This document shows positions 1-64,000 of a DNA stretch of 64,000 bases, piece by piece; the first letter of the stretch is position 1, and every line of letters begins with the position of its first letter. This DNA comes from Chiloscyllium plagiosum. Its lineage: Eukaryota. Under the pieces are notes generated by a model that worked only from the letters and a program-made list of their open reading frames with translations, did not search any database and had not been told where the DNA came from. Where the stretch lies: assembly GCF_004010195.1 (NCBI RefSeq), contig NC_057759.1:6518734-6582733 (forward strand), in the 5' to 3' direction. The position numbers and the translations under genes are program-made.

Positions 1-1123
1 TACAGCTGCGGCTGATCTCATCCCAGCCTCACTGCAGTTTCCTGCCCTCGCTCCCTTTAACACCTCACTGATTAACAATCTGTCTGTCCCCTCCTTCAAT
101 TTATTCAGTGTCCCGACATACACCCACATACTGGGAAGTGAATTCCCAGAGATTCCCACCCCTTCTGCCTTGGAGAGAAGCTATTTCTCAACATCTCTCA
201 TTTCAATCTGGCCCACCCCCTTCTCCTGAAACAATGACCCTCTCGTTCTAAATTGTCACACCTGAGGAAACATCCTCTCTGTCTCCTTTGTCAATCCCAC
301 CTCCTTTACCACCCTATATCCCTCAGTTGGATCTCCGTTATTCCTCTAAATTCCAGAGCATATTGGCCTTAACTGCTGAATCTCTCTTCCAATGACAAGC
401 CCCTCATCTCTGAACATGAAATGTACAAAATCACGCTAGATGGGATCTTGGATGTAGCTTACACATCTCAAAGTGAGTTAGTCATAGTTTCCGAGATGTC
501 TACAGCCCAGAAAAATGCCCGAGTCTGTGCTGGTCAGAAACAATAACCTCAATATTCTCTTATCCCATTTCCCCAGCACTTGGCTCCATAGCCTTGGCAT
601 CACGAGTACACATTTAAATCCTCCTTCAATGTGATGAAAGCTTCTGCCTCTCCCACCCTTACGTGCAGTGACTTCGAGGATGCACACCACCCTCTGGGTG
701 AACAAGATTTTCCTCACATCCCTTCAAAACCTCCTGGCCCTTACCTTCAATCCCTCCCCCACCTCCATCAAGCAGGGAAAGTTTCTTCCTGCCTCTCCTA
801 TCTTCATCCCTCATCATTTTATACATCCATCTCTTTCAATCTACCCTGCTGTAGGGACAACAATCCCAGTCTGTCCAACCTCTCTCAATCACTGAAACTC
901 TCCAGCCCCAAGGCAATATACTGATAATTCTCCCTGTGCACCCTCTCCCACTTCATTTAGATATGTACTGTTGGTAAAGTGCCTTTTCTTTTATTTACAG
1001 CTCACTCCAATAGTGCATCAGGGAGGAAACATACAAGTTATTTTGCAGTGAAAAAGAGGGCAGTTAATTTTTAATCAGCAGAGTTATGTTTTTAGTAAGT
1101 GGTTAATGTAAAGTCACCATTGT

Positions 1124-2100
1124 CTCGGGTGTAGGTTTGCTCGCTGAGCTGCAGGTTTGATATCCAGACGTTTCATTACTTGGCTAGGTAACATCATCAG
1201 TGGTGACCTCCAAGTGAAGCGAAGCTGTTGTCTCCCGGTGTCTATTTATATGTTTGTCCTGGATGGGGTTCCTGGGGTTTGTGGTGATGTCATTTCCTGT
1301 TCATTTTCTGAGGGGTTGATAGATGGTATCTTGATCTGGGTTTGTTTATGGCGTTGTGGTTGGAGTGCCAGGCCTCTAGGAATTCTCTGGCATGTCTTTG
1401 CTTAGCCTGTCCCAGGATAGATGTGTTGTCCCAGTCGGATTGGTGTTTTTTTTTTCATCCGTGTGTAGGGCTACGAGGGAGAGAGGATCGTGTCTTTTTG
1501 TGGCTACCTGGTGTTCGTGTATCCTGATGGCTAACGTTCTTCCTGTTTGTCCTACGTAGTGTTTGTGGCAGTCCTTGCATGGAATTTTGTAGATAACGTT
1601 GGTTTTGTCCATGGATTGTACTGGGTCTTGTAAGTTTATTAGTTTTTGTTTGAGAGTGTTGGTGGGATTGTGTGCTACTAGGGTTCCGAGGGGTCTTAGT
1701 AGTCTGGCTGTCATTTCTGAAACTTCTTTGATGTATGGTAAGGTGGTTAGGGTTTCTGGCTGTGTTTGATCTGCTTGTCATGATTTGTTCTTGAGGAATC
1801 TGCAGACTGTATTTTTTGAGTATCCGTTCTTCTTGAATACATTGTATAGGTGGTTCTCCTCTGTTTTCCGAAGTTTGTCTGTGCTGCAGTATGTGGTGGC
1901 TCATTGGAATAGTGTTCTGATACAGCTTCGTTTGTGTGTGTTGGGATAGTTGCTGGTGCAGTTAAGTATTTGGTCAGTGTTTGTCGGTTTTCTGTATATG
2001 CAGGTTTGTAGTTCTCCGTTGTCCTTTCTTTCGACTGTGATGTCCAGGAATGCGAGTTTGTTGTCGATTTCTTCCTCCTTGGTGAACTTTATGCCTGTGA
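1124..2100 (-). mobile_element. Penelope-like element, 5'-truncated (RT C-terminus, GIY-YIG endonuclease, 3' end with hammerhead)
   Basis: ORF 1376-1714 has NVIYKIPCKDCHKHYVGQTGRTLAIRIHEH (GIY-YIG). Upstream on the minus strand reads FLDITVER...IYRKPTNTDQILN. Confidence 0.9.
1164..1203 (-). ncRNA. Minimal type I hammerhead ribozyme motif
   Basis: Minus strand CCA-CTGATGA-TGTTACCTAGCCAAGTAAT-GAAA-CGTC-TGG: conserved core, stem I CCA/TGG, imperfect stem II, palindromic ACGT. Confidence 0.7.
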
Positions 2101-2525
2101 GGGTGCCTCATCTGGAGTTGATGACTGTTGTCAGGAACAAACAATCATCTGGTCCAAAACTGAAGACTGAGGTGAGGAGGAGTTTCTTCTTAGGGTTGCG
2201 TGTTGTTGGAACTCCTTGCCACAGAGAGCTGTGTGTGGGGAGAGGGAGTAGTTTTAAGGGTGGGATAGATAGATTCTTGATCAGTCGGGGAATTGAGAGT
2301 TACATGTTAAGTGCAGGAAAGTGAACATGAGGAATGGGGCATCAGTCACAATGCTATTGAATGGATGAGCAGACTCGAGAGGCCGAATGGCCTTCTCCTG
2401 TTCCTGTCTGTGATGGTCCTTCAGGGAATGAAATCTGACCTCATTACCCGCTCTGCTCTGCACGTGATTCCTAACCCTTTGCAAACTCTTCACTGCCTTG
2501 TGGCTGAGGAAGTTGATTGGTTCAG

Positions 2526-2599
2526 AATTACATCCACTTCCCACCTTGGCAAAGATGACCACATCCTGTTCAGACTACAGAGAAATAACATTTGTCAGA
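2526..2599 (+). CDS. Paralogous putative cytoplasmic exon with SxYxxI motif
   Basis: (E)LHPLPTLAKMTTSCSDYREITFVR followed by donor AGA|GTCAGT; duplicate of 6845-6888. The acceptor position is uncertain (after 2525 or after 2573). Confidence 0.45.
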
Positions 2600-2733
2600 G
2601 TCAGTTTTTGATTTGTTCTAATCATGTGCTTTGCCAAGACAAATTGGTCTGTATAATGACCCCACATATTCACAGCTCCTCCTGTACACTCTGATTGTCT
2701 TTCAGGCAAAGTTTATTATTCTCATCCATTTTC

Positions 2734-3418
2734 ATAGAGTCATGCAGCACGGAAACAGGCCCTTCAGCCCAACTCGCCCATGCTGACAAGGTTGCCCAAA
2801 CTCAACTAGTCCCATTTATCTGAATTTGGTGCATATTCCTCTGCACCTTTCTTATCCATGTACCTTTACAAATGTCTCTTACATGTAATTGTACCTGCCT
2901 CTACCACTTCCTCTGCAGCTCATTCCATATACTCGCTGCATTCAGTGTGATAAATTTGCCTCTCAGGCCCCTTTGAAATTTTTCCCCTCTCACCTTAAAC
3001 CTATGCCACTAGTTTTGGACACCCCTACATTGGGGAAAAGACTATATCTATTTACCTTCTCTGTGCCTCTCGTGATTTTATAACCTGTATAAGGTCACCC
3101 CTCAGCCTCCAATGCTCCAGGGGAGAAAAGCTCCCAGCTTATGAAGCTTCTGCTTATAACTCAAACCTTGCAACCTTGGTAACATCTTTGTTAATCTTTT
3201 CTCTAACCTTTCGAGCTCAACAACATCCTTTCTACAGCAGGTTGACCAGGACTGTACACAGTATTCTAAAAATGGTCTCACCAACATCCTGTACAGCTAT
3301 AACGTGATGCCCCAACTCCTGTCGTCAGTGCTCTGACCAGTGAAGGCAAGCATGCCAAACGCTTACTTCACCACAGTGTCAAGCTGCAATGCCACATTTA
3401 AGGAACTGTCTTCCTGCA
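2734..3418 (-). mobile_element. CR1 LINE 3' fragment
   Basis: Minus-strand ORF LVRPFLEYCVQSWS...LERLEKRLTKMLP and a CR1-type 3' tail. Confidence 0.85.
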
Positions 3419-4599
3419 NNNNNNNNNNNNNNNNNNNNNNNNNNNNNNNNNNNNNNNNNNNNNNNNNNNNNNNNNNNNNNNNNNNNNNNNNNNNNNNNNN
3501 NNNNNNNNNNNNNNNNNNNNNNNNNNNNNNNNNNNNNNNNNNNNNNNNNNNNNNNNNNNNNNNNNNNNNNNNNNNNNNNNNNNNNNNNNNNNNNNNNNNN
3601 NNNNNNNNNNNNNNNNNNNNNNNNNNNNNNNNNNNNNNNNNNNNNNNNNNNNNNNNNNNNNNNNNNNNNNNNNNNNNNNNNNNNNNNNNNNNNNNNNNNN
3701 NNNNNNNNNNNNNNNNNNNNNNNNNNNNNNNNNNNNNNNNNNNNNNNNNNNNNNNNNNNNNNNNNNNNNNNNNNNNNNNNNNNNNNNNNNNNNNNNNNNN
3801 NNNNNNNNNNNNNNNNNNNNNNNNNNNNNNNNNNNNNNNNNNNNNNNNNNNNNNNNNNNNNNNNNNNNNNNNNNNNNNNNNNNNNNNNNNNNNNNNNNNN
3901 NNNNNNNNNNNNNNNNNNNNNNNNNNNNNNNNNNNNNNNNNNNNNNNNNNNNNNNNNNNNNNNNNNNNNNNNNNNNNNNNNNNNNNNNNNNNNNNNNNNN
4001 NNNNNNNNNNNNNNNNNGTAAAAGTAACCAATGGGGTGAAAGGGGGGGGACTGAGAGATGCAGCTGGACAGCATAAATCAGAATGTAACCCTCAGATCGG
4101 GGTGCTTACTCATTAGGCACCCGTTCTTGCAAGTACGTATCAGTAAAATTCGCTGCTTCTGAAATTTATTAATATGCGAGTTTTGTTTCTCACACTCCCT
4201 AACTGCCAACTGAACCTGCCTGTTAACCTGAAGAGAATCCTGAACTCGGACTCCCAAGTCCCTTTGTGCTTCAGATTTCCGAAACCTTTCCCCATTTTCG
4301 GAAACAGTCTCTGCCTCTATTCTTCTAATCCCATTGCACACCCTCCCACACTGTCATCCATCTGCCAACCGAACCTTAATAGGATCCTGAACTCGGACTC
4401 ACCCCCGAGGACCTTGTTTGTGCTTCAGGCCTGGCAGCATCTGTCCAGAGACAGACAGAGAGAAAGCGGAGTCAACGTTTCGAGTCCGGGGCAGCCGTCC
4501 TTCGGGAGAGTGGCCTTTGGTCTTGATGTGCCGCCGCACAATTTCTTGTTCACTCCCACCTCTCTGTCTGTGTGTATATTTGTCATTATTATTGAGTTT

Positions 4600-4900
4600 G
4601 GCGAGTCCCGGAGCCGGCCCTGTTGATTCTCTCTCCTGAAAGGGTTGTCCCTTTAAAGAGCCTTTCCCCTGAAGCAGCTGCTAACGGTCACTTGGGGCAC
4701 GAGGCGGCCGTTAACCGCCATCTCGCGCGGGGCCTGAAGCTAAAATGGCGCCGGGGCCACGCGGGAAGGAAAAGCGCCGAGGGAGAGCGGACTGTGTCAA
4801 CATGTCCCGTTCCCGAGGGTCAGGATGGTGGTTATTGGGGGGTGAGGGGGGACAGGAGAGATTCCCCCTCCCAGTGAGGCATCTTGTACAAACCGCGAGG
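4600..4900 (+). promoter_or_regulatory. CpG-rich promoter-like island with YY1-type motifs
   Basis: Locally high GC and CpG; CGCCATCT near 4717 and AAAATGGCGCC at 4742-4752; donor-like G|GTGAGG at 4842. Confidence 0.5.
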
Positions 4901-5094
4901 TCTCTCTCCGTCTCCCTGTCTCTGTACATCTCTCTCTCTCTGTAACTGTTTGACTGTCCATGACTTGCTTTAACTCTCTGACCAGGTCGATTAATCTCGA
5001 TGACTGTGTGATTTTGTGTTTCTCTGTGTGTCTCTATGACTCTGCCCCTCTGTATATCTATGTCTCTCTGTTTCTCCCTGCGTCTCTATGATTT

Positions 5095-6344
5095 TGCCGA
5101 GAGGTGCAAGGGAGAAGCGAAGGACTTCTGGGAAGGTTTTAAGTGGGAAGTGCACCCAACTCCAGCTCCTCGAAAACCGCTGGAGCTGGATGGACTGAGG
5201 GGGAAATTGAGAGGATGTACAGGGAGGTGGTCATTCCCCAGACACAGTATAAGGACAGCTGGGTTACTGTCAGGGGGAGGAAAATGAACCGACGGTCAGG
5301 GCAGGGATCCCCTGTGGCCGTTCCCCTCAGCAATAAGTACAGTAGCACCTCGACTTATGAACTTAATCCATTCTGGGACCGGTTTGCGAACCGTAAAGTT
5401 CGCGAACTGAATCAATTTTTCCCATTGTTCGGATAGCGTAAGAATGCTTGGACGGCTGTTCACAGTGCACGCGCCAAAGACGAACTGAATGAGATCACGC
5501 AGGGCCCGAGAGCTTTTGCGTTCAACAAGCGCATAGCAAAGCAGAACAATGAAACCATATGGTCGCACACGGGAATTTTGCGTTTGTCCCTTCATTTGTA
5601 CCTTGAATTTTGTACGTACGTTGAAGCAAACCTTTACGTACAATCCTGTTCGTAAACTGATTTGTTCGTGAACGGGGTCGTTCGTATGTCGAGGCTCTAC
5701 TGTACACCATTTTGGATACTGTTGGTGGGGATAGCCTACCAGGGGAAAACCATAGTTGTCAGGTCTCTGGCACTGAGCCTGGCACTGTGGCTCAGAAGGG
5801 AAGAGCGGAAAATAGAAAAGCGCTACTGGTCGGGGACTCAATAGTTAGACGGATTAACAGGAGACTTTGTGGTCAGGAACAAGACTCCCGGAAGATATGT
5901 TGCCTCCCCAATGCCAGGGTCCGGGCTGTCGCCGTTTGGGTTTGCAAGATAATGAAGGGGGAGGGTGAGCAGCCAGAAATCGTGATACATATTGGCACCA
6001 GTGATATAGCCAGGAAAGGGATTGAGGGTCTGAAAAGTGACTACAGAGGGGTAGGTTGGAAGCTGCAGAGCAGGACGAGTAGATTAGTGATCTCGAGTTT
6101 GCTACTGGTGCCACAAGATAGTGAGATGAGGAACAGTCAGCGAATGCAGCTTAATACGTCTCTGCGAGGCTGGTGCAGGAGGGAGGGCTGCAGATACCTA
6201 GACCATTGGGATACCTTTTGGGGAAGCTGGGACCTGTACATGAAGGACAGGTTGCACCTGAACGGGCAGGGCAAAAATATCCCAGCTGGGAGATTTGCTT
6301 GTGTGATTTGGGAGGGTTTAAACGAGTAAGAAGGGGGGCAGGGG
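5095..6344 (+). mobile_element. CR1 LINE ORF1 region (SGNH/GDSL esterase domain), interrupted by a MITE
   Basis: ORF 5712-6329 has LLVGDSIVR...HIGTSDI...DRLHLN, the esterase blocks typical of CR1-clade ORF1. Confidence 0.85.
5340..5702. mobile_element. Tc1/mariner (pogo/Tigger-like) MITE, 363 bp
   Basis: TIRs CAGTAGCACCTCGACTTATGAAC and GTTCGTATGTCGAGGCTCTACTG (19/23 match); TA duplication at 5338-5339 and 5703-5704. Removal restores the CR1 frame SNKY|TILDTVGGD. Confidence 0.92.
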
Positions 6345-6844
6345 NNNNNNNNNNNNNNNNNNNNNNNNNNNNNNNNNNNNNNNNNNNNNNNNNNNNNNNN
6401 NNNNNNNNNNNNNNNNNNNNNNNNNNNNNNNNNNNNNNNNNNNNNNNNNNNNNNNNNNNNNNNNNNNNNNNNNNNNNNNNNNNNNNNNNNNNNNNNNNNN
6501 NNNNNNNNNNNNNNNNNNNNNNNNNNNNNNNNNNNNNNNNNNNNNNNNNNNNNNNNNNNNNNNNNNNNNNNNNNNNNNNNNNNNNNNNNNNNNNNNNNNN
6601 NNNNNNNNNNNNNNNNNNNNNNNNNNNNNNNNNNNNNNNNNNNNNNNNNNNNNNNNNNNNNNNNNNNNNNNNNNNNNNNNNNNNNNNNNNNNNNNNNNNN
6701 NNNNNNNNNNNNNNNNNNNNNNNNNNNNNNNNNNNNNNNNNNNNNNNNNNNNNNNNNNNNNNNNNNNNNNNNNNNNNNNNNNNNNNNNNNNNNNNNNNNN
6801 NNNNNNNNNNNNNNNNNNNNNNNNNNNNNNNNNNNNNNNNNNNN

Positions 6845-6888
6845 TGGCCACATTCTGTTCAGAGTACAGAGAAATAACATTTGTCAGG
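6845..6888 (+). CDS. Putative cytoplasmic exon (3' part; 5' end probably in the gap) with SxYxxI motif
   Basis: ATFCSEYREITFVR followed by donor AGG|GTCAGT in phase 0, matching the phase of the 7945 exon. Confidence 0.5.
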
Positions 6889-7019
6889 GTCAGTTTTAGG
6901 CTTGCTCCAAACACATGCCTTGCTAAGAGAAATTAGTCTGGAAAATGAACCCAAATAGTCACAGCTCCTGCTGTACACTGGTTGTCTTTCAGGCAAAGTT
7001 TGTTTTTCTCATCCATTTT

Positions 7020-7905
7020 CATAGAGTCATACAGCACGGATACAGGCCCTTTGGCCCAACTCGCCCATGCTGACAAGGTTGCCCAAACTCAACTAGTCCC
7101 ATTTGTTTGCATTTGGCCCATATCTCTCTAAACCTTTCTTACCCATGTACCTTTCCAAATGTCTTTTAAATGTTGTAATTGTACCTGCCTCTACCACTTC
7201 TTCTGGCAGCTCATTCCATATACGCACTGCCCTCTGTGTGAGAAATTTGCCTGTCAGGTCCCTTTTTAATCTTTCCCCTCTAACCTTAAACCTATGCCCA
7301 CTAGTTTTGGACACCCCTACGTTTGGGAAAAGACCATACCTATTTGCCTCTCGTGATTTTATAACATCCGTAAGGCCACCCCTCAGCCTCCAAAGCTCCA
7401 GGGGAGAAAAGCTCCCAGCTCCTGCAGCTTCTCCTTATAATTCAAACCCTGCAATCTTGGTAACATCTTTGTCAATCTTTTCTGTGCCCTTTCTAGCTGA
7501 AGAAACTTCTACAGCAGGCTGACCAGAATTGCACACAGTATTCCAAAAGTGGCCTCACCAACATCCTGTACAGCTGTAACATGATGCCCCAACTGCTGTC
7601 ATCAGAGCTCTATTCAGTGAAGGCAAGCATGCCAAACATCTTCACCACCGTGTCTAGCTGCAATGCCACATTCAAGGAACAATCAACCTTCACACCAAGG
7701 TCTCTTTGTTTGGAAACAGTCCCCAGACTTGTACTATGAACAGTATATGTCCTGCCCTGGTTTGCCTTACCAAAATGCAACACCTCGCATTTACCTAAAT
7801 TAAACTTCATCTGTTATTCCTCGACCCACTGGCCTAGCTGATCTAATGTCCATTATACTCTTAGATAACCTTCTTCTCTGTCTAAAATGCCACCAATGTT
7901 GGTCC
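7020..7905 (-). mobile_element. CR1 LINE 3' fragment (duplicate of the 2734-3418 insertion)
   Basis: Minus-strand ORFs KFNLGKCEVLHFGK and GHRFKVRGER...WNELPEEVVEA; same flanking junction as the 2734 copy. Confidence 0.88.
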
Positions 7906-7944
7906 TGCTCCTATCTACTACGTTTCTTGTTGACCTGTTTTCAG

Positions 7945-8076
7945 GCTGACCAAGCGGAACAGCAACCACCCTGCATCACTTACGCCAGCCTGTGGAACAC
8001 AGATACAAGAGGGGATGAGGAACCAGGTCAAGACAAAGAGGGAAACGTTTATGCCAACCTTCCACAGATGTTGTGA
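7945..8076 (+). CDS. Putative terminal coding exon of an ITIM-bearing receptor cytoplasmic tail
   Basis: Acceptor TTTCTTGTTGACCTGTTTTCAG, then the open phase-0 frame ADQAEQQPPCITYASLWNTDTRGDEEPGQDKEGNVYANLPQML-stop. ITYASL fits the ITIM consensus and NVYANL is a second YxxL. It is a non-repeat island between CR1 fragments. Confidence 0.65.
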   Translation, partial: ADQAEQQPPCITYASLWNTDTRGDEEPGQDKEGNVYANLPQML

Positions 8077-8519
8077 GACAGCACAGAAGAAAGCCTGTGA
8101 AACTTCACAAATCAATCAACAGCAAATCTATCTTCTCGCAAATAAGGAGGAAATGGAAGAGAAGGCAGAGCACTGTCATGTTTCTGTGACTTGGTTAGGC
8201 TTTGTCTCAGTTCACACAGCAAGATGTCAGTTCAAAAGATGGACTTGTCTTGAGAAACCATCTGGATAATGGTCTCTCCCACAACTCTCGGTGGGTCAAT
8301 TTATACGGCTGTAGCACGATCTAATTGTTGATGGCAGAGATTTAAGATTTTATGGTGTCCTTTCCTAACTTGAGCATCCATTTGATTTCCTGGTGAATGG
8401 GTCAAGGCAGACTAGACAATGAATTGTACATACTCTACATCTTTTATTTAAATTGTGGTGAGCTGGAAATAATTCAAGACAATAATTCCCTAGCCCTATC
8501 TTCATTGTCCTCCAACTTC

Positions 8520-9345
8520 ATCACATAAAATATACTTCCAGATCTCTTTTCATACCTCATACGGAATCTACCTCCACCACAATCCCAGGCTGCACAATCC
8601 AAATCCTAACAACTTTGAGAAAAGACATATCTCCTCATGTGACTCCCAGCTGTCTTGCCAGCAATCTTGAAATTGTGACCCCTAGTTACTGGCATACCAA
8701 CTTGTGGTAAAAAAAATTCTTCTTTCCCCTGTCAAAATTCTTCATAATTTTGAACACCTCCATAAGGTCCCTCTCTAAATCTTCTCTGCTTCAAGGAGAA
8801 GGAGCCTGATGTCACTAATTATTCCTTGTAGGTAAAATCCTTCATTTCTTCTATCATTCTAGTAAAACTCCCATGAACCCTCTCCAGAGCTTGAAGTTCC
8901 TTCCTTAAATAAAGTGCCCAGAACTGAACACAAATGTTACCTGACTAATGATTTGTAGAGGTATAGCATCACTTTCTCAGTTTTATACTCAATGCTTCTA
9001 TTTATAACTGCAAGAATCCTATAAACCTTCTTCACAACTGTTTCAGCTTGCCTGGCGACCTTGAGAGAATGATGTGCATGAACCCCAAGGTTCCTCTGCT
9101 CTAGTGCTCCCTACAAAAATGTACCATTGACCCTACATTGTTGCCATGTGTTTCTGGTAGCAAAATGCATTTCATTTCATTCCTCTGCATTGGAATTCTT
9201 TTGCCAGATTTCTACCCATTTGGCCAATTTGTCAATCTCCCTGTGAAGTCACTCAGCATCATCCTCACAATTCACTCTTCTCCCTGGGTTAGTATCAACT
9301 GTGAATTAGAGATTATAATCTCAACACCAAACTCCTAATCATTTT
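8520..9345 (-). mobile_element. Old CR1 LINE fragment
   Basis: Diverged similarity to the RT C-terminal region of other CR1 copies in the window (e.g. CCCAGAACTGAACACA). Confidence 0.65.
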
Positions 9346-9349
9346 ATAT

Positions 9350-10030
9350 AACAATGTAGTTATTAATGAGTACGTGTCAGATTCTTCTATGTGCATGTAA
9401 CTATTAATCTCTACCTGTTCGTTACCCATATGTGAATGGGATTTACCTGTCTGTTCCTGCTCTGTGAATTGAGACAGTTAATATTGACCTGTATTTGCCC
9501 GTTTCCCCTATGTGAATGTGAGAGTGTATTTACCATTCTGTCCCTGCTGTGTTTTGAGATTGTCAATATTAATCTGTGCCTGTCACTTTCTCCTATGTTA
9601 CTATGTGAATGTAATCACCAATATTTGCCTTTCAATCTCTGCCTTGAGAATATGTGAATTTACTTATCATTTGTACCTGTCAGTTCCTGTTTGGTGAATG
9701 TGAACACTGCAGGTACCAATATGTACCCGTGAGAATCTGCTCTGTGAATATGAGACTGTCATTGTCACAATGTACTTGTCAGTTTATGCTGTGTGAAACT
9801 GGGCGTGTAGTTATCATTCTGTTCCTGTCTTTGTGAATGAGAGTATAGTTATTAATCTGTCCCTGACAGATACTGAAATGCTAATGTGTCACTTAGAAAC
9901 CGACCAATGGAGATTAATAGTCACACATTTGCGTTGCGGTAACTGTGTTGTCATCATTTGTTTGTCTGTTTCTGCAAAATGAAAGTGTGTGTGTAGTTAT
10001 CAGCCTGTACTTATCAATTTCTACTCTTTC
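9350..10030 (-). repeat. Degenerate 47-49 bp tandem repeat (reverse orientation)
   Basis: Recurring TGTGAATGTGAG...TTATCAATCTGTACCTGTCAGTTTCTG variants; reverse complement of the 46-54 kb array. Confidence 0.8.
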
Positions 10031-10959
10031 GTATCTAAGTGGAAGCCAGTAATATTCTGTGTCTGTGTGATACGTTCTGTGATAGTTGTTATGAGGGTGT
10101 TGAGACTGGGTCTTAATCTTTTCTGCATTTTGTGATTTCTGTGTTGACTGTCAGGTCTGTCTTGGGGAGAGAGGAGCTAGGGTGATAGCGGAAGGGAAAC
10201 TGCTTTATTCTGAGAACCATTCTGAATCATGGTCACACATTTCCTGTTTGGGTAGAGAGTCTGGGATCACTGAGACATTTAGTTTCAATTTGTACCTAGA
10301 CATTGGTGTTTTTTCATGAAAGTGTATTTTATTCTGCATGTCAGTTCATTTCTGTATGATATTTTTTATACCAATATGCAACACCACAGCATGTCATCAG
10401 TTTTCTCACCAAAATCAGAATCACTGATATGGTACAGATCAGAAGCAGACCATTCATCCCCTTGTATATATACTGGGACATTCTCTAATGCATCAATTCT
10501 ACAGTATTTGTTGGGAATGTGAACTTCATCCCCTCATTGTCAGTGTCTATGTGGAAAGGACAATTTGACATCAGTTCTGTAGACATCTGACTTTTAATAA
10601 CTGTCGTCCTTGGTCGGACAGATCACGGTTGTTTTCAGTTCTGGGCACATTATTTAGGGAAGGATCCTCAAGTTCTTGAGAGGGTTCATTGGAGATTTAC
10701 TGGATTTCAATCACCTATGTTCAATTGTGGTTTGTGTCTGAGTGTAGCATAAACTCTGTAAATAAACTCTTTTCAATGATGCGTAACTGTATTGCATTTC
10801 AATCTGTTTATTTTTACATTGTGTGTGTGTGTGTGTATACATATATAGTAGACTTTATCAGGCACTGCTGGGCACTGTATATCCTCAGCTGTGATACGTG
10901 ATGTTGAGAGTCAATTCACATCTGGAAATAGAGGCCAAACTTTATTCTTTTCCTTTCAG

Positions 10960-11490
10960 CATCCAGTGGCTGAGTGAGAGTGAGTTTGCTCTTGTGCTGC
11001 CACTCTGTCTGTATCTCAGTTCATGTCTCCTGTAGTGAATGGGAAACAGCTGAAGTTCTTTAATTGTTAGTGCCTGTAGGAATCACGTGCAAGTGAAAAT
11101 GTAACACACTGCAACAGAAAAGATTCTGTGCTGTTCCTCAGTGTCAAGGTAGGAAAAGGAATGGACCTTTTGTATCTTGTATGGTGTGGAATCTAATAGA
11201 GAGTAATGATATAAAATGTTGGTCTTCAGAAAGCCATCAGTTTTTGTTTCAGTGCATAGTGATGTTCTTTTATGCATTTGGTGAAGTAAAAATCAATGTA
11301 AACTGAATCCATTTGCAACTAAATGAAAGGGTGACAAACAATTCAACTGCATTGGAGCTGACTGACCATAATGTTCCTTGTACAGAAAAGACAATTCTAT
11401 TTTCTGATGTCGACAGAACATTACCCTGCTCTGTCGTATGATGATGCACCATTAGCTGTACTGTTGCATTGCTCTATAGTAGGGAGGAGG
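10960..11490 (+). pseudogene. Decayed putative Ig-like exon and transmembrane exon
   Basis: Strong acceptor at 10959. Homologous to 29835-30056 plus 34672-34800, and (TM part) to 45667-45815 on the opposite strand. Contains several stops and frameshifts. Confidence 0.3.
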
Positions 11491-11669
11491 AAAGGAAAAG
11501 GACTTTTTTTTTTTGTCTTGCAGTGCAGAATATGTAAACTGCCAAATTCCAATTATGGATTAATCAACACTGTTCTGCTCTGCCTGAAAATAAAATGAGC
11601 AGTTTTACAAACCTACCAATTTTGGCTTTCGTTTCCCCCCACCCCCCCCTTTCTCCACTGCTTTGAAGG

Positions 11670-12960
11670 ATGGTTACCAGTCGATGTGCTTATTGATTGA
11701 ATCTGTGGATGAGTGCCATGCCTCTAGGAATTCCCTGGCTGTTCTCTGTTTGGCTTGTCCTATAATAGTAGTGTTGTCTATAAAGTTTCTGGTTGGACTG
11801 AAACAGACAAAGGTGAAAGTGAGTACTGCAGATGCTGCAAACTCACCGACTCCCACAGCTACCTGGAGTATACCTCTGTCCACCCAGCCTCCTGCAAAAA
11901 TGTCCCTTATCCCAATTCTTCCACCACCACCGCCGTATCTGCTCCCAAGAGGATCAGTTCCACCACAGAACACGCCAGATTGGCCTCCCTCTTTCAAGAC
12001 TGCAATTTCCCCTCCCAAGTAGGGGTTGATGTCCTCCAGTGCATCTCGTCCACTTCCCGCCCCTCAGCCCTCGAACCACACCCCTCCAACCACAACAAGG
12101 ATAGAACGCACCCCCCCACCTACCTCTGTATACATCGCATCATGCTTTGCCATCAACAGACCCCATCACCAGAGATATATTTCCTTCCCCACCTCTATCC
12201 GCTTTCCGTCAAGACCGTTCACTCCGCAACAACCTCATCAGGTCCACACCTCCAAACAACCCACCCTCCCCTGCCACAGCAGGAATTGCAAAACCTGCGC
12301 CCACACCTCCCCCACCACTTCCATCCAAGGACCCAAAGGAGCCTTCCACATCCATCAAAGTTTCACCTGCACTTCCACACGTCATTTACTGTATCCGCTG
12401 CTCCCGATGCAATCTCCTCGACATTGGGGAGATAAGATGCCAACTCGCAGAGCGCTTCAGAGAACATCTCTGAGACACTACACTACCAACCACACCACAC
12501 CGCACCATGGCCCAACACTTCAACTGTCCCTCCCACTGCTGAGGAATGCAGGTCCTGGGCCGCCTCCGTCACCATTCCCTTACCACCCGATGCCTGGAGG
12601 AAGAACACCTCATCTTCCACCTCAGGACCCTCCAACCCCATGGCATTGATGTGGACTTCACCAGTTTCCTCATTTCCCGTTCCCCACCTTACCCCAGTTC
12701 CAAACTTCCAGCTCAGCACTGTCCTCATGACCTGTCACATCTGTCCGTCTTCCTTCCCACCTATCTGCACCACCCTCCACCCTGACCTATCACCTTTACC
12801 CCCACCTTCATCCACCTGTTGCATTCTCATCTAAATTCCCATCGACCCCAATTCCCTCCAATTTATCTCTCCACCTCCAAGACTCCCAGCCTCATTCCTG
12901 ATGAAGGGCTTTGATTTTCCTGCCTGCCCTTCTCTGCTTTTCCAGCACCACACTCTTGAA
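11670..12960 (+). mobile_element. Penelope-like fragments (two families)
   Basis: Plus-strand frames HSYLEYTSVHPASCK and HVIYCIRCSRCNLLDIGE...LAERFREHL (GIY-YIG); minus-strand fragment 11674-11780 reads AREFLEAWHS. Confidence 0.85.
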
Positions 12961-13171
12961 ACAGACAAAACAAAGTTTTCTACTACAACATGAAGAAATG
13001 GAGAATGATGTTGTGATAAAGATGGGGATGGCAGGCTCTCTGCTACCATGATACATTTATGCAAATAGATGCTGGCTGATCAGGATGAAAATTGTTAGCT
13101 GGTTGTTTCTGATCAGTGCAGACTCAAAGGTTTTGAACATCTTCTTATGGTTGTTCAAAGTAATTGCATCA

Positions 13172-13412
13172 GCTGAGCTGGAAGTTTGGAACTGGGGTAA
13201 GGTGGGGAATGGGAATTGAGGAAACTGATGAAGTCCACATCAATGCCATGGGGTTGGAGGGTTCTGAGGTGGAAGATGAGGTGTTCTTCCTCCAGGCATC
13301 GGGTGATAAGGGAATGGTGACGGAGGAGGCCCAGGACCTGCATTCCTCAGCAGTGGGAGGGGCAGTTGAAGTGTTGGGCCATGGTACGGTGTGGTTGGTA
13401 GTGTAGTGTCTC
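13172..13412 (-). mobile_element. Inverted duplicate of Penelope segment 12472-12717
   Basis: Near-identical reverse complement; both translate MQVLG.LRHHSL.TRCLEEEHLIFHLRTLQPHGIDVDF. Confidence 0.9.
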
Positions 13413-13899
13413 TGTGTTGTAGGCCTCTCTGACAAGGGATCTGTGGGAAGAAATCATTTTGTTTGTAACATTTTCTGTCGCTCCCAATGTCAATGGAACT
13501 GTTAGACATTGTAACGTGTGTCAGGATAGTGTATGTTTTTGAAACGCATTGTAAGTCAGAGAAAGGGTGAGAGTGTGTGCGTGGGGTGGGGAATGGATGT
13601 GTGGTTACGTACCGACACATTAATCATTCTCTCTGTCAAACTTTGACACAGAATGTGCCTTTGGAAGTCATATTATTTGATTGCTGTATCTATGTATGTG
13701 ACAAAAGATTAATTGTCATTCTCAGTTACTGATAGCTGAAATGTTTCTTTCAACATCTGTACTCAACATCCACTTATGGTTGTTCAAAGTAATCGCATCA
13801 GCTTTTTGTTTGCCTTGATTGTAACATTAATATTATTGTTACTAAATGCAGACGACATAAAAATGGGTAGGAGATGTAGGGAGTACAAAAGCTTGTATG

Positions 13900-14200
13900 T
13901 GGTGGGTGGCACTGCAGTCTCAGTGCCAGGGACCTGGGTTTGATTCCAGCTTCAGGCGACTGTCTGTGTGGAGTTTGCATGTTCTCCCCATGTCTGCGTG
14001 AGTTTCCTCCGGGTGCTCCAGATTCCTCTCAATCCAAAAGATGTGCAGGTCAGGTGGATTGGCCAAGCTAAATTGCCCCATAGTGTCAGGTGCATTAATC
14101 AGAGAGAAATGGGTCTGGGTAGGTTACACTTCGGAGGGTCTGTGTGGACTGGTGAGGCCGAATGGCCTGTTACCACATTGTAGGCAATCTAACATAATCT
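13900..14200 (+). mobile_element. tRNA-derived SINE (HE1-like)
   Basis: B-box-like GGGTTTGATTCC, body TGTGTGGAGTTTGCATGTTCTCCCC, CR1-like 3' end. Confidence 0.85.
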
Positions 14201-14924
14201 TGTTCAAGGATACAGTGGGATATAGATCAGTTGCAGATATGGGTGGAGAAATGGCAGATTGAGTTTAATCTGGCACAGTGTAAGATGCTGGACGTTGGGA
14301 GATCAAATGTTACGGAAAGGTATGCAGTAAATGATTGTACTCTGAACACCTTTGACATACAGAAGGATCTTGGGGTTCAAGTCTATAGCTCCCTGAACAT
14401 GGCCACACAAGTAGACAGGATGGTATCTAGAGGAAGGCGTATGGCATGCTTGCCTTATTGGTCGAGGAATTGAGTACAAGAGTCAGGATGTCATTGCAGC
14501 TTTATAAGACTTTGGTTAGGCCGTACTTAAGAGTATTGTGACAAAAGGTTAACTCTGTCCTTCTCAGTTACTGATAGCTGAAATGTTTCCTTCAATATCT
14601 GTACTCACTATCTACTTCAGATATGGTTGTTCAAGCTACCAGCATCGTTTCTTTGTTCACCCTGATTGTAATGTTAAACGTATCCTCCCTGGGATGGAAT
14701 TAGCTGCCAGAACACGGATGGACGGACGGACGGACGCGGATGGAATACCCAAGCATGCGCATACACACATCCTCCGATGCACCCACATTCACATGCCCAC
14801 ACACTGGGCTGAATTTGCATTTGCAGACACATTCTAATTTTGCTCAATCTACAGACACTCAATCCATGTAATATTTTATAAATTCCTACTTTGGAAATAG
14901 AACCAGACTTACTCAAGATTGGGA

Positions 14925-15120
14925 GAAAGTGAGGACTGCAGATGCTGGAGATCAGAGCTGAAAAATGTGGAAAAGCGCAGCCGGTCAGGCAGCATCCAAG
15001 GACCAAGAGAATCGACATTCAGGATTCCTGAAGAAGGGCTTATGCCCGAAACGTCGATTCTCCTGCTCCTTGGATGCTTCCTGACCTGCTGCGCTTTTCC
15101 AGCAACACATTTTTCAGCTC
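14925..15120. mobile_element. Short fold-back Penelope-derived element with intact hammerhead
   Basis: Internal inverted repeat; CTGAAGA-AGGGCTTATGCCC-GAAACGTC at 15028-15055; flanked by direct repeat CTCAAGATTGGGA (14912-14924 and 15122-15134). Confidence 0.85.
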
Positions 15121-15664
15121 GCTCAAGATTGGGATACAGTCAGACTCTAACCTCTCGTCTTTAATATGTTGCCTGAGCTGAGATGTCACCCTTTTTAAAA
15201 TAAAACCTGAAGTCATCTTGACAATGTGACTTTAAAGAAGTTCTAGGATGCATATATTAATTAACCGCAACCCGTTCTAAAAGATGAATCACTGAACAAT
15301 AATCTAGGTTTGTTCAATATATAATTTCATTTGCATGACACTAATCTTTAGCTATAAATTCTGTGTCTTATTATCCTGTTTCACAGCTACCTGATGAAGG
15401 AGCAGCACTGTGTAAGCTCATACTTCCGAATGAACCTGTTGGATTATAATCTGGTGTGTGATTCTTAACTGAAGAGTATTGCATTTAGTTGTGGTCGGCA
15501 CATTACAGGAAAGATGTGGAGGATTTAGGGAGGATGCAGAAGAGGTTTGCCAGAATATTGTCCAGATTAGAGGGTATGAACTATAAAGAGAAGCTAGAAA
15601 CACCCGAGTAGTTTTCTTCTGAGCAGCAGCGACCGAGGGGAAATGTAATGGAAGTGTAGAAAGT

Positions 15665-18597
15665 TTTGAGTAGATTTGTAGCTCAGGTTGAGGTTCTGGA
15701 TCTAGCTTTGCTGATTGAGCTGGAAGGTTTGTTTTCAGACATTTTGTCACCATACTTGGTAACATCATCAGTGAGCCTCCGGATGTAGCACCGGAGATAT
15801 GGCCCGCTTTCTATTTATAAGTCCACTACATTAGACAAACAGGCAAAAAACTAGCCACCAGGATACATGTACATCACCTACCACAAAATGAAATGATCCA
15901 CTCTCACTAGTATCCTTGCATACAGATGAGGAAGGACAGCACTTTGACTGCAACAGCACAGCCATCCTAGGACAAGCCAAATCGGGACATGAACGAGAAT
16001 TCCCAGAAGCATAGCATTCCAACCGGAATTCCACCAACAAACATTTTGACTTGGATCCCATTTACCACCCCCTGAGAAAAAGAACAGGAAGTGACATCAC
16101 CACAGGAAACTACAGAAATGTGACACAGGAATGGACATGACTGACAATTTAATGTTCCAGGATACAAATGCTATAGGAAGGACAGAAAGAGAGGCAAGAG
16201 AGGAGGGGGAGTGGCATTTTTCATAAGGGATAGCATTACAGCTGTACTTAGGGAGGATATTCCTGGAAATACATCCAGGGAAGTTATTTGGGTGGAACTG
16301 AGAAACAAGAAAGGGATGGTCACCTTATTGGGATTGTATTATAGACCCCCTAATAGTCAGAGGGAAAGTAGGAAACAGTTCTCAGTTGCCTGTAACAATA
16401 ATAGGGTGATTATGGTAGGGGATTTTAACTTTACAAACATTGAATGGGACTGCCATAGTGTTAAGGGTTTATATGGAGAGGAATTTGTTAAGTGTGTGCA
16501 AAACACTTTTCTGATTCAGTATGTGGATGTACCTACAAGAGAAGGTGCAAAACTTGACCTGCTCTTGGGACAAGAGGGAGGGCAGGTGACTGAGGTGTCA
16601 ATGGGGTAGGACTTTGGGGCCAGTGACCATACCACTATTAGTTATAAAATAGTGATTGGAAAGGATAGACCAGATCTAAAAGTTGAAATTCTAAATTGGA
16701 GGAAGGCCAATTTTGATGGTATTAGGCAAGAACTTTCAAAAGCTGATTACTTGCAAACATTTGCCCCCAAAGGGCTGGCTGGAAAATGGGAAGCCTTCAG
16801 AGATAAGACAACAGGAGTCCAGAGAAAGCATATTCCTGTGAGGGTGAAAAGAAAGGCTCATAGGTATAGGGAATGCTGGATATCTTGAAACGCATAAAAG
16901 TAGATAAATCCCCAGGACTGATCAGGTGTACCCGAGAACTCTGTGGGAAGCTAGGAAAGTGATTGCTGGGGCCACTTGCTGAGATATTGTATCATCGATA
17001 GTCACAGGTAAGGTGCCGGAAGAATGGAGGTTGGCTAACGTGGTGCCACTGTTTAAGAAAGGTGGTAAGGATAAGCCAGGCACCTATAGACCAGTGGGCC
17101 TGAAGTGAGTGGTGGGCAAGTTGTTGGAGGGAATCCTGAGGGACAGGATGTACGTGTATTAGGGAATGCAAGGACTAATTAGGGATAGTCAACATGGCTT
17201 TGCGCATGTGAAATCATGTCTCACAAACTTGATTGATGTTTTTGAAGAAGCAACAAAGTGGATTGATGAGGGCAGAGCGGTAGATATGATCGATATAGAC
17301 TTCAGTAAGGCATTTGATAAGGTTCCCCATGGGAGACTGGTGAGCAAGGTTAGATCTCATGGAATACAGGGATAACTAGCCATTTGGATACAGAACTGGC
17401 ACAAAGGTAGAAGACAGAGGGTGGTGGTGGAGGGTTGTTTTTCAGCCTGAAGGTCTGTGACCAGTGAAGTGCCACAAGGATCGGTGCTGGGTCCACTACT
17501 TTTCATCATGTATATAAATGATTTGGATAAGAGGTATAGATAGTAAATTTACTGATGACACCAAAATAGGAGGCATAGTGAACAGCGAAGAAGGTTACTT
17601 CAGATTACAACGGGATCTTGATCAGATGGGCCAAAGGTGAGAATTGGCAGGTGGAATTTAATTCAGATAAATGTGAGGTGCTGCATTTTGGGAAAGCAAA
17701 TCTTAGCAGGACTTATACACTTAATGGTAAGGTCCTAGGGAGTGTTGCTGAAAAAAAGAGACCTTGGAGAGCAGGCAGATCGGATAATGAAAGCGTTTGG
17801 TATACTTTCCTTTATTGGTCAGAGTATTGAGTACAGGAGTTGGGAGATCATGTTGCGGTTGTACAGGACATTGGTTAGCCCACTGTTGGAATATTGCGTG
17901 CAATTCTGGTTTCCTTCCTATCCAAAAGATGCTGTGAAGCTGTGAAACTTGAAAGGGTTCAGAAATGACTTACAAGGATGTTGCCAAGGTTGGATGATTT
18001 GAGCTATAGGGAGAGGTTGAATAGGCTAGGGCCGGTTTTCCTAGAGCATCGGAGGCTGAGGGGTGACCTTATAGATTTTTATAAAGGCATGGATAAGATA
18101 AATAGACAAAGGCTTTTCCCTGGTGTGGGGGAGTCCAGAACTAGAGGACATAGGTTAGGATGAGAGGGAAAAGATATAAAAGAGACCTAAGGGGCAACTT
18201 TTTCACCCAGAGGGTGGTACATGTATGGAATTAGCTGCCAGAGGAAGTGGTGGAGGCTAGTACAATTGCAGCATTTAAAAGGCATCTGGATGGGTAGATG
18301 AAAATGAAGGGTTTGGAGGGATATGGACCAGGTGCTGGCAGGTGGGATTAGATTGGGTTGGGATATCTGATCGGCATGGACGAGTGGACCACATAATCCG
18401 TTTCCATGTTGTACATCTCTATGACTCAACGTTACCATAGGAAATGATGTCACCTTCCCAAGGAAACCTAAACACACAAATATAAAGTGGGCCATACCAT
18501 CAGTGCTTCATCCGGAGGCTCACTGATGGTACCTAGTGTGGTGATGAACTGTCTGAAAACAAATCTTACAGCTCAGCAAGCAAACCTATATCCAGAA
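15665..18597. mobile_element. Penelope-like element split by a CR1 insertion
   Basis: Inverted terminal part 15665-15820, body 15825-16108, resuming at 18430-18597; degenerate hammerheads near 15740-15772 and 18522-18556. Confidence 0.7.
16108..18427 (+). mobile_element. CR1 LINE ORF2 remnant (APE endonuclease plus RT, internally deleted)
   Basis: GLYYRPPN...MVGDFNF...LDLLL (endonuclease); QHGF...SCLTNLI...[11 protein letters not shown] (RT); 3' tail CTCTATGACTC. Confidence 0.93.
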
Positions 18598-19589
18598 GTC
18601 TCTAAAATTGAGACGCATGGTTAAGGTTGATGGTCAGAATCTTTTTCCAAAAACTGAAATGTTTACAACTAACAGGCATGCATATAAGGTGAGAGGGGGA
18701 AAGTTCAAAGGAGACATATGGGGCAGTTTATTTTAAACAGAGAGTGGTAGGAGTGGAATGCACTGCCAGGGGTGGAGGTGGAGGCAGATACGATAAGGGT
18801 ATTGAAAGGACTTTTAGGTAAAAAAATGAATATGCAAGAACTGGAGGGTTATGGATCAAGGGCAGGCAGAAGGGATTCATTTCATTTGGCGGCATGTTCC
18901 GCACTATATCGTGGGCTGAAGGACCCATTCCTGTGCTGTACTGTTCGATGTTCAGATTTAATGCAGTGTATAATTTCGGATGAGGATTCATTCAAGTTGA
19001 TTGAAACTGGGTAACATGCATATAGAAGAGAGATTAAATAGATAGAAACTTCCATTTCATTGGTGGTGTTTGACTTTGAACATATCTGGAAATGGAGCTC
19101 AATGTGAGTCTGACTCAATCCACTCTGACTGTGGAAAGGATGTTCTTCGCTCTGGTCGCAGTAACATACCTGCTGTTTGTTCGAAGCAGCTGGTCACACT
19201 TGGCTCTGTATCGAGGGAATATTACATTGTCTTGGTCCTTTGAGTACTTGCCTGGAGGAAGACAGAAGAGATACCTCCTGTAAACCAACATCAACTGTGA
19301 TTGGCAACATCAATGTAACATTCAGTTCCTCATTCTTAAGATTTTTTTATTTAAAGCCAGCAAATTAAACAGAACCACAGGTCTGATTCCACTCCTGCCC
19401 TGAGCTGCTCCTTGTCCATTTTTTCTTAAAATTGTAAGACCAATTGAGTAAGATCCAGAAACTAAACAACAGCTCCATGAATGGGGCCACGTGATGCAAG
19501 TGAGTATGTGGATATGTGAGTTCAGTTATTGATCTTTACCTGTCAGTTCTGGCTTGGTGAATGTGAGGGTCCAATTGATAACTATCAAA

Positions 19590-20583
19590 TCATAAAAATA
19601 ATACAGCACAGAGGGGGCTATTCAGCCCATCTTGTATATACCAAACCAAAGATGCCCTTTCTCATCCCACCTTCATGCCACAGCCCATAGCCTTGTAGTT
19701 TACAGAACTTGAGGTGCAGTTCCATGGATTTTTGTTTAAGAGTTTAGGGTCTCTGCATGCACCACCAAATCAAAGTTAAAAATCACTCAACACAAGATTA
19801 TAGACCAACAGGTTTATTTGGAAGTACTAGGTTTCGGTGTTCTGCTCCTTCATTAGTAGCTCACTATTTAGTATTCGCTATTTAGTATTCCTTAATCATG
19901 TCACCTCTGTGCCAAGGAATATAACCCCAACCTCTCCAATAGGTACAATTCACCAGCACTGGCAACGTTCTAGTAAATCTCCTTTGTACTCTCTCCAGAA
20001 CAATGACGTCTTTCTCGTGATGTGGGAACCCAACTGCACAGTGCCTTATACGGTTTCATAGTTATATCCCTACTTTTGTATTCCATCCCTCTGCCCATGA
20101 AGGAGAGCATTCCACTTGTCTTCTTTACAACCCCATCTACCTTTAGGGACCTGTGAACTTGTACACCAAGGTCTCTCCTATATTCTCATTTATCGTCTAT
20201 TCCCATTTACTGTTTGATGTCCCAAAATGCATTCACTCACACTTCTCAGAGCTGAACTCCATCTGCCACATTTCTGCCCACTCCTCCAAATGATCAATGA
20301 TAGTTATGGAGCTTACAGCTATCCTCCACACTATCCACTACATGGCCAATTTGTGTGTCACCTGTAAATTTCACAAATTTGTCCACCACATTCAAGTCCA
20401 AATCCTTAACGTATAAAACAAACATCAGAGGGTCCAACATTGAGCCATGCAGACCACTGCTTGACAACTTTCCATTCACAAGAGCAGCCATCAACCATTA
20501 CCATTTGTTTCCTGTTATTAAGCCAACTTTGCATCCAATTTACCACATTACCCTGTATCCCATGGCTTTTACAACCAGTCTGC
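19590..20583 (-). mobile_element. Old CR1 fragment
   Basis: Minus-strand frames HGIQGNVVNWMQSWL...QMVMVDG and KFTGDTQIG. Confidence 0.75.
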
Positions 20584-22080
20584 TGTGATGATGCTGCTCC
20601 TTTAATAAGCTTGTAAAAGACACAGACTCCAAAAAGTCTGACTTGATGGGTTTTAGGGCCATTTTGATTATAACTAACAGATAATGCCTCAGGCAAAAGG
20701 CTTCCACATTTTAAAAAAACCCTTGTACAATGAAAGGGAAGTGTCCCAGTTCAGCTTTTCTCTGGTTTGATTTGGTTTTTGGCTGTCTGGCTATTGACTG
20801 AAAGCAGTCAGGCAATTGAAAAAGCTGCTGAACCCAAAGAAGCTGGTCCATGATGGTACTCTCTCTCTGACATTCCTCCTGTAAGACCCTGTGTTTGATT
20901 TTACCTTTTTGTGCCAAAGTGTGTTTGTGGGGACTGTTGCAAGTATTGGGAACAACATTGTTAAGTTGGTATAATCTGTTGGGTTTTTGGATAGGTTAAG
21001 TAATTTAGTATCCTATTCTCTTTGTTGGTTTCATTCGGTAATCTTGTAAATCAATTCTGTTTTGTTTAAAACTATGTGATATGACCAGCTACATCACTCC
21101 TGGGATATCAGAGTTACACCTGCTTAAAACAACTAGCAAAGTTAGGGTCCGGGCTACTTTCTTGAAATGTTTTGAGGGAGTCTGGCCTGGTCCATACCAG
21201 TTTGGGGGCTCTTTGCAGGATTTCTACTATAGTTTCGATTTGGGATTAGGGTTGTTGGACTCGAAGGCAGCGAGAGGTAGGTGTTAGTGTCTTTTGTTCT
21301 GGGTTTTGAATTCAGTTGGTTTAAACAGTGCTTGGGATAGCAATGTCTCTTTCAGTCACCAGGAGTATTGTGGGGTGGAAGAAGTGATTTTGGGGCTTTT
21401 ACAAAAGGTGATTAAGGCCAAGCTGCTGGAAATAGCAGTCAAGCTGGGGTTAAGGCTGCGTCCTTCCATGAGGAAAGGAGAGATAATTACAGCAGTAGCT
21501 CAGCATTTAAATTTGTTGGAAACACCATCAGAATCTTCAGAGATGGCTAAAATTCAATGGAAAATGAAGCAACTTGAGTTAGAGGCAAAAGACAAGCAAA
21601 GGGCAACAGAAATGAAACCGTTTGAATTATGATTAAATGGAGAAGAGAGAGAAAAGAAAGGCAGAGAGGTGGTTTGAACATTGGAAATTGGCACTTAGAC
21701 GGGAGTTCAAAGATCCACTTCCTGTAGTAGTGAAAACTCGTAGAAGAGCAGAGAGCTAAAACAACAAGATTGGCAGCTGAAATGGCTGATGGTTAGCGGT
21801 TGGTCAATAAATCAAAGTTTGGCTTCCAAAACCAATTACAATCCATGAGGGATAGAAATTGAGGATAAGAGAAATCCTCACATGCGAAGGAAATGATAGA
21901 TCTCGGTGAAGATCGTAAGGATGACTTACCACAGGATAAAAAGGAAACCCTTGAAGGGGAAAGAAGTTTTTAAACTAACTTCCGATAGAAATACTAATGA
22001 GATATTCAATCAGGGATTGCGGAATTTATGAAAAAAATATAGTAACAAGTGTGATTTTAACATCAAATTTCGGTATTGTT
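20584..22080 (+). mobile_element. LTR retrotransposon remnant (Gypsy-like): 5' LTR, primer-binding site and gag fragment
   Basis: TG...CA segment 20584-21199 followed by TGGGGGCTC (tRNA-Pro PBS-like) at 21203; ORF 21294-21632 has KAKLLEIAVKLGL...MRKGEII...coiled coil, resembling vertebrate Gypsy gag N-termini. Confidence 0.75.
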
Positions 22081-22793
22081 AGATATTTGTGGAAAAACCC
22101 AATCTCCTCATTGACTCCGTTTGCGTTAACATGGCTTGTGGTGAGGCGGAGGCAGGAGAGACTGGGGGGAAAAATAGCGCCAAGAGATCAACGGCTTATT
22201 TTCAAATTTAAAATTGCCCGCCATCACGGAGAAAAGAGCAGCAAGTTTTACAGAGAATACATGAGCACGTACACGCTGATTGCTTTTTTTCGATTACGAA
22301 ATTAAAGATCAGACCATCTCACTTTACTCCATTCCCGCCTTTACAGTTGAAAAATATGCTTCACTGATGTTCAATCTGCTCTCTCTCTCCAGAGGCAGGG
22401 GATAAAAGATTGGATATGAACCGAGCCGAAAATAAAGCGCAGAGGGTCAGGGACTGTTCCTTACTGTATTCTGCAGCGATTGACTCATTACTGCACTGGG
22501 TCAAACCAGCTCTTCCTACTGCACTTAAAGAAAATGTGAATCTAATCGGCGACATTCTAAAGTCATAAGACATTCCAACAAAACAGATCACTCAAGCAGT
22601 GACCGTTCAATAAAAAATCCTGTCGTTCAGAGCACTCTTACAATGGCATTTTATGACAAATTCTTCCTCTGCTTCTGAAGATGGTGACATTATCCAAATA
22701 AATGGAGCGTGGAATTTATTGATGTCCGATACAAAGGCGAGGAAAATAATCAATCCGACAGAAAGTTTAGCTCCTTTCACAGATGCTGTGAGT

Positions 22794-22809
22794 GGCTCTT
22801 AAAAGAGCC
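22794..22809 (-). promoter_or_regulatory. Histone 3' stem-loop of H2A, with downstream purine-rich element
   Basis: Minus strand reads CCAAA-GGCTCTTTTAAGAGCC-ACTCA, followed by GTGAAAGGAGCT (about 22769-22780), resembling the U7-pairing histone downstream element. Confidence 0.95.
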
Positions 22810-22839
22810 TTTGGGTTGTCAAATTCAAGAATAGTCTCT

Positions 22840-23482
<643 letters not shown>

Positions 23483-23614
23483 TTACAAACAAAGGAATAG
23501 GTTTTAGATTGAAAAGTGAAATACAAAAAAAACTGAGGACGTTAAAAGACACTTACTACTCGTATGTTAATTTACTTTCATTTACGAATGTATCCTTGAC
23601 ACGATCTGTTTCTC

Positions 23615-23780
23615 TGCTGAAAATGTGTTGCTGGAAAAGCGCAGCAGGTCAGGCAGCATCCAAGGAGCAGGAAAATCGACGTTTCGGGCATGAGCCCTGA
23701 AGGAGGTTCATGCCCGAACCTGCTACGCTTTTCCAGCAACACATTTTTAGCTCTGATCTGCAGTCCTCACTTTCTCCTGA
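23615..23780. mobile_element. Short fold-back Penelope-derived element
   Basis: Same family as 14925-15120; flanked by ACGATCTGTTTCTC (23601-23614 and 23781-23794). Confidence 0.85.
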
Positions 23781-24553
23781 ACGATCTGTTTCTCCCTCAT
23801 TTGCCCACCTCTGTCCATTTCTGATCTTGAGAATGAGCAATTTTCTAAACCCTGTGACGAAGCTGAAACAAAACAGGCTAAACACTGTCTTTTCACATTT
23901 CAGTCGCACCCCGGCACGTTGATAACGCAGCACACAACCTCCAGCTCAGTATCAATGGCGAACACGGTGTTTAGTCGATATTTTAAGGTCGTCCTCCCTT
24001 GTCGCTCTCGATCAGATTCAGCAAAAATCACCAAATTTCACATTTCAGTGCGGTAGCTGTTTTGGTGTTCTCTCGGTTCACTTTGAAAGCCTCTCCCCGA
24101 CAGCAGAAAATGCTTTGCTTTTTGTATTCTGAAAAATCGGATTAAACCCGCACTTTGGCAATGTAAAAGAAGGGTAAAATACATCAATCCGTGTGACTGA
24201 AAGCTGTGGGCACTTTCGTTTGGTTTGCCAGGGTGAAAACAACTTAACATTCCACCAGGGCTTTTAGTAAGTTGAAGAAATGCCATGAAAAATGATTCCC
24301 TGACGTGTAATCTGCTCGCTCTCTCTACAGACAGGGAAGAGACTGTTTATGAACTCTCTCCCCTCACCTCGTCAATTTGCAAAGCACTGATAAAATCAAA
24401 TATGACTAAAATACCTCAAGAATCTCATCAAATTGCAAAGTAATCATAAAAGCGAATGCAGTACAAAAATTTAAAACATCTTATGAATCACATGCAAACT
24501 AAAACAAACAACCCTTAAAGAAATGGTTCCGCTGTCTCAGGAAAGTTGTGGGT

Positions 24554-24569
24554 GGCTCTTATAAGAGCC
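24554..24569 (-). promoter_or_regulatory. Histone 3' stem-loop of H2B copy 1
   Basis: Minus strand CCAAA-GGCTCTTATAAGAGCC-ACCCA, about 40 nt after the stop codon. Confidence 0.93.
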
Positions 24570-24610
24570 TTTGGGTTGTGGATGTGTGTGTTTCAGTACA
24601 ATGCGGTCCT

Positions 24611-24991
24611 TCACTTGGAGCTGGTGTACTTGGTCACCGCCTTTGTGCCCTCCGACACGGCGTGCTTGGCCAGCTCCCCGGGCAGCAGCAGCCGCACGGC
24701 GGTCTGGATCTCCCGGGAGCTGATGGTGCTGCGCTTGTTGTAATGGGCCAGGCGGGAAGCCTCCCCCGCGATGCGCTCGAAAATATCGTTGACGAACGAG
24801 TTCATGATGCTCATGGCCTTGGAGGAGATGCCGGTGTCGGGGTGAACCTGCTTCATCACTTTGTAGATGTAGATGGAGTAACTTTCTTTCCTGGTCCGCC
24901 TCCTTTTCTTGCCGCCCTTCGCTGGCGCCTTCTTGATGATTTTCTTAGCGCCCTTCTTGGAAGCTTGCTGTGCTTTCTTCTCATCAGCCAT
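24611..24991 (-). CDS. H2B: Replication-dependent histone H2B, 126 aa, with divergent N-terminal tail
   Basis: [126 protein letters not shown]; ATG at 24991. Confidence 0.98.
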
Positions 24992-25156
24992 AGCGCCGCT
25001 CACTCTCAGACATAGAATAAGGGAAAGCGAGCTCGGAGCTCCCTTTTATAGACTGACGACGTCATCAATGCTAATGAGGGATGGAGGAAAGCCTTGGTCT
25101 GATTGGGTAGCTTACAAGGACTCGTTCCCAAACACTCCAGTCTCTGTGATTGGGTA
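24992..25156 (-). promoter_or_regulatory. H2B promoter (TATA, CRE-like, octamer-like, two CCAAT)
   Basis: TATAAAA at 25044-25050 (-), TGACGACGTCA at 25054-25064, ATGCTAAT at 25068-25075, GATTGG near 25101 and 25148. The same motifs occur in the same order at 56168-56266. Confidence 0.8.
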
Positions 25157-25302
25157 AAGTGGGATCCAATCTGTCAGAATCTGCAACGAAATGTGAAGTG
25201 GATGGTGATTCTGTTACTGTCAGACTGACTGAGGGAGATTTGTTTTATGTCTGTCACACAGAAAGTGACTGTGGTATTGGCTCGATTTCCTTTTGCTCTT
25301 TG

Positions 25303-25435
25303 AGGAGAAAATGAGGTCTGCAGATGCTGGAGATCAGAGCTGAAAATGTGTTGCTGGAAAAGCGCAGGTCAGGCAGCATCCAGGGAACAGGAGAATCGAC
25401 GTTTCGGGCATAAGCCCTTCTTCAGGAAACCCTTC
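25303..25435 (-). mobile_element. Short Penelope-derived element with intact hammerhead
   Basis: Minus strand CTGAAGAAGGGCTTATGCCCGAAACGTCGATT at 25394-25425; flanked by TTCCTTTTGCTCTTTG (25287-25302 and 25436-25451). Confidence 0.85.
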
Positions 25436-25528
25436 TTCCTTTTGCTCTTTGTTGTGATGATGTGGGAGTGGAAGGGTGTGTTTCCAGCTCCGCATGTCTA
25501 TTTCTGGTCCTCTCTATGGATCCCTTCT

Positions 25529-25850
25529 CAGTGGTTAGCACTGCTGCCTCAACGCGCCAGGGACCCTGGTTCGAATCCAGTTTCGGGCGACTGTCTGTGT
25601 GGATTTTGAACATTCTCCCCGTGTCTGAGTGGGTTTCTTCCGAATGCTGTTTTCCTCTCACAATGCAAAGGCGTGCAGGGAGGTGAATTGGCCATGCTAA
25701 CTGCCCATAATGTTCAGGCATGGGTCGGTTAGGTGCATTAATCAGGAGTAAATGCAGAATAATGGGGAATGGATCTGGGTGGATTACTCTTCGGAGGGTC
25801 GGTGTTATTGGGCCGAAGTGCCTAATTCTACACTGTAGGGATTCTAAGAC
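25529..25850 (+). mobile_element. tRNA-derived SINE (HE1-like)
   Basis: CAGTGGTTAGCACTGCTGCCTC...GGTTCGAATCC and the conserved SINE body. Confidence 0.85.
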
Positions 25851-27169
25851 TGTGAGTGGTTTCTAGGTTTGGGGTTGATGGAACTCGTTCTCAACTGCAC
25901 AGAGTTGGAGAGAGATGAAAAAAAGTCCTCATTTAAAACTTCTATTGAGTCACGGGTTGAAAATGTCTGTCTTGTCTGTGGGATTAATATATTTCTGAGA
26001 ACTTGATTGCTAACCGTGGGCCCAGAGACCGACGTGTAACTGTGTGCTTTGCAAGTAACTGCAGTGTATCAGAACCACGTTGCTGCAGTTTTTATTTCGG
26101 AGTATTGAACTTTCACGCAGGGATTTAGAGCATTTCGCAGTCTCATACGAATGCCTGTTAACCAGTAACCGTTAGCATGCTATATATGTCTCACTTGAAC
26201 TTTGTATCTATCGAGTCCTTATTTAGACACTTTGCATGACTTCAACACCTGTCCATTGAGCCTGTGGTCCTCTGTGTAATAGTCAATTAGTGTTACTGCA
26301 AGACAGGTTTTATTCTGTATCCACCAAACACTGATGGAAGCTGTAAAACTTTACACCATTTGCCTGCCACTTGGAAATGTTCCTCCAATCTGTGCCTGGG
26401 AGGTAAAGCATTTTTGTTTATTCTATTTCACAGTCCTTACATGTCAATATGTTACTGGACTGTAACTCAAACCTTCTGAAGTGTAATCTGTTGTTTTTTT
26501 ATTCTGTAGGTGTCAGTCATTAACATAAGAATGTGTCACATTTAGTATCTACAATTTTGAGTGTGACCAAACACCACTTTAGACAGTCTCAGCTAGGACT
26601 AATTCCCCTCCACAGCAAATCCTTACAATCAACTTCTGCGATTTGACAGTAAGTTTGTATTTATAACTGTAGCATTTGGCAAGAGGCAATATCTTGTACC
26701 TTGCGGAATTTGCAATAACAATGTTACTGCTGATGTCACACTGTTCATGTCAGTTTCTCACCAGTGAATAGTTGCATTGTATCCTAACAATTCATTGTTT
26801 TGCAACTGACTCCGTATTTCATTCTGTAACTGCCAGTTTGTTGTTTCTAATCTTGTTTTCACTCAGTTTCTGTCAATACACTGGCATGTGAGAGAGCAAA
26901 TATTTCAACATTTCTAACTTTCAGATGAAATGAATGTTTTTTTTTTAACTCCATCCCTGTTATGTCACAGGGACTTGTAATTGAATCTGTCAGTATGTGA
27001 TCTGTGAGCACACAGTAAGTTAGAGATAAAATGCAAGGTGAATGATGCTTCTCATTTCTGTCATGCAATTGAAGGGTATATACTACAGTTATTAATTTCT
27101 TTCAGATTTGTGTCAGTTTAAATGTCTCAAAGTAGAAGACAAAAAGAAAAATGAGAATTCTGTGACATT

Positions 27170-27420
27170 TTTATCTGCCTGTGTGTACTGAGCTCTGAGA
27201 ATATGAGTGCTATCAAAATGTACCTGTCAGTTTTATTTTAATGAATATGACAACATTGTTTCAAATCTATACCTGTCAGTTTCGGCAGTGTGAAAGTTTG
27301 AGCGCAGTTTTCATTCTGAACCTGAGTTTCAACTACATGAATGAATAAGTGCATTTGAAAGTATCGGTACCTTTCAGTGTGTGCTCTGTGAATAAATGAG
27401 TGTACTTATAATATTAGTCT
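27170..27420 (-). repeat. Degenerate 47-49 bp tandem repeat (reverse orientation)
   Basis: Several TACCTGTCAGTTT...TGTGAA units. Confidence 0.7.
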
Positions 27421-27624
27421 CTGTTTAACATGACACTTGCCACAAACTGCAGGAGCTCTTTTTACTTCAAATCTCTGTTGTTCAACATACAAAAGATTTT
27501 ATCATTTGCCATCCATGTCAGGGTAGCATGGTGGCACACTGGTGTCAGGGACCCAGTTTCAATTCCAGCCTTGGCTCATTGTGCAAACTGCACACAAATC
27601 TGCTCCCCATGTCTGCATTGGTTT

Positions 27625-28289
27625 TGCCCAACAAACCTCCTTACTAATTTAAAACCAGCAACACAGAAAAGATTTATCCCATGCAGTAATCTGTGAAAAT
27701 TCAATAGGCCAAGAACTAGTTAAAGTAAAGATTAACAGCTTTATTTATTAAAGTATAACAAAGAGTGATTAACTAACAACTATTTACAACTCCTTCCTCG
27801 AACCTATCTTCTATAATACTAGTCCAATAGACCTCCTGATTAAGACTTACAAAACAAAACTTCATACCTCAAAACCAGGAGCTTTCGGTTCTTTTCTGTA
27901 TTCCTGTCTTTTGTTCTTCTTGGGGATTTTGCTTCACAGGTCACTGATCGATAAAGGTACCTTTAAGAGAGTTAATTTTCAGGCAGTCTTTTTACATGCT
28001 GGTGGCTTGGCAATTCTCCCAACTGTTCATTTTTTCCCGGTCTTGTACCTGCAGAGCATAGGACTGTATTATTGACTTATAAGATTGTCAATATACTCAA
28101 TTCAAACTGGATTGGAATTTGGTATTTTCGGGATATAATTTAAACTGATTGGTCAAATTCAATTTTGTTTTAGTCTCCAGTCAAGCAGTGACTTGAGTTG
28201 TTTGACCAAATGCTACTTTTTTTTTCAGAACACTTGGTGTTGTCCAGTTCAACTGGCTTAAAGGTAGTTATATGAACGTCTGTGTAACA
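27625..28289 (-). mobile_element. Solo LTR inserted in an old SINE
   Basis: TG...CA ends, GTTT target duplication (27621-27624 and 28290-28293), AATAAA on the minus strand near 27740; SINE halves at 27520-27624 and 28290-28510. Confidence 0.75.
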
Positions 28290-31200
28290 GTTTCCTCTGG
28301 GTATTCCACTATCCTTCCACAGTCCAAACAAGCAGGTTAGCTGGACTAGCCATGGTAAATTGCCCTGTAATATTCAGCAATGTTCAGACTAGGTGGGTTA
28401 ACTATGTTAAAGATGTGGTTATGGGGGTAGGGGGTCTATATCTGGGTGGGATGTGCTTTGGTAAATTGTTGCAGGCCTGTGGGCTGAATGACCTCTACCT
28501 GGACTGGAGGACCTCTGTACTGAAAATTAAAGTGACACTTTTTATATCATTGTCAGTCTCTGGCACTCTAAAGCAGGTTGGATAATTTCCACAACTTTTA
28601 TTCAAAGGTATTGTTTATGATTGTAAGTTATTTTCTGGATTGATCAGTCTCTGGTCTGAATGTGTACTTTGAATTTATTGTTCACATATTTATAACAAGA
28701 CCAGTATTAGAGTTTCTTCATTCTGTGCCCAATAATCTCTGGGTATCTGTCTGAATGTGTACCTTTTCATGTAAATGTTTGATTTTCCTTTGGACTACTT
28801 AAAAACAAAGTATTTAGTCAGTCATTTTGTCTGAGATTTGTTCTACTTTCTTTTTGTGGAAACAAATTAATTTGCAATATTTGTTTCAATCTGATGCTTA
28901 GCTGCTATTTAATTCCTCCAGTCTGGATAAAAAGAATTGATACATGAATTACATACAGTCAGAGAGCCAGACAGCAAGTTTAAGTCTTAAGCAAGTTTAA
29001 GAGATAATTGGATGAATAATTAGTTGGAATTTTTATTTACTTCTTTCCCTACTTAAGTGGAATACATTGTGAACATGTAATAGGTTCAGTATTTTCTAAT
29101 AAACAAGTAGAATTTACTTTTTAACCAAGGTGATACCACGCATTTAAAAGCTATAGGAAGTTCACTTCTAAATGGGACTGACATACTTCACTCTCACACT
29201 GTCCTGGACTACTTGTTTAATGAAATGCTAGTTCTCCCAACTGTGACATCTTTGAGGTCATGACTTTTCTATTTTTGCCTATAGACCTACTAACCTGACA
29301 GTATCTCTACGTTGCAAGTTATTCTGCACCCGCTGTGTATTGGCACCATCTCACTCCTTGTTATGTCCAGAAATTATCAGTTTCCTTCAAGTCCTTCCTT
29401 ACATGAATAAGGACAATAACTGGTGCAATCTGCAACTGTTTGTTCTTCTGTGAGTACAGAACTAATCTTGTTTCTTCCATTCACTTGTACGGTTTGTGCA
29501 CTCAGAAAGTACTTTCTACCTGTCAGTCTGTGCTATTCAATGGAACTTTGGATATGGTTCATTGTCCTTCGAAACTCTGCTCAGATGTGACAGGCAGTCA
29601 ACAGATTAGAGCCATGTTGTCCAGTGAAAAACTTGGAAACTAAAATTTAATGTTGACTGCTCAGGCTATTGTGTACACGCACTGATTTTTTGTATAAAAA
29701 ACATTTTTGAACGGAATAATTGTTATGATACAGGAAGGATGCCGACACTCACTTGATCCTGCTTCAATCCTCCTGTGTTGTGTTACTAAGCAGTTTAAAT
29801 GTTTGCTGTAAAGTGGACAGCCAATTAGCAAAGGAGAGAGTTTTCAGTTCATGTTCCCTGAAGTGAATGGTAAAGACCTTATTTTCTTTGACTGTTTGTG
29901 TCTGTAAGATTCACAGGCAAGTGAAACTGGAACACATGGTCACAGAAAGGTTCTGTGCTGTTCTTCAGAGTCAAGGAGGTAAAAGCAATGGACCTTTGCA
30001 ACTCCAATAGTGCAGAGTCTAACTGGGAGTAATGATATCAAGGTGTGGCCTTCAGACTTTCATACAGTTATATAGCACAGAAATAGATCCGTTGGTCCGA
30101 GTTGTTAGTGCTGAGCAGAGATCCTAATCCAACCTAGTCCTATTTAAGTTAAAAATCTCAACACAAGCTCATTCTCTGACAGGTTTACGTGGATGCACTA
30201 GTTTTCAGAGCAATAAAGGAGCAGTACACTGAAAGCTAGTGCTTCCAAATAAATCTGCTGTACGAGAAACTGGTCTTGTGTGATTCTTAACATTGTCCAC
30301 CCCAGTCCAACACGAGCACCTCCATATCATGGCTACTCCCACTTGCCAGCATTTAGCACATATCCCTCTAAACTGGTCCTATTCTTGTATATATCCAGGT
30401 CTCTATAAAAGTTTGTAATTGTACCCATCACCTCCACTTCCTCTGGTAGCTCATTCCATACAAGCACCACCCTCTATGTGAAAAGTAACCCCTCTTGTCC
30501 TTTTTAAATATATTTTCCACAATTTAGACCTGTGCCCTCTATTTTTGCACGCACTCACATTTGAAAAAAGACCTTGGCTATCACCCTATCATGCCCCTCA
30601 TGATTCTTTCAACCAATACAAAGGCCACACCTCATTCTCCGACAGTCCAGGCAACAAAGCAACAACCTGTTCAACCTCTCCCTATAACTCAAAGAACTGA
30701 GAAGTGGAAGGTGGAGTTTAATTCAGATAAATGCAAGGTGCCGCATTTTGGGAAAGCAAATCTTAGCAGGACTTATACACTTAATGGTAAGATCATAGGT
30801 GTGTTGCTGAACAAAGAAACCTTGGAGTGCAGATTCATAGCTTCTTGAAAGTGGATTCGCAGGTAGATAGGATAGTGAAGAAGGCGTTTGGTATGCTTTC
30901 TTTTATTGGTCAGAGTACTGAGTACAGGAGTTGGGAGGTCATGTTGTGGCTGTATAGGACATTGGTTAGCCCACTGTTGGAATATTGTGCGCAATTCTGG
31001 TCTCTGCATTCTGATGTTGTGAAACTTGAAAGAGTTCAGAAAAGACTTACAAGGATGTTGCCAGGCTTGGAGGATTTGAGCCAAAGGAAGAGACTGAACA
31101 GGCTGGGGCTATTTTCCCTGGAGCGTCGGAGGCTGAGGGGTGACCTCACAGAAGTTTACAAAATTATGAGGGGCATGGATAGGATAAATAGGCAAAGTAT

Positions 31201-31604
31201 CTTCCCTGGGGTTGGGGAGTCCAGAACTAGAGGGCATAGGTTTAGGGTGAGAGGGAAAAGATATAAGAGAGACCTAAGGGGCAACTTTTTCACACGCAGG
31301 ATGGCACAGGTATGGAATGAGCTGCCAGAGGAAGTGGTGGAGGCTGGAACAATTGCAACATTTAAGAGGCATTTGTATGGGTATATGAATAAGAAGGGTT
31401 TGGAGGGATATGGGCTGGGTGCTGGCAGGTGGGACAAGATTGGGTTGGGTTATCTGGTTGGCATGGACTGGTTGGACCGAAGGGTCTGTTTCCACGCTGT
31501 ACATCTCTATTACTCTATAACTCAAACCCTCTAATCCTGGCAATGAAACATACTGATGAGAATAGTGCAGTTGAAGTGATTTATATGGACTTCTGTAAGG
31601 CCTT

Positions 31605-33153
31605 TGTCGGAGCATAACCTCCGACTGGGGATGAAAGACTCAGCAGGCAGGCAGGCAGCATTCAGGCAAGTGGTAGGTGTTTATTCAATCAGAAACCGGT
31701 TAGCGCAGGCAGAGGGCTAAAGGATCGTCCTCAGAGACAGGCCTCAGAACAGAGGTCCATGACACACTCTGATTTTACAATAAAAAGCAATATTTTATAT
31801 AAATTTTATGATAACAATCAGAAACTTGATTACAATAATCTTACTCTTCATACCCTATTCGATGAAACACCTAATCAATGGTGGGTATTTCTTTGGACAA
31901 TCCCAGGATCCTAGACGTCTCAGTTTCACGGAAACTAATCTCGAGGTCTTGCGATCTTTCTATTTATCCTATTCATTTACATTCCAAAGTTATTTGCGAT
32001 ACACCTTTGGGTTTCTCTCAGGCTAGCTTCTCTCTCAGGACAGCTTGAATATTGTTATTCATTGTATTCCATTTTATCAAGTTCAATTGCTCCTCTGATA
32101 TAATGGGCGGCACGGTGGCACAGTGGTTAGCACTGCTGCCTCACAGCGCCAGAGACCTGGGTTCAATTCCCGCCTCAGGCGACTGACTGTGTGGAGTTTG
32201 CACGTTCTCCCCGTGTCTGCGTGGGTTTCCTCTGGGTGCTCCGGTTTCCTCCCACAGTCCAAAGATGTGCAGGTCAGGTGAATTGGCCATGCTAAATTGC
32301 CCATAGTGTTAGGTAAAGGGTAAATGTAGGGATATGGGTGGGTTGCGCTTCGGCGGGTCGGTGTAGTCTTGTTGGGCTGAAGGGCCTGTTTCCACACTGT
32401 AATGTAATCTAATCTAATCTAATCTAAATAATTAGGGCAATGGGGAATATATGAAGAAAAATCAATGGGCAGTTTGTTTTGACTTACTTGCCATTGACTT
32501 GTAATTTTAACTTTTGTTATAAAAAGTTAGCTACAAAGTGTAAATTTATTTGCCCCAATTGTTAGCACTCTGATTAATAGGCCGTGAGCAATCTATTTTG
32601 TACTAGGCATAAGAGAAGGCATTACCTAAAGCTAGCTAACCTTCACTTCCAGGTTTAAATGCTTCTTTTCCTCTTTATGCTTTGGTATTATGCACCTATT
32701 TTTTATGCTGAAAACTACAGTGATGATGGTAAGACTCTTTATGAGAACCTTTTCCTTAATATTCAAACTTATTTCAAGAAACTGAGTACTATAAGATAAC
32801 TTTAGCTGTTGCACCCTCAGCTGTTTTAGGGCATTAATGGGCTGTAACTAGCACCTGGTGATTGTTCAGTAACTGGGACAATTACCCTTTTATTTAATGT
32901 GGCTGGAGTTACTCATTTACGGGACCTTCTGTCTGCTTGTCAGAACTGTTTCAAATTGGAACAGGCTGGGTCCTTGGAGTGGCTTGTTCAATGGTATCAT
33001 TCTGCCTTACTGAGTGAGTAGGCTGTACGCCTTAGTTTCTGCCTGCCATTCTGTTTCACATCCTGCTGTTTAATTCTACTTTCCACTTCTCAGCCAGTTT
33101 GTGTTAACAGACATGAGCCACTCACTTCTGGCCAGGTACAGGCCACCCCAATA
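31605..33153 (-). mobile_element. Probable solo LTR (about 1.2 kb without its nested SINE)
   Basis: Interrupts the CR1 motif AAGGCCTT|TGACAAGG with an imperfect GCCTT/GTCTT duplication. Its minus-strand 3' end AATAAACACCTACCACTTGCCTGA...GCTCCGACA matches 62864-62937. Confidence 0.7.
32105..32427 (+). mobile_element. Full-length young tRNA-derived SINE (HE1-like)
   Basis: GGGCGGCACGGTGGCACAGTGG (A box), GGTTCAATTCC (B box), CR1-like 3' end, (TAATC)n tail. Confidence 0.93.
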
Positions 33154-34989
33154 GTCTTTGACAAGGCCAAAGTCCCATATAAAAGACCAGTCCAAGCTTG
33201 GGTCTTGGAGTCTTAAGCACACTGGAGCTGAAATTAGCTTGCAGACAGGATGCAAACTATAATGGTGGAGGGTTGCGTTTGTGATTGGAAGCCTGTGACC
33301 AGCAGTGAACCACAGGGATCAGTGCTGGGACCCTTGCTACTTGTTAAGTATATATTAATAATTGGATGTGAATATAGAAAATATAATTATTAAGCCTACT
33401 GATGAAGTTTTCGTGTGGAAGTGTTAAATATTTTAGTGCAGTCTTGGTGTGCAAAGGACCTGTTCCTGTGCTGTATTGTTCTTTGTTCTGTGATATGAAA
33501 GTTGGTGGCGTTATTGACAGTGAGGGGGGATGGTCTCAGGCTACAGTATGAGTACATTGGGCAGAGCAATGGCAGATGGAATTTAATCCTGATAAATGTG
33601 AGGTAATGCATTTTGCGTGTTCTAATAAGGGAAAGAATTACACAATGAAGGATTGGTCCCGAGGGAGTACTGAGGACCAAAGGTACCTTGGTGTACAAGT
33701 CTATAGATCCCAGAAGGTGTCAGCACCAGCAGACAGGCTGCTGAAGGCGGCATACAGAATGCTTTTCAGAGTTGTCGAATATAAGAGCAAGGAAGTCTTA
33801 TTCCAGCTTTATAAAACAGATCAAATACTGTGTGCAGTTCTGATTGCCACACAATTAGAAGGATGGGATTGGCTGGAGAGGATGCAGTGGGTTGGAAAGT
33901 CTCTGTCAAAAGGGGAGACCATATGAGCTGGTTTTGCTTTCCTTGGAGCAGAGGAGGTTGAGGGAGGATCTGACTGAAATATACAAAATTGTGAATGATG
34001 CAGCAGAGTAGATTGTGAGAATCTTTCTCCCCTTGGCAGATGTGTCTGAGACCAGAGGGCACAAGTTGATGTTGTGGGGAAACCAGTTTAGAGGATATCT
34101 GAGAAAAAAAAATTGATGTAGATGGTGGGTAAAGTTTGAACTGTGCTGCCTGAATGTGAGATGGAATACTCTCACAGCATTTAAGCAGCATTTGGATATG
34201 CCCTTATGGAACCAGGACATAGTTAACTGTGGGCCAAGTGCAGATAAATAGGATAAATGCAGTTTGGTGTTTGTTGGACATCATGGACATGTTGGGCTGA
34301 GGGATCTGTTTCTATGTTGTATGACTCTATATCGCTATAATATCCTTGTAAATCTTTTCTGCAGCATCTAAAGTTTAACAACATCCTTCCTGGAGAAGGG
34401 TGATGACTGTTGTACACAATCTCATAAAGGTGGCATCACTAATGTCCTGTACATCCACCACATGACATCCCAACTCCTACAATCAATGTTCTGACCAATG
34501 AAGGCAAGCATGCCAAATGCTTTCTTCACTGTCCTGTTTACCTGTGACTCTACTTTCAAGGAATTATGCAGCTGTACCCCGAGGTTTCTTTGTTCAGCAA
34601 CACTTACCAAGGCCCCACTATTAGTTGTATAAGCCCTGCCTTGTTTTTTCTTAAACAAAATCTAACACCTTTTTTTTCAGTGCACAGTGATATAATTACT
34701 TGAAGACTGTTGAAGTAAAGGTAGGTGTTAATTACCCTGCACTGTATTGTGATGGTACTCACCATCATTGGAAGCAATGATTTTCTCTCATGCAGTGGTG
34801 GAAATTGGAATAGACAAACTAAACTATTTGAAGAATGAAACTTGTGAATTTTTCTCGTAAAAAGAAAAATTATCAGTTTTAGTAATCTACGTTATCTTGT
34901 GGGGAGTTACCAAGACGTAGTCACACCTCAGGTACAAGAAAAATGGCCAATGGGTTACAGTCAGGGGACTGAAAGCGAACCAGCAGACA

Positions 34990-37785
34990 GTGCAGGGATG
35001 TTTGAGGACTCATCTAATGAGGTAGTCTGGGCTGAGGTTAGAAACAGGAAAGGAGAGGTGTTAGGTGTTTTCTATAGGCCACAGAATAGTTCCAGAGATG
35101 TAGAGGAAAGGCTTGTAAAGATGATTCTGGATAGGAGCGAGTTGTTATGGAGGAATTTAACTTTCAATTTCTTGACTGGAAATACAAAAATTTGAGTACT
35201 TCAGATGGATCAGTTTTTTGTCTAATGTGTGCAGAAGGGTTTCCTGACACAGTATGTAGACAGGCCAACCAGGGGCGAGACCACAATGGATTTAGATTAG
35301 ATTACATTACAATGTGGAGACAGGCCCTTCGGCCCAACAAGTCCACACCGACCCGCCGAAGCGCAACCCACCCATACCCCTACATTTACCCCTTACCCAA
35401 CACTACAGGCAATTTAGTATGGCCAATTCACCTCACCTGCACATCTTTGTGACTGTGGGAGGAAACCGGAGCACCCGGAGGAAACCCACGCAGACACGGG
35501 GAGAACGTGCAAACTCCACACAGTCAGTCGCCTGAGGTGGGAATTGAACCCGGGTCTCTGGCACTGTAAGGCAGCAGTGCTAACCACTGGGCCACCGTGC
35601 CGCCCACAATTTGGTATTGGGTAATGAACCTAGCCAGGTGTTAGATTTGGAGGTAGGTGAGCACTTTGTTGAGAGTGACCACAATTCGGTTATGTTTACT
35701 TTAACGAAGGAAAGGGATAGGTATGTACTGCAGGGCAAGAGCTATAACTGGGGGAAAAGACAATTATGATGAAATTAGGTGAGATTTATGATGCGTAAGA
35801 TGGGAAAGGAAACTGCAGGGAATGGGCACAATTGAAATGTGGAGCTTATTCAAGGAACAGCTACTGCGTGCCCTTGATTGGCATATACCTGTCAGGCAGG
35901 AAGGAAGTGGACGAGTGAGGGAGCCTTCGTTTACTAAGGAAGTTGATCTCTTGTCAAGAGGAAGGCGGCTTACAGTACGATGAGACATGAAGGCACAGTT
36001 AGGGCACTTGAGAGTTATATGCTAGCCAGGAGAGACCTAAAGAGAGACTTGAGAGGAGCCAGGAGGAGACAAGAGAAGTCTTTGGCAAACAGGATCAATA
36101 AAAATCCTAAAGCTTTCTATAGCTATATCAGGAACAAAAGAATAATTAGAATTAGATTCGGGTCAATCAAGGACAGGAGTGGGAAGTTGTGCGTGGAAAC
36201 CGAGTAGATAGGAGAAGTGCTAAATGAATATATTTCATTGTCTTTTTCCGGTGTGAATACCAATGTTGTCGACAAGAATACTGAGTTACAGGCTACTAAA
36301 CTAGATGGAATAAAGTATCACAAGGGAGAGGTGTTAGCAATTCTGGAAAGTGTGAAAATAGATAATCCCCTGGGCCAGATGGTATTTATCCTCGGATTCT
36401 CTGGGAAGCCAGGGAGGAGATTGCAGAGCCTTGGGCTTTGATCTTTGATCTTTATGTCATCATAGTCTACCGGAATAGTGCCAGAAGACCGGAATATAGC
36501 AAATGTTGTCCCTTTGAAGGGGAATAGAGACTACCCAGGTAATTATAGATCAGTGAGCCTTTCTTCGGTTGTGGGTAAAATATTGGAAAAGGCTAGAATA
36601 GACAGGATTTATAATCATCTCGATCAGAGTAAGTTGATTAGGAATAGCCAATATGGTTTTGTGAACGGTAGGTCATGCCTCACAAACCTTATTGAGTTCT
36701 TTGAGAAGGTGACCAAACAGGTGGATGAGTGGTAAGCACTTGATGCGATGTATATGGATTTCAGTAAAGTGTTTGATTAAGTGTTTTCAGTAAGGTTCCC
36801 AACTGTAGGCTATTGCACAAAATATGGAGGCATGGGATTGAGGGTGATTTAGCAGTTTGGCTCAGAAATTGGCTAGCTGAAAGAAGACAGAGGATGGTGG
36901 TTGATGAGGAATGTTCATCCTGGAGTTCAGTTATTAGTGGTGTACCACAAGGATCTGTTTTGAGTGAGGGCGTAGAAGGATGGGTTTGCAAATAATTTTC
37001 TGATGATACTAAAGGTCAGTGGAGTTGCGGACAGTGCTGAAGGATATTTCAGGTTACACAGGTACATAGATAAGCTGCAGAGTTGGGCTGAGAGGTGGCA
37101 AATGGAGTTTAATGTGTAAAAATGTGAGATAATTCACTTTGGAAGGAGTACTGGTCTAATGGTAAGGTTCTTGGTAGTGTAGATGAGCAGAGAGATCTCT
37201 ATGTACATGTACATTGATCCCTGAAAGTTGCCACTCAGGTTGATAGGGTTGTTAAGAAGCTTTTATTGAGAGAGGGATTGAGTTTTGGATTGGTCATGCT
37301 GCAGCTCTACAAAACTCTGGTGTGGCCGCACTTGGAAAATTGCACCCAGTTCTAGTCCCCGCATCACAGTGAGGATGTGGAAGCTTTGGAAAGGGTTCAT
37401 AGGTGATTTACTGGGCTGTTGCCTGGTCTGGAGGGAATGTCTTATGAGGAAAGGCTGAGGGAGTTCAGGCTTCATTAGAGAGAAGAAGGTTGAGAGGTAA
37501 CTTAATAGAGGCACATAAAATAATCAGAGGGTTAGATAGTGTGGGCAGTGAGAGCCTTATTTCTCCAATGGTGATGGCTAACACCAGTGGACATCGCTTT
37601 AAATTGAGGGATGATAAATATAAGACAGATGTCAGAGGTAGTTTCTTTACTCAGTAGTAGGGGCATGGAATATTCTGCCTGCGACTATAGTAGACTCGCC
37701 AACTTTAAGGGCAGTTAAATGGTCATTGGATAAACATATGGATGAAAATGCAATAGTATACTGCGCTGTCATGTTCTGTGTTCTA
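34990..37785 (+). mobile_element. CR1 LINE ORF2 remnant
   Basis: GVFYRPQN (endonuclease), NPKAFYSYI, NYRSVSLSSVVGKILE, SCLTNLIEFFE, GVPQGSVL (RT). Confidence 0.92.
35291..35606 (-). mobile_element. Full-length SINE inserted in CR1
   Basis: Reverse complement of the 32105 SINE. Confidence 0.93.
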
Positions 37786-38391
37786 TTATCTCACTAAATC
37801 TTTCATACTCCATTGTTTCAAATTATGATTATGTGATCACAGAGTATTTGAGAAAATGGTATTGAGGTTTCTTGCGTCTTATATCAGACCTCATAGGAAT
37901 GCAGGGCTACCTGTAGAAGATGAACGTTACTTTGAAACAATGGAGTAGGAAAGATTTAGTGAGATAATAGAACTTGGAACATGTCAGCGCAGTATACTAT
38001 TGCATTTTCATCCATATGTTTATCCAATGACCATTTAAATGCCCTTAAAGTTGGCGAGTCTACTATAGTTGCCTTTTTGATGAAGATAGAGTCATAAAAA
38101 AACTGTTCCTGCAAGTTGGAGAAATGGAGAATGATGTGCTAAAGGTGGGGATGGCAGCTCCTCTGCCACCATGATACATTTATGGAAATGGAATGCTGTC
38201 TGAGTGGAAGTAGAATTGTTAGCTGGATGTCTCTGACTGCTGCAGACCACAATGACTCCATGTGAGAGTGATATTCATCTCATTTGTATCATTTTCTGTT
38301 GGCTGCAGTTTATATGGAACTCCATAACTGTTAGTCCTGCTCTGCAGTTATGGTGTTTGTATTTTGAACTAATTCTGAATNNNNNNNNNNN

Positions 38392-38890
38392 CCCTCTTGA
38401 GATAATTGACAACATTGCATTCGCTTTCTTAATCACGGACTCAACCTGCATGTTTACCTTGACTATCCTCGACTCGCACTCCCAGATCCTTCTGTACTTT
38501 GGTTTTATGAATTTTCTCACCGTTTAGAAAGTGCAAGACTTCGCATTTGCTCACATTGAACTTCATCAGCCATTTCCTGGACGACTCTCCCAAACTGTCT
38601 AGATCCTTCTGCAGCCTCCCCACATCGTCAGTACTACCTACCTGTCCACCTAACTTCGTATCGTCGGCAAACTTCGCTAGAATGCCCCCAGTCCCTTTCA
38701 TCCAGATCATTAATATATAACGTGAACAGCTGCGGCCCCAACACTGAACCCTGCAGGACACCGCTTGTCACCGGCTGCCATTCCGAAAAAGAACCTCTTA
38801 TCCCAACTCTCTGCCTTCTGTCAGACAGCCAATCCTCAATCCATACCAGTAGCTCACCTCGAACACCATGGGCCCTCACCTTACTCAGGT
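38392..38890 (-). mobile_element. CR1 RT fragment
   Basis: [24 protein letters not shown] and [10 protein letters not shown]. Confidence 0.9.
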
Positions 38891-39971
38891 GCAATTAATT
38901 ATGCAATTAATCTCTTCATTTCACATTTTAAAAGCACTCTGGTATGTTGAATGAACATCACAGAACGTTATTCCGGGTGAGCATAGTAATCGTCTTTAGA
39001 CAATATTTTAATGTTGTCCATCCTTTGTGCACTAGTTCTGACATCAGCAAAAGCTCCACATTTGCCATCCCAGTCCTGCAGCTGCTCTGGTTAGATCTCG
39101 CTTCATTTTGAAAATCTCTCACCGACAGCAGAAAGCCTCATTTACTGCAATCTGATATCGGACAAAACAGTGCTAGAGACCCAGGTTCGAGTCGACCAGG
39201 CATGGAACTAAAGACATAGACCTCTAATCGTAAGATGCATCTGCTCCTCGTACACAAAGACAGGGGCACGTTTCTTTTTCGTTTTCCTGGGGTAATATTC
39301 ACTGTTCATATCCCACCGTGAATGGTGGCTCCAGACTGATCAAGTGTTAAAGTGTAACTTCAAGAAATAGAAACAGCCGAAAAATGACTCACTAGTGCTC
39401 AAATACTCGACAGCGAGGGAAAACGGGACTGAAGACACAATAATTAAATAATGTGCAACAATAAAAAAAACATGCAGGATGAATAGACAAATGCAGAATA
39501 AATCTCACTTTCAAACAAAAGAAGCTTCAATACTGTCTACGTTCAAGTCGAAACCAAATGTCTCAGTGATAACACAAAACCCTAAGCAAGGAAACATCCT
39601 ACACTGATTGACAGGATCAGTTTTTGTTTTAATAAGCTGATCTGTCCATTGCTACATGATATTTTTATACTGATACTCTGTACAATAGGATGTGATTGCC
39701 TTTTATTCATCTGAATCACAGTTTTGGTACAGCACAGACGCAGGCCATTTATCCCATTCTATTCTTTCACTGTTGTGCATACAAATTTTCAGTAATTGTT
39801 GGGATTCTGAACTATATACCTATCTCCTCTCCTCTTCTTTACCTCACAGACTAAGTAAAGACTCAGAATTCACAAAATGTTTAGAGTTTAAGATAAAGAC
39901 CCCGTTTCAACATCCTCATAACTTCTCCAATGGAATAAATCACAGTCACAGAAAATATTAGAGGCTGCCAG

Positions 39972-41731
39972 GGAACTTGATTGAGTTTTGTGAAGAAGTA
40001 CCAAAGAGGATTGATGAGGGCAGCGTGGTAGATGTGATCTATATGGACTTCAGTAAGGCTAGCCATTTGGATGCAGAACTGGCTCAAAGGTAGAAGACAG
40101 AGGGTGGTGGTGGAGGGTTGTTTTTCAGACTGGAGGCCTGTGACCAGTGGAGTGCCACAAGGATTGGTGCTGGTCCTCTACGTTTTGTCATTTATGTAAA
40201 TTATTTGGATGTGAGCATGAGAGGTACAGTTAATAAGTTTGCAGGTGACACAAAAATTGGAGGAAATTCTTGGCAGTGTGGAGGAACAGAGGTATCTGGA
40301 TATGCAAGTATATAGATCAAAGTTGCCAGATAGGCATGTGGTGTTTGGCTTTCATTAACAGGGGTATCAATGTTAAGAGCTCTACAAGTCCCGGGTGAGA
40401 CCACATTTGGAATATTGTGTCAGTTCTGGTCGCCCTACTACAGGAAAGATACAGAGGCTTTGAAGAGGATGCTGCCTGGACTGGAGGGCTTGCCTTAGGA
40501 AGAAAGGTTGAATAAACTCAGACTTTTCTCTTGGGACAGAAGGAGGAATAGAGGAGATCTGATCAAGGTGTACAAAATAATGAGAGGAATAGACAGAGAC
40601 TTTTCCTCAGGGCAGGAATGACTGGTACGATAAGTTATAGTTTGAAGTTATTAGGAGCAAGGTATAAAGGAGACATCGAGGTAGGTTCTTTATGCAGAGA
40701 GTTGTGAATGCATGGAATGCATTGCCAGCTGAGTTGGTGGAAGCGAAGTCATTGGGGACATTTAAGTGACTGCTGGACATGCACATAAATAGCAGTGAGT
40801 TGAGGGGTGCGTAGGTTAAGTTACTATATTTTACATTAGGATTAAGTCTCGGCACAACATCATGGGCCTAAGGCCTGTTCTATGCTGTACTTTCCTATGT
40901 TTTATGTAGTGGACAGCGAAGAAGGTTAACTCAGATTACAACAGGTCCGTGACCATATGGGCCAATGGGCTGAGAATTGGCACATGGAGTTTAATTCAGA
41001 TAAATGCGAGGTGCTACATTTTGGGAAAGCCAATCTTAGCAGGACTTATACACTTAATGGTAAGGTCCTAAGGAGTGTTGCTGAACAAAGAGACCTTGGA
41101 ATGCAGGTTCATAGCTCCTTGAAAGTGGAGTTGCAGGTAGATAGGATAGTGAAGAAGACTTTTGGTATGCTTTCTTTTATTGGTCAGAGTATTAAGTACA
41201 GGAGTTAGGAGGTCATTTTGCGACTTTGCAGGACATTGGTTAGGCTGCTGTTGGAATATTGTGTGCAATTCTGGTCTCCTTCCTATTGGAAAGATGTTGT
41301 GAAACTTGAAAGGGTTCAGAAAAGACTTACAAGGATGTTGCCAGAGTTGGAGGATTTGAGCTACAGGGAGAGGCTGAACAGGCTGTGGCTGTTTTCCTTG
41401 GAGTGTCAGAGGTTGAGGGGTGACCTTATAGAGGTTCATAAAGCCAGAAGGGGCATGGATAGGATAAATAGACAAAGTCTTTTCCCTGCGTTTAGGTTTA
41501 GGGAGAGAGGGGAAAGATGTAAACGAGGCCTACCCTTTGCCAGAGGAAGTGGTGAAGGCTGGTATAATTGCAACATTTAAGAGGCATTTGGATGGGTATA
41601 TGAATAGGAAGTGTTTGGAGGGATATGGGCCGGGTGCTGGCAGGCGGGACTAGATTGGGTTGGGATATTTGGTCAGCATGGGCGAGTTGGACCGAAGGGT
41701 CTGTTTCCATGCTATACATCTCTATGACTCC
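39972..41731 (+). mobile_element. CR1 RT/3' end with a second CR1 (about 40262-40905) nested inside
   Basis: The host KFAGDTKIGG ... VDSEEG sequence is split by a different CR1 3' end with its own tail. Confidence 0.85.
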
Positions 41732-41855
41732 ATGCTAGCAAATGAGATTTGATTACTTTAGGGTATCTGGTCAATGTGGACTAGTTGGATCAAAGGCTGT
41801 ATGACTCTACAACCTGAAAGTTACAGGTTGATAACTAGACTCTCACATATACTTG

Positions 41856-42021
41856 GTAAAAGCAATGACTGCAGATGCTGGAAACCAGATTCTGGATTCT
41901 CTCCACCCCTCAGGCTCTCTGCCTGTATTCTTGATGAAGGGCTTTTGCCCGAAATGTCGATTTTACTGCTCCTCGGATGCTGCCTGAACTGCTGTGCCCT
42001 TCCAGCACCACTAATCCAGAA
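41856..42021. mobile_element. Short Penelope-derived element with hammerhead variant
   Basis: TTGATGAAGGGCTTTTGCCCGAAATGTCGATT at 41931-41962; flanked by TCTCACATATACTTG (41841-41855 and 42022-42036). Confidence 0.85.
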
Positions 42022-42698
42022 TCTCACATATACTTGACAGGTGCCATATGATGAATGCAATTACATAGTCAGAAATCAAAGATTGACAGGTACAAATTAA
42101 TAACTGCACCCTGAGATACACATAGCAAAAGCTGACATGCATATACTCATACATCACAGAACAGCCCTTCAGGCACCATGTCTGCACCCAAAATAATTAC
42201 CACTGATAGTTTGCTAATTTCCTGCACTTGTCCTATATCCTTAAATGGTATGACATTTCAAGTGCTCATCCAAATACTAAGGTTAAGGTTTCTGGGCTCC
42301 ACTGCCTTCCCATGCAGTATCTTCAAGATTTCCGCCACATGCTGAGTGAAAGAGATTTTCCCTCAATATATTTAACCCTTACCCTACACCATAGAGAGAA
42401 TCCTTAACCTTTACCATATTCTAACCCAATCACCACTTGTGATTGATCGTTCAAACAAGGGAAACAGCTTCTCTCCATACGCCTCATAATCTTTCACACC
42501 ACAATCATGTGCCACCACCTCAGTCATCTCTGCTCTAGAAAAAAACAGTCCAAGCTCATAGAGTCTCCCCTTTTTTTGGAAGTAATATTTGTGCTTTGAT
42601 CCTGTTCCCCCATACTGGGTTTGGGTTTAGCACTGCTGCTGTCACTGTCAAAAATCACACAACACCAGGTTATAGTCCAACAGGTTTAATTGGAAGCA

Positions 42699-42733
42699 CA
42701 CTAGCTTTCGGAGCGACACTCCTTCATCAGGTG
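42699..42733 (-). ncRNA. Minimal hammerhead ribozyme motif in a Penelope-type terminal fragment (about 42646-42890)
   Basis: Minus strand CAC-CTGATGA-AGGAGTGTCGCTCC-GAAA-GCTA-GTG: intact core, stem I CAC/GTG, stem II GGAG/CTCC, palindromic AGCT. Confidence 0.78.
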
Positions 42734-43699
42734 ATTGTGGAGGGCTCAATCGTAACACAGAATTTATAGCAAAAATTTGCAGTGTGATGTAACTGAAATT
42801 ATACATTGAAAAATTGATTGTCTGTTAAGCCTTTCATCTGTTAGAATACAGTGATAGTTTCACTTCTTTCATGTGTAAATCACAAAACCAAAAATTTAAA
42901 CTGACCTAAGGGACAACCTTTCATGCAGAGGATGATGTCCATGTGGAATGAGCTTTCAGAGGAAGTGATGAAGGTGGGAACAATTACAATGTTTAAAAGT
43001 AACCTGGTTGAGTAAATGAACAGGAAGGATTTAAAGGCATATGAGATTTGGTCAGTTTAGGATTTCTAGTCAGAGTGGACTAGTTGGATCAAAGGTTGCA
43101 TGACTCTACAACCTGAAAGTTGTAGGTTGATAAATACAATTACACAGTCATAAACCAGAGACTGACAGGTACAGATTAATAACTGCACTCTGAGATACAC
43201 AGAGAAAAAGCCCTTCACCCACAATAACCACCACTCAAGGTGTGCTAATTTCCTGTACTTGTCCCATATCCTTAACTGTTATGACATTTGAAGTGCTCAT
43301 CCAAATACCTTTTAAAGGTTAAGATTTCTAACCTTTACTACCTTCCCAGGCAGTGTCTTCTAGATTCCCACCAGTGAAAAAGGTTTTACTATATCTGTAC
43401 CCCTTACACGCCATCATAGTGAGAATCCTTATCCTTACCATATCCTAACCCAATCACCACTTGTGATTGATCGCTCAAACAAGGGAAACAGCTTCTCTTT
43501 ATTCACCCTGTCCATACGCCTCATAATTTTTTACGCCACAATCATGTGCCCCCATTCAGTCAACTCTGCTCGAGAGAAAACAATCCAAGCTTATTTAGGC
43601 TCTCCTTCTCTTTTGGAAGTAATATTTGTGCTTTGATCCTAATCCCCCATACTGGACCTAGGCTTAGCACTGCTGCTGTCACGGTCGGTTTAATGGGAA

Positions 43700-44110
43700 T
43701 GATTTATTCCTGTGTCCTTAAGCAGCGCATGCGCAAAGCTGCCCCTTTCCCCACCCCCCAATGCTGACCGTTCCTGACGAGAGGAGCGCATGCGTGAGGC
43801 CCTCCCCCAGTGCTGCCATTGAGGAGCATTTACTCAGTGAGTGCAAGAGGTTTGTTTGAAACAGACCGCAATGGGAGATCAGCGCCCAGGGAGGCGAGGG
43901 AACAGCAGGCTCCTTCCAGCAGCACATCGGGATGGGAGACCGGGATTGATTCGGGGTGAGTTCAGGGGGAACCGGGGGCTGTTTGTAAGAGGCCGAGCGG
44001 AGCAGGAACTGGTCCCGGAACTTGGAGTGAGCGGGCTGGGGGGAAGAGAGAGGCCTTTCTCGGGCTGTGTGTGGGCCTGCTGAGGGAGGCAGAGCGGGAA
44101 GAAGCTGCTG
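43700..44110 (+). promoter_or_regulatory. GC-rich promoter-like island with NRF1-type motifs and a candidate first exon
   Basis: GCGCATGCGC at 43725-43734 and GCGCATGCGT at 43786-43795; consensus donor GGG|GTGAGT at 43956. Confidence 0.55.
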
Positions 44111-45330
44111 TGGGACATTCTTGTGGTTTGCAATCCCCTAAACACTGATGGGAATTCTGTTTGGCTTCTGTTTCACGCTGTTTGTTGATATTGGGCGGTG
44201 AATAATGGAAGCACAGACCACAATTTTGTGACAATCCTATAAAGGACACGTATTAGAGTGAACAGATTTGAAGTTTCGAGTAAAGCATTTAGACATAGCG
44301 TTCCTCGTTCTTTCCTTCAACATTTAGTGCATTCTCAGCTTGCTATTGATGTATGTCATCATTGCAGCTGCGTCAGGTTCATGGAGGCGTGCAGATGTTA
44401 GTTCTGGATCTCACCCAATTGTCACAAAGTTGCAAATAAAAGAAACGGAGACCAGGAGCCACTGAGGGAAAGAGTGGAATCGAAACTTGGTTCTGTTTGA
44501 ATTGCTAGGTTTGAAAATACCCTCGTGATTATTAACTGACTGCCACACTGATCAGTTTAATCTTCCCTTACTTGGTTTTTGTTGATTTACAGCTGAAAAA
44601 TCTTCTGTCTTCTGCCAAGCAAATATTTGAATGACGAAGACAATGTCATATTTCCTCAGTACAAAGCGAAGTGTGACCATCTGCTTCTAACAAACAGCAG
44701 GTATGTTACCCCTGTCAAATCAGAGAACATCCTTTCCACAGGCACAGAGCAGATTGGTTCAGGCTTAGTTTGACTTCAATTTCCAGAGATATATCCAAAC
44801 AAACAAACAAACAGTCAGACACAACTGCAATAAGGCAAGTTTCTTTTTTTTTTCTGCATTCTCCACGGACATCTTCCTGGTTTCATGAATATGATTCATA
44901 GGCCCTGAACATTCACAGCATGTTTGTAGCTGACTGGTTGTTTTAAGTAGGCAACTGGTGTACTAAATCAAGTTTACATTTAATAAGGGCATTTTAAATG
45001 TCACAAACCGGATAAACAATGACATCATACTTTTACATAGTTTCAACAGCGATATGTGACAAGTAGTGAATCTTTATTGAGAACACACACATATACAAAG
45101 GTACTGATTGATTCAGATTGCACCACTATATCAACACACAATATACAGACACTAACAGCAGTGTACACACATTTATACTGTAGGAAACAGAAATGAATAT
45201 ATACAAAATGTTTACACAAAAACAAGCAACTAAATCCCATTCAGGCAGCATTCCATTTCAATAAGAGTGTCATGCAGCAGGGAACCTGCCAACCCCACCT
45301 TGATCTCAGCATCATTCTCAACATACTTAC

Positions 45331-45785
45331 CTTGCAGGGATAGAAATTGCATTTTCACACTGCCCTGTATTAATTTTTTTATTAAAAATGTGTAACTTGG
45401 TCTCCAAATTCCCTTTAATCTTCTACAAAGAATCCCAAATACCCCACCTATGAAATATCACAAAAAATCAAGAAAATCAAATGTCATTTTGTCAATTTAA
45501 CAATATAATCAAGTAATCACCCTTTAATTCAATAAAGAAATTTAGCCAGTCTTGTAATTTGTAAATTCTCTTTTTTTTTTGCAAGAGATCAACCACATTC
45601 AATAAATTTGCCTGCATGATTTAAATCTTCTCCACTGTATGACAAAAAACAAATCTTTTCACTTACCTCATTGGCACCATAGAGCATCAGGAGAGTACTG
45701 CTAATGGCTTGCACCATCACACCACAGAGCAGGATTATGTAACACTCACAATAGAATAATGAAGTGAACTAGTCAATTCTCTTTC
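45331..45785 (-). pseudogene. Decayed transmembrane exon plus short downstream exon of a putative receptor gene
   Basis: Exon 45785-45667 lies between CTGACCACAATGTTCCTGCTACAG and GAG|GTAAGT and reads KRID*FTSLFYCECYIILLCGVMVQAISSTLLMLYGANE. Exon 45364-45331 ends at CAAG|GTAAGT. Homologues occur at about 11350-11490 and 34730-34800. Confidence 0.4.
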
Positions 45786-47365
45786 CTGTAGCAGGAACAT
45801 TGTGGTCAGTCGGCTACAATACAATTTATTAGTTTGTTCCCCTTTCCTTTTGATACTACCAAAGGAATGTAACACCTCTCCATTTCTCAACATTATTCAC
45901 AAAAGTATGTAGCTATGCATTGAGGAAAAACTGATGACATCCTGAAGAACAGCCCATGGTATCATTCCTGCCAGTTCGAGTCTGCACTACAGGAGTTGGA
46001 AAACCCTTTAATTTTCCATTACACAATCCATGACACAAAACAAGTGCACTGAGCAGAAACTAACAGGTACATATTGATAAGTGCACTCACACATTCACAT
46101 AGCTGAAATTGACAGGCAAAGATTAATATCTATATTCAGAGACACAAAGCAGAAGCTGGCATGTACAGTTTGATGACTATACTTATACATTTACAGAGCA
46201 GTCAGATTGGTAACTATATTCTGATGTTCACATTGCAGAAAAGTTCATGTACAGATTGCTAACTGCACACTGTAACACGTATAGGAGAAATCGACAAGGA
46301 GAAATTGAAGACAATATTTACATATCAGAACTGGCAGGTACAAATTGGTAAGCGCATTCACATATTCACAACACAGAAGCTGATAGGATAAATGCACTCA
46401 CACATTCACATGGCAGACACTGAGAGTTATAGATTAATAACTGCACACTCAAATACACAGAGCTAAAACTGATCGGAACAAATTAGTAAATGCACCCTGA
46501 CATTCACATTGTAGTGACTAACCGAGGTAGTTAATGATAGAGAAACATTTTTTATCAAACTATCATATCCACAAAGCAGAAACTGTCAGGAACAGATTAG
46601 CAATAACACTCAGTTTTATATTGCTTAAAGCACAGCAGAATCTGACAAGTATAGATCGATAACAATACTCAGTTTGCCAAACAAAGCCTGACAACTACAC
46701 TCTCATATTCAACTCATATTCACATGGCAGAAACAGTTACAGATATCTACTCTCACCCATTCACATTGCAGTAACTGGGACAGATTGATGATGACACTCA
46801 CTCATTCATATGACAGAAATTATCAGCTCCATAACTAACATCACATATAGATGTTGGAGAAGCTGACAGCTAGAGACTGATAATTATACTCTCATTCACA
46901 TTGCAGAAACTGCACTCACATATTCACATAGAAACTGACAGGTACAGATTTATAACCACAGCTACACATTCATATTGCAATAACTGATAGGGATAGATTG
47001 GCCCTCCCTTTGAGATATTCTAAAAAAAAGTAAGAAAACAATTTCATTTATTCAAATTACCAATACAGCTTCCTACAACATCAAGTGATATACTTGATCA
47101 GGTCAGAGTTTGATACACCTTTGTCTTTTTTAACATCTCTAACACCTCCTCTTTTGGCATGTGCACTGATATCAAATATTTTTCAAGATATCAATATATA
47201 TTTCCCCAAGTTTCCTAGCCTCCACTCCTATGTCTCCAGGCATAGAACATATTCATATTACAAAAAATAGCAGATTCAGATTGATAAATGCATTCATACA
47301 TTATCAAATCAGAAACTTGTGGGGAGTGATTAATAACTAATCATTTTATATTTAATAATTCATCT

Positions 47366-47524
47366 TTAAAGTTTGGGAGAAGATTTGTAGCTCGGGTGCT
47401 CGTTGTTGTGGTTCTGTTCGCCGAGCTGGGAATTTGTGTTGCAGACGTTTTGTCCCCTGTCTGGGTGACATCCTCAGTGCTTGGGAGCCTCCTGTGAAGC
47501 GCTTCTGTGATCTTTTCCTCCGGC
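47366..47524 (-). mobile_element. Penelope terminal fragment with degenerate hammerhead
   Basis: Flanked by AATAATTCATCT (47354-47365 and 47525-47536); minus strand CTGAGGA...AAAACGTC. Confidence 0.75.
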
Positions 47525-47564
47525 AATAATTCATCTAGCAGAAACTTTCAGGGAGAGTCTTTTA

Positions 47565-47912
47565 GTAAGAATTAGAATCCATACAGTTTCAAAACAGAAT
47601 GTTCAGCCTGGCAAGTCTACACCGACCCTCTGAAGATTATCTCAACCAGAGCCATTCCCTTATCACTCTACATTTATTCCACACTAATGCACCTAACCCA
47701 CACATCTCTGAACACGATGGGCAATATAGAATGGCCAATTCACCTAACTTGTTCTTTGGACTGTGGGATGAAACCAGGGCACCCAGAGGGAATCCACACA
47801 GACACGGGGAGTATGTGCAAACTCCACGCAGACACTCGCCCGAGGCTGGAATCGAATCCAAGTCCCTGGCGCTGTGAGGCAACAGAGCCAACCATTGAGC
47901 CACTGTGCCGCA
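47565..47912 (-). mobile_element. tRNA-derived SINE
   Basis: Reverse complement of the SINE head (GCGGCACAGTGGCTCAATGGTTGGC) and body. Confidence 0.88.
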
Positions 47913-50900
47913 CTATACAAGAATATTCATACTGCAGAAACTGACTGGTACAGATTGATTACAACACTTGTATGTTCACAGAACGGGAACTGGTAGTTAC
48001 AGATTGATAACTACATTTTCATATTCACTGCAGAAAATGACAGGTATGATTTAATGAATATATTTGCATTTTTACAAGCAGAAACATTCAGGGATATATT
48101 AATAGCTGCACTCATACATTCACATATCTGAAATTGACTGTTACAGATCAAAAATTTGACTTGCTTATTGTTGTAGCAGAAACTGAGACACACAGATTGA
48201 TACTTGCACTCACATTCAGACAGCAGAAACTGACAGGCACAGATGGATAACTACACTCACTTGGAGGAAACTGACAAGAATTTTCCCACAGCATAACCTA
48301 ACAGGTAAAAATTTATTACTACACTTCCAAGTTCACAGAGGGATAAACACACTGTCATGTACAGTTTGATAATGATACTCAAACATAACAGATCAGAATC
48401 TCACAGGTACATATTAGGAACTACACTCTCTCATTCACCTCGCAGAAATTGAAAGATGCAGACTGATAACTACACCGACACATTCATAGCACAAACTGAT
48501 AGGAACAGGTGGACAACTACCCTCATTCATTTATGAAGCAGAAACTAACAGGTACAGATGATAACCACCACTTACATATTCACAGGACAGAAAGTTACTG
48601 TCATAAATTCATAACTGGACTAACACATTCACATTACAGAAACTGACGTACATTTTGATAAAGGCATTCGAACGTTACCAAACCAGAAACTTACAGCTAC
48701 ATATTCATGTCAACGCTGTCATAGACAGACAGCAGAAACTCACAGGGGTAGGTTAGGAAATACATATACGCATTCACATAGTGGAAATTGACATGTCCAT
48801 ATTAATGACTATATTTGGATGTTCACAAAGCAAAGACAGATTGATAACTGCACCATATTCACAGAGCAAAATCTGACAGGTATATTTCTGTATGTACATG
48901 TCAGAAACTGACAGGTTTACAAATTGATAACCTTATTCACATATTCACAACACCAATACTGACAAGGAATGATTGATATATGCATTCACAGATTCACCAA
49001 GCAGAAACTGACTGACTGGTACAAATAAACAACTAAACTCACATGTTGAAATAGCAGAAACTGAAAGGTACAGACTGATAGCAACACTCTCTCATTCTCA
49101 TAACTCATACTGCCAGATATTGGTTGAGATGTACACTCTCAGTCACATAGCAAAAACTACCAGGTATAATTTAATTACTTCCTCGGATATATGGAGGAGA
49201 CAATGACAGGGACAGATTGGAAATTACACTCTTCTAGTCACATAACAGAAAATCACAGGTACAGTTTGATAACAACACTTCCACTTTCACTTAACATAAA
49301 CTCGCCAATTATGTTTGATAAGTACACTCAATTTCACACAGAATCTGATAGGTCGAGATTGAAAACTGCACTCTCATATTGACTTGGCAGAAACAGATAG
49401 GCATAGATTCAAACCTGTGCCCACATATTCACGTTGACGAAACTGACTGCTAAACTTCTGTAATATGCAGCGAAAATTTTCTGACAAGTATAATTTGAAA
49501 AACACACTCAAATATTCATAGGGCAGAATGTATTGATCATAACACTGTCTCACCGAGCATAAACTGACAGGGAAATATTGATAAATACACTCACATATTC
49601 ACATTGCAGAGACTGACAGGAAGCATTGCTTCCGAATTTCTCATATTTACACAGTGGAATTGGTCAGGCATAGACTGACATTTTCACACACATTTTCAGC
49701 CAGAAAAACTGACAGGTATGGATTGGTAACTACATTTACAGATTCTGACAGGGACAGATTAAACTAAACTCTTAGAAAAACTCAAAGCAGAGTCTGATAG
49801 GTACAGAATGATAAATGCATTTACACATTCACAAAGCCAAAAACTGACAGTTACTCATTGATAATTAAACACTCTTATTTAGAGAACAGAAACTAATGAG
49901 GAAAGATTGAGCAATTTACTTTCACATTGCAAACACTGACTGCAATAGATTGATAAATACACCCACAGACACTGAGCAGAAACTGTTAGGTACAGATTGA
50001 TAACTGCACGCCTGTATGCATATAGCAGAAAGTGACATGGAAAAATTGATAACTACATTCACACATTCTCATTGCAGCATCTGACAGCAACACATTGATT
50101 GACAATCTCTTGTTCACATGTCAGAATTGACAGAGACTGAAAATGACAGTCACATTCACACAGCAAAATCTGACAGGTACAGATGGATAACAGCACTCTC
50201 ACATGCACACTGACTGAAACTGGCAGGCATATGTTGATAACTGCATTCATCTATTAACAAACCAGAAACTGAACAGGTACAGGTTATTACTGACACTCTC
50301 CGATTAACAGAGCAGAAACTGACAGGGATAGGCTGCTCAATAAACTCACACATTCACATTGTAGAGACTGACCAATATGTATTTATAACTGTATTTTGAC
50401 ATTTACAAGTAGAGATGGATAACTCCATTCAAATATTCCTACAGGAAAAATTGACGGGTCCAAAATGATAGCTATATTTACATATCCATGAAACAGAAAC
50501 TGGCAGGAACAAATTGAAAAATAAATTCAGATTGCAGAAATAGGGTTATGGGCTGGGTTATGTGCTGTTAGCAGGAAGATGGGAATAAATGGCCATTTGT
50601 TGTCTTTGGGTTGGAATGGACAAGATAGGCCAAATGGCCCTCTTATGTGCAATGTTATTTCAATGGATCTATAGTTCTATATCAATCTGTCGCTGTGAGT
50701 CACTGCTAGTTGAATACATAAGTAATTTAAGCAAGGCTTAGAAGGACAGAATGTGAGAGTGTGGTTGTTATTCACAAAGTAGGAATTGACATGAATAGTT
50801 CAATAACTAAACTCATATTCACAGACCCACTTGCATTGGATAGTCCCATTCATGGAGCTGTACAGTTATTGGTTAGTTTCTGGACCTCAGTCAATTGGTA

Positions 50901-52325
50901 TTGAATTAACAAAAAGAAACATCACTAGACATGGAGCAAGAGTAGAATCAGACATGTTGTTCTGTTTGAATTCCTGGCTTTAAAAACAATATCCTCATGA
51001 TTATTAACAGAATGTTGTGTTGATCAGCTAAAGATGGTCAAACTTGGCTGATGGTGATTTACAGGAGATTTCACTTCTGTCTTCCTCCAGGCAAATACTT
51101 GAAGGATCAAGACAATGTAATATTCCCTCGGTACAGAGCCAAGTGTGACTAGCTGCTTCTAACAAACAGCAGTTATTTTACTGCTATCAGAGCTAAGAGC
51201 ATTTTTTCCACTGTCAGAGTGAATTGAGTCAGCTACACATTGAGCTCAGTTTGAGAGAGAGATGTTCAAACAATTGACAAAATATCATTTTGTTTCTTTC
51301 TCACAGTTCACAATGCACATGTGTCCAGTTTGAACACATTCACCATTCACAGCTCATTGATATTTGCACAATTTTGAAACTGGAATGTCTGAATTCTTGT
51401 CCAAAATATGCACTCACGAACTGAAACAGATCTGCCTACAATCACCCACATAACAAGTATCACATAACGAATCACACCCTCACAGAGAATATTAGTGGCT
51501 GCCAGAGGGATACATCCCTTTACCAAATAGAAACTGACAAGCATGCATTGATACCTTTGTTCACTCGTTCACTTTGCAGAAACAAGCAAAAACGCATTAA
51601 TGATGACACATGAATTAACAAGGTAGTTACTTACACATGCACACACACATTACCTTTTGCAGGCACTGTCATGGATAGATTCATAACACTCAGATGTTCG
51701 CATGACAGAAAGTGACACACATTCTCTTATTTTCATTGCACATACCAACAGGAATGGGTTGACAACTACACTTTCATATTCAGATATCAGAAAGTATCAC
51801 GTACAGACGAATAACTGTGCTCAGTGTTCACCTATCAGCAAGTGGCATTACAGATCAATAACCAAACTCAACTGCTGTCAGGTAGAAACTGAAGGTGATA
51901 CTCTCATTCCCAAAGATAAAAGAAAAACTGACAGGTGCGTTAGGATAGCGAAAATTACATTCAGATGTCGGAAACTGACACGGACAGATAGGTAAGTGCA
52001 CTCACACTTTTACACAATAGTAACTGTCCTAGAAAGATTAATAAGTGCACTCCCATATTCACAATGCAGAAACTGACAGGTACAAGTTGATAACACTCCC
52101 ATTTCACAGAACATGAACTGACAGGTACAGTTTGATAACTAAACTCACATTCACACAGCAGAAACTGAGAGGGCAGATTTATAACAACAGTCACATACTT
52201 GAATTGTAATAACTGACAGGGACACATTAATAACAACATTTACATGTTCATGTGACAAGAATGGACAGGTACAGGTCGATAAATGAATTTGCATATCCAC
52301 AATGCAGGAAATGAGAGAGTGAGAC

Positions 52326-53295
52326 TGTGGCTTTAACAGGTTTTTGTCTTTTTGTTCTTGAAGAGCAAATTTAAGGCAGAGACATCGAGCCACGAGAGCA
52401 AACAGTTTCATGCCAAATGGGCATCTTTACAGAAAGCTGAAGACTCATCAACAGAAATACTTCGTGTTTCAGTAGGAGACCTTGAGTTTATTGTTTTTGG
52501 AGAAATTTAAGAACAAAAATTACAGACTGTTTAGATGAAGCTTACTATCGCAGCCATTCAATTTGCAAATTACATACATGGCAGGGCGAGAGAACCTAAT
52601 TGCCAAGGTGTTGTTGCGACTTTGATGAAAAAAGATGGAAGCATTACATAGCAGGAAAAAGTGGGCTGTTGTAGTGAGTGTTTGCATGCTTACAGTCAAT
52701 GAAATGTGTACGTATTGTTTACTAATCGTGTAAGGCTAAGCAATTTTTAAAAATTGGGCCATCTCTGTATATTGATCAGTTCATTTTAAGAGGGGTGGAA
52801 GGTTTGATGATATTGTGGCTTGAAGATATTTATTTTGTTCTTTCTTTCTTGTTGAAGAGAGGTTTTATGGCAGAAGTGTCAAGAAGTCTGCACTAGAGTA
52901 AACAGTTTGAGGCTCCTTTTAAAGTTGGAACAACAGAAGCAGCCTGAATGGGTGTGGTCAAGCTCTCACAGGATGACATTTTTAGTTTTGGCTTTCAGCA
53001 AAATTGTCGGTCTCTTGAAGACAGGAAAGCTATTTTTTTCCCTCTCAGTTACAGTCAGAAGCTGCAGATTCTCTTTCTGCTACTGGAGTCGGATGTGAGA
53101 CTATATATTTTATCGAATTTGTCTTTTGCCAAGGATGTTTATGGGATATTACTGTATTGGAACAGTTAATTAGGAAGTGATACTGGATCCATTATTCTGT
53201 TAAGTATTCCAGTAGAGTTAAGTTATTCAAATTTCTTCTTTATTGCGTTGTATGTTAACTACTGTGGACAGGATAAAATGCTCCTTTTAAAGCTA
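52326..53295 (+). mobile_element. Probable LTR inserted in the tandem array
   Basis: Abrupt interruption of the array; 53130-53240 resembles 20915-21020 of the LTR at 20584. Ends are not resolved. Confidence 0.5.
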
Positions 53296-54966
53296 CATAA
53301 TCATTCTAACTGATAACTGCCCTCATATTCACATAACAGAAACAGACTGATAGATAACTACACTGCCATATGAACACCAGAGAAACATTCATGAACATAT
53401 TAAGCCAAATTTAGATATTCATAAAGCAGAACATGTCAGGTAAAGATTGACCATGTTTATAACACAGAAACTGACAAGGTGAGATTGATAAAAGCATTCA
53501 CACAGACTTGTAGTAGAGACTGATTGGGATATACTGTTCATTACACAGACATATTCACTGAGCAGAAACTGACAGGTACAGATTGATAATGCCAGCCAAA
53601 ATTCACATAACAGAAATGAACATAAAGACATGGATAGCAAAACCCCGATTTACATAGCAGAAACTGTCAGGGACCAATTAGTAAATACACTGTCACATTC
53701 GCAGAGCAAACGCTGACAGGGACAGATTGATAACTACAATTACACATTCTCACAGCAGAGACCTTAAGGATAGACTGATAATTACACAAACATAATGACT
53801 GTGGAAGAACAGACAGGTACAGATTGATGACTGGACTGCCATATTCGCACATCACAACCTGTGTGGAAAAGTTTAACTAAACTGAGATACTCACAAAACA
53901 GAAGCTGACAGGTACATGTTGATAACCACGTTGACATATTCCCAACAGAGAAATGGATAAGGTAATATTGATAAAAGCACTCCCACATTCACATAGCAGA
54001 GACTGATACTGGGAGACTGAAAGTTACACAGACAAATTCATTGAGCAGAAAGGAACGGGTACAGATTGATAAAGCCAGTCAAACAGTCTCATAGCAAAGA
54101 CTGATAGGCACTGCAATAGTCAATACCCTTACACATTCTCACATCAGAGCCATTCTGGGATTGTGATAATTATACTAACGTAATCACTGTGGAAGAATGG
54201 ACAGGTACAGACTGATGACTACAATCACACATCCAGATGGCAGAAACTGACAGGGACAGATTGTGGGAGAGTAATAATCATTCACCTCCCGAAAGCTCAC
54301 ATGGGCAGATGAAAAACCACACTCACGTTTTACACAGCCAATAACGAGAGGTAAACTCACCCTTAACCAGCCTGAAATTCTGAACAACACTATCTCACAG
54401 TGTAAGCAGGGAATCACAGTGATAAAACAAATAACACAAGATTGTCACAATTAAAATTCGCTCAAGTATCCTGTTCAAAATAATCCTTAAATAATAGTGA
54501 CCAAATAAAGTTCAGAGAAAATCCACATAGGAAAGTTCATAATTTTAAAAATTCTGCTCGAAACTGAAATGCACCAAATAATATCGATTCTAATGTCGTG
54601 CAAAGTAAGATTTCAGGAACTGAAATATTGGCAGGAGGCTGCTGACACTGATTGAGGAGTTAAACAGTCAGGGAGTAAAATTCATGTTGTCAGCAGAAAG
54701 CAAAAGGCACAAGTTACAGAACATCAGTTTCCTTTAGTCATTGAAGTAATCAGAGTAGAACTCTTCGAGGAGAAAGTGAGGTCTGCAGATGCTGGAGATC
54801 AAAGTTGAAACTTTATTGCTGGAACAGCACAGCAGGCCAGGCAGCACCCAGGGAACACTGACAATGATACATACACTGGCAGCTATTCTGAGTAATGTAT
54901 GAATACTTTGGCTGATACTCATTGGAGATTTGAAGAAGAATAAGGGAAAGGATAACTGAAGGGAGT

Positions 54967-55209
54967 TTTAGATTAGATTACATTAGTTACAGTGTGGAAA
55001 CAGGCCCTTCGGCCCAACAAGACCACACCGACCCGCCAAAGCGCAAACCACCCAGACCCATTCCCCTACATTTACCCCTTCACCTAACACTACAGGCAAT
55101 TTAGTATGGCCAATTCATCTAACCTGCACATAAGCACCCGGAGGAAACCCACGCAGACACGGGGAGTATGTGCAAACTCCACACAGTCAGCTAACCACCG
55201 TGCCGCCCA
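54967..55209 (-). mobile_element. SINE with internal deletions
   Basis: TTAGA tail and CACCGTGCCGCCC head in reverse orientation. Confidence 0.88.
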
Positions 55210-55594
55210 CTTAACAAGATTTCCATGCTGCACTATGCTCACCTGTCACCTCAGAGTTGTGTGCTATTGTTGCAGTGTGGATAAAAGTACTATTGTGGTA
55301 AAGCAGAATTTATAGGCAAAAATTCATTTCCTCTTCCAGCCAAAGAAAAATACACGAACGAAATAATAGGTGTTCCGAGAATGGTCTGGTCAGTAAAAAT
55401 CACTGCTTAAAGTGGTGGTGAAGTAAAAGGCACAAATACAATTACTGACCTGTGCTGAATTAGCTGATCTTGATCAGAGTTTGCAGAATAGATGATGGTA
55501 AATTTTTCCTTCATCTTCAGAGAGTGTAGAACATGAAACACAAGCAAAAGAGAACATTCTTTAACTCCCATTTTCCTCCATCACGATGCTTAGT

Positions 55595-55910
55595 GGGCAT
55601 CACGGTGGCACAGTGCCGCCCACTAAGTTAGACGCCTGAGACCCGGGTTCAATTCCCGCCTCAGGCGACTGACTGTGTGGAGTTTGCACGTTCTCCCCGT
55701 GTCTGCGTGGGTTTCCTCCGGGTGCTCCGGTTTCCTCCCACAGTCCAAAGATGTGCAGGTCAGGTGAATTGGCAATGCTAAGTTGCCCATAGCGTTAGGT
55801 AAAGGGTAAATGTAGGGGTATGGGTGGGTTGTGCTTCGGCGGGTCGGTGTGGACTTGTTGGGCCGAAGGGCCTGTTTCCACACTGTAATGTAATCTAGCC
55901 TAATCTAATT
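55595..55910 (+). mobile_element. SINE with rearranged head
   Basis: Body nearly identical to the 32105 copy; head contains the short fold-back AGTGGGC...GCCCACT. Confidence 0.9.
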
Positions 55911-56164
55911 TGTCAAGTAGTTCCATCATTTCCAGGAGTAAAACACACTCCCTGTCGGATTGCAGTGCATTTTCTCACTTGACAACAAATATGATGCCAT
56001 TTTAAAATGGAAGAGAAAAGAAAACCATTATCAAAAGATGCAGAATACATTACAATTAGAATCTCACACTTTAGAATGAGCTCGGAATTTGATCCCTTCA
56101 CAAACTTTCGGTTTGTGTTTCCGATGGTATTGCAGATCCTGACAGATCCACATTGAGTCCCACA

Positions 56165-56318
56165 CTAACCAATCAGAGTGATGTTACCGTGCTTAGAATC
56201 TAGCCAATCAGGAACTAGACTTTCCCCATCCCTCATTAGCATTGCTGACGTCGTCAGTCTATAAAAGGGAGCTCCGAGCCCGCTATCCCTTATTCTGTGT
56301 CTGAGAGTGAGCGGCGCT
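56165..56318 (+). promoter_or_regulatory. H2B copy 2 promoter
   Basis: CCAATCAG twice, ATTAGCAT at 56235-56242, TGACGTCGTCA at 56246-56256, TATAAAA at 56260-56266. Confidence 0.8.
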
Positions 56319-56699
56319 ATGGCTGATGAGAAGAAAGCACAGCAAGCTTCCAAGAAGGGCGCGAAGAAAATCATCAAGAAGGCGCCAGCGAAGGGCGGCA
56401 AGAAGAGGAAGCGTTCCAGGAAAGAAAGTTACGCCATCTACATCTACAAAGTGATGAAGCAAGTTCACCCCGACACCGGCATCTCCTCCAAGGCCATGAG
56501 CATCATGAACTCGTTCGTCAAAGATATTTTCGAGCGCATCGCGGGGGAGGCTTCCCGCCTGGCCCATTACAACAAGCGCAGCACCATCAGCTCCCGGGAG
56601 ATCCAGACCGCCGTGCGGCTGCTGCTGCCCGGGGAGCTGGCCAAGCACGCCGTGTCGGAGGGCACAAAGGCGGTGACCAAGTACACCAGCTCCAAGTGA
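56319..56699 (+). CDS. H2B: Replication-dependent histone H2B copy 2, 126 aa
   Basis: Near-identical to copy 1; ATG 56319, TGA 56697-56699. Differences are [10 protein letters not shown] and FVKDIF. Confidence 0.97.
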
Positions 56700-56738
56700 A
56701 GGACCGCATTGCGCTGAAACACACACCCACAACCCAAA

Positions 56739-56754
56739 GGCTCTTTTAAGAGCC
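56739..56754 (+). promoter_or_regulatory. Histone 3' stem-loop of H2B copy 2
   Basis: CCAAA-GGCTCTTTTAAGAGCC-ACCTA. Confidence 0.95.
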
Positions 56755-57345
56755 ACCTACAACTTCCCTGAAATAGCGAGACCATTATGTTTCTGGGTAT
56801 GTACCATTAATGTCTCTGCGAGGACTTAAGAGAGGTAGTTACAGNNNNNNNNNNNNNNNNNNNNNNNNNNNNNNNNNNNNNNNNNNNNNNNNNNNNNNNN
56901 NNNNNNNNNNNNNNNNNNNNNNNNNNNNNNNNNNNNNNNNNNNNNNNNNNNNNNNNNNNNNNNNNNNNNNNNNNNNNNNNNNNNNNNNNNNNNNNNNNNN
57001 NNNNNNNNNNNNNNNNNNNNNNNNNNNNNNNNNNNNNNNNNNNNNNNNNNNNNNNNNNNNNNNNNNNNNNNNNNNNNNNNNNNNNNNNNNNNNNNNNNNN
57101 NNNNNNNNNNNNNNNNNNNNNNNNNNNNNNNNNNNNNNNNNNNNNNNNNNNNNNNNNNNNNNNNNNNNNNNNNNNNNNNNNNNNNNNNNNNNNNNNNNNN
57201 NNNNNNNNNNNNNNNNNNNNNNNNNNNNNNNNNNNNNNNNNNNNNNNNNNNNNNNNNNNNNNNNNNNNNNNNNNNNNNNNNNNNNNNNNNNNNNNNNNNN
57301 NNNNNNNNNNNNNNNNNNNNNNNNNNNNNNNNNNNNNNNNNNNNT

Positions 57346-58596
57346 AATAATCTGATCAGGGACAGTCAGCACGGCTTTGTGAAGGGTAGGTCATGCCTAA
57401 TGAATCTTATTGACTTTTTTGACAAAGTGACTAAACAAGTAGATGAGAGTAAACCAGTTGGTGTGGTGTATATGGATTTCAGCAAGGCATTCGATAAGGT
57501 TCCTCACAGTAGGCTATTATACAAAATGTGGAGGAATGGAGACATAGCAGTTTGGAACAGTAATTGGCTTGCTGAAAGAAAACAGAGGGTTGTAGTTGAT
57601 GGAAGATGTTCATCTTGGTGTCCAGTTACTAGCGGTGTACCACAAGGGTTGGTGTTGGGTCCACTGCTGTTCGTCATTTTTATAAATGACCTGGATTAGG
57701 GCTTAGAAGGGTGGGTTAGTAAATATCCAGACAACACTAAGATCGGTGGAGTTGTGGATAGTGACGAAGGATGTAGTAGGTTGCAGAGAGACATAGATAG
57801 GATGCAGAGCTGGGCTGAGGTGTGGTAAATGGAGTTTAATGTGGACACTTTGGGCGGAGTAATTGGAATGCAAAGTACTGGGCTAATGCTAAGATTCTTG
57901 GGAGTGCAGATGAGCAGAGAGATCTCGGTGTCCATGTACACAGATCCCTGAAAGTTGCCATTCACATTGACAGGGTTGTTCAGAAGGCATACAGTGTTTT
58001 GGCCTTTATTAATAGAGGGATTGAGTTCTGGAACCAGGATGTTATGCTGCACTGTACAAAGCTCTGGTATGGCCACACTTGGAGTATTGTGTACAGTTCT
58101 GGTCACCGCATTATAAAGAAGGATGTGGAAGCTTTGGAAAGGGTGCAGAGGAGATTTACTACGATGTTGCCTGGTATGGAAGGAATGTCTTACGATGAAG
58201 GGCTGAGGCCTTGAGGCTGTTCTCGTTAGAGAGAAGAAGAAGGTTGAGACTTAAGAGCCATACAAGATAATCAGAGGGTTAGATAGGCTCTCCCTGTCCA
58301 CCCTTTTTCCAAGTATGGGAACGGCAAACAGGAGGGGACACAACTTGAAAGTGAGGGGAGATAGGTACAAGACAGATGTCAGAGGTAGTTTCTTTATTCA
58401 GAGAGTAGTAAGGGTATGGAATGCATTGCCTGCAACGGTAGTAGATTCGCCGAGTTTAAGTGCATTTAAGTCGTCATTGGACAGGCATATAGACGTACAT
58501 GGAATAGTGTAGGTGGGATGGGCTTCAGGTTGGTCTGACAGGGCGGCGCAACATCGAGGGCCGAAGGGTCTGTACTGCGCTGTAATGTTCTATGTT
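57346..58596 (+). mobile_element. CR1 RT and 3' end
   Basis: [48 protein letters not shown]. Confidence 0.92.
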
Positions 58597-59324
58597 TGTG
58601 TGTTATGAATGTTATATAAAGCAATGAGTGATAGCTGACCCGGTCCGCGCCTTATTCTCTGTTGTATGTATTCTCATGTATATCCTGTGGTCCCAGCCTG
58701 GTGAGAGAGATCATGAGTCATTTTTCAGCTGCTTGTATGTGTCCGCGTTACTCTTTGTTATTCGATCAGTTCAGGAGTTACAAGCCCCGATGGGGCACGA
58801 ACCTTGAGTTTCACCCCCGGAAAACAAAGTGCCCCCAGTACCAGCCGGCAGGCAAAGTAAACAGTTTCCCTCGCAGTGCGGTTTAACTTTGTTTATTTTA
58901 CATTTCTAAATTTCCGCACGGGTATTGTCCGGATGCAAAATACACCGAAATAAAACAGCTGCAGAAGTGGCAGAGTAAATGTGGAGTTTTTTTTATCGAT
59001 CTATGATCGTGTGCAAAAGGGAGGGTAACTTTAAAATATGCTTGAACGATCGTGTTCACTATTAATGCACTAACTCGGGAGAATGTAATCATGTTTTATC
59101 AGTATATCGGGGAGCTGTTGAAATGTGAAAGAAATGATTAGTTGCAGAGTGCAGGGTTTGGCGCCTTTTTTGTTTCCGTTTGTGTTTAATGGTCAGAAGG
59201 TTCCATTCAGGATCAAAAATGGGCAGGTTCCAGGAGGCGAGGTAAAGGGTTTTAACGTAGAAGTAAATTAGATCGAGTATTCGTGCATTCTTCTGTGTTT
59301 AAACTCTCTACTTTTCGGTACATA

Positions 59325-59554
59325 TTGGCGGGCTTTTCAAATTGGAAAGAAGGCGGTTGATGGTTTGGAGCCGGGACTTTCCGCCTTCCTCCCCGTGTCC
59401 TCCCCGGATTGGGGAATTGGAACAACATTAGGAGGGGCTGGACAATGGGACCAATCAGAAACGGCCGCCCCCACCATTCCTCCCGAAGGTATAAGAGACC
59501 GCGATGTGGGCGGAGTGTAGCATTCTCTCTGAAAGTGTTTGAGAGATTGTGATC
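59325..59554 (+). promoter_or_regulatory. H2A copy 2 promoter
   Basis: TTGGCGGGCTTTTCAA, GATTGG and CCAATCAG boxes, TATAAGAG at 59490; reverse-complement homologue of 23230-23482. Confidence 0.8.
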
Positions 59555-59616
59555 ATGACTGGAAGAGGAGGAAAGGGCAGTGGGAAAGCTCGCTCCAAGG
59601 CGAAGTCTCGGTCGTC
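59555..59616 (+). CDS. H2A: Histone H2A copy 2, 5' part only (runs into an assembly gap)
   Basis: MTGRGGKGSGKARSKAKSRS followed by N's; upstream promoter is homologous to that of the first H2A. Confidence 0.85.
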
Positions 59617-60519
59617 NNNNNNNNNNNNNNNNNNNNNNNNNNNNNNNNNNNNNNNNNNNNNNNNNNNNNNNNNNNNNNNNNNNNNNNNNNNNNNNNNNNN
59701 NNNNNNNNNNNNNNNNNNNNNNNNNNNNNNNNNNNNNNNNNNNNNNNNNNNNNNNNNNNNNNNNNNNNNNNNNNNNNNNNNNNNNNNNNNNNNNNNNNNN
59801 NNNNNNNNNNNNNNNNNNNNNNNNNNNNNNNNNNNNNNNNNNNNNNNNNNNNNNNNNNNNNNNNNNNNNNNNNNNGTCCCGTGTCTTTAATTATCGTCTT
59901 ATAAATGAATCACTCAGTCCCTGTACTTCCCACCCACAGGTGGTTTCACGTTATCTTGAACTACTTCTAGGAAGAGCTGAATTGCCCACTGCCGCGAGTA
60001 AGTTTATAATGAGTGGTCGCTGACCCTCCGTGTTTTATTCCCGAATGAGTTCCTGTGTAGGGTCCTTTCCCTGGCCGTAGACAGGGAGCATAATGGAGGC
60101 AACAGTCATTTTTCAGCTTCTTCGAGTTGGTCAAGTTGCTGTTTAATACGGGGCCAGTTCTGGAGCTACCAGCCCCTGTGGGGCAAGACCCTGATTTTGA
60201 TCTCTGGCAAACAAAAGAAGTGAGTCAACATTAGAGTGGTGCTGGAAAAGCACAGCAGGTCAGGCAGCATCCGAGGAGCAGGAAAATCGAAGTTTTGAGC
60301 AAAAGGAAAGGCTTTTCAAGCTCCCCTCTAATCTCCAGCATCTGCAATACCCACCACTGCCAAACAGAATTGCCCTATCTTTGCATTCCACGGATAGATT
60401 CATTTTACAGTTAAATTTCCATATACTGAGGATGTTGTTTGATTGCACAGTGCTCTGAATGAGACTTTCTGCTGTCGTTTCGAAGGTTTCAAAATGAACG
60501 GATATCAAACCAGAACATC

Positions 60520-63288
60520 TGTCTCACTGCAAGGGTCAGTCAAATAGCGCAGAAACAGATCCTCCAAAATCTTAACAATGATATACTTATCTAAATGTCT
60601 TTTCAACATTGTGACTGTCCATATGCATCACCCCCTTTCGAAGTTAATTCCACACAATCTATGCTGTTTTTAAAAAAACTTACTTTTTAAGGTAAAAAGA
60701 TTTTAAAAGTATCTCATAGCCTTGCAGTCTCTTACCATAGAAAAAGACACTATTCTCCTTACCTTTCGCCCTCATGATTGTCAAAACTCTATCACCCATC
60801 AAGATCTTAGGCTCCAGAGAACAGAAGTCCCAGCCTAATACGATGGAATCTTCCATTCCCATCAACATCCTAGTAAACCTTTTCTGAACTCTTTCCAGCT
60901 CAACACTATACTTTTCTGATCATCCTGTTATCAACTTAATGCAGTAATTCAGAAGAGGACTCATCAACATCCTATGCAACCTCAATATGACCTTTCAACT
61001 CCTGTACTCAAAAGTCTGAGCAATGAAGGCAAGCACGCTAGATGTTTTCTTCACCACACTGTCTACATGTGAAGCAAACTTCAAAAATATGCAGCTGGCC
61101 AACTGGGTCTCTCTGTTCAACAGCATTACCCAAGGCCCTGCTTGTAATTGTATAAGGCCTACCCTTGTTTGTTTTGTAAATATGCAATGTCTCTGTAACT
61201 CCATCTGCCATTCCTCACACCATTGACTGATTTAATCAAGATTTGTTTCCAATCTGAGATAGCTTTCACAGTCCACTATACCACCAATTTTGATGACATC
61301 TGCAAAATTACTAACCATGCCTTCTGTATTTTCATCTAAATCATTTTCAGAAAAAACAAACAAGTGGACCCAGCACCGATTGGGGTGGAACATCATTGGT
61401 ACCTTGCATCCAGTCTAATAAACAACTGTCCACCTCCTCTCTATCTTCTGCTGTTGTGCCAATTGAATATAAAATTGGCACGCTCAACCTGAATCCCATG
61501 TAATCTAACCTTGCTATTTAGTCTATCATGCAGAAACTTGTAAAAGGCTTCACCAAAGTTCAAGTCAATAATGTTTACCAATGTCCCCTCAATCTTCTTG
61601 GATACTCCCTCAACAATCTCAATCAACTTTGGGAAATATAATTTCCTTCTACAAAACAATCCTGACAATTCATAATTATTCCTTGCCCTCTCCTATCACT
61701 CCTCCCGAAACTGTACATTTGAATCCTATCTTTCAGAATCACCTCCAACAATGCACCCATCACACAAGTCAGACTCGCAGGTCTATACTTCCCAGGCTTC
61801 TTCTGACATCCGATCTTAAAATAATGGCAAAATATTACCCGATAACTGATCATCCAGCACATCACCGTAGTTACAGATGATACAAATATTTCTGCAAGGG
61901 GCACCACAATATCCTTCTTAATTCACACAATGTCCTGGGATACACTAGATCAGGAATCTGAGGTTATCCAACTTTGTTTTCAAAGACCTCCAGCATTTCC
62001 TCTTGTGTACTGTGAACTCTTTTCAAAACATCAATATTCATTTTACTGCGTTTGCCTGCTTCCCAGTAAAAAATGATGTGAAATTTCATTTTCTGCCTCT
62101 CACATCTTCTGAAATTCAAACAGAACTGCAGAGGTGAACTGGATCTGCTGGTAACAAAATGGCCCATGTCTGCTCCTACAAAATGGCTGACAAATGTCTG
62201 CCCTTAGTACATTGTCATTAATGGCTGTGAGTAATCTATTTTGACCAGGGCACTTCTGAAAACTTACTAACTTTCACACACAGGCATAAATGTTTTGGTT
62301 CCATGTATCTCTGCTGGAAGTCTTTGAAAACAGATCTAAGACTAACTAACCAGAACAGAAAGCATTCTTACAAATCTTATAGCAACTAGTCAAAACTAAA
62401 TGTCTTTGGTATTTTTAACACACATAATTAGGACAATGGGAAATATAAGAGGAAAATCAGAATTTCATAAAGAAAGCACATGAGATGCAATGAATAACAG
62501 AATTCAAACTGACTCACAGATAAAGCCAGCCTAAGAGGCCTGAAGCAATTAACTTTGGAATATGAATGAGGAGGATGCATAGAAAGATGGCAAGGATGAG
62601 TGATTATAATGTCTGTTCAATACCATGAGGTCATGGGAAGCTGAGGCCTGTTAAAGGAATGCCTGTCATTGATTCGATGTCTTATAGGTTTGAGTTTACG
62701 AAGTATGAAGGTGGATCAAAGTGATCAGGTTGTATGCGATTGTTATCAGCAAATTTATAAAATACTGCTTTACGTTATAAATTCAGAGTGTGTCATGATC
62801 TCCCTTTCAGGGCTGGTCTCTGGAGAGGATCCTTTGTCCCTGCTTTAACTGGGTTTTGCATGAATAAACCTCCACTTGCCTGAGTTCTGCCTGCCTGCTG
62901 AGTTTGCATTCCCTTTCAGGGGAAAAGGCTCCAACAACAACAACAACTACCTCTTTGATCTTTAAGGTACCCTACTCTCTTTCTCTCCCTCATTGTTAAC
63001 TTGCTTTGAATGATCTTGTAGAATCTCATTGAATTATGCTTAACCTTATCTGCCAAGACTATCTGGTTCCCCCTCTTTGATTTCCTAATCTCCCTTTCAA
63101 GAATGCCCTTTCTATTTGCATAATGTTCAAGAGATGCTTTTCACCCCAGTTGTCTATGTCTAATTTATGATTTATTTGTACTTGCAAATAAAACATTGAC
63201 TTTGCTGCTCCTCTAATGCTGTGCTTTTCCAGTTTCATTTTTATCAACTCTGACTGTCCTTACTAAAAACCTTACATTTATCCACATT
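60520..63288 (-). mobile_element. Old CR1 remnant interrupted by an LTR-like insertion (about 62120-62937)
   Basis: Minus-strand frames KPGKYRPASLTCVMGALLE and DLNFGEAFYKFLH; insertion ends AATAAA...GCTCCAACA like the 31605 element. Confidence 0.75.
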
Positions 63289-64000
63289 NNNNNNNNNNNN
63301 NNNNNNNNNNNNNNNNNNNNNNNNNNNNNNNNNNNNNNNNNNNNNNNNNNNNNNNNNNNNNNNNNNNNNNNNNNNNNNNNNNNNNNNNNNNNNNNNNNNN
63401 NNNNNNNNNNNNNNNNNNNNNNNNNNNNNNNNNNNNNNNNNNNNNNNNNNNNNNNNNNNNNNNNNNNNNNNNNNNNNNNNNNNNNNNNNNNNNNNNNNNN
63501 NNNNNNNNNNNNNNNNNNNNNNNNNNNNNNNNNNNNNNNNNNNNNNNNNNNNNNNNNNNNNNNNNNNNNNNNNNNNNNNNNNNNNNNNNNNNNNNNNNNN
63601 NNNNNNNNNNNNNNNNNNNNNNNNNNNNNNNNNNNNNNNNNNNNNNNNNNNNNNNNNNNNNNNNNNNNNNNNNNNNNNNNNNNNNNNNNNNNNNNNNNNN
63701 NNNNNNNNNNNNNNNNNNNNNNNNNNNNNNNNNNNNNNNNNNNNNNNNNNNNNNNNNNNNNNNNNNNNNNNNNNNNNNNNNNNNNNNNNNNNNNNNNGAT
63801 CTATTTATTCCCTCTACGTGTTTTCTTTCAGTCAAGCAGTTTTTTAAATCCATCTCAACACCATGTTCGTAATTTTGTTCTTTGTGAGATTTTGTCAAAA
63901 GGAACATCCGAATGATGCCATCTGCTTATCACCTCTACTCCAGCAGATTTGCCAAGCTGAGAACATAGAACATTATGACACAGGAACAGGCATTTCGAAT

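What the first reader, a model, noticed from the sequence alone, without database searches (positions are those of the whole stretch)
6845..8076. Hidden 3' end of an inhibitory-type immune receptor with three tyrosine motifs
Seen: two non-repeat islands flank a CR1-filled interval. The first reads ...FCSEYREITFVR and ends at AGG|GTCAGT. The second starts after a pyrimidine-rich ...TTTTCAG and reads ADQAEQQPPCITYASLWNTDTRGDEEPGQDKEGNVYANLPQML-stop. Both junctions are phase 0, so they splice in frame. Known: the ITIM consensus is (S/I/V/L)xYxx(I/V/L), which SEYREI and ITYASL match; paired motifs about 20-25 aa apart near the C-terminus are typical of Siglec/LILR/SIRP/CD300/NITR-type inhibitory receptors. 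Inference: this is the tail of an ITIM receptor, possibly from a poorly described chondrichthyan family lying beside a histone cluster. The ectodomain is not identifiable in this window.
Basis: partly seen in the sequence, partly recalled or inferred. Interest (0 to 1): 0.85.

Follow-up and report, generated by a model that had tools for sequence, protein, structure and literature searches.

The report
Dead copy of shark Fc-receptor-like gene
The second piece matches the last exon of a shark immune receptor resembling mammalian antibody (Fc) receptors, but here it lies in one of about 40 duplicated, mostly broken copies and is likely dead, and the first piece is intron in the intact gene; the intact family matters because a recent review still says sharks lack such receptors.

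Summary
Half right. 7945-8076 matches the terminal exon of a five-Ig, ITIM-bearing shark receptor of the Fc-receptor-like (FcRL) type. The intact gene lies 4 Mb away on the same scaffold and is already in RefSeq as 'PECAM-like' (XP_043539740); relatives in other sharks and a ray are labelled FCRL. 6845-6888 is not its penultimate exon: it lies in that gene's last intron, its motif is in 0 of 191 proteins, and no 6888->7945 joint appeared in three contig runs. One contig joins 7945 to a cryptic donor at 7699 instead. Neither island is unique: they have 46 and 42 matches, mostly on this 8-Mb scaffold, as intron-containing duplicated blocks. The last exon is open in 7 of 30 duplicates and diverges like intron, so the block looks neutrally decaying. 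No Ig or membrane exon lies within 60 kb upstream, though a gap abuts island 1. Verdict: likely a 5'-truncated pseudogene of an annotated but little-studied shark FcRL cluster. The intact genes align domain for domain with FCRL4/5 and FcgammaRI and are candidate shark antibody receptors (untested).

The parts
6845..6888 (+). Island 1: part of the last intron of the FcRL-type gene; not an exon in any protein examined; directly follows an assembly gap
   Evidence: Homologous stretch lies at C50:2504150-2504110, inside the intact gene's last intron; motif in 0 of 191 proteins; no joint to 7945
6889..7944 (+). Rest of the last intron, carrying a minus-strand CR1-type LINE fragment (about 7019-7900) that the intact gene and the copies share
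   Evidence: Collinear with the intact gene at 78.5% over 6855-8113; matches other LINE copies in the window; broken frames resembling an RT C-terminus (by eye; no Pfam hit)
7699..7700 (+). Cryptic donor inside the LINE fragment, joined to the 7945 acceptor in one contig
   Evidence: Joint 7697->7943, GT..AG with cut +2, 1 contig, depth 7, run X1 (kind 'RNA?' is a guess); in-frame stop 15 codons upstream
7945..8076 (+). Terminal coding exon homologue, still open (43 codons + TGA), with one ITIM (ITYASL) and a terminal YxN motif
   Evidence: 66% identity to P0001 612-655 and 72% to P0024; same acceptor and phase as the intact gene's last exon
8077..10529 (+). Duplicated 3' flank; AATAAA at 8908; about 900 bases (8114-9015) have no counterpart in the intact gene
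1001..1032 (+). Homologue of the true penultimate exon, belonging to a second, truncated copy (alpha); its donor reads AC instead of GT
   Evidence: Alignment to the intact gene's 32-nt exon
2119..3406 (+). Last intron of copy alpha, with the twin of island 1; ends at a gap, with no last exon of its own in the assembly
   Evidence: 85% to 6845-7680; collinear with the intact gene
4195..5087 (+). Junction segment between copies alpha and beta, shared with two sister modules elsewhere on the scaffold
   Evidence: 93.6% to the module at C50 4.47 Mb and 96.8% to the module at C50 1.29 Mb
6345..6844 (.). 500-N assembly gap that hides whatever lies upstream of island 1

Best explanation
6845-8076 is the last intron and terminal exon of a DNA-level duplicate of a shark Fc-receptor-like gene; it is one of about 40 such blocks, mostly on one 8-Mb scaffold, and is likely a 5'-truncated pseudogene decaying neutrally. 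Shown: the intact gene (P0001, C50:2531147-2502959, minus strand) has two leader exons, five Ig exons, a membrane exon, five short cytoplasmic exons and this last exon. Island 1 falls in its last intron. The copies keep introns and the same LINE insertion, so they arose by segmental duplication, not retroposition. Inferred: the copies are unconstrained; the open frame here is a chance survivor; the intact 7945 acceptor captures stray transcripts through cryptic donors, with no receptor product. How the intact receptor would work (inferred from the established ITIM and SH2 rules of FCRL-type receptors, not tested): ligand binding to the Ig domains leads to tyrosine phosphorylation, the two conserved ITIMs (LxYSVV in an upstream exon, IxYATL in this exon) recruit SHP-1/SHP-2 and damp activation, and the terminal YxN would bind a Grb2-type adaptor. 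It is probably expressed on B cells.
For: Exon map of the intact gene. Island 1 is intronic there and its motif is in 0 of 191 proteins. Copy numbers 46, 42 and 40 for last exon, island 1 and Ig5 exon. Last exon open in 8 of 31 places examined, 7 of 30 without the intact gene, against 12-24% expected under neutral decay. Its divergence is 0.093 against an intron median of 0.090, with pN/pS 0.75 inside the 0.61-1.18 range of non-coding frames (22 copies), and 1.12 against a null median of 0.88 when each variant is counted once (21 copies). True penultimate exon keeps GT in 4 of 29 copies. Ig5 exon is open in 7 of 30 loci, and only 2 of those keep both cysteines. Three of the six other copies with N-terminal Ig exons were read in full and all three are broken; the other three show stops in matched stretches. 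No leader, Ig or membrane exon in the window or within 60 kb upstream; the nearest is a broken Ig4 at -72 kb. The one joint seen at 7945 uses a cryptic LINE donor with a stop upstream.
Against: The 500-N gap directly upstream could hide about 20 kb of exons; nothing I ran spans it. This copy's last exon is open and keeps both motifs. Runs X1 and X2 (guessed RNA) cover the stretch, and X1 shows two GT-AG joints, so the locus may be transcribed. Island 1 is less diverged than its surroundings: lowest of 47 windows, where it sits at the query edge, and matched by 6 of 59 windows in the fairer. It has conserved AGs that would give a phase 1-to-0 exon like the true one. The copies are related, so counts are not independent events.
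Confidence: 0.8

Rival explanations
1. One reading: island 1 has been recruited as a new penultimate exon (47 or 26 nt, phase 1 to 0) in the duplicates, replacing the true exon whose donor is dead, and gives a tail with an extra tyrosine motif.
For: AG kept at -20 and +1 in 94% of 31 copies, both phase-compatible. GT kept in 27 of 32. Low divergence. No stop variant in the last 20 codons and pN/pS 0.46 when all copies are counted. 7 of 9 consensus donor matches. True exon's donor lost in 25 of 29 copies.
Against: With variants counted once, pN/pS is 0.79 (15 codons) and 0.66 (20 codons), reached by 34% and 14% of non-coding windows; the joint 'low ratio and no stop' test gives 6% and 2.5%, but the island was chosen for being stop-free. 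27 of 32 GT retention is what about 8% per-base change gives. The exon it would feed is itself decaying. No joint. No protein carries it.
Confidence: 0.07
2. A complete, functional paralogue with the normal exon plan is hidden in the assembly gap; 7945-8076 is its real last exon and island 1 is simply intron.
For: Open exon with both motifs; the gap size is nominal; the locus may be transcribed; a related species has a second intact gene of this subtype (P0024).
Against: In the sister module at 4.47 Mb the same junction is followed directly by a broken Ig4 and a frameshifted Ig5, with no leader or Ig1-3. The exon is only 72% identical to P0024, while the Ig5 domains of P0001 and its counterparts in two close species are 94-97% identical. 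The spliced contig does not come from a normal upstream exon.
Confidence: 0.08
3. The fragment is transcribed as a non-coding RNA with some regulatory role over the intact genes.
For: Coverage across 7565-11200 and two GT-AG joints (7699->7945, 9712->10960) in X1.
Against: Single contigs at depth 3-7; run kind is a guess; no sequence constraint in the 3' flank (0.097-0.100); no evidence of any function.
Confidence: 0.05

Closest known systems
[quoted passage not shown]
   Same: Same last exon, acceptor and phase; same (I/V)xYATL-type and YxN motifs; same scaffold; shared introns and LINE insertion.
   Different: The window copy shows no leader, Ig or membrane exon in the assembly and is about 84% identical in this exon; no model contains island 1.
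Mammalian FCRL4, FCRL5 and FcgammaRI (PDB 9mbz, 9loc, 8din)
   Same: Top seven structure-sequence hits of P0001 (E 2e-49 to 2e-16), aligned collinearly from the first domain; Ig-TM-ITIM layout; two-exon leader.
   Different: Second leader exon is 30 nt, not 21; the membrane-proximal domain groups with amphibian, turtle and bird rather than mammalian domains; Ig binding untested; marker genes of the tetrapod locus not found on this scaffold.
Xenopus XFL family (Guselnikov et al. 2008, PMC2413239; passages read)
   Same: Lineage-specific expansion of FcR-type genes with varied domain numbers, fragments and birth-and-death turnover.
   Different: Here the expanded subtype is mostly 5'-truncated dead blocks mixed with histone genes; I did not look for activating (charged-TM) members.
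PECAM1 (CD31)
   Same: The automatic name of the intact gene; C2-type Ig domains and paired ITIMs (recalled).
   Different: No PECAM1 chain among the best 60 of 218 PDB hits, down to E 3.5e-4; five domains in FcR order. PECAM1 itself was not available for the tree.

Membership tests
FcR/FCRL family (intact gene P0001) | Ectodomain built from D1-D5-type Ig domains in FcR order | tested here: met
   Collinear alignment to FCRL5, FCRL4 and FcgammaRI. Quick tree of 138 domains: shark d2 with tetrapod second-type domains (SH-aLRT 96), d3 with third-type (83), last domain with caecilian, kiwi and turtle last domains (94); d1 and d4 unresolved. Reference names are automatic RefSeq labels; PECAM1 absent; 97 columns only.
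FcR/FCRL family (intact gene P0001) | Signal peptide split over two exons (PMC2413239) | tested here: met
   40-nt plus 30-nt coding exons in P0001's gene; 31 plus 30 in P0181's gene.
FcR/FCRL family (intact gene P0001) | Second leader exon of 21 bp (mammalian FCRL1-6 and FcgammaRI; only a fraction of Xenopus XFL genes, PMC2413239) | tested here: not met
   30 nt in both shark genes mapped. The paper shows the rule is not universal, so this separates the shark genes from the mammalian subfamily, not from the family.
FcR/FCRL family (intact gene P0001) | One phase-1 exon per Ig domain; type I membrane protein with tyrosine motifs over several short cytoplasmic exons | tested here: met
   motifs conserved across sharks.
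FcR/FCRL family (intact gene P0001) | Linkage to CD2/SLAM genes, IGSF9, DUSP23, TAGLN2 (PMC2413239); VANGL2 and ARHGEF11 (recalled) | tested here: inconclusive
   No hit on C50 for V-set (150 scored of 1319 candidates), Strabismus, RGS-like, Calponin or DSPc. Each search is a floor, and IGSF9 was not searched.
FcR/FCRL family (intact gene P0001) | Binds immunoglobulin (shown for FCRL4 and FCRL5 only, per PMC4016189) | not testable with these tools
   Needs a binding assay.
Functional FCRL-type gene (window copy) | Leader, Ig and membrane exons upstream of the tail | tested here: inconclusive
   None in the window or within 60 kb upstream, but a gap abuts the fragment.
Functional FCRL-type gene (duplicate subfamily) | Purifying selection on the last exon | tested here: not met
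PECAM1 | Best sequence match to PECAM1 domains; six Ig domains (recalled) | tested here: not met
   Five domains; no PECAM1 among the best 60 PDB hits.
Siglec / CD300 / SIRP / NITR | N-terminal V-set domain (recalled) | tested here: not met
   No stretch of P0001 or P0181 passes as V-set on its own; Ig_2 and Ig_3 dominate; none of these families is among the best 60 PDB hits.
LILR / KIR (leukocyte receptor complex) | Closest similarity to LRC-type C2 domains | tested here: not met
   KIR3DL1 at E 3e-4 against 2e-49 for FCRL5.

The most novel reading that the evidence does not exclude
The intact genes of this scaffold (P0001, P0181 and more than a dozen related loci) are true FcRL orthologues and include the uncloned antibody receptor of sharks: a B-cell receptor whose first three domains bind IgM, IgW or IgNAR and signal through ITIMs. 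This would place Fc-receptor feedback at the origin of jawed vertebrates rather than in bony fish, with the roughly 40 dead blocks as debris of rapid turnover.
Probability: 0.2. Interest if true: 0.8.

Novelty: new member of a known kind. Interest (0 to 1): 0.38.

Why it matters
The reported stretch is ordinary: a likely dead duplicate, with one wrongly called exon. The family behind it is worth noting. Akula et al. 2014 (PMC4016189) and a 2026 review (PMC13337447) state that FcRL molecules are lacking in cartilaginous fish, and the review asks how sharks manage antibody-dependent functions. Yet an FcRL-type cluster with conserved ITIMs occurs across sharks and a ray, partly misnamed 'PECAM-like'. 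It supplies concrete candidates for an Ig-binding test. The claim of absence is already contradicted in passing by RefSeq names and by a 2024 single-cell paper (PMC11372145), which limits the surprise.

Tried and rejected
Protein search with the 43-aa exon alone found nothing although relatives at 66-72% exist, so short-query blanks from that tool carry no weight. A search for short annotated models of the duplicates gave 3 proteins of 47 candidates, none with island 1. Run index: no holder on record as RNA. Raw single-cell run X11 laid 0 reads from about 6% of the run: no test. AlphaFold model of P0001 from 7 sequences had mean pLDDT 40, so no fold search was run. Five synteny-marker searches found nothing on C50. 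The careful domain tree did not finish; only the quick tree is used. An 80-105-codon open frame upstream of island 1 in about 14 of 31 copies was considered as a longer hidden exon and rejected: over 60 codons there are 17 stop variants, 20 of 27 indels break the frame, and pN/pS is 0.83. Retroposition rejected: introns and the LINE are retained. Assembly artefact rejected for the two in-window copies: they differ by 15%. Literature: eight searches returned no paper describing this cluster; the library lacks most subscription journals. I recall a 2021 Immunogenetics paper (Wang, Belosevic, Stafford) reporting two FCRL-related genes in elephant shark; it was not held, so that rests on recall only.

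Full report
1. Observation. The sequence, translations and splice dinucleotides are as reported. Island 1 starts at the first base after a 500-N gap and has an 85% twin at 2556-3406. Neither island is single-copy. The window is G000:C50:6518734-6582733; 7900-8460 has 46 matches and 6845-7020 has 42, mostly on C50, an 8.08-Mb scaffold. The similarity covers the whole block, intron, LINE fragment and 3' flank included, and extends 15-25 kb upstream in four other copies. An ITIM-like hexamer is common by chance: 248 in the window's six frames, 20 with a donor-like site in frame within 10 codons.

2. Finding the gene. Upstream of one copy lay a frameshifted Ig exon with 40 matches in the genome. 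Of 30 such loci read, 7 are open with both splice sites and 2 keep both cysteines. One of them is 100% identical to RefSeq XP_043539740.1 (P0001, 655 aa, 'PECAM-like', Chiloscyllium plagiosum, on a contig of the same length as C50). P0001 ends in the peptide of island 2 (66% identity). Its gene spans C50:2531147-2502959 on the minus strand: two leader exons (40 and 30 coding nt), five Ig exons, a membrane exon, five short cytoplasmic exons and the last exon. The exon before the last is a 32-nt, phase 1-to-0 exon. The homologue of island 1 lies inside the 2.5-kb last intron. The short penultimate exon recurs in a distant paralogue, P0181, and the YREI motif is in 0 of 191 proteins held. The real upstream ITIM (LxYSVV type) is two exons before the last; it, the (I/V)xYATL motif and the terminal YxN are conserved in most full-length shark relatives aligned.

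3. What the window holds. There are two partial copies. Copy alpha runs from about 5.7 kb upstream of the window to the gap at 3419 and has cytoplasmic exons only; its penultimate exon at 1001-1032 has lost the donor. Copy beta is 6845-10529. Between them are a junction segment shared at 94-97% with two sister modules, a LINE piece and the gap. In the sister module at 4.47 Mb the junction is followed directly by a broken Ig4 and a frameshifted Ig5, with no leader or first three domains. No Ig or membrane exon was found in the window, the 20 kb downstream or the first 60 kb upstream; a broken Ig4 of another copy lies at -72 kb. What the gap hides is unknown.

4. Selection. Of the 46 matches, 31 lay in fetched DNA and spanned the exon: 8 are open, counting the intact gene and this copy. 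Seven of 30 duplicates (23%) compares with 12-24% in a neutral simulation at intron rates. In 22 copies spanning both islands the exon diverges 0.093 against an intron median of 0.090, with 11 stop variants and pN/pS 0.75, inside the range of shifted frames and intron (0.61-1.18); it does have fewer indels than the LINE part of the intron (0.38 against 1.1 per 100 nt per copy), the same as part of the 3' flank. Counting each variant once in 21 copies (two rows overlap) gives 1.12 against a null median of 0.88. The true penultimate exon keeps GT in 4 of 29 copies. Three further copies with N-terminal exons were read in full and are all broken.

5. Island 1 is less diverged than nearby intron: 0.065 against a median of 0.112, with 6 of 59 windows as low (31 copies; the window copy dropped for its Ns). 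Two upstream AGs are kept in 94% of copies and would give 47- or 26-nt exons with the same phases as the true exon. The last 20 codons have no stop variant. The coding signal is not significant once variants are counted once (34th and 14th percentile), and the downstream exon is decaying, but recruitment as a new exon is not excluded.

6. Transcripts. No listed run is on record as RNA. On 6845-11200, contigs of X1, X2 and X6 gave no 6888->7945 joint. X1 has one contig, with no mismatches in the listed piece, joining a donor at 7699 inside the LINE fragment to 7945, an unspliced contig across the acceptor, and a GT-AG joint 9712->10960. X11 laid no read. The 7699 frame has a stop 15 codons upstream. 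So the acceptor seems usable and the locus may be weakly transcribed, without evidence of a receptor product.

7. Family. P0001's best PDB matches are FCRL5 (2e-49), FCRL4 and FcgammaRI, aligned from the first domain on; PECAM1 is not among the best 60 of 218. Named relatives occur in Hemiscyllium, Stegostoma, Mustelus, Heptranchias, Heterodontus, Scyliorhinus, Carcharodon and the ray Hemitrygon; the more distant hits that I named are FCRL-labelled proteins of squirrel, cats, caecilian, kiwi, turtle and sturgeon, and one frog 'hemicentin-like' protein (20 of 150 looked up). In a quick domain tree shark d2, d3 and the last domain group with the matching tetrapod types (96, 83, 94), while d1 and d4 are unresolved. 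The leader is split as in the family, but its second exon is 30 nt, not 21. Synteny is inconclusive. A second subtype (P0181, six Ig domains) matches more than a dozen places on C50, many with open exons; I mapped one exon by exon and checked one more, whose best exon matches had no stops. Conclusion: works like, and is probably a member of, the FcR/FCRL family; not assignable to a mammalian gene.

8. Mechanism. Shown: duplication of intron-containing blocks, loss of 5' exons in copies that can be read, decay at neutral rates. Inferred: this copy is dead. For the intact receptor, established knowledge of ITIM receptors predicts phosphatase recruitment by the two ITIMs and adaptor binding at YxN (SH2 preferences recalled, not tested). 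[quoted passage not shown] They share a number block with histone loci and carry names also given to C50 members. That they belong to this cluster is my inference; I could not map the ids.

9. Literature. PMC4016189 (passages): no FcRL homologue found in shark genomes. PMC13337447 (passages): repeats this in 2026. PMC11372145 (passages, and searches of the 4 supplementary files held, one cut when stored): names fcgr1a-like, fcrl3 and fcrl5 in bamboo shark B cells in one sentence; the part cut off may hold more. PMC2413239 (passages): family features. PMC7916592 (passages): suggests PECAM1 and FCRL5 are related. PMC6795676 (passages): cites a 1988 paper titled 'Fc receptor for shark IgM', seen only as a reference entry. 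Eight searches found no description of this cluster. A recalled 2021 paper on elephant-shark FCRL genes was not available. The scan's own notes had nothing nearby or alike.

10. Verdict. Observation partly confirmed; interpretation partly supported. Likely a pseudogene fragment of an annotated FcRL-type family (0.8). Interest 0.38, resting on the family rather than on this copy.

Noticed in passing
G000:C50, about 0.47-7.08 Mb (for example L125-L134): A second FcRL subtype (P0181/P0031 type, six or seven Ig domains) matches more than a dozen places on the scaffold, many exons open; probably the larger living part of the cluster.
   Followed up: partly
window 22840-23289 (-), 24611-25045 (-), 56265-56699 (+), 59543-59890 (+); L021:4463-5218 (+): Histone H2A and H2B genes (first two confirmed by Pfam), a gapped H2A and an upstream H1-like frame, interleaved with the receptor fragments. 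Human FCGR1A also sits among histone genes (recalled, not tested).
   Followed up: partly
L031:677-1015 (-), L035:290-625 (+), L034:8813-9259 (+): Two copies of a broken retroelement with an RNase H domain (over the Pfam cut-off) and a downstream frame with a weak EGF-like match (under the cut-off), an unusual cargo; observed only.
   Followed up: partly
window 5340-5702: Short element with inverted ends and TA on both sides, inserted in a LINE ORF1 (GDSL-like); looks like a Tc1/mariner-type MITE (by eye).
   Followed up: no
window 9400-10100 and 46000-54300: Degenerate tandem repeat of about 45-49 bases on opposite strands; the first is part of the receptor block's 3' flank, the second is an 8-kb array of unknown origin.
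   Followed up: partly
   Followed up: no
window 9712 to 10960: A GT-AG joint in one X1 contig in the 3' flank, beyond the AATAAA at 8908; suggests read-through transcription.
   Followed up: no
G000:C24:7431800-7451799 (L095, L122): One decayed copy of the block lies on a different, 56-Mb contig.
   Followed up: partly
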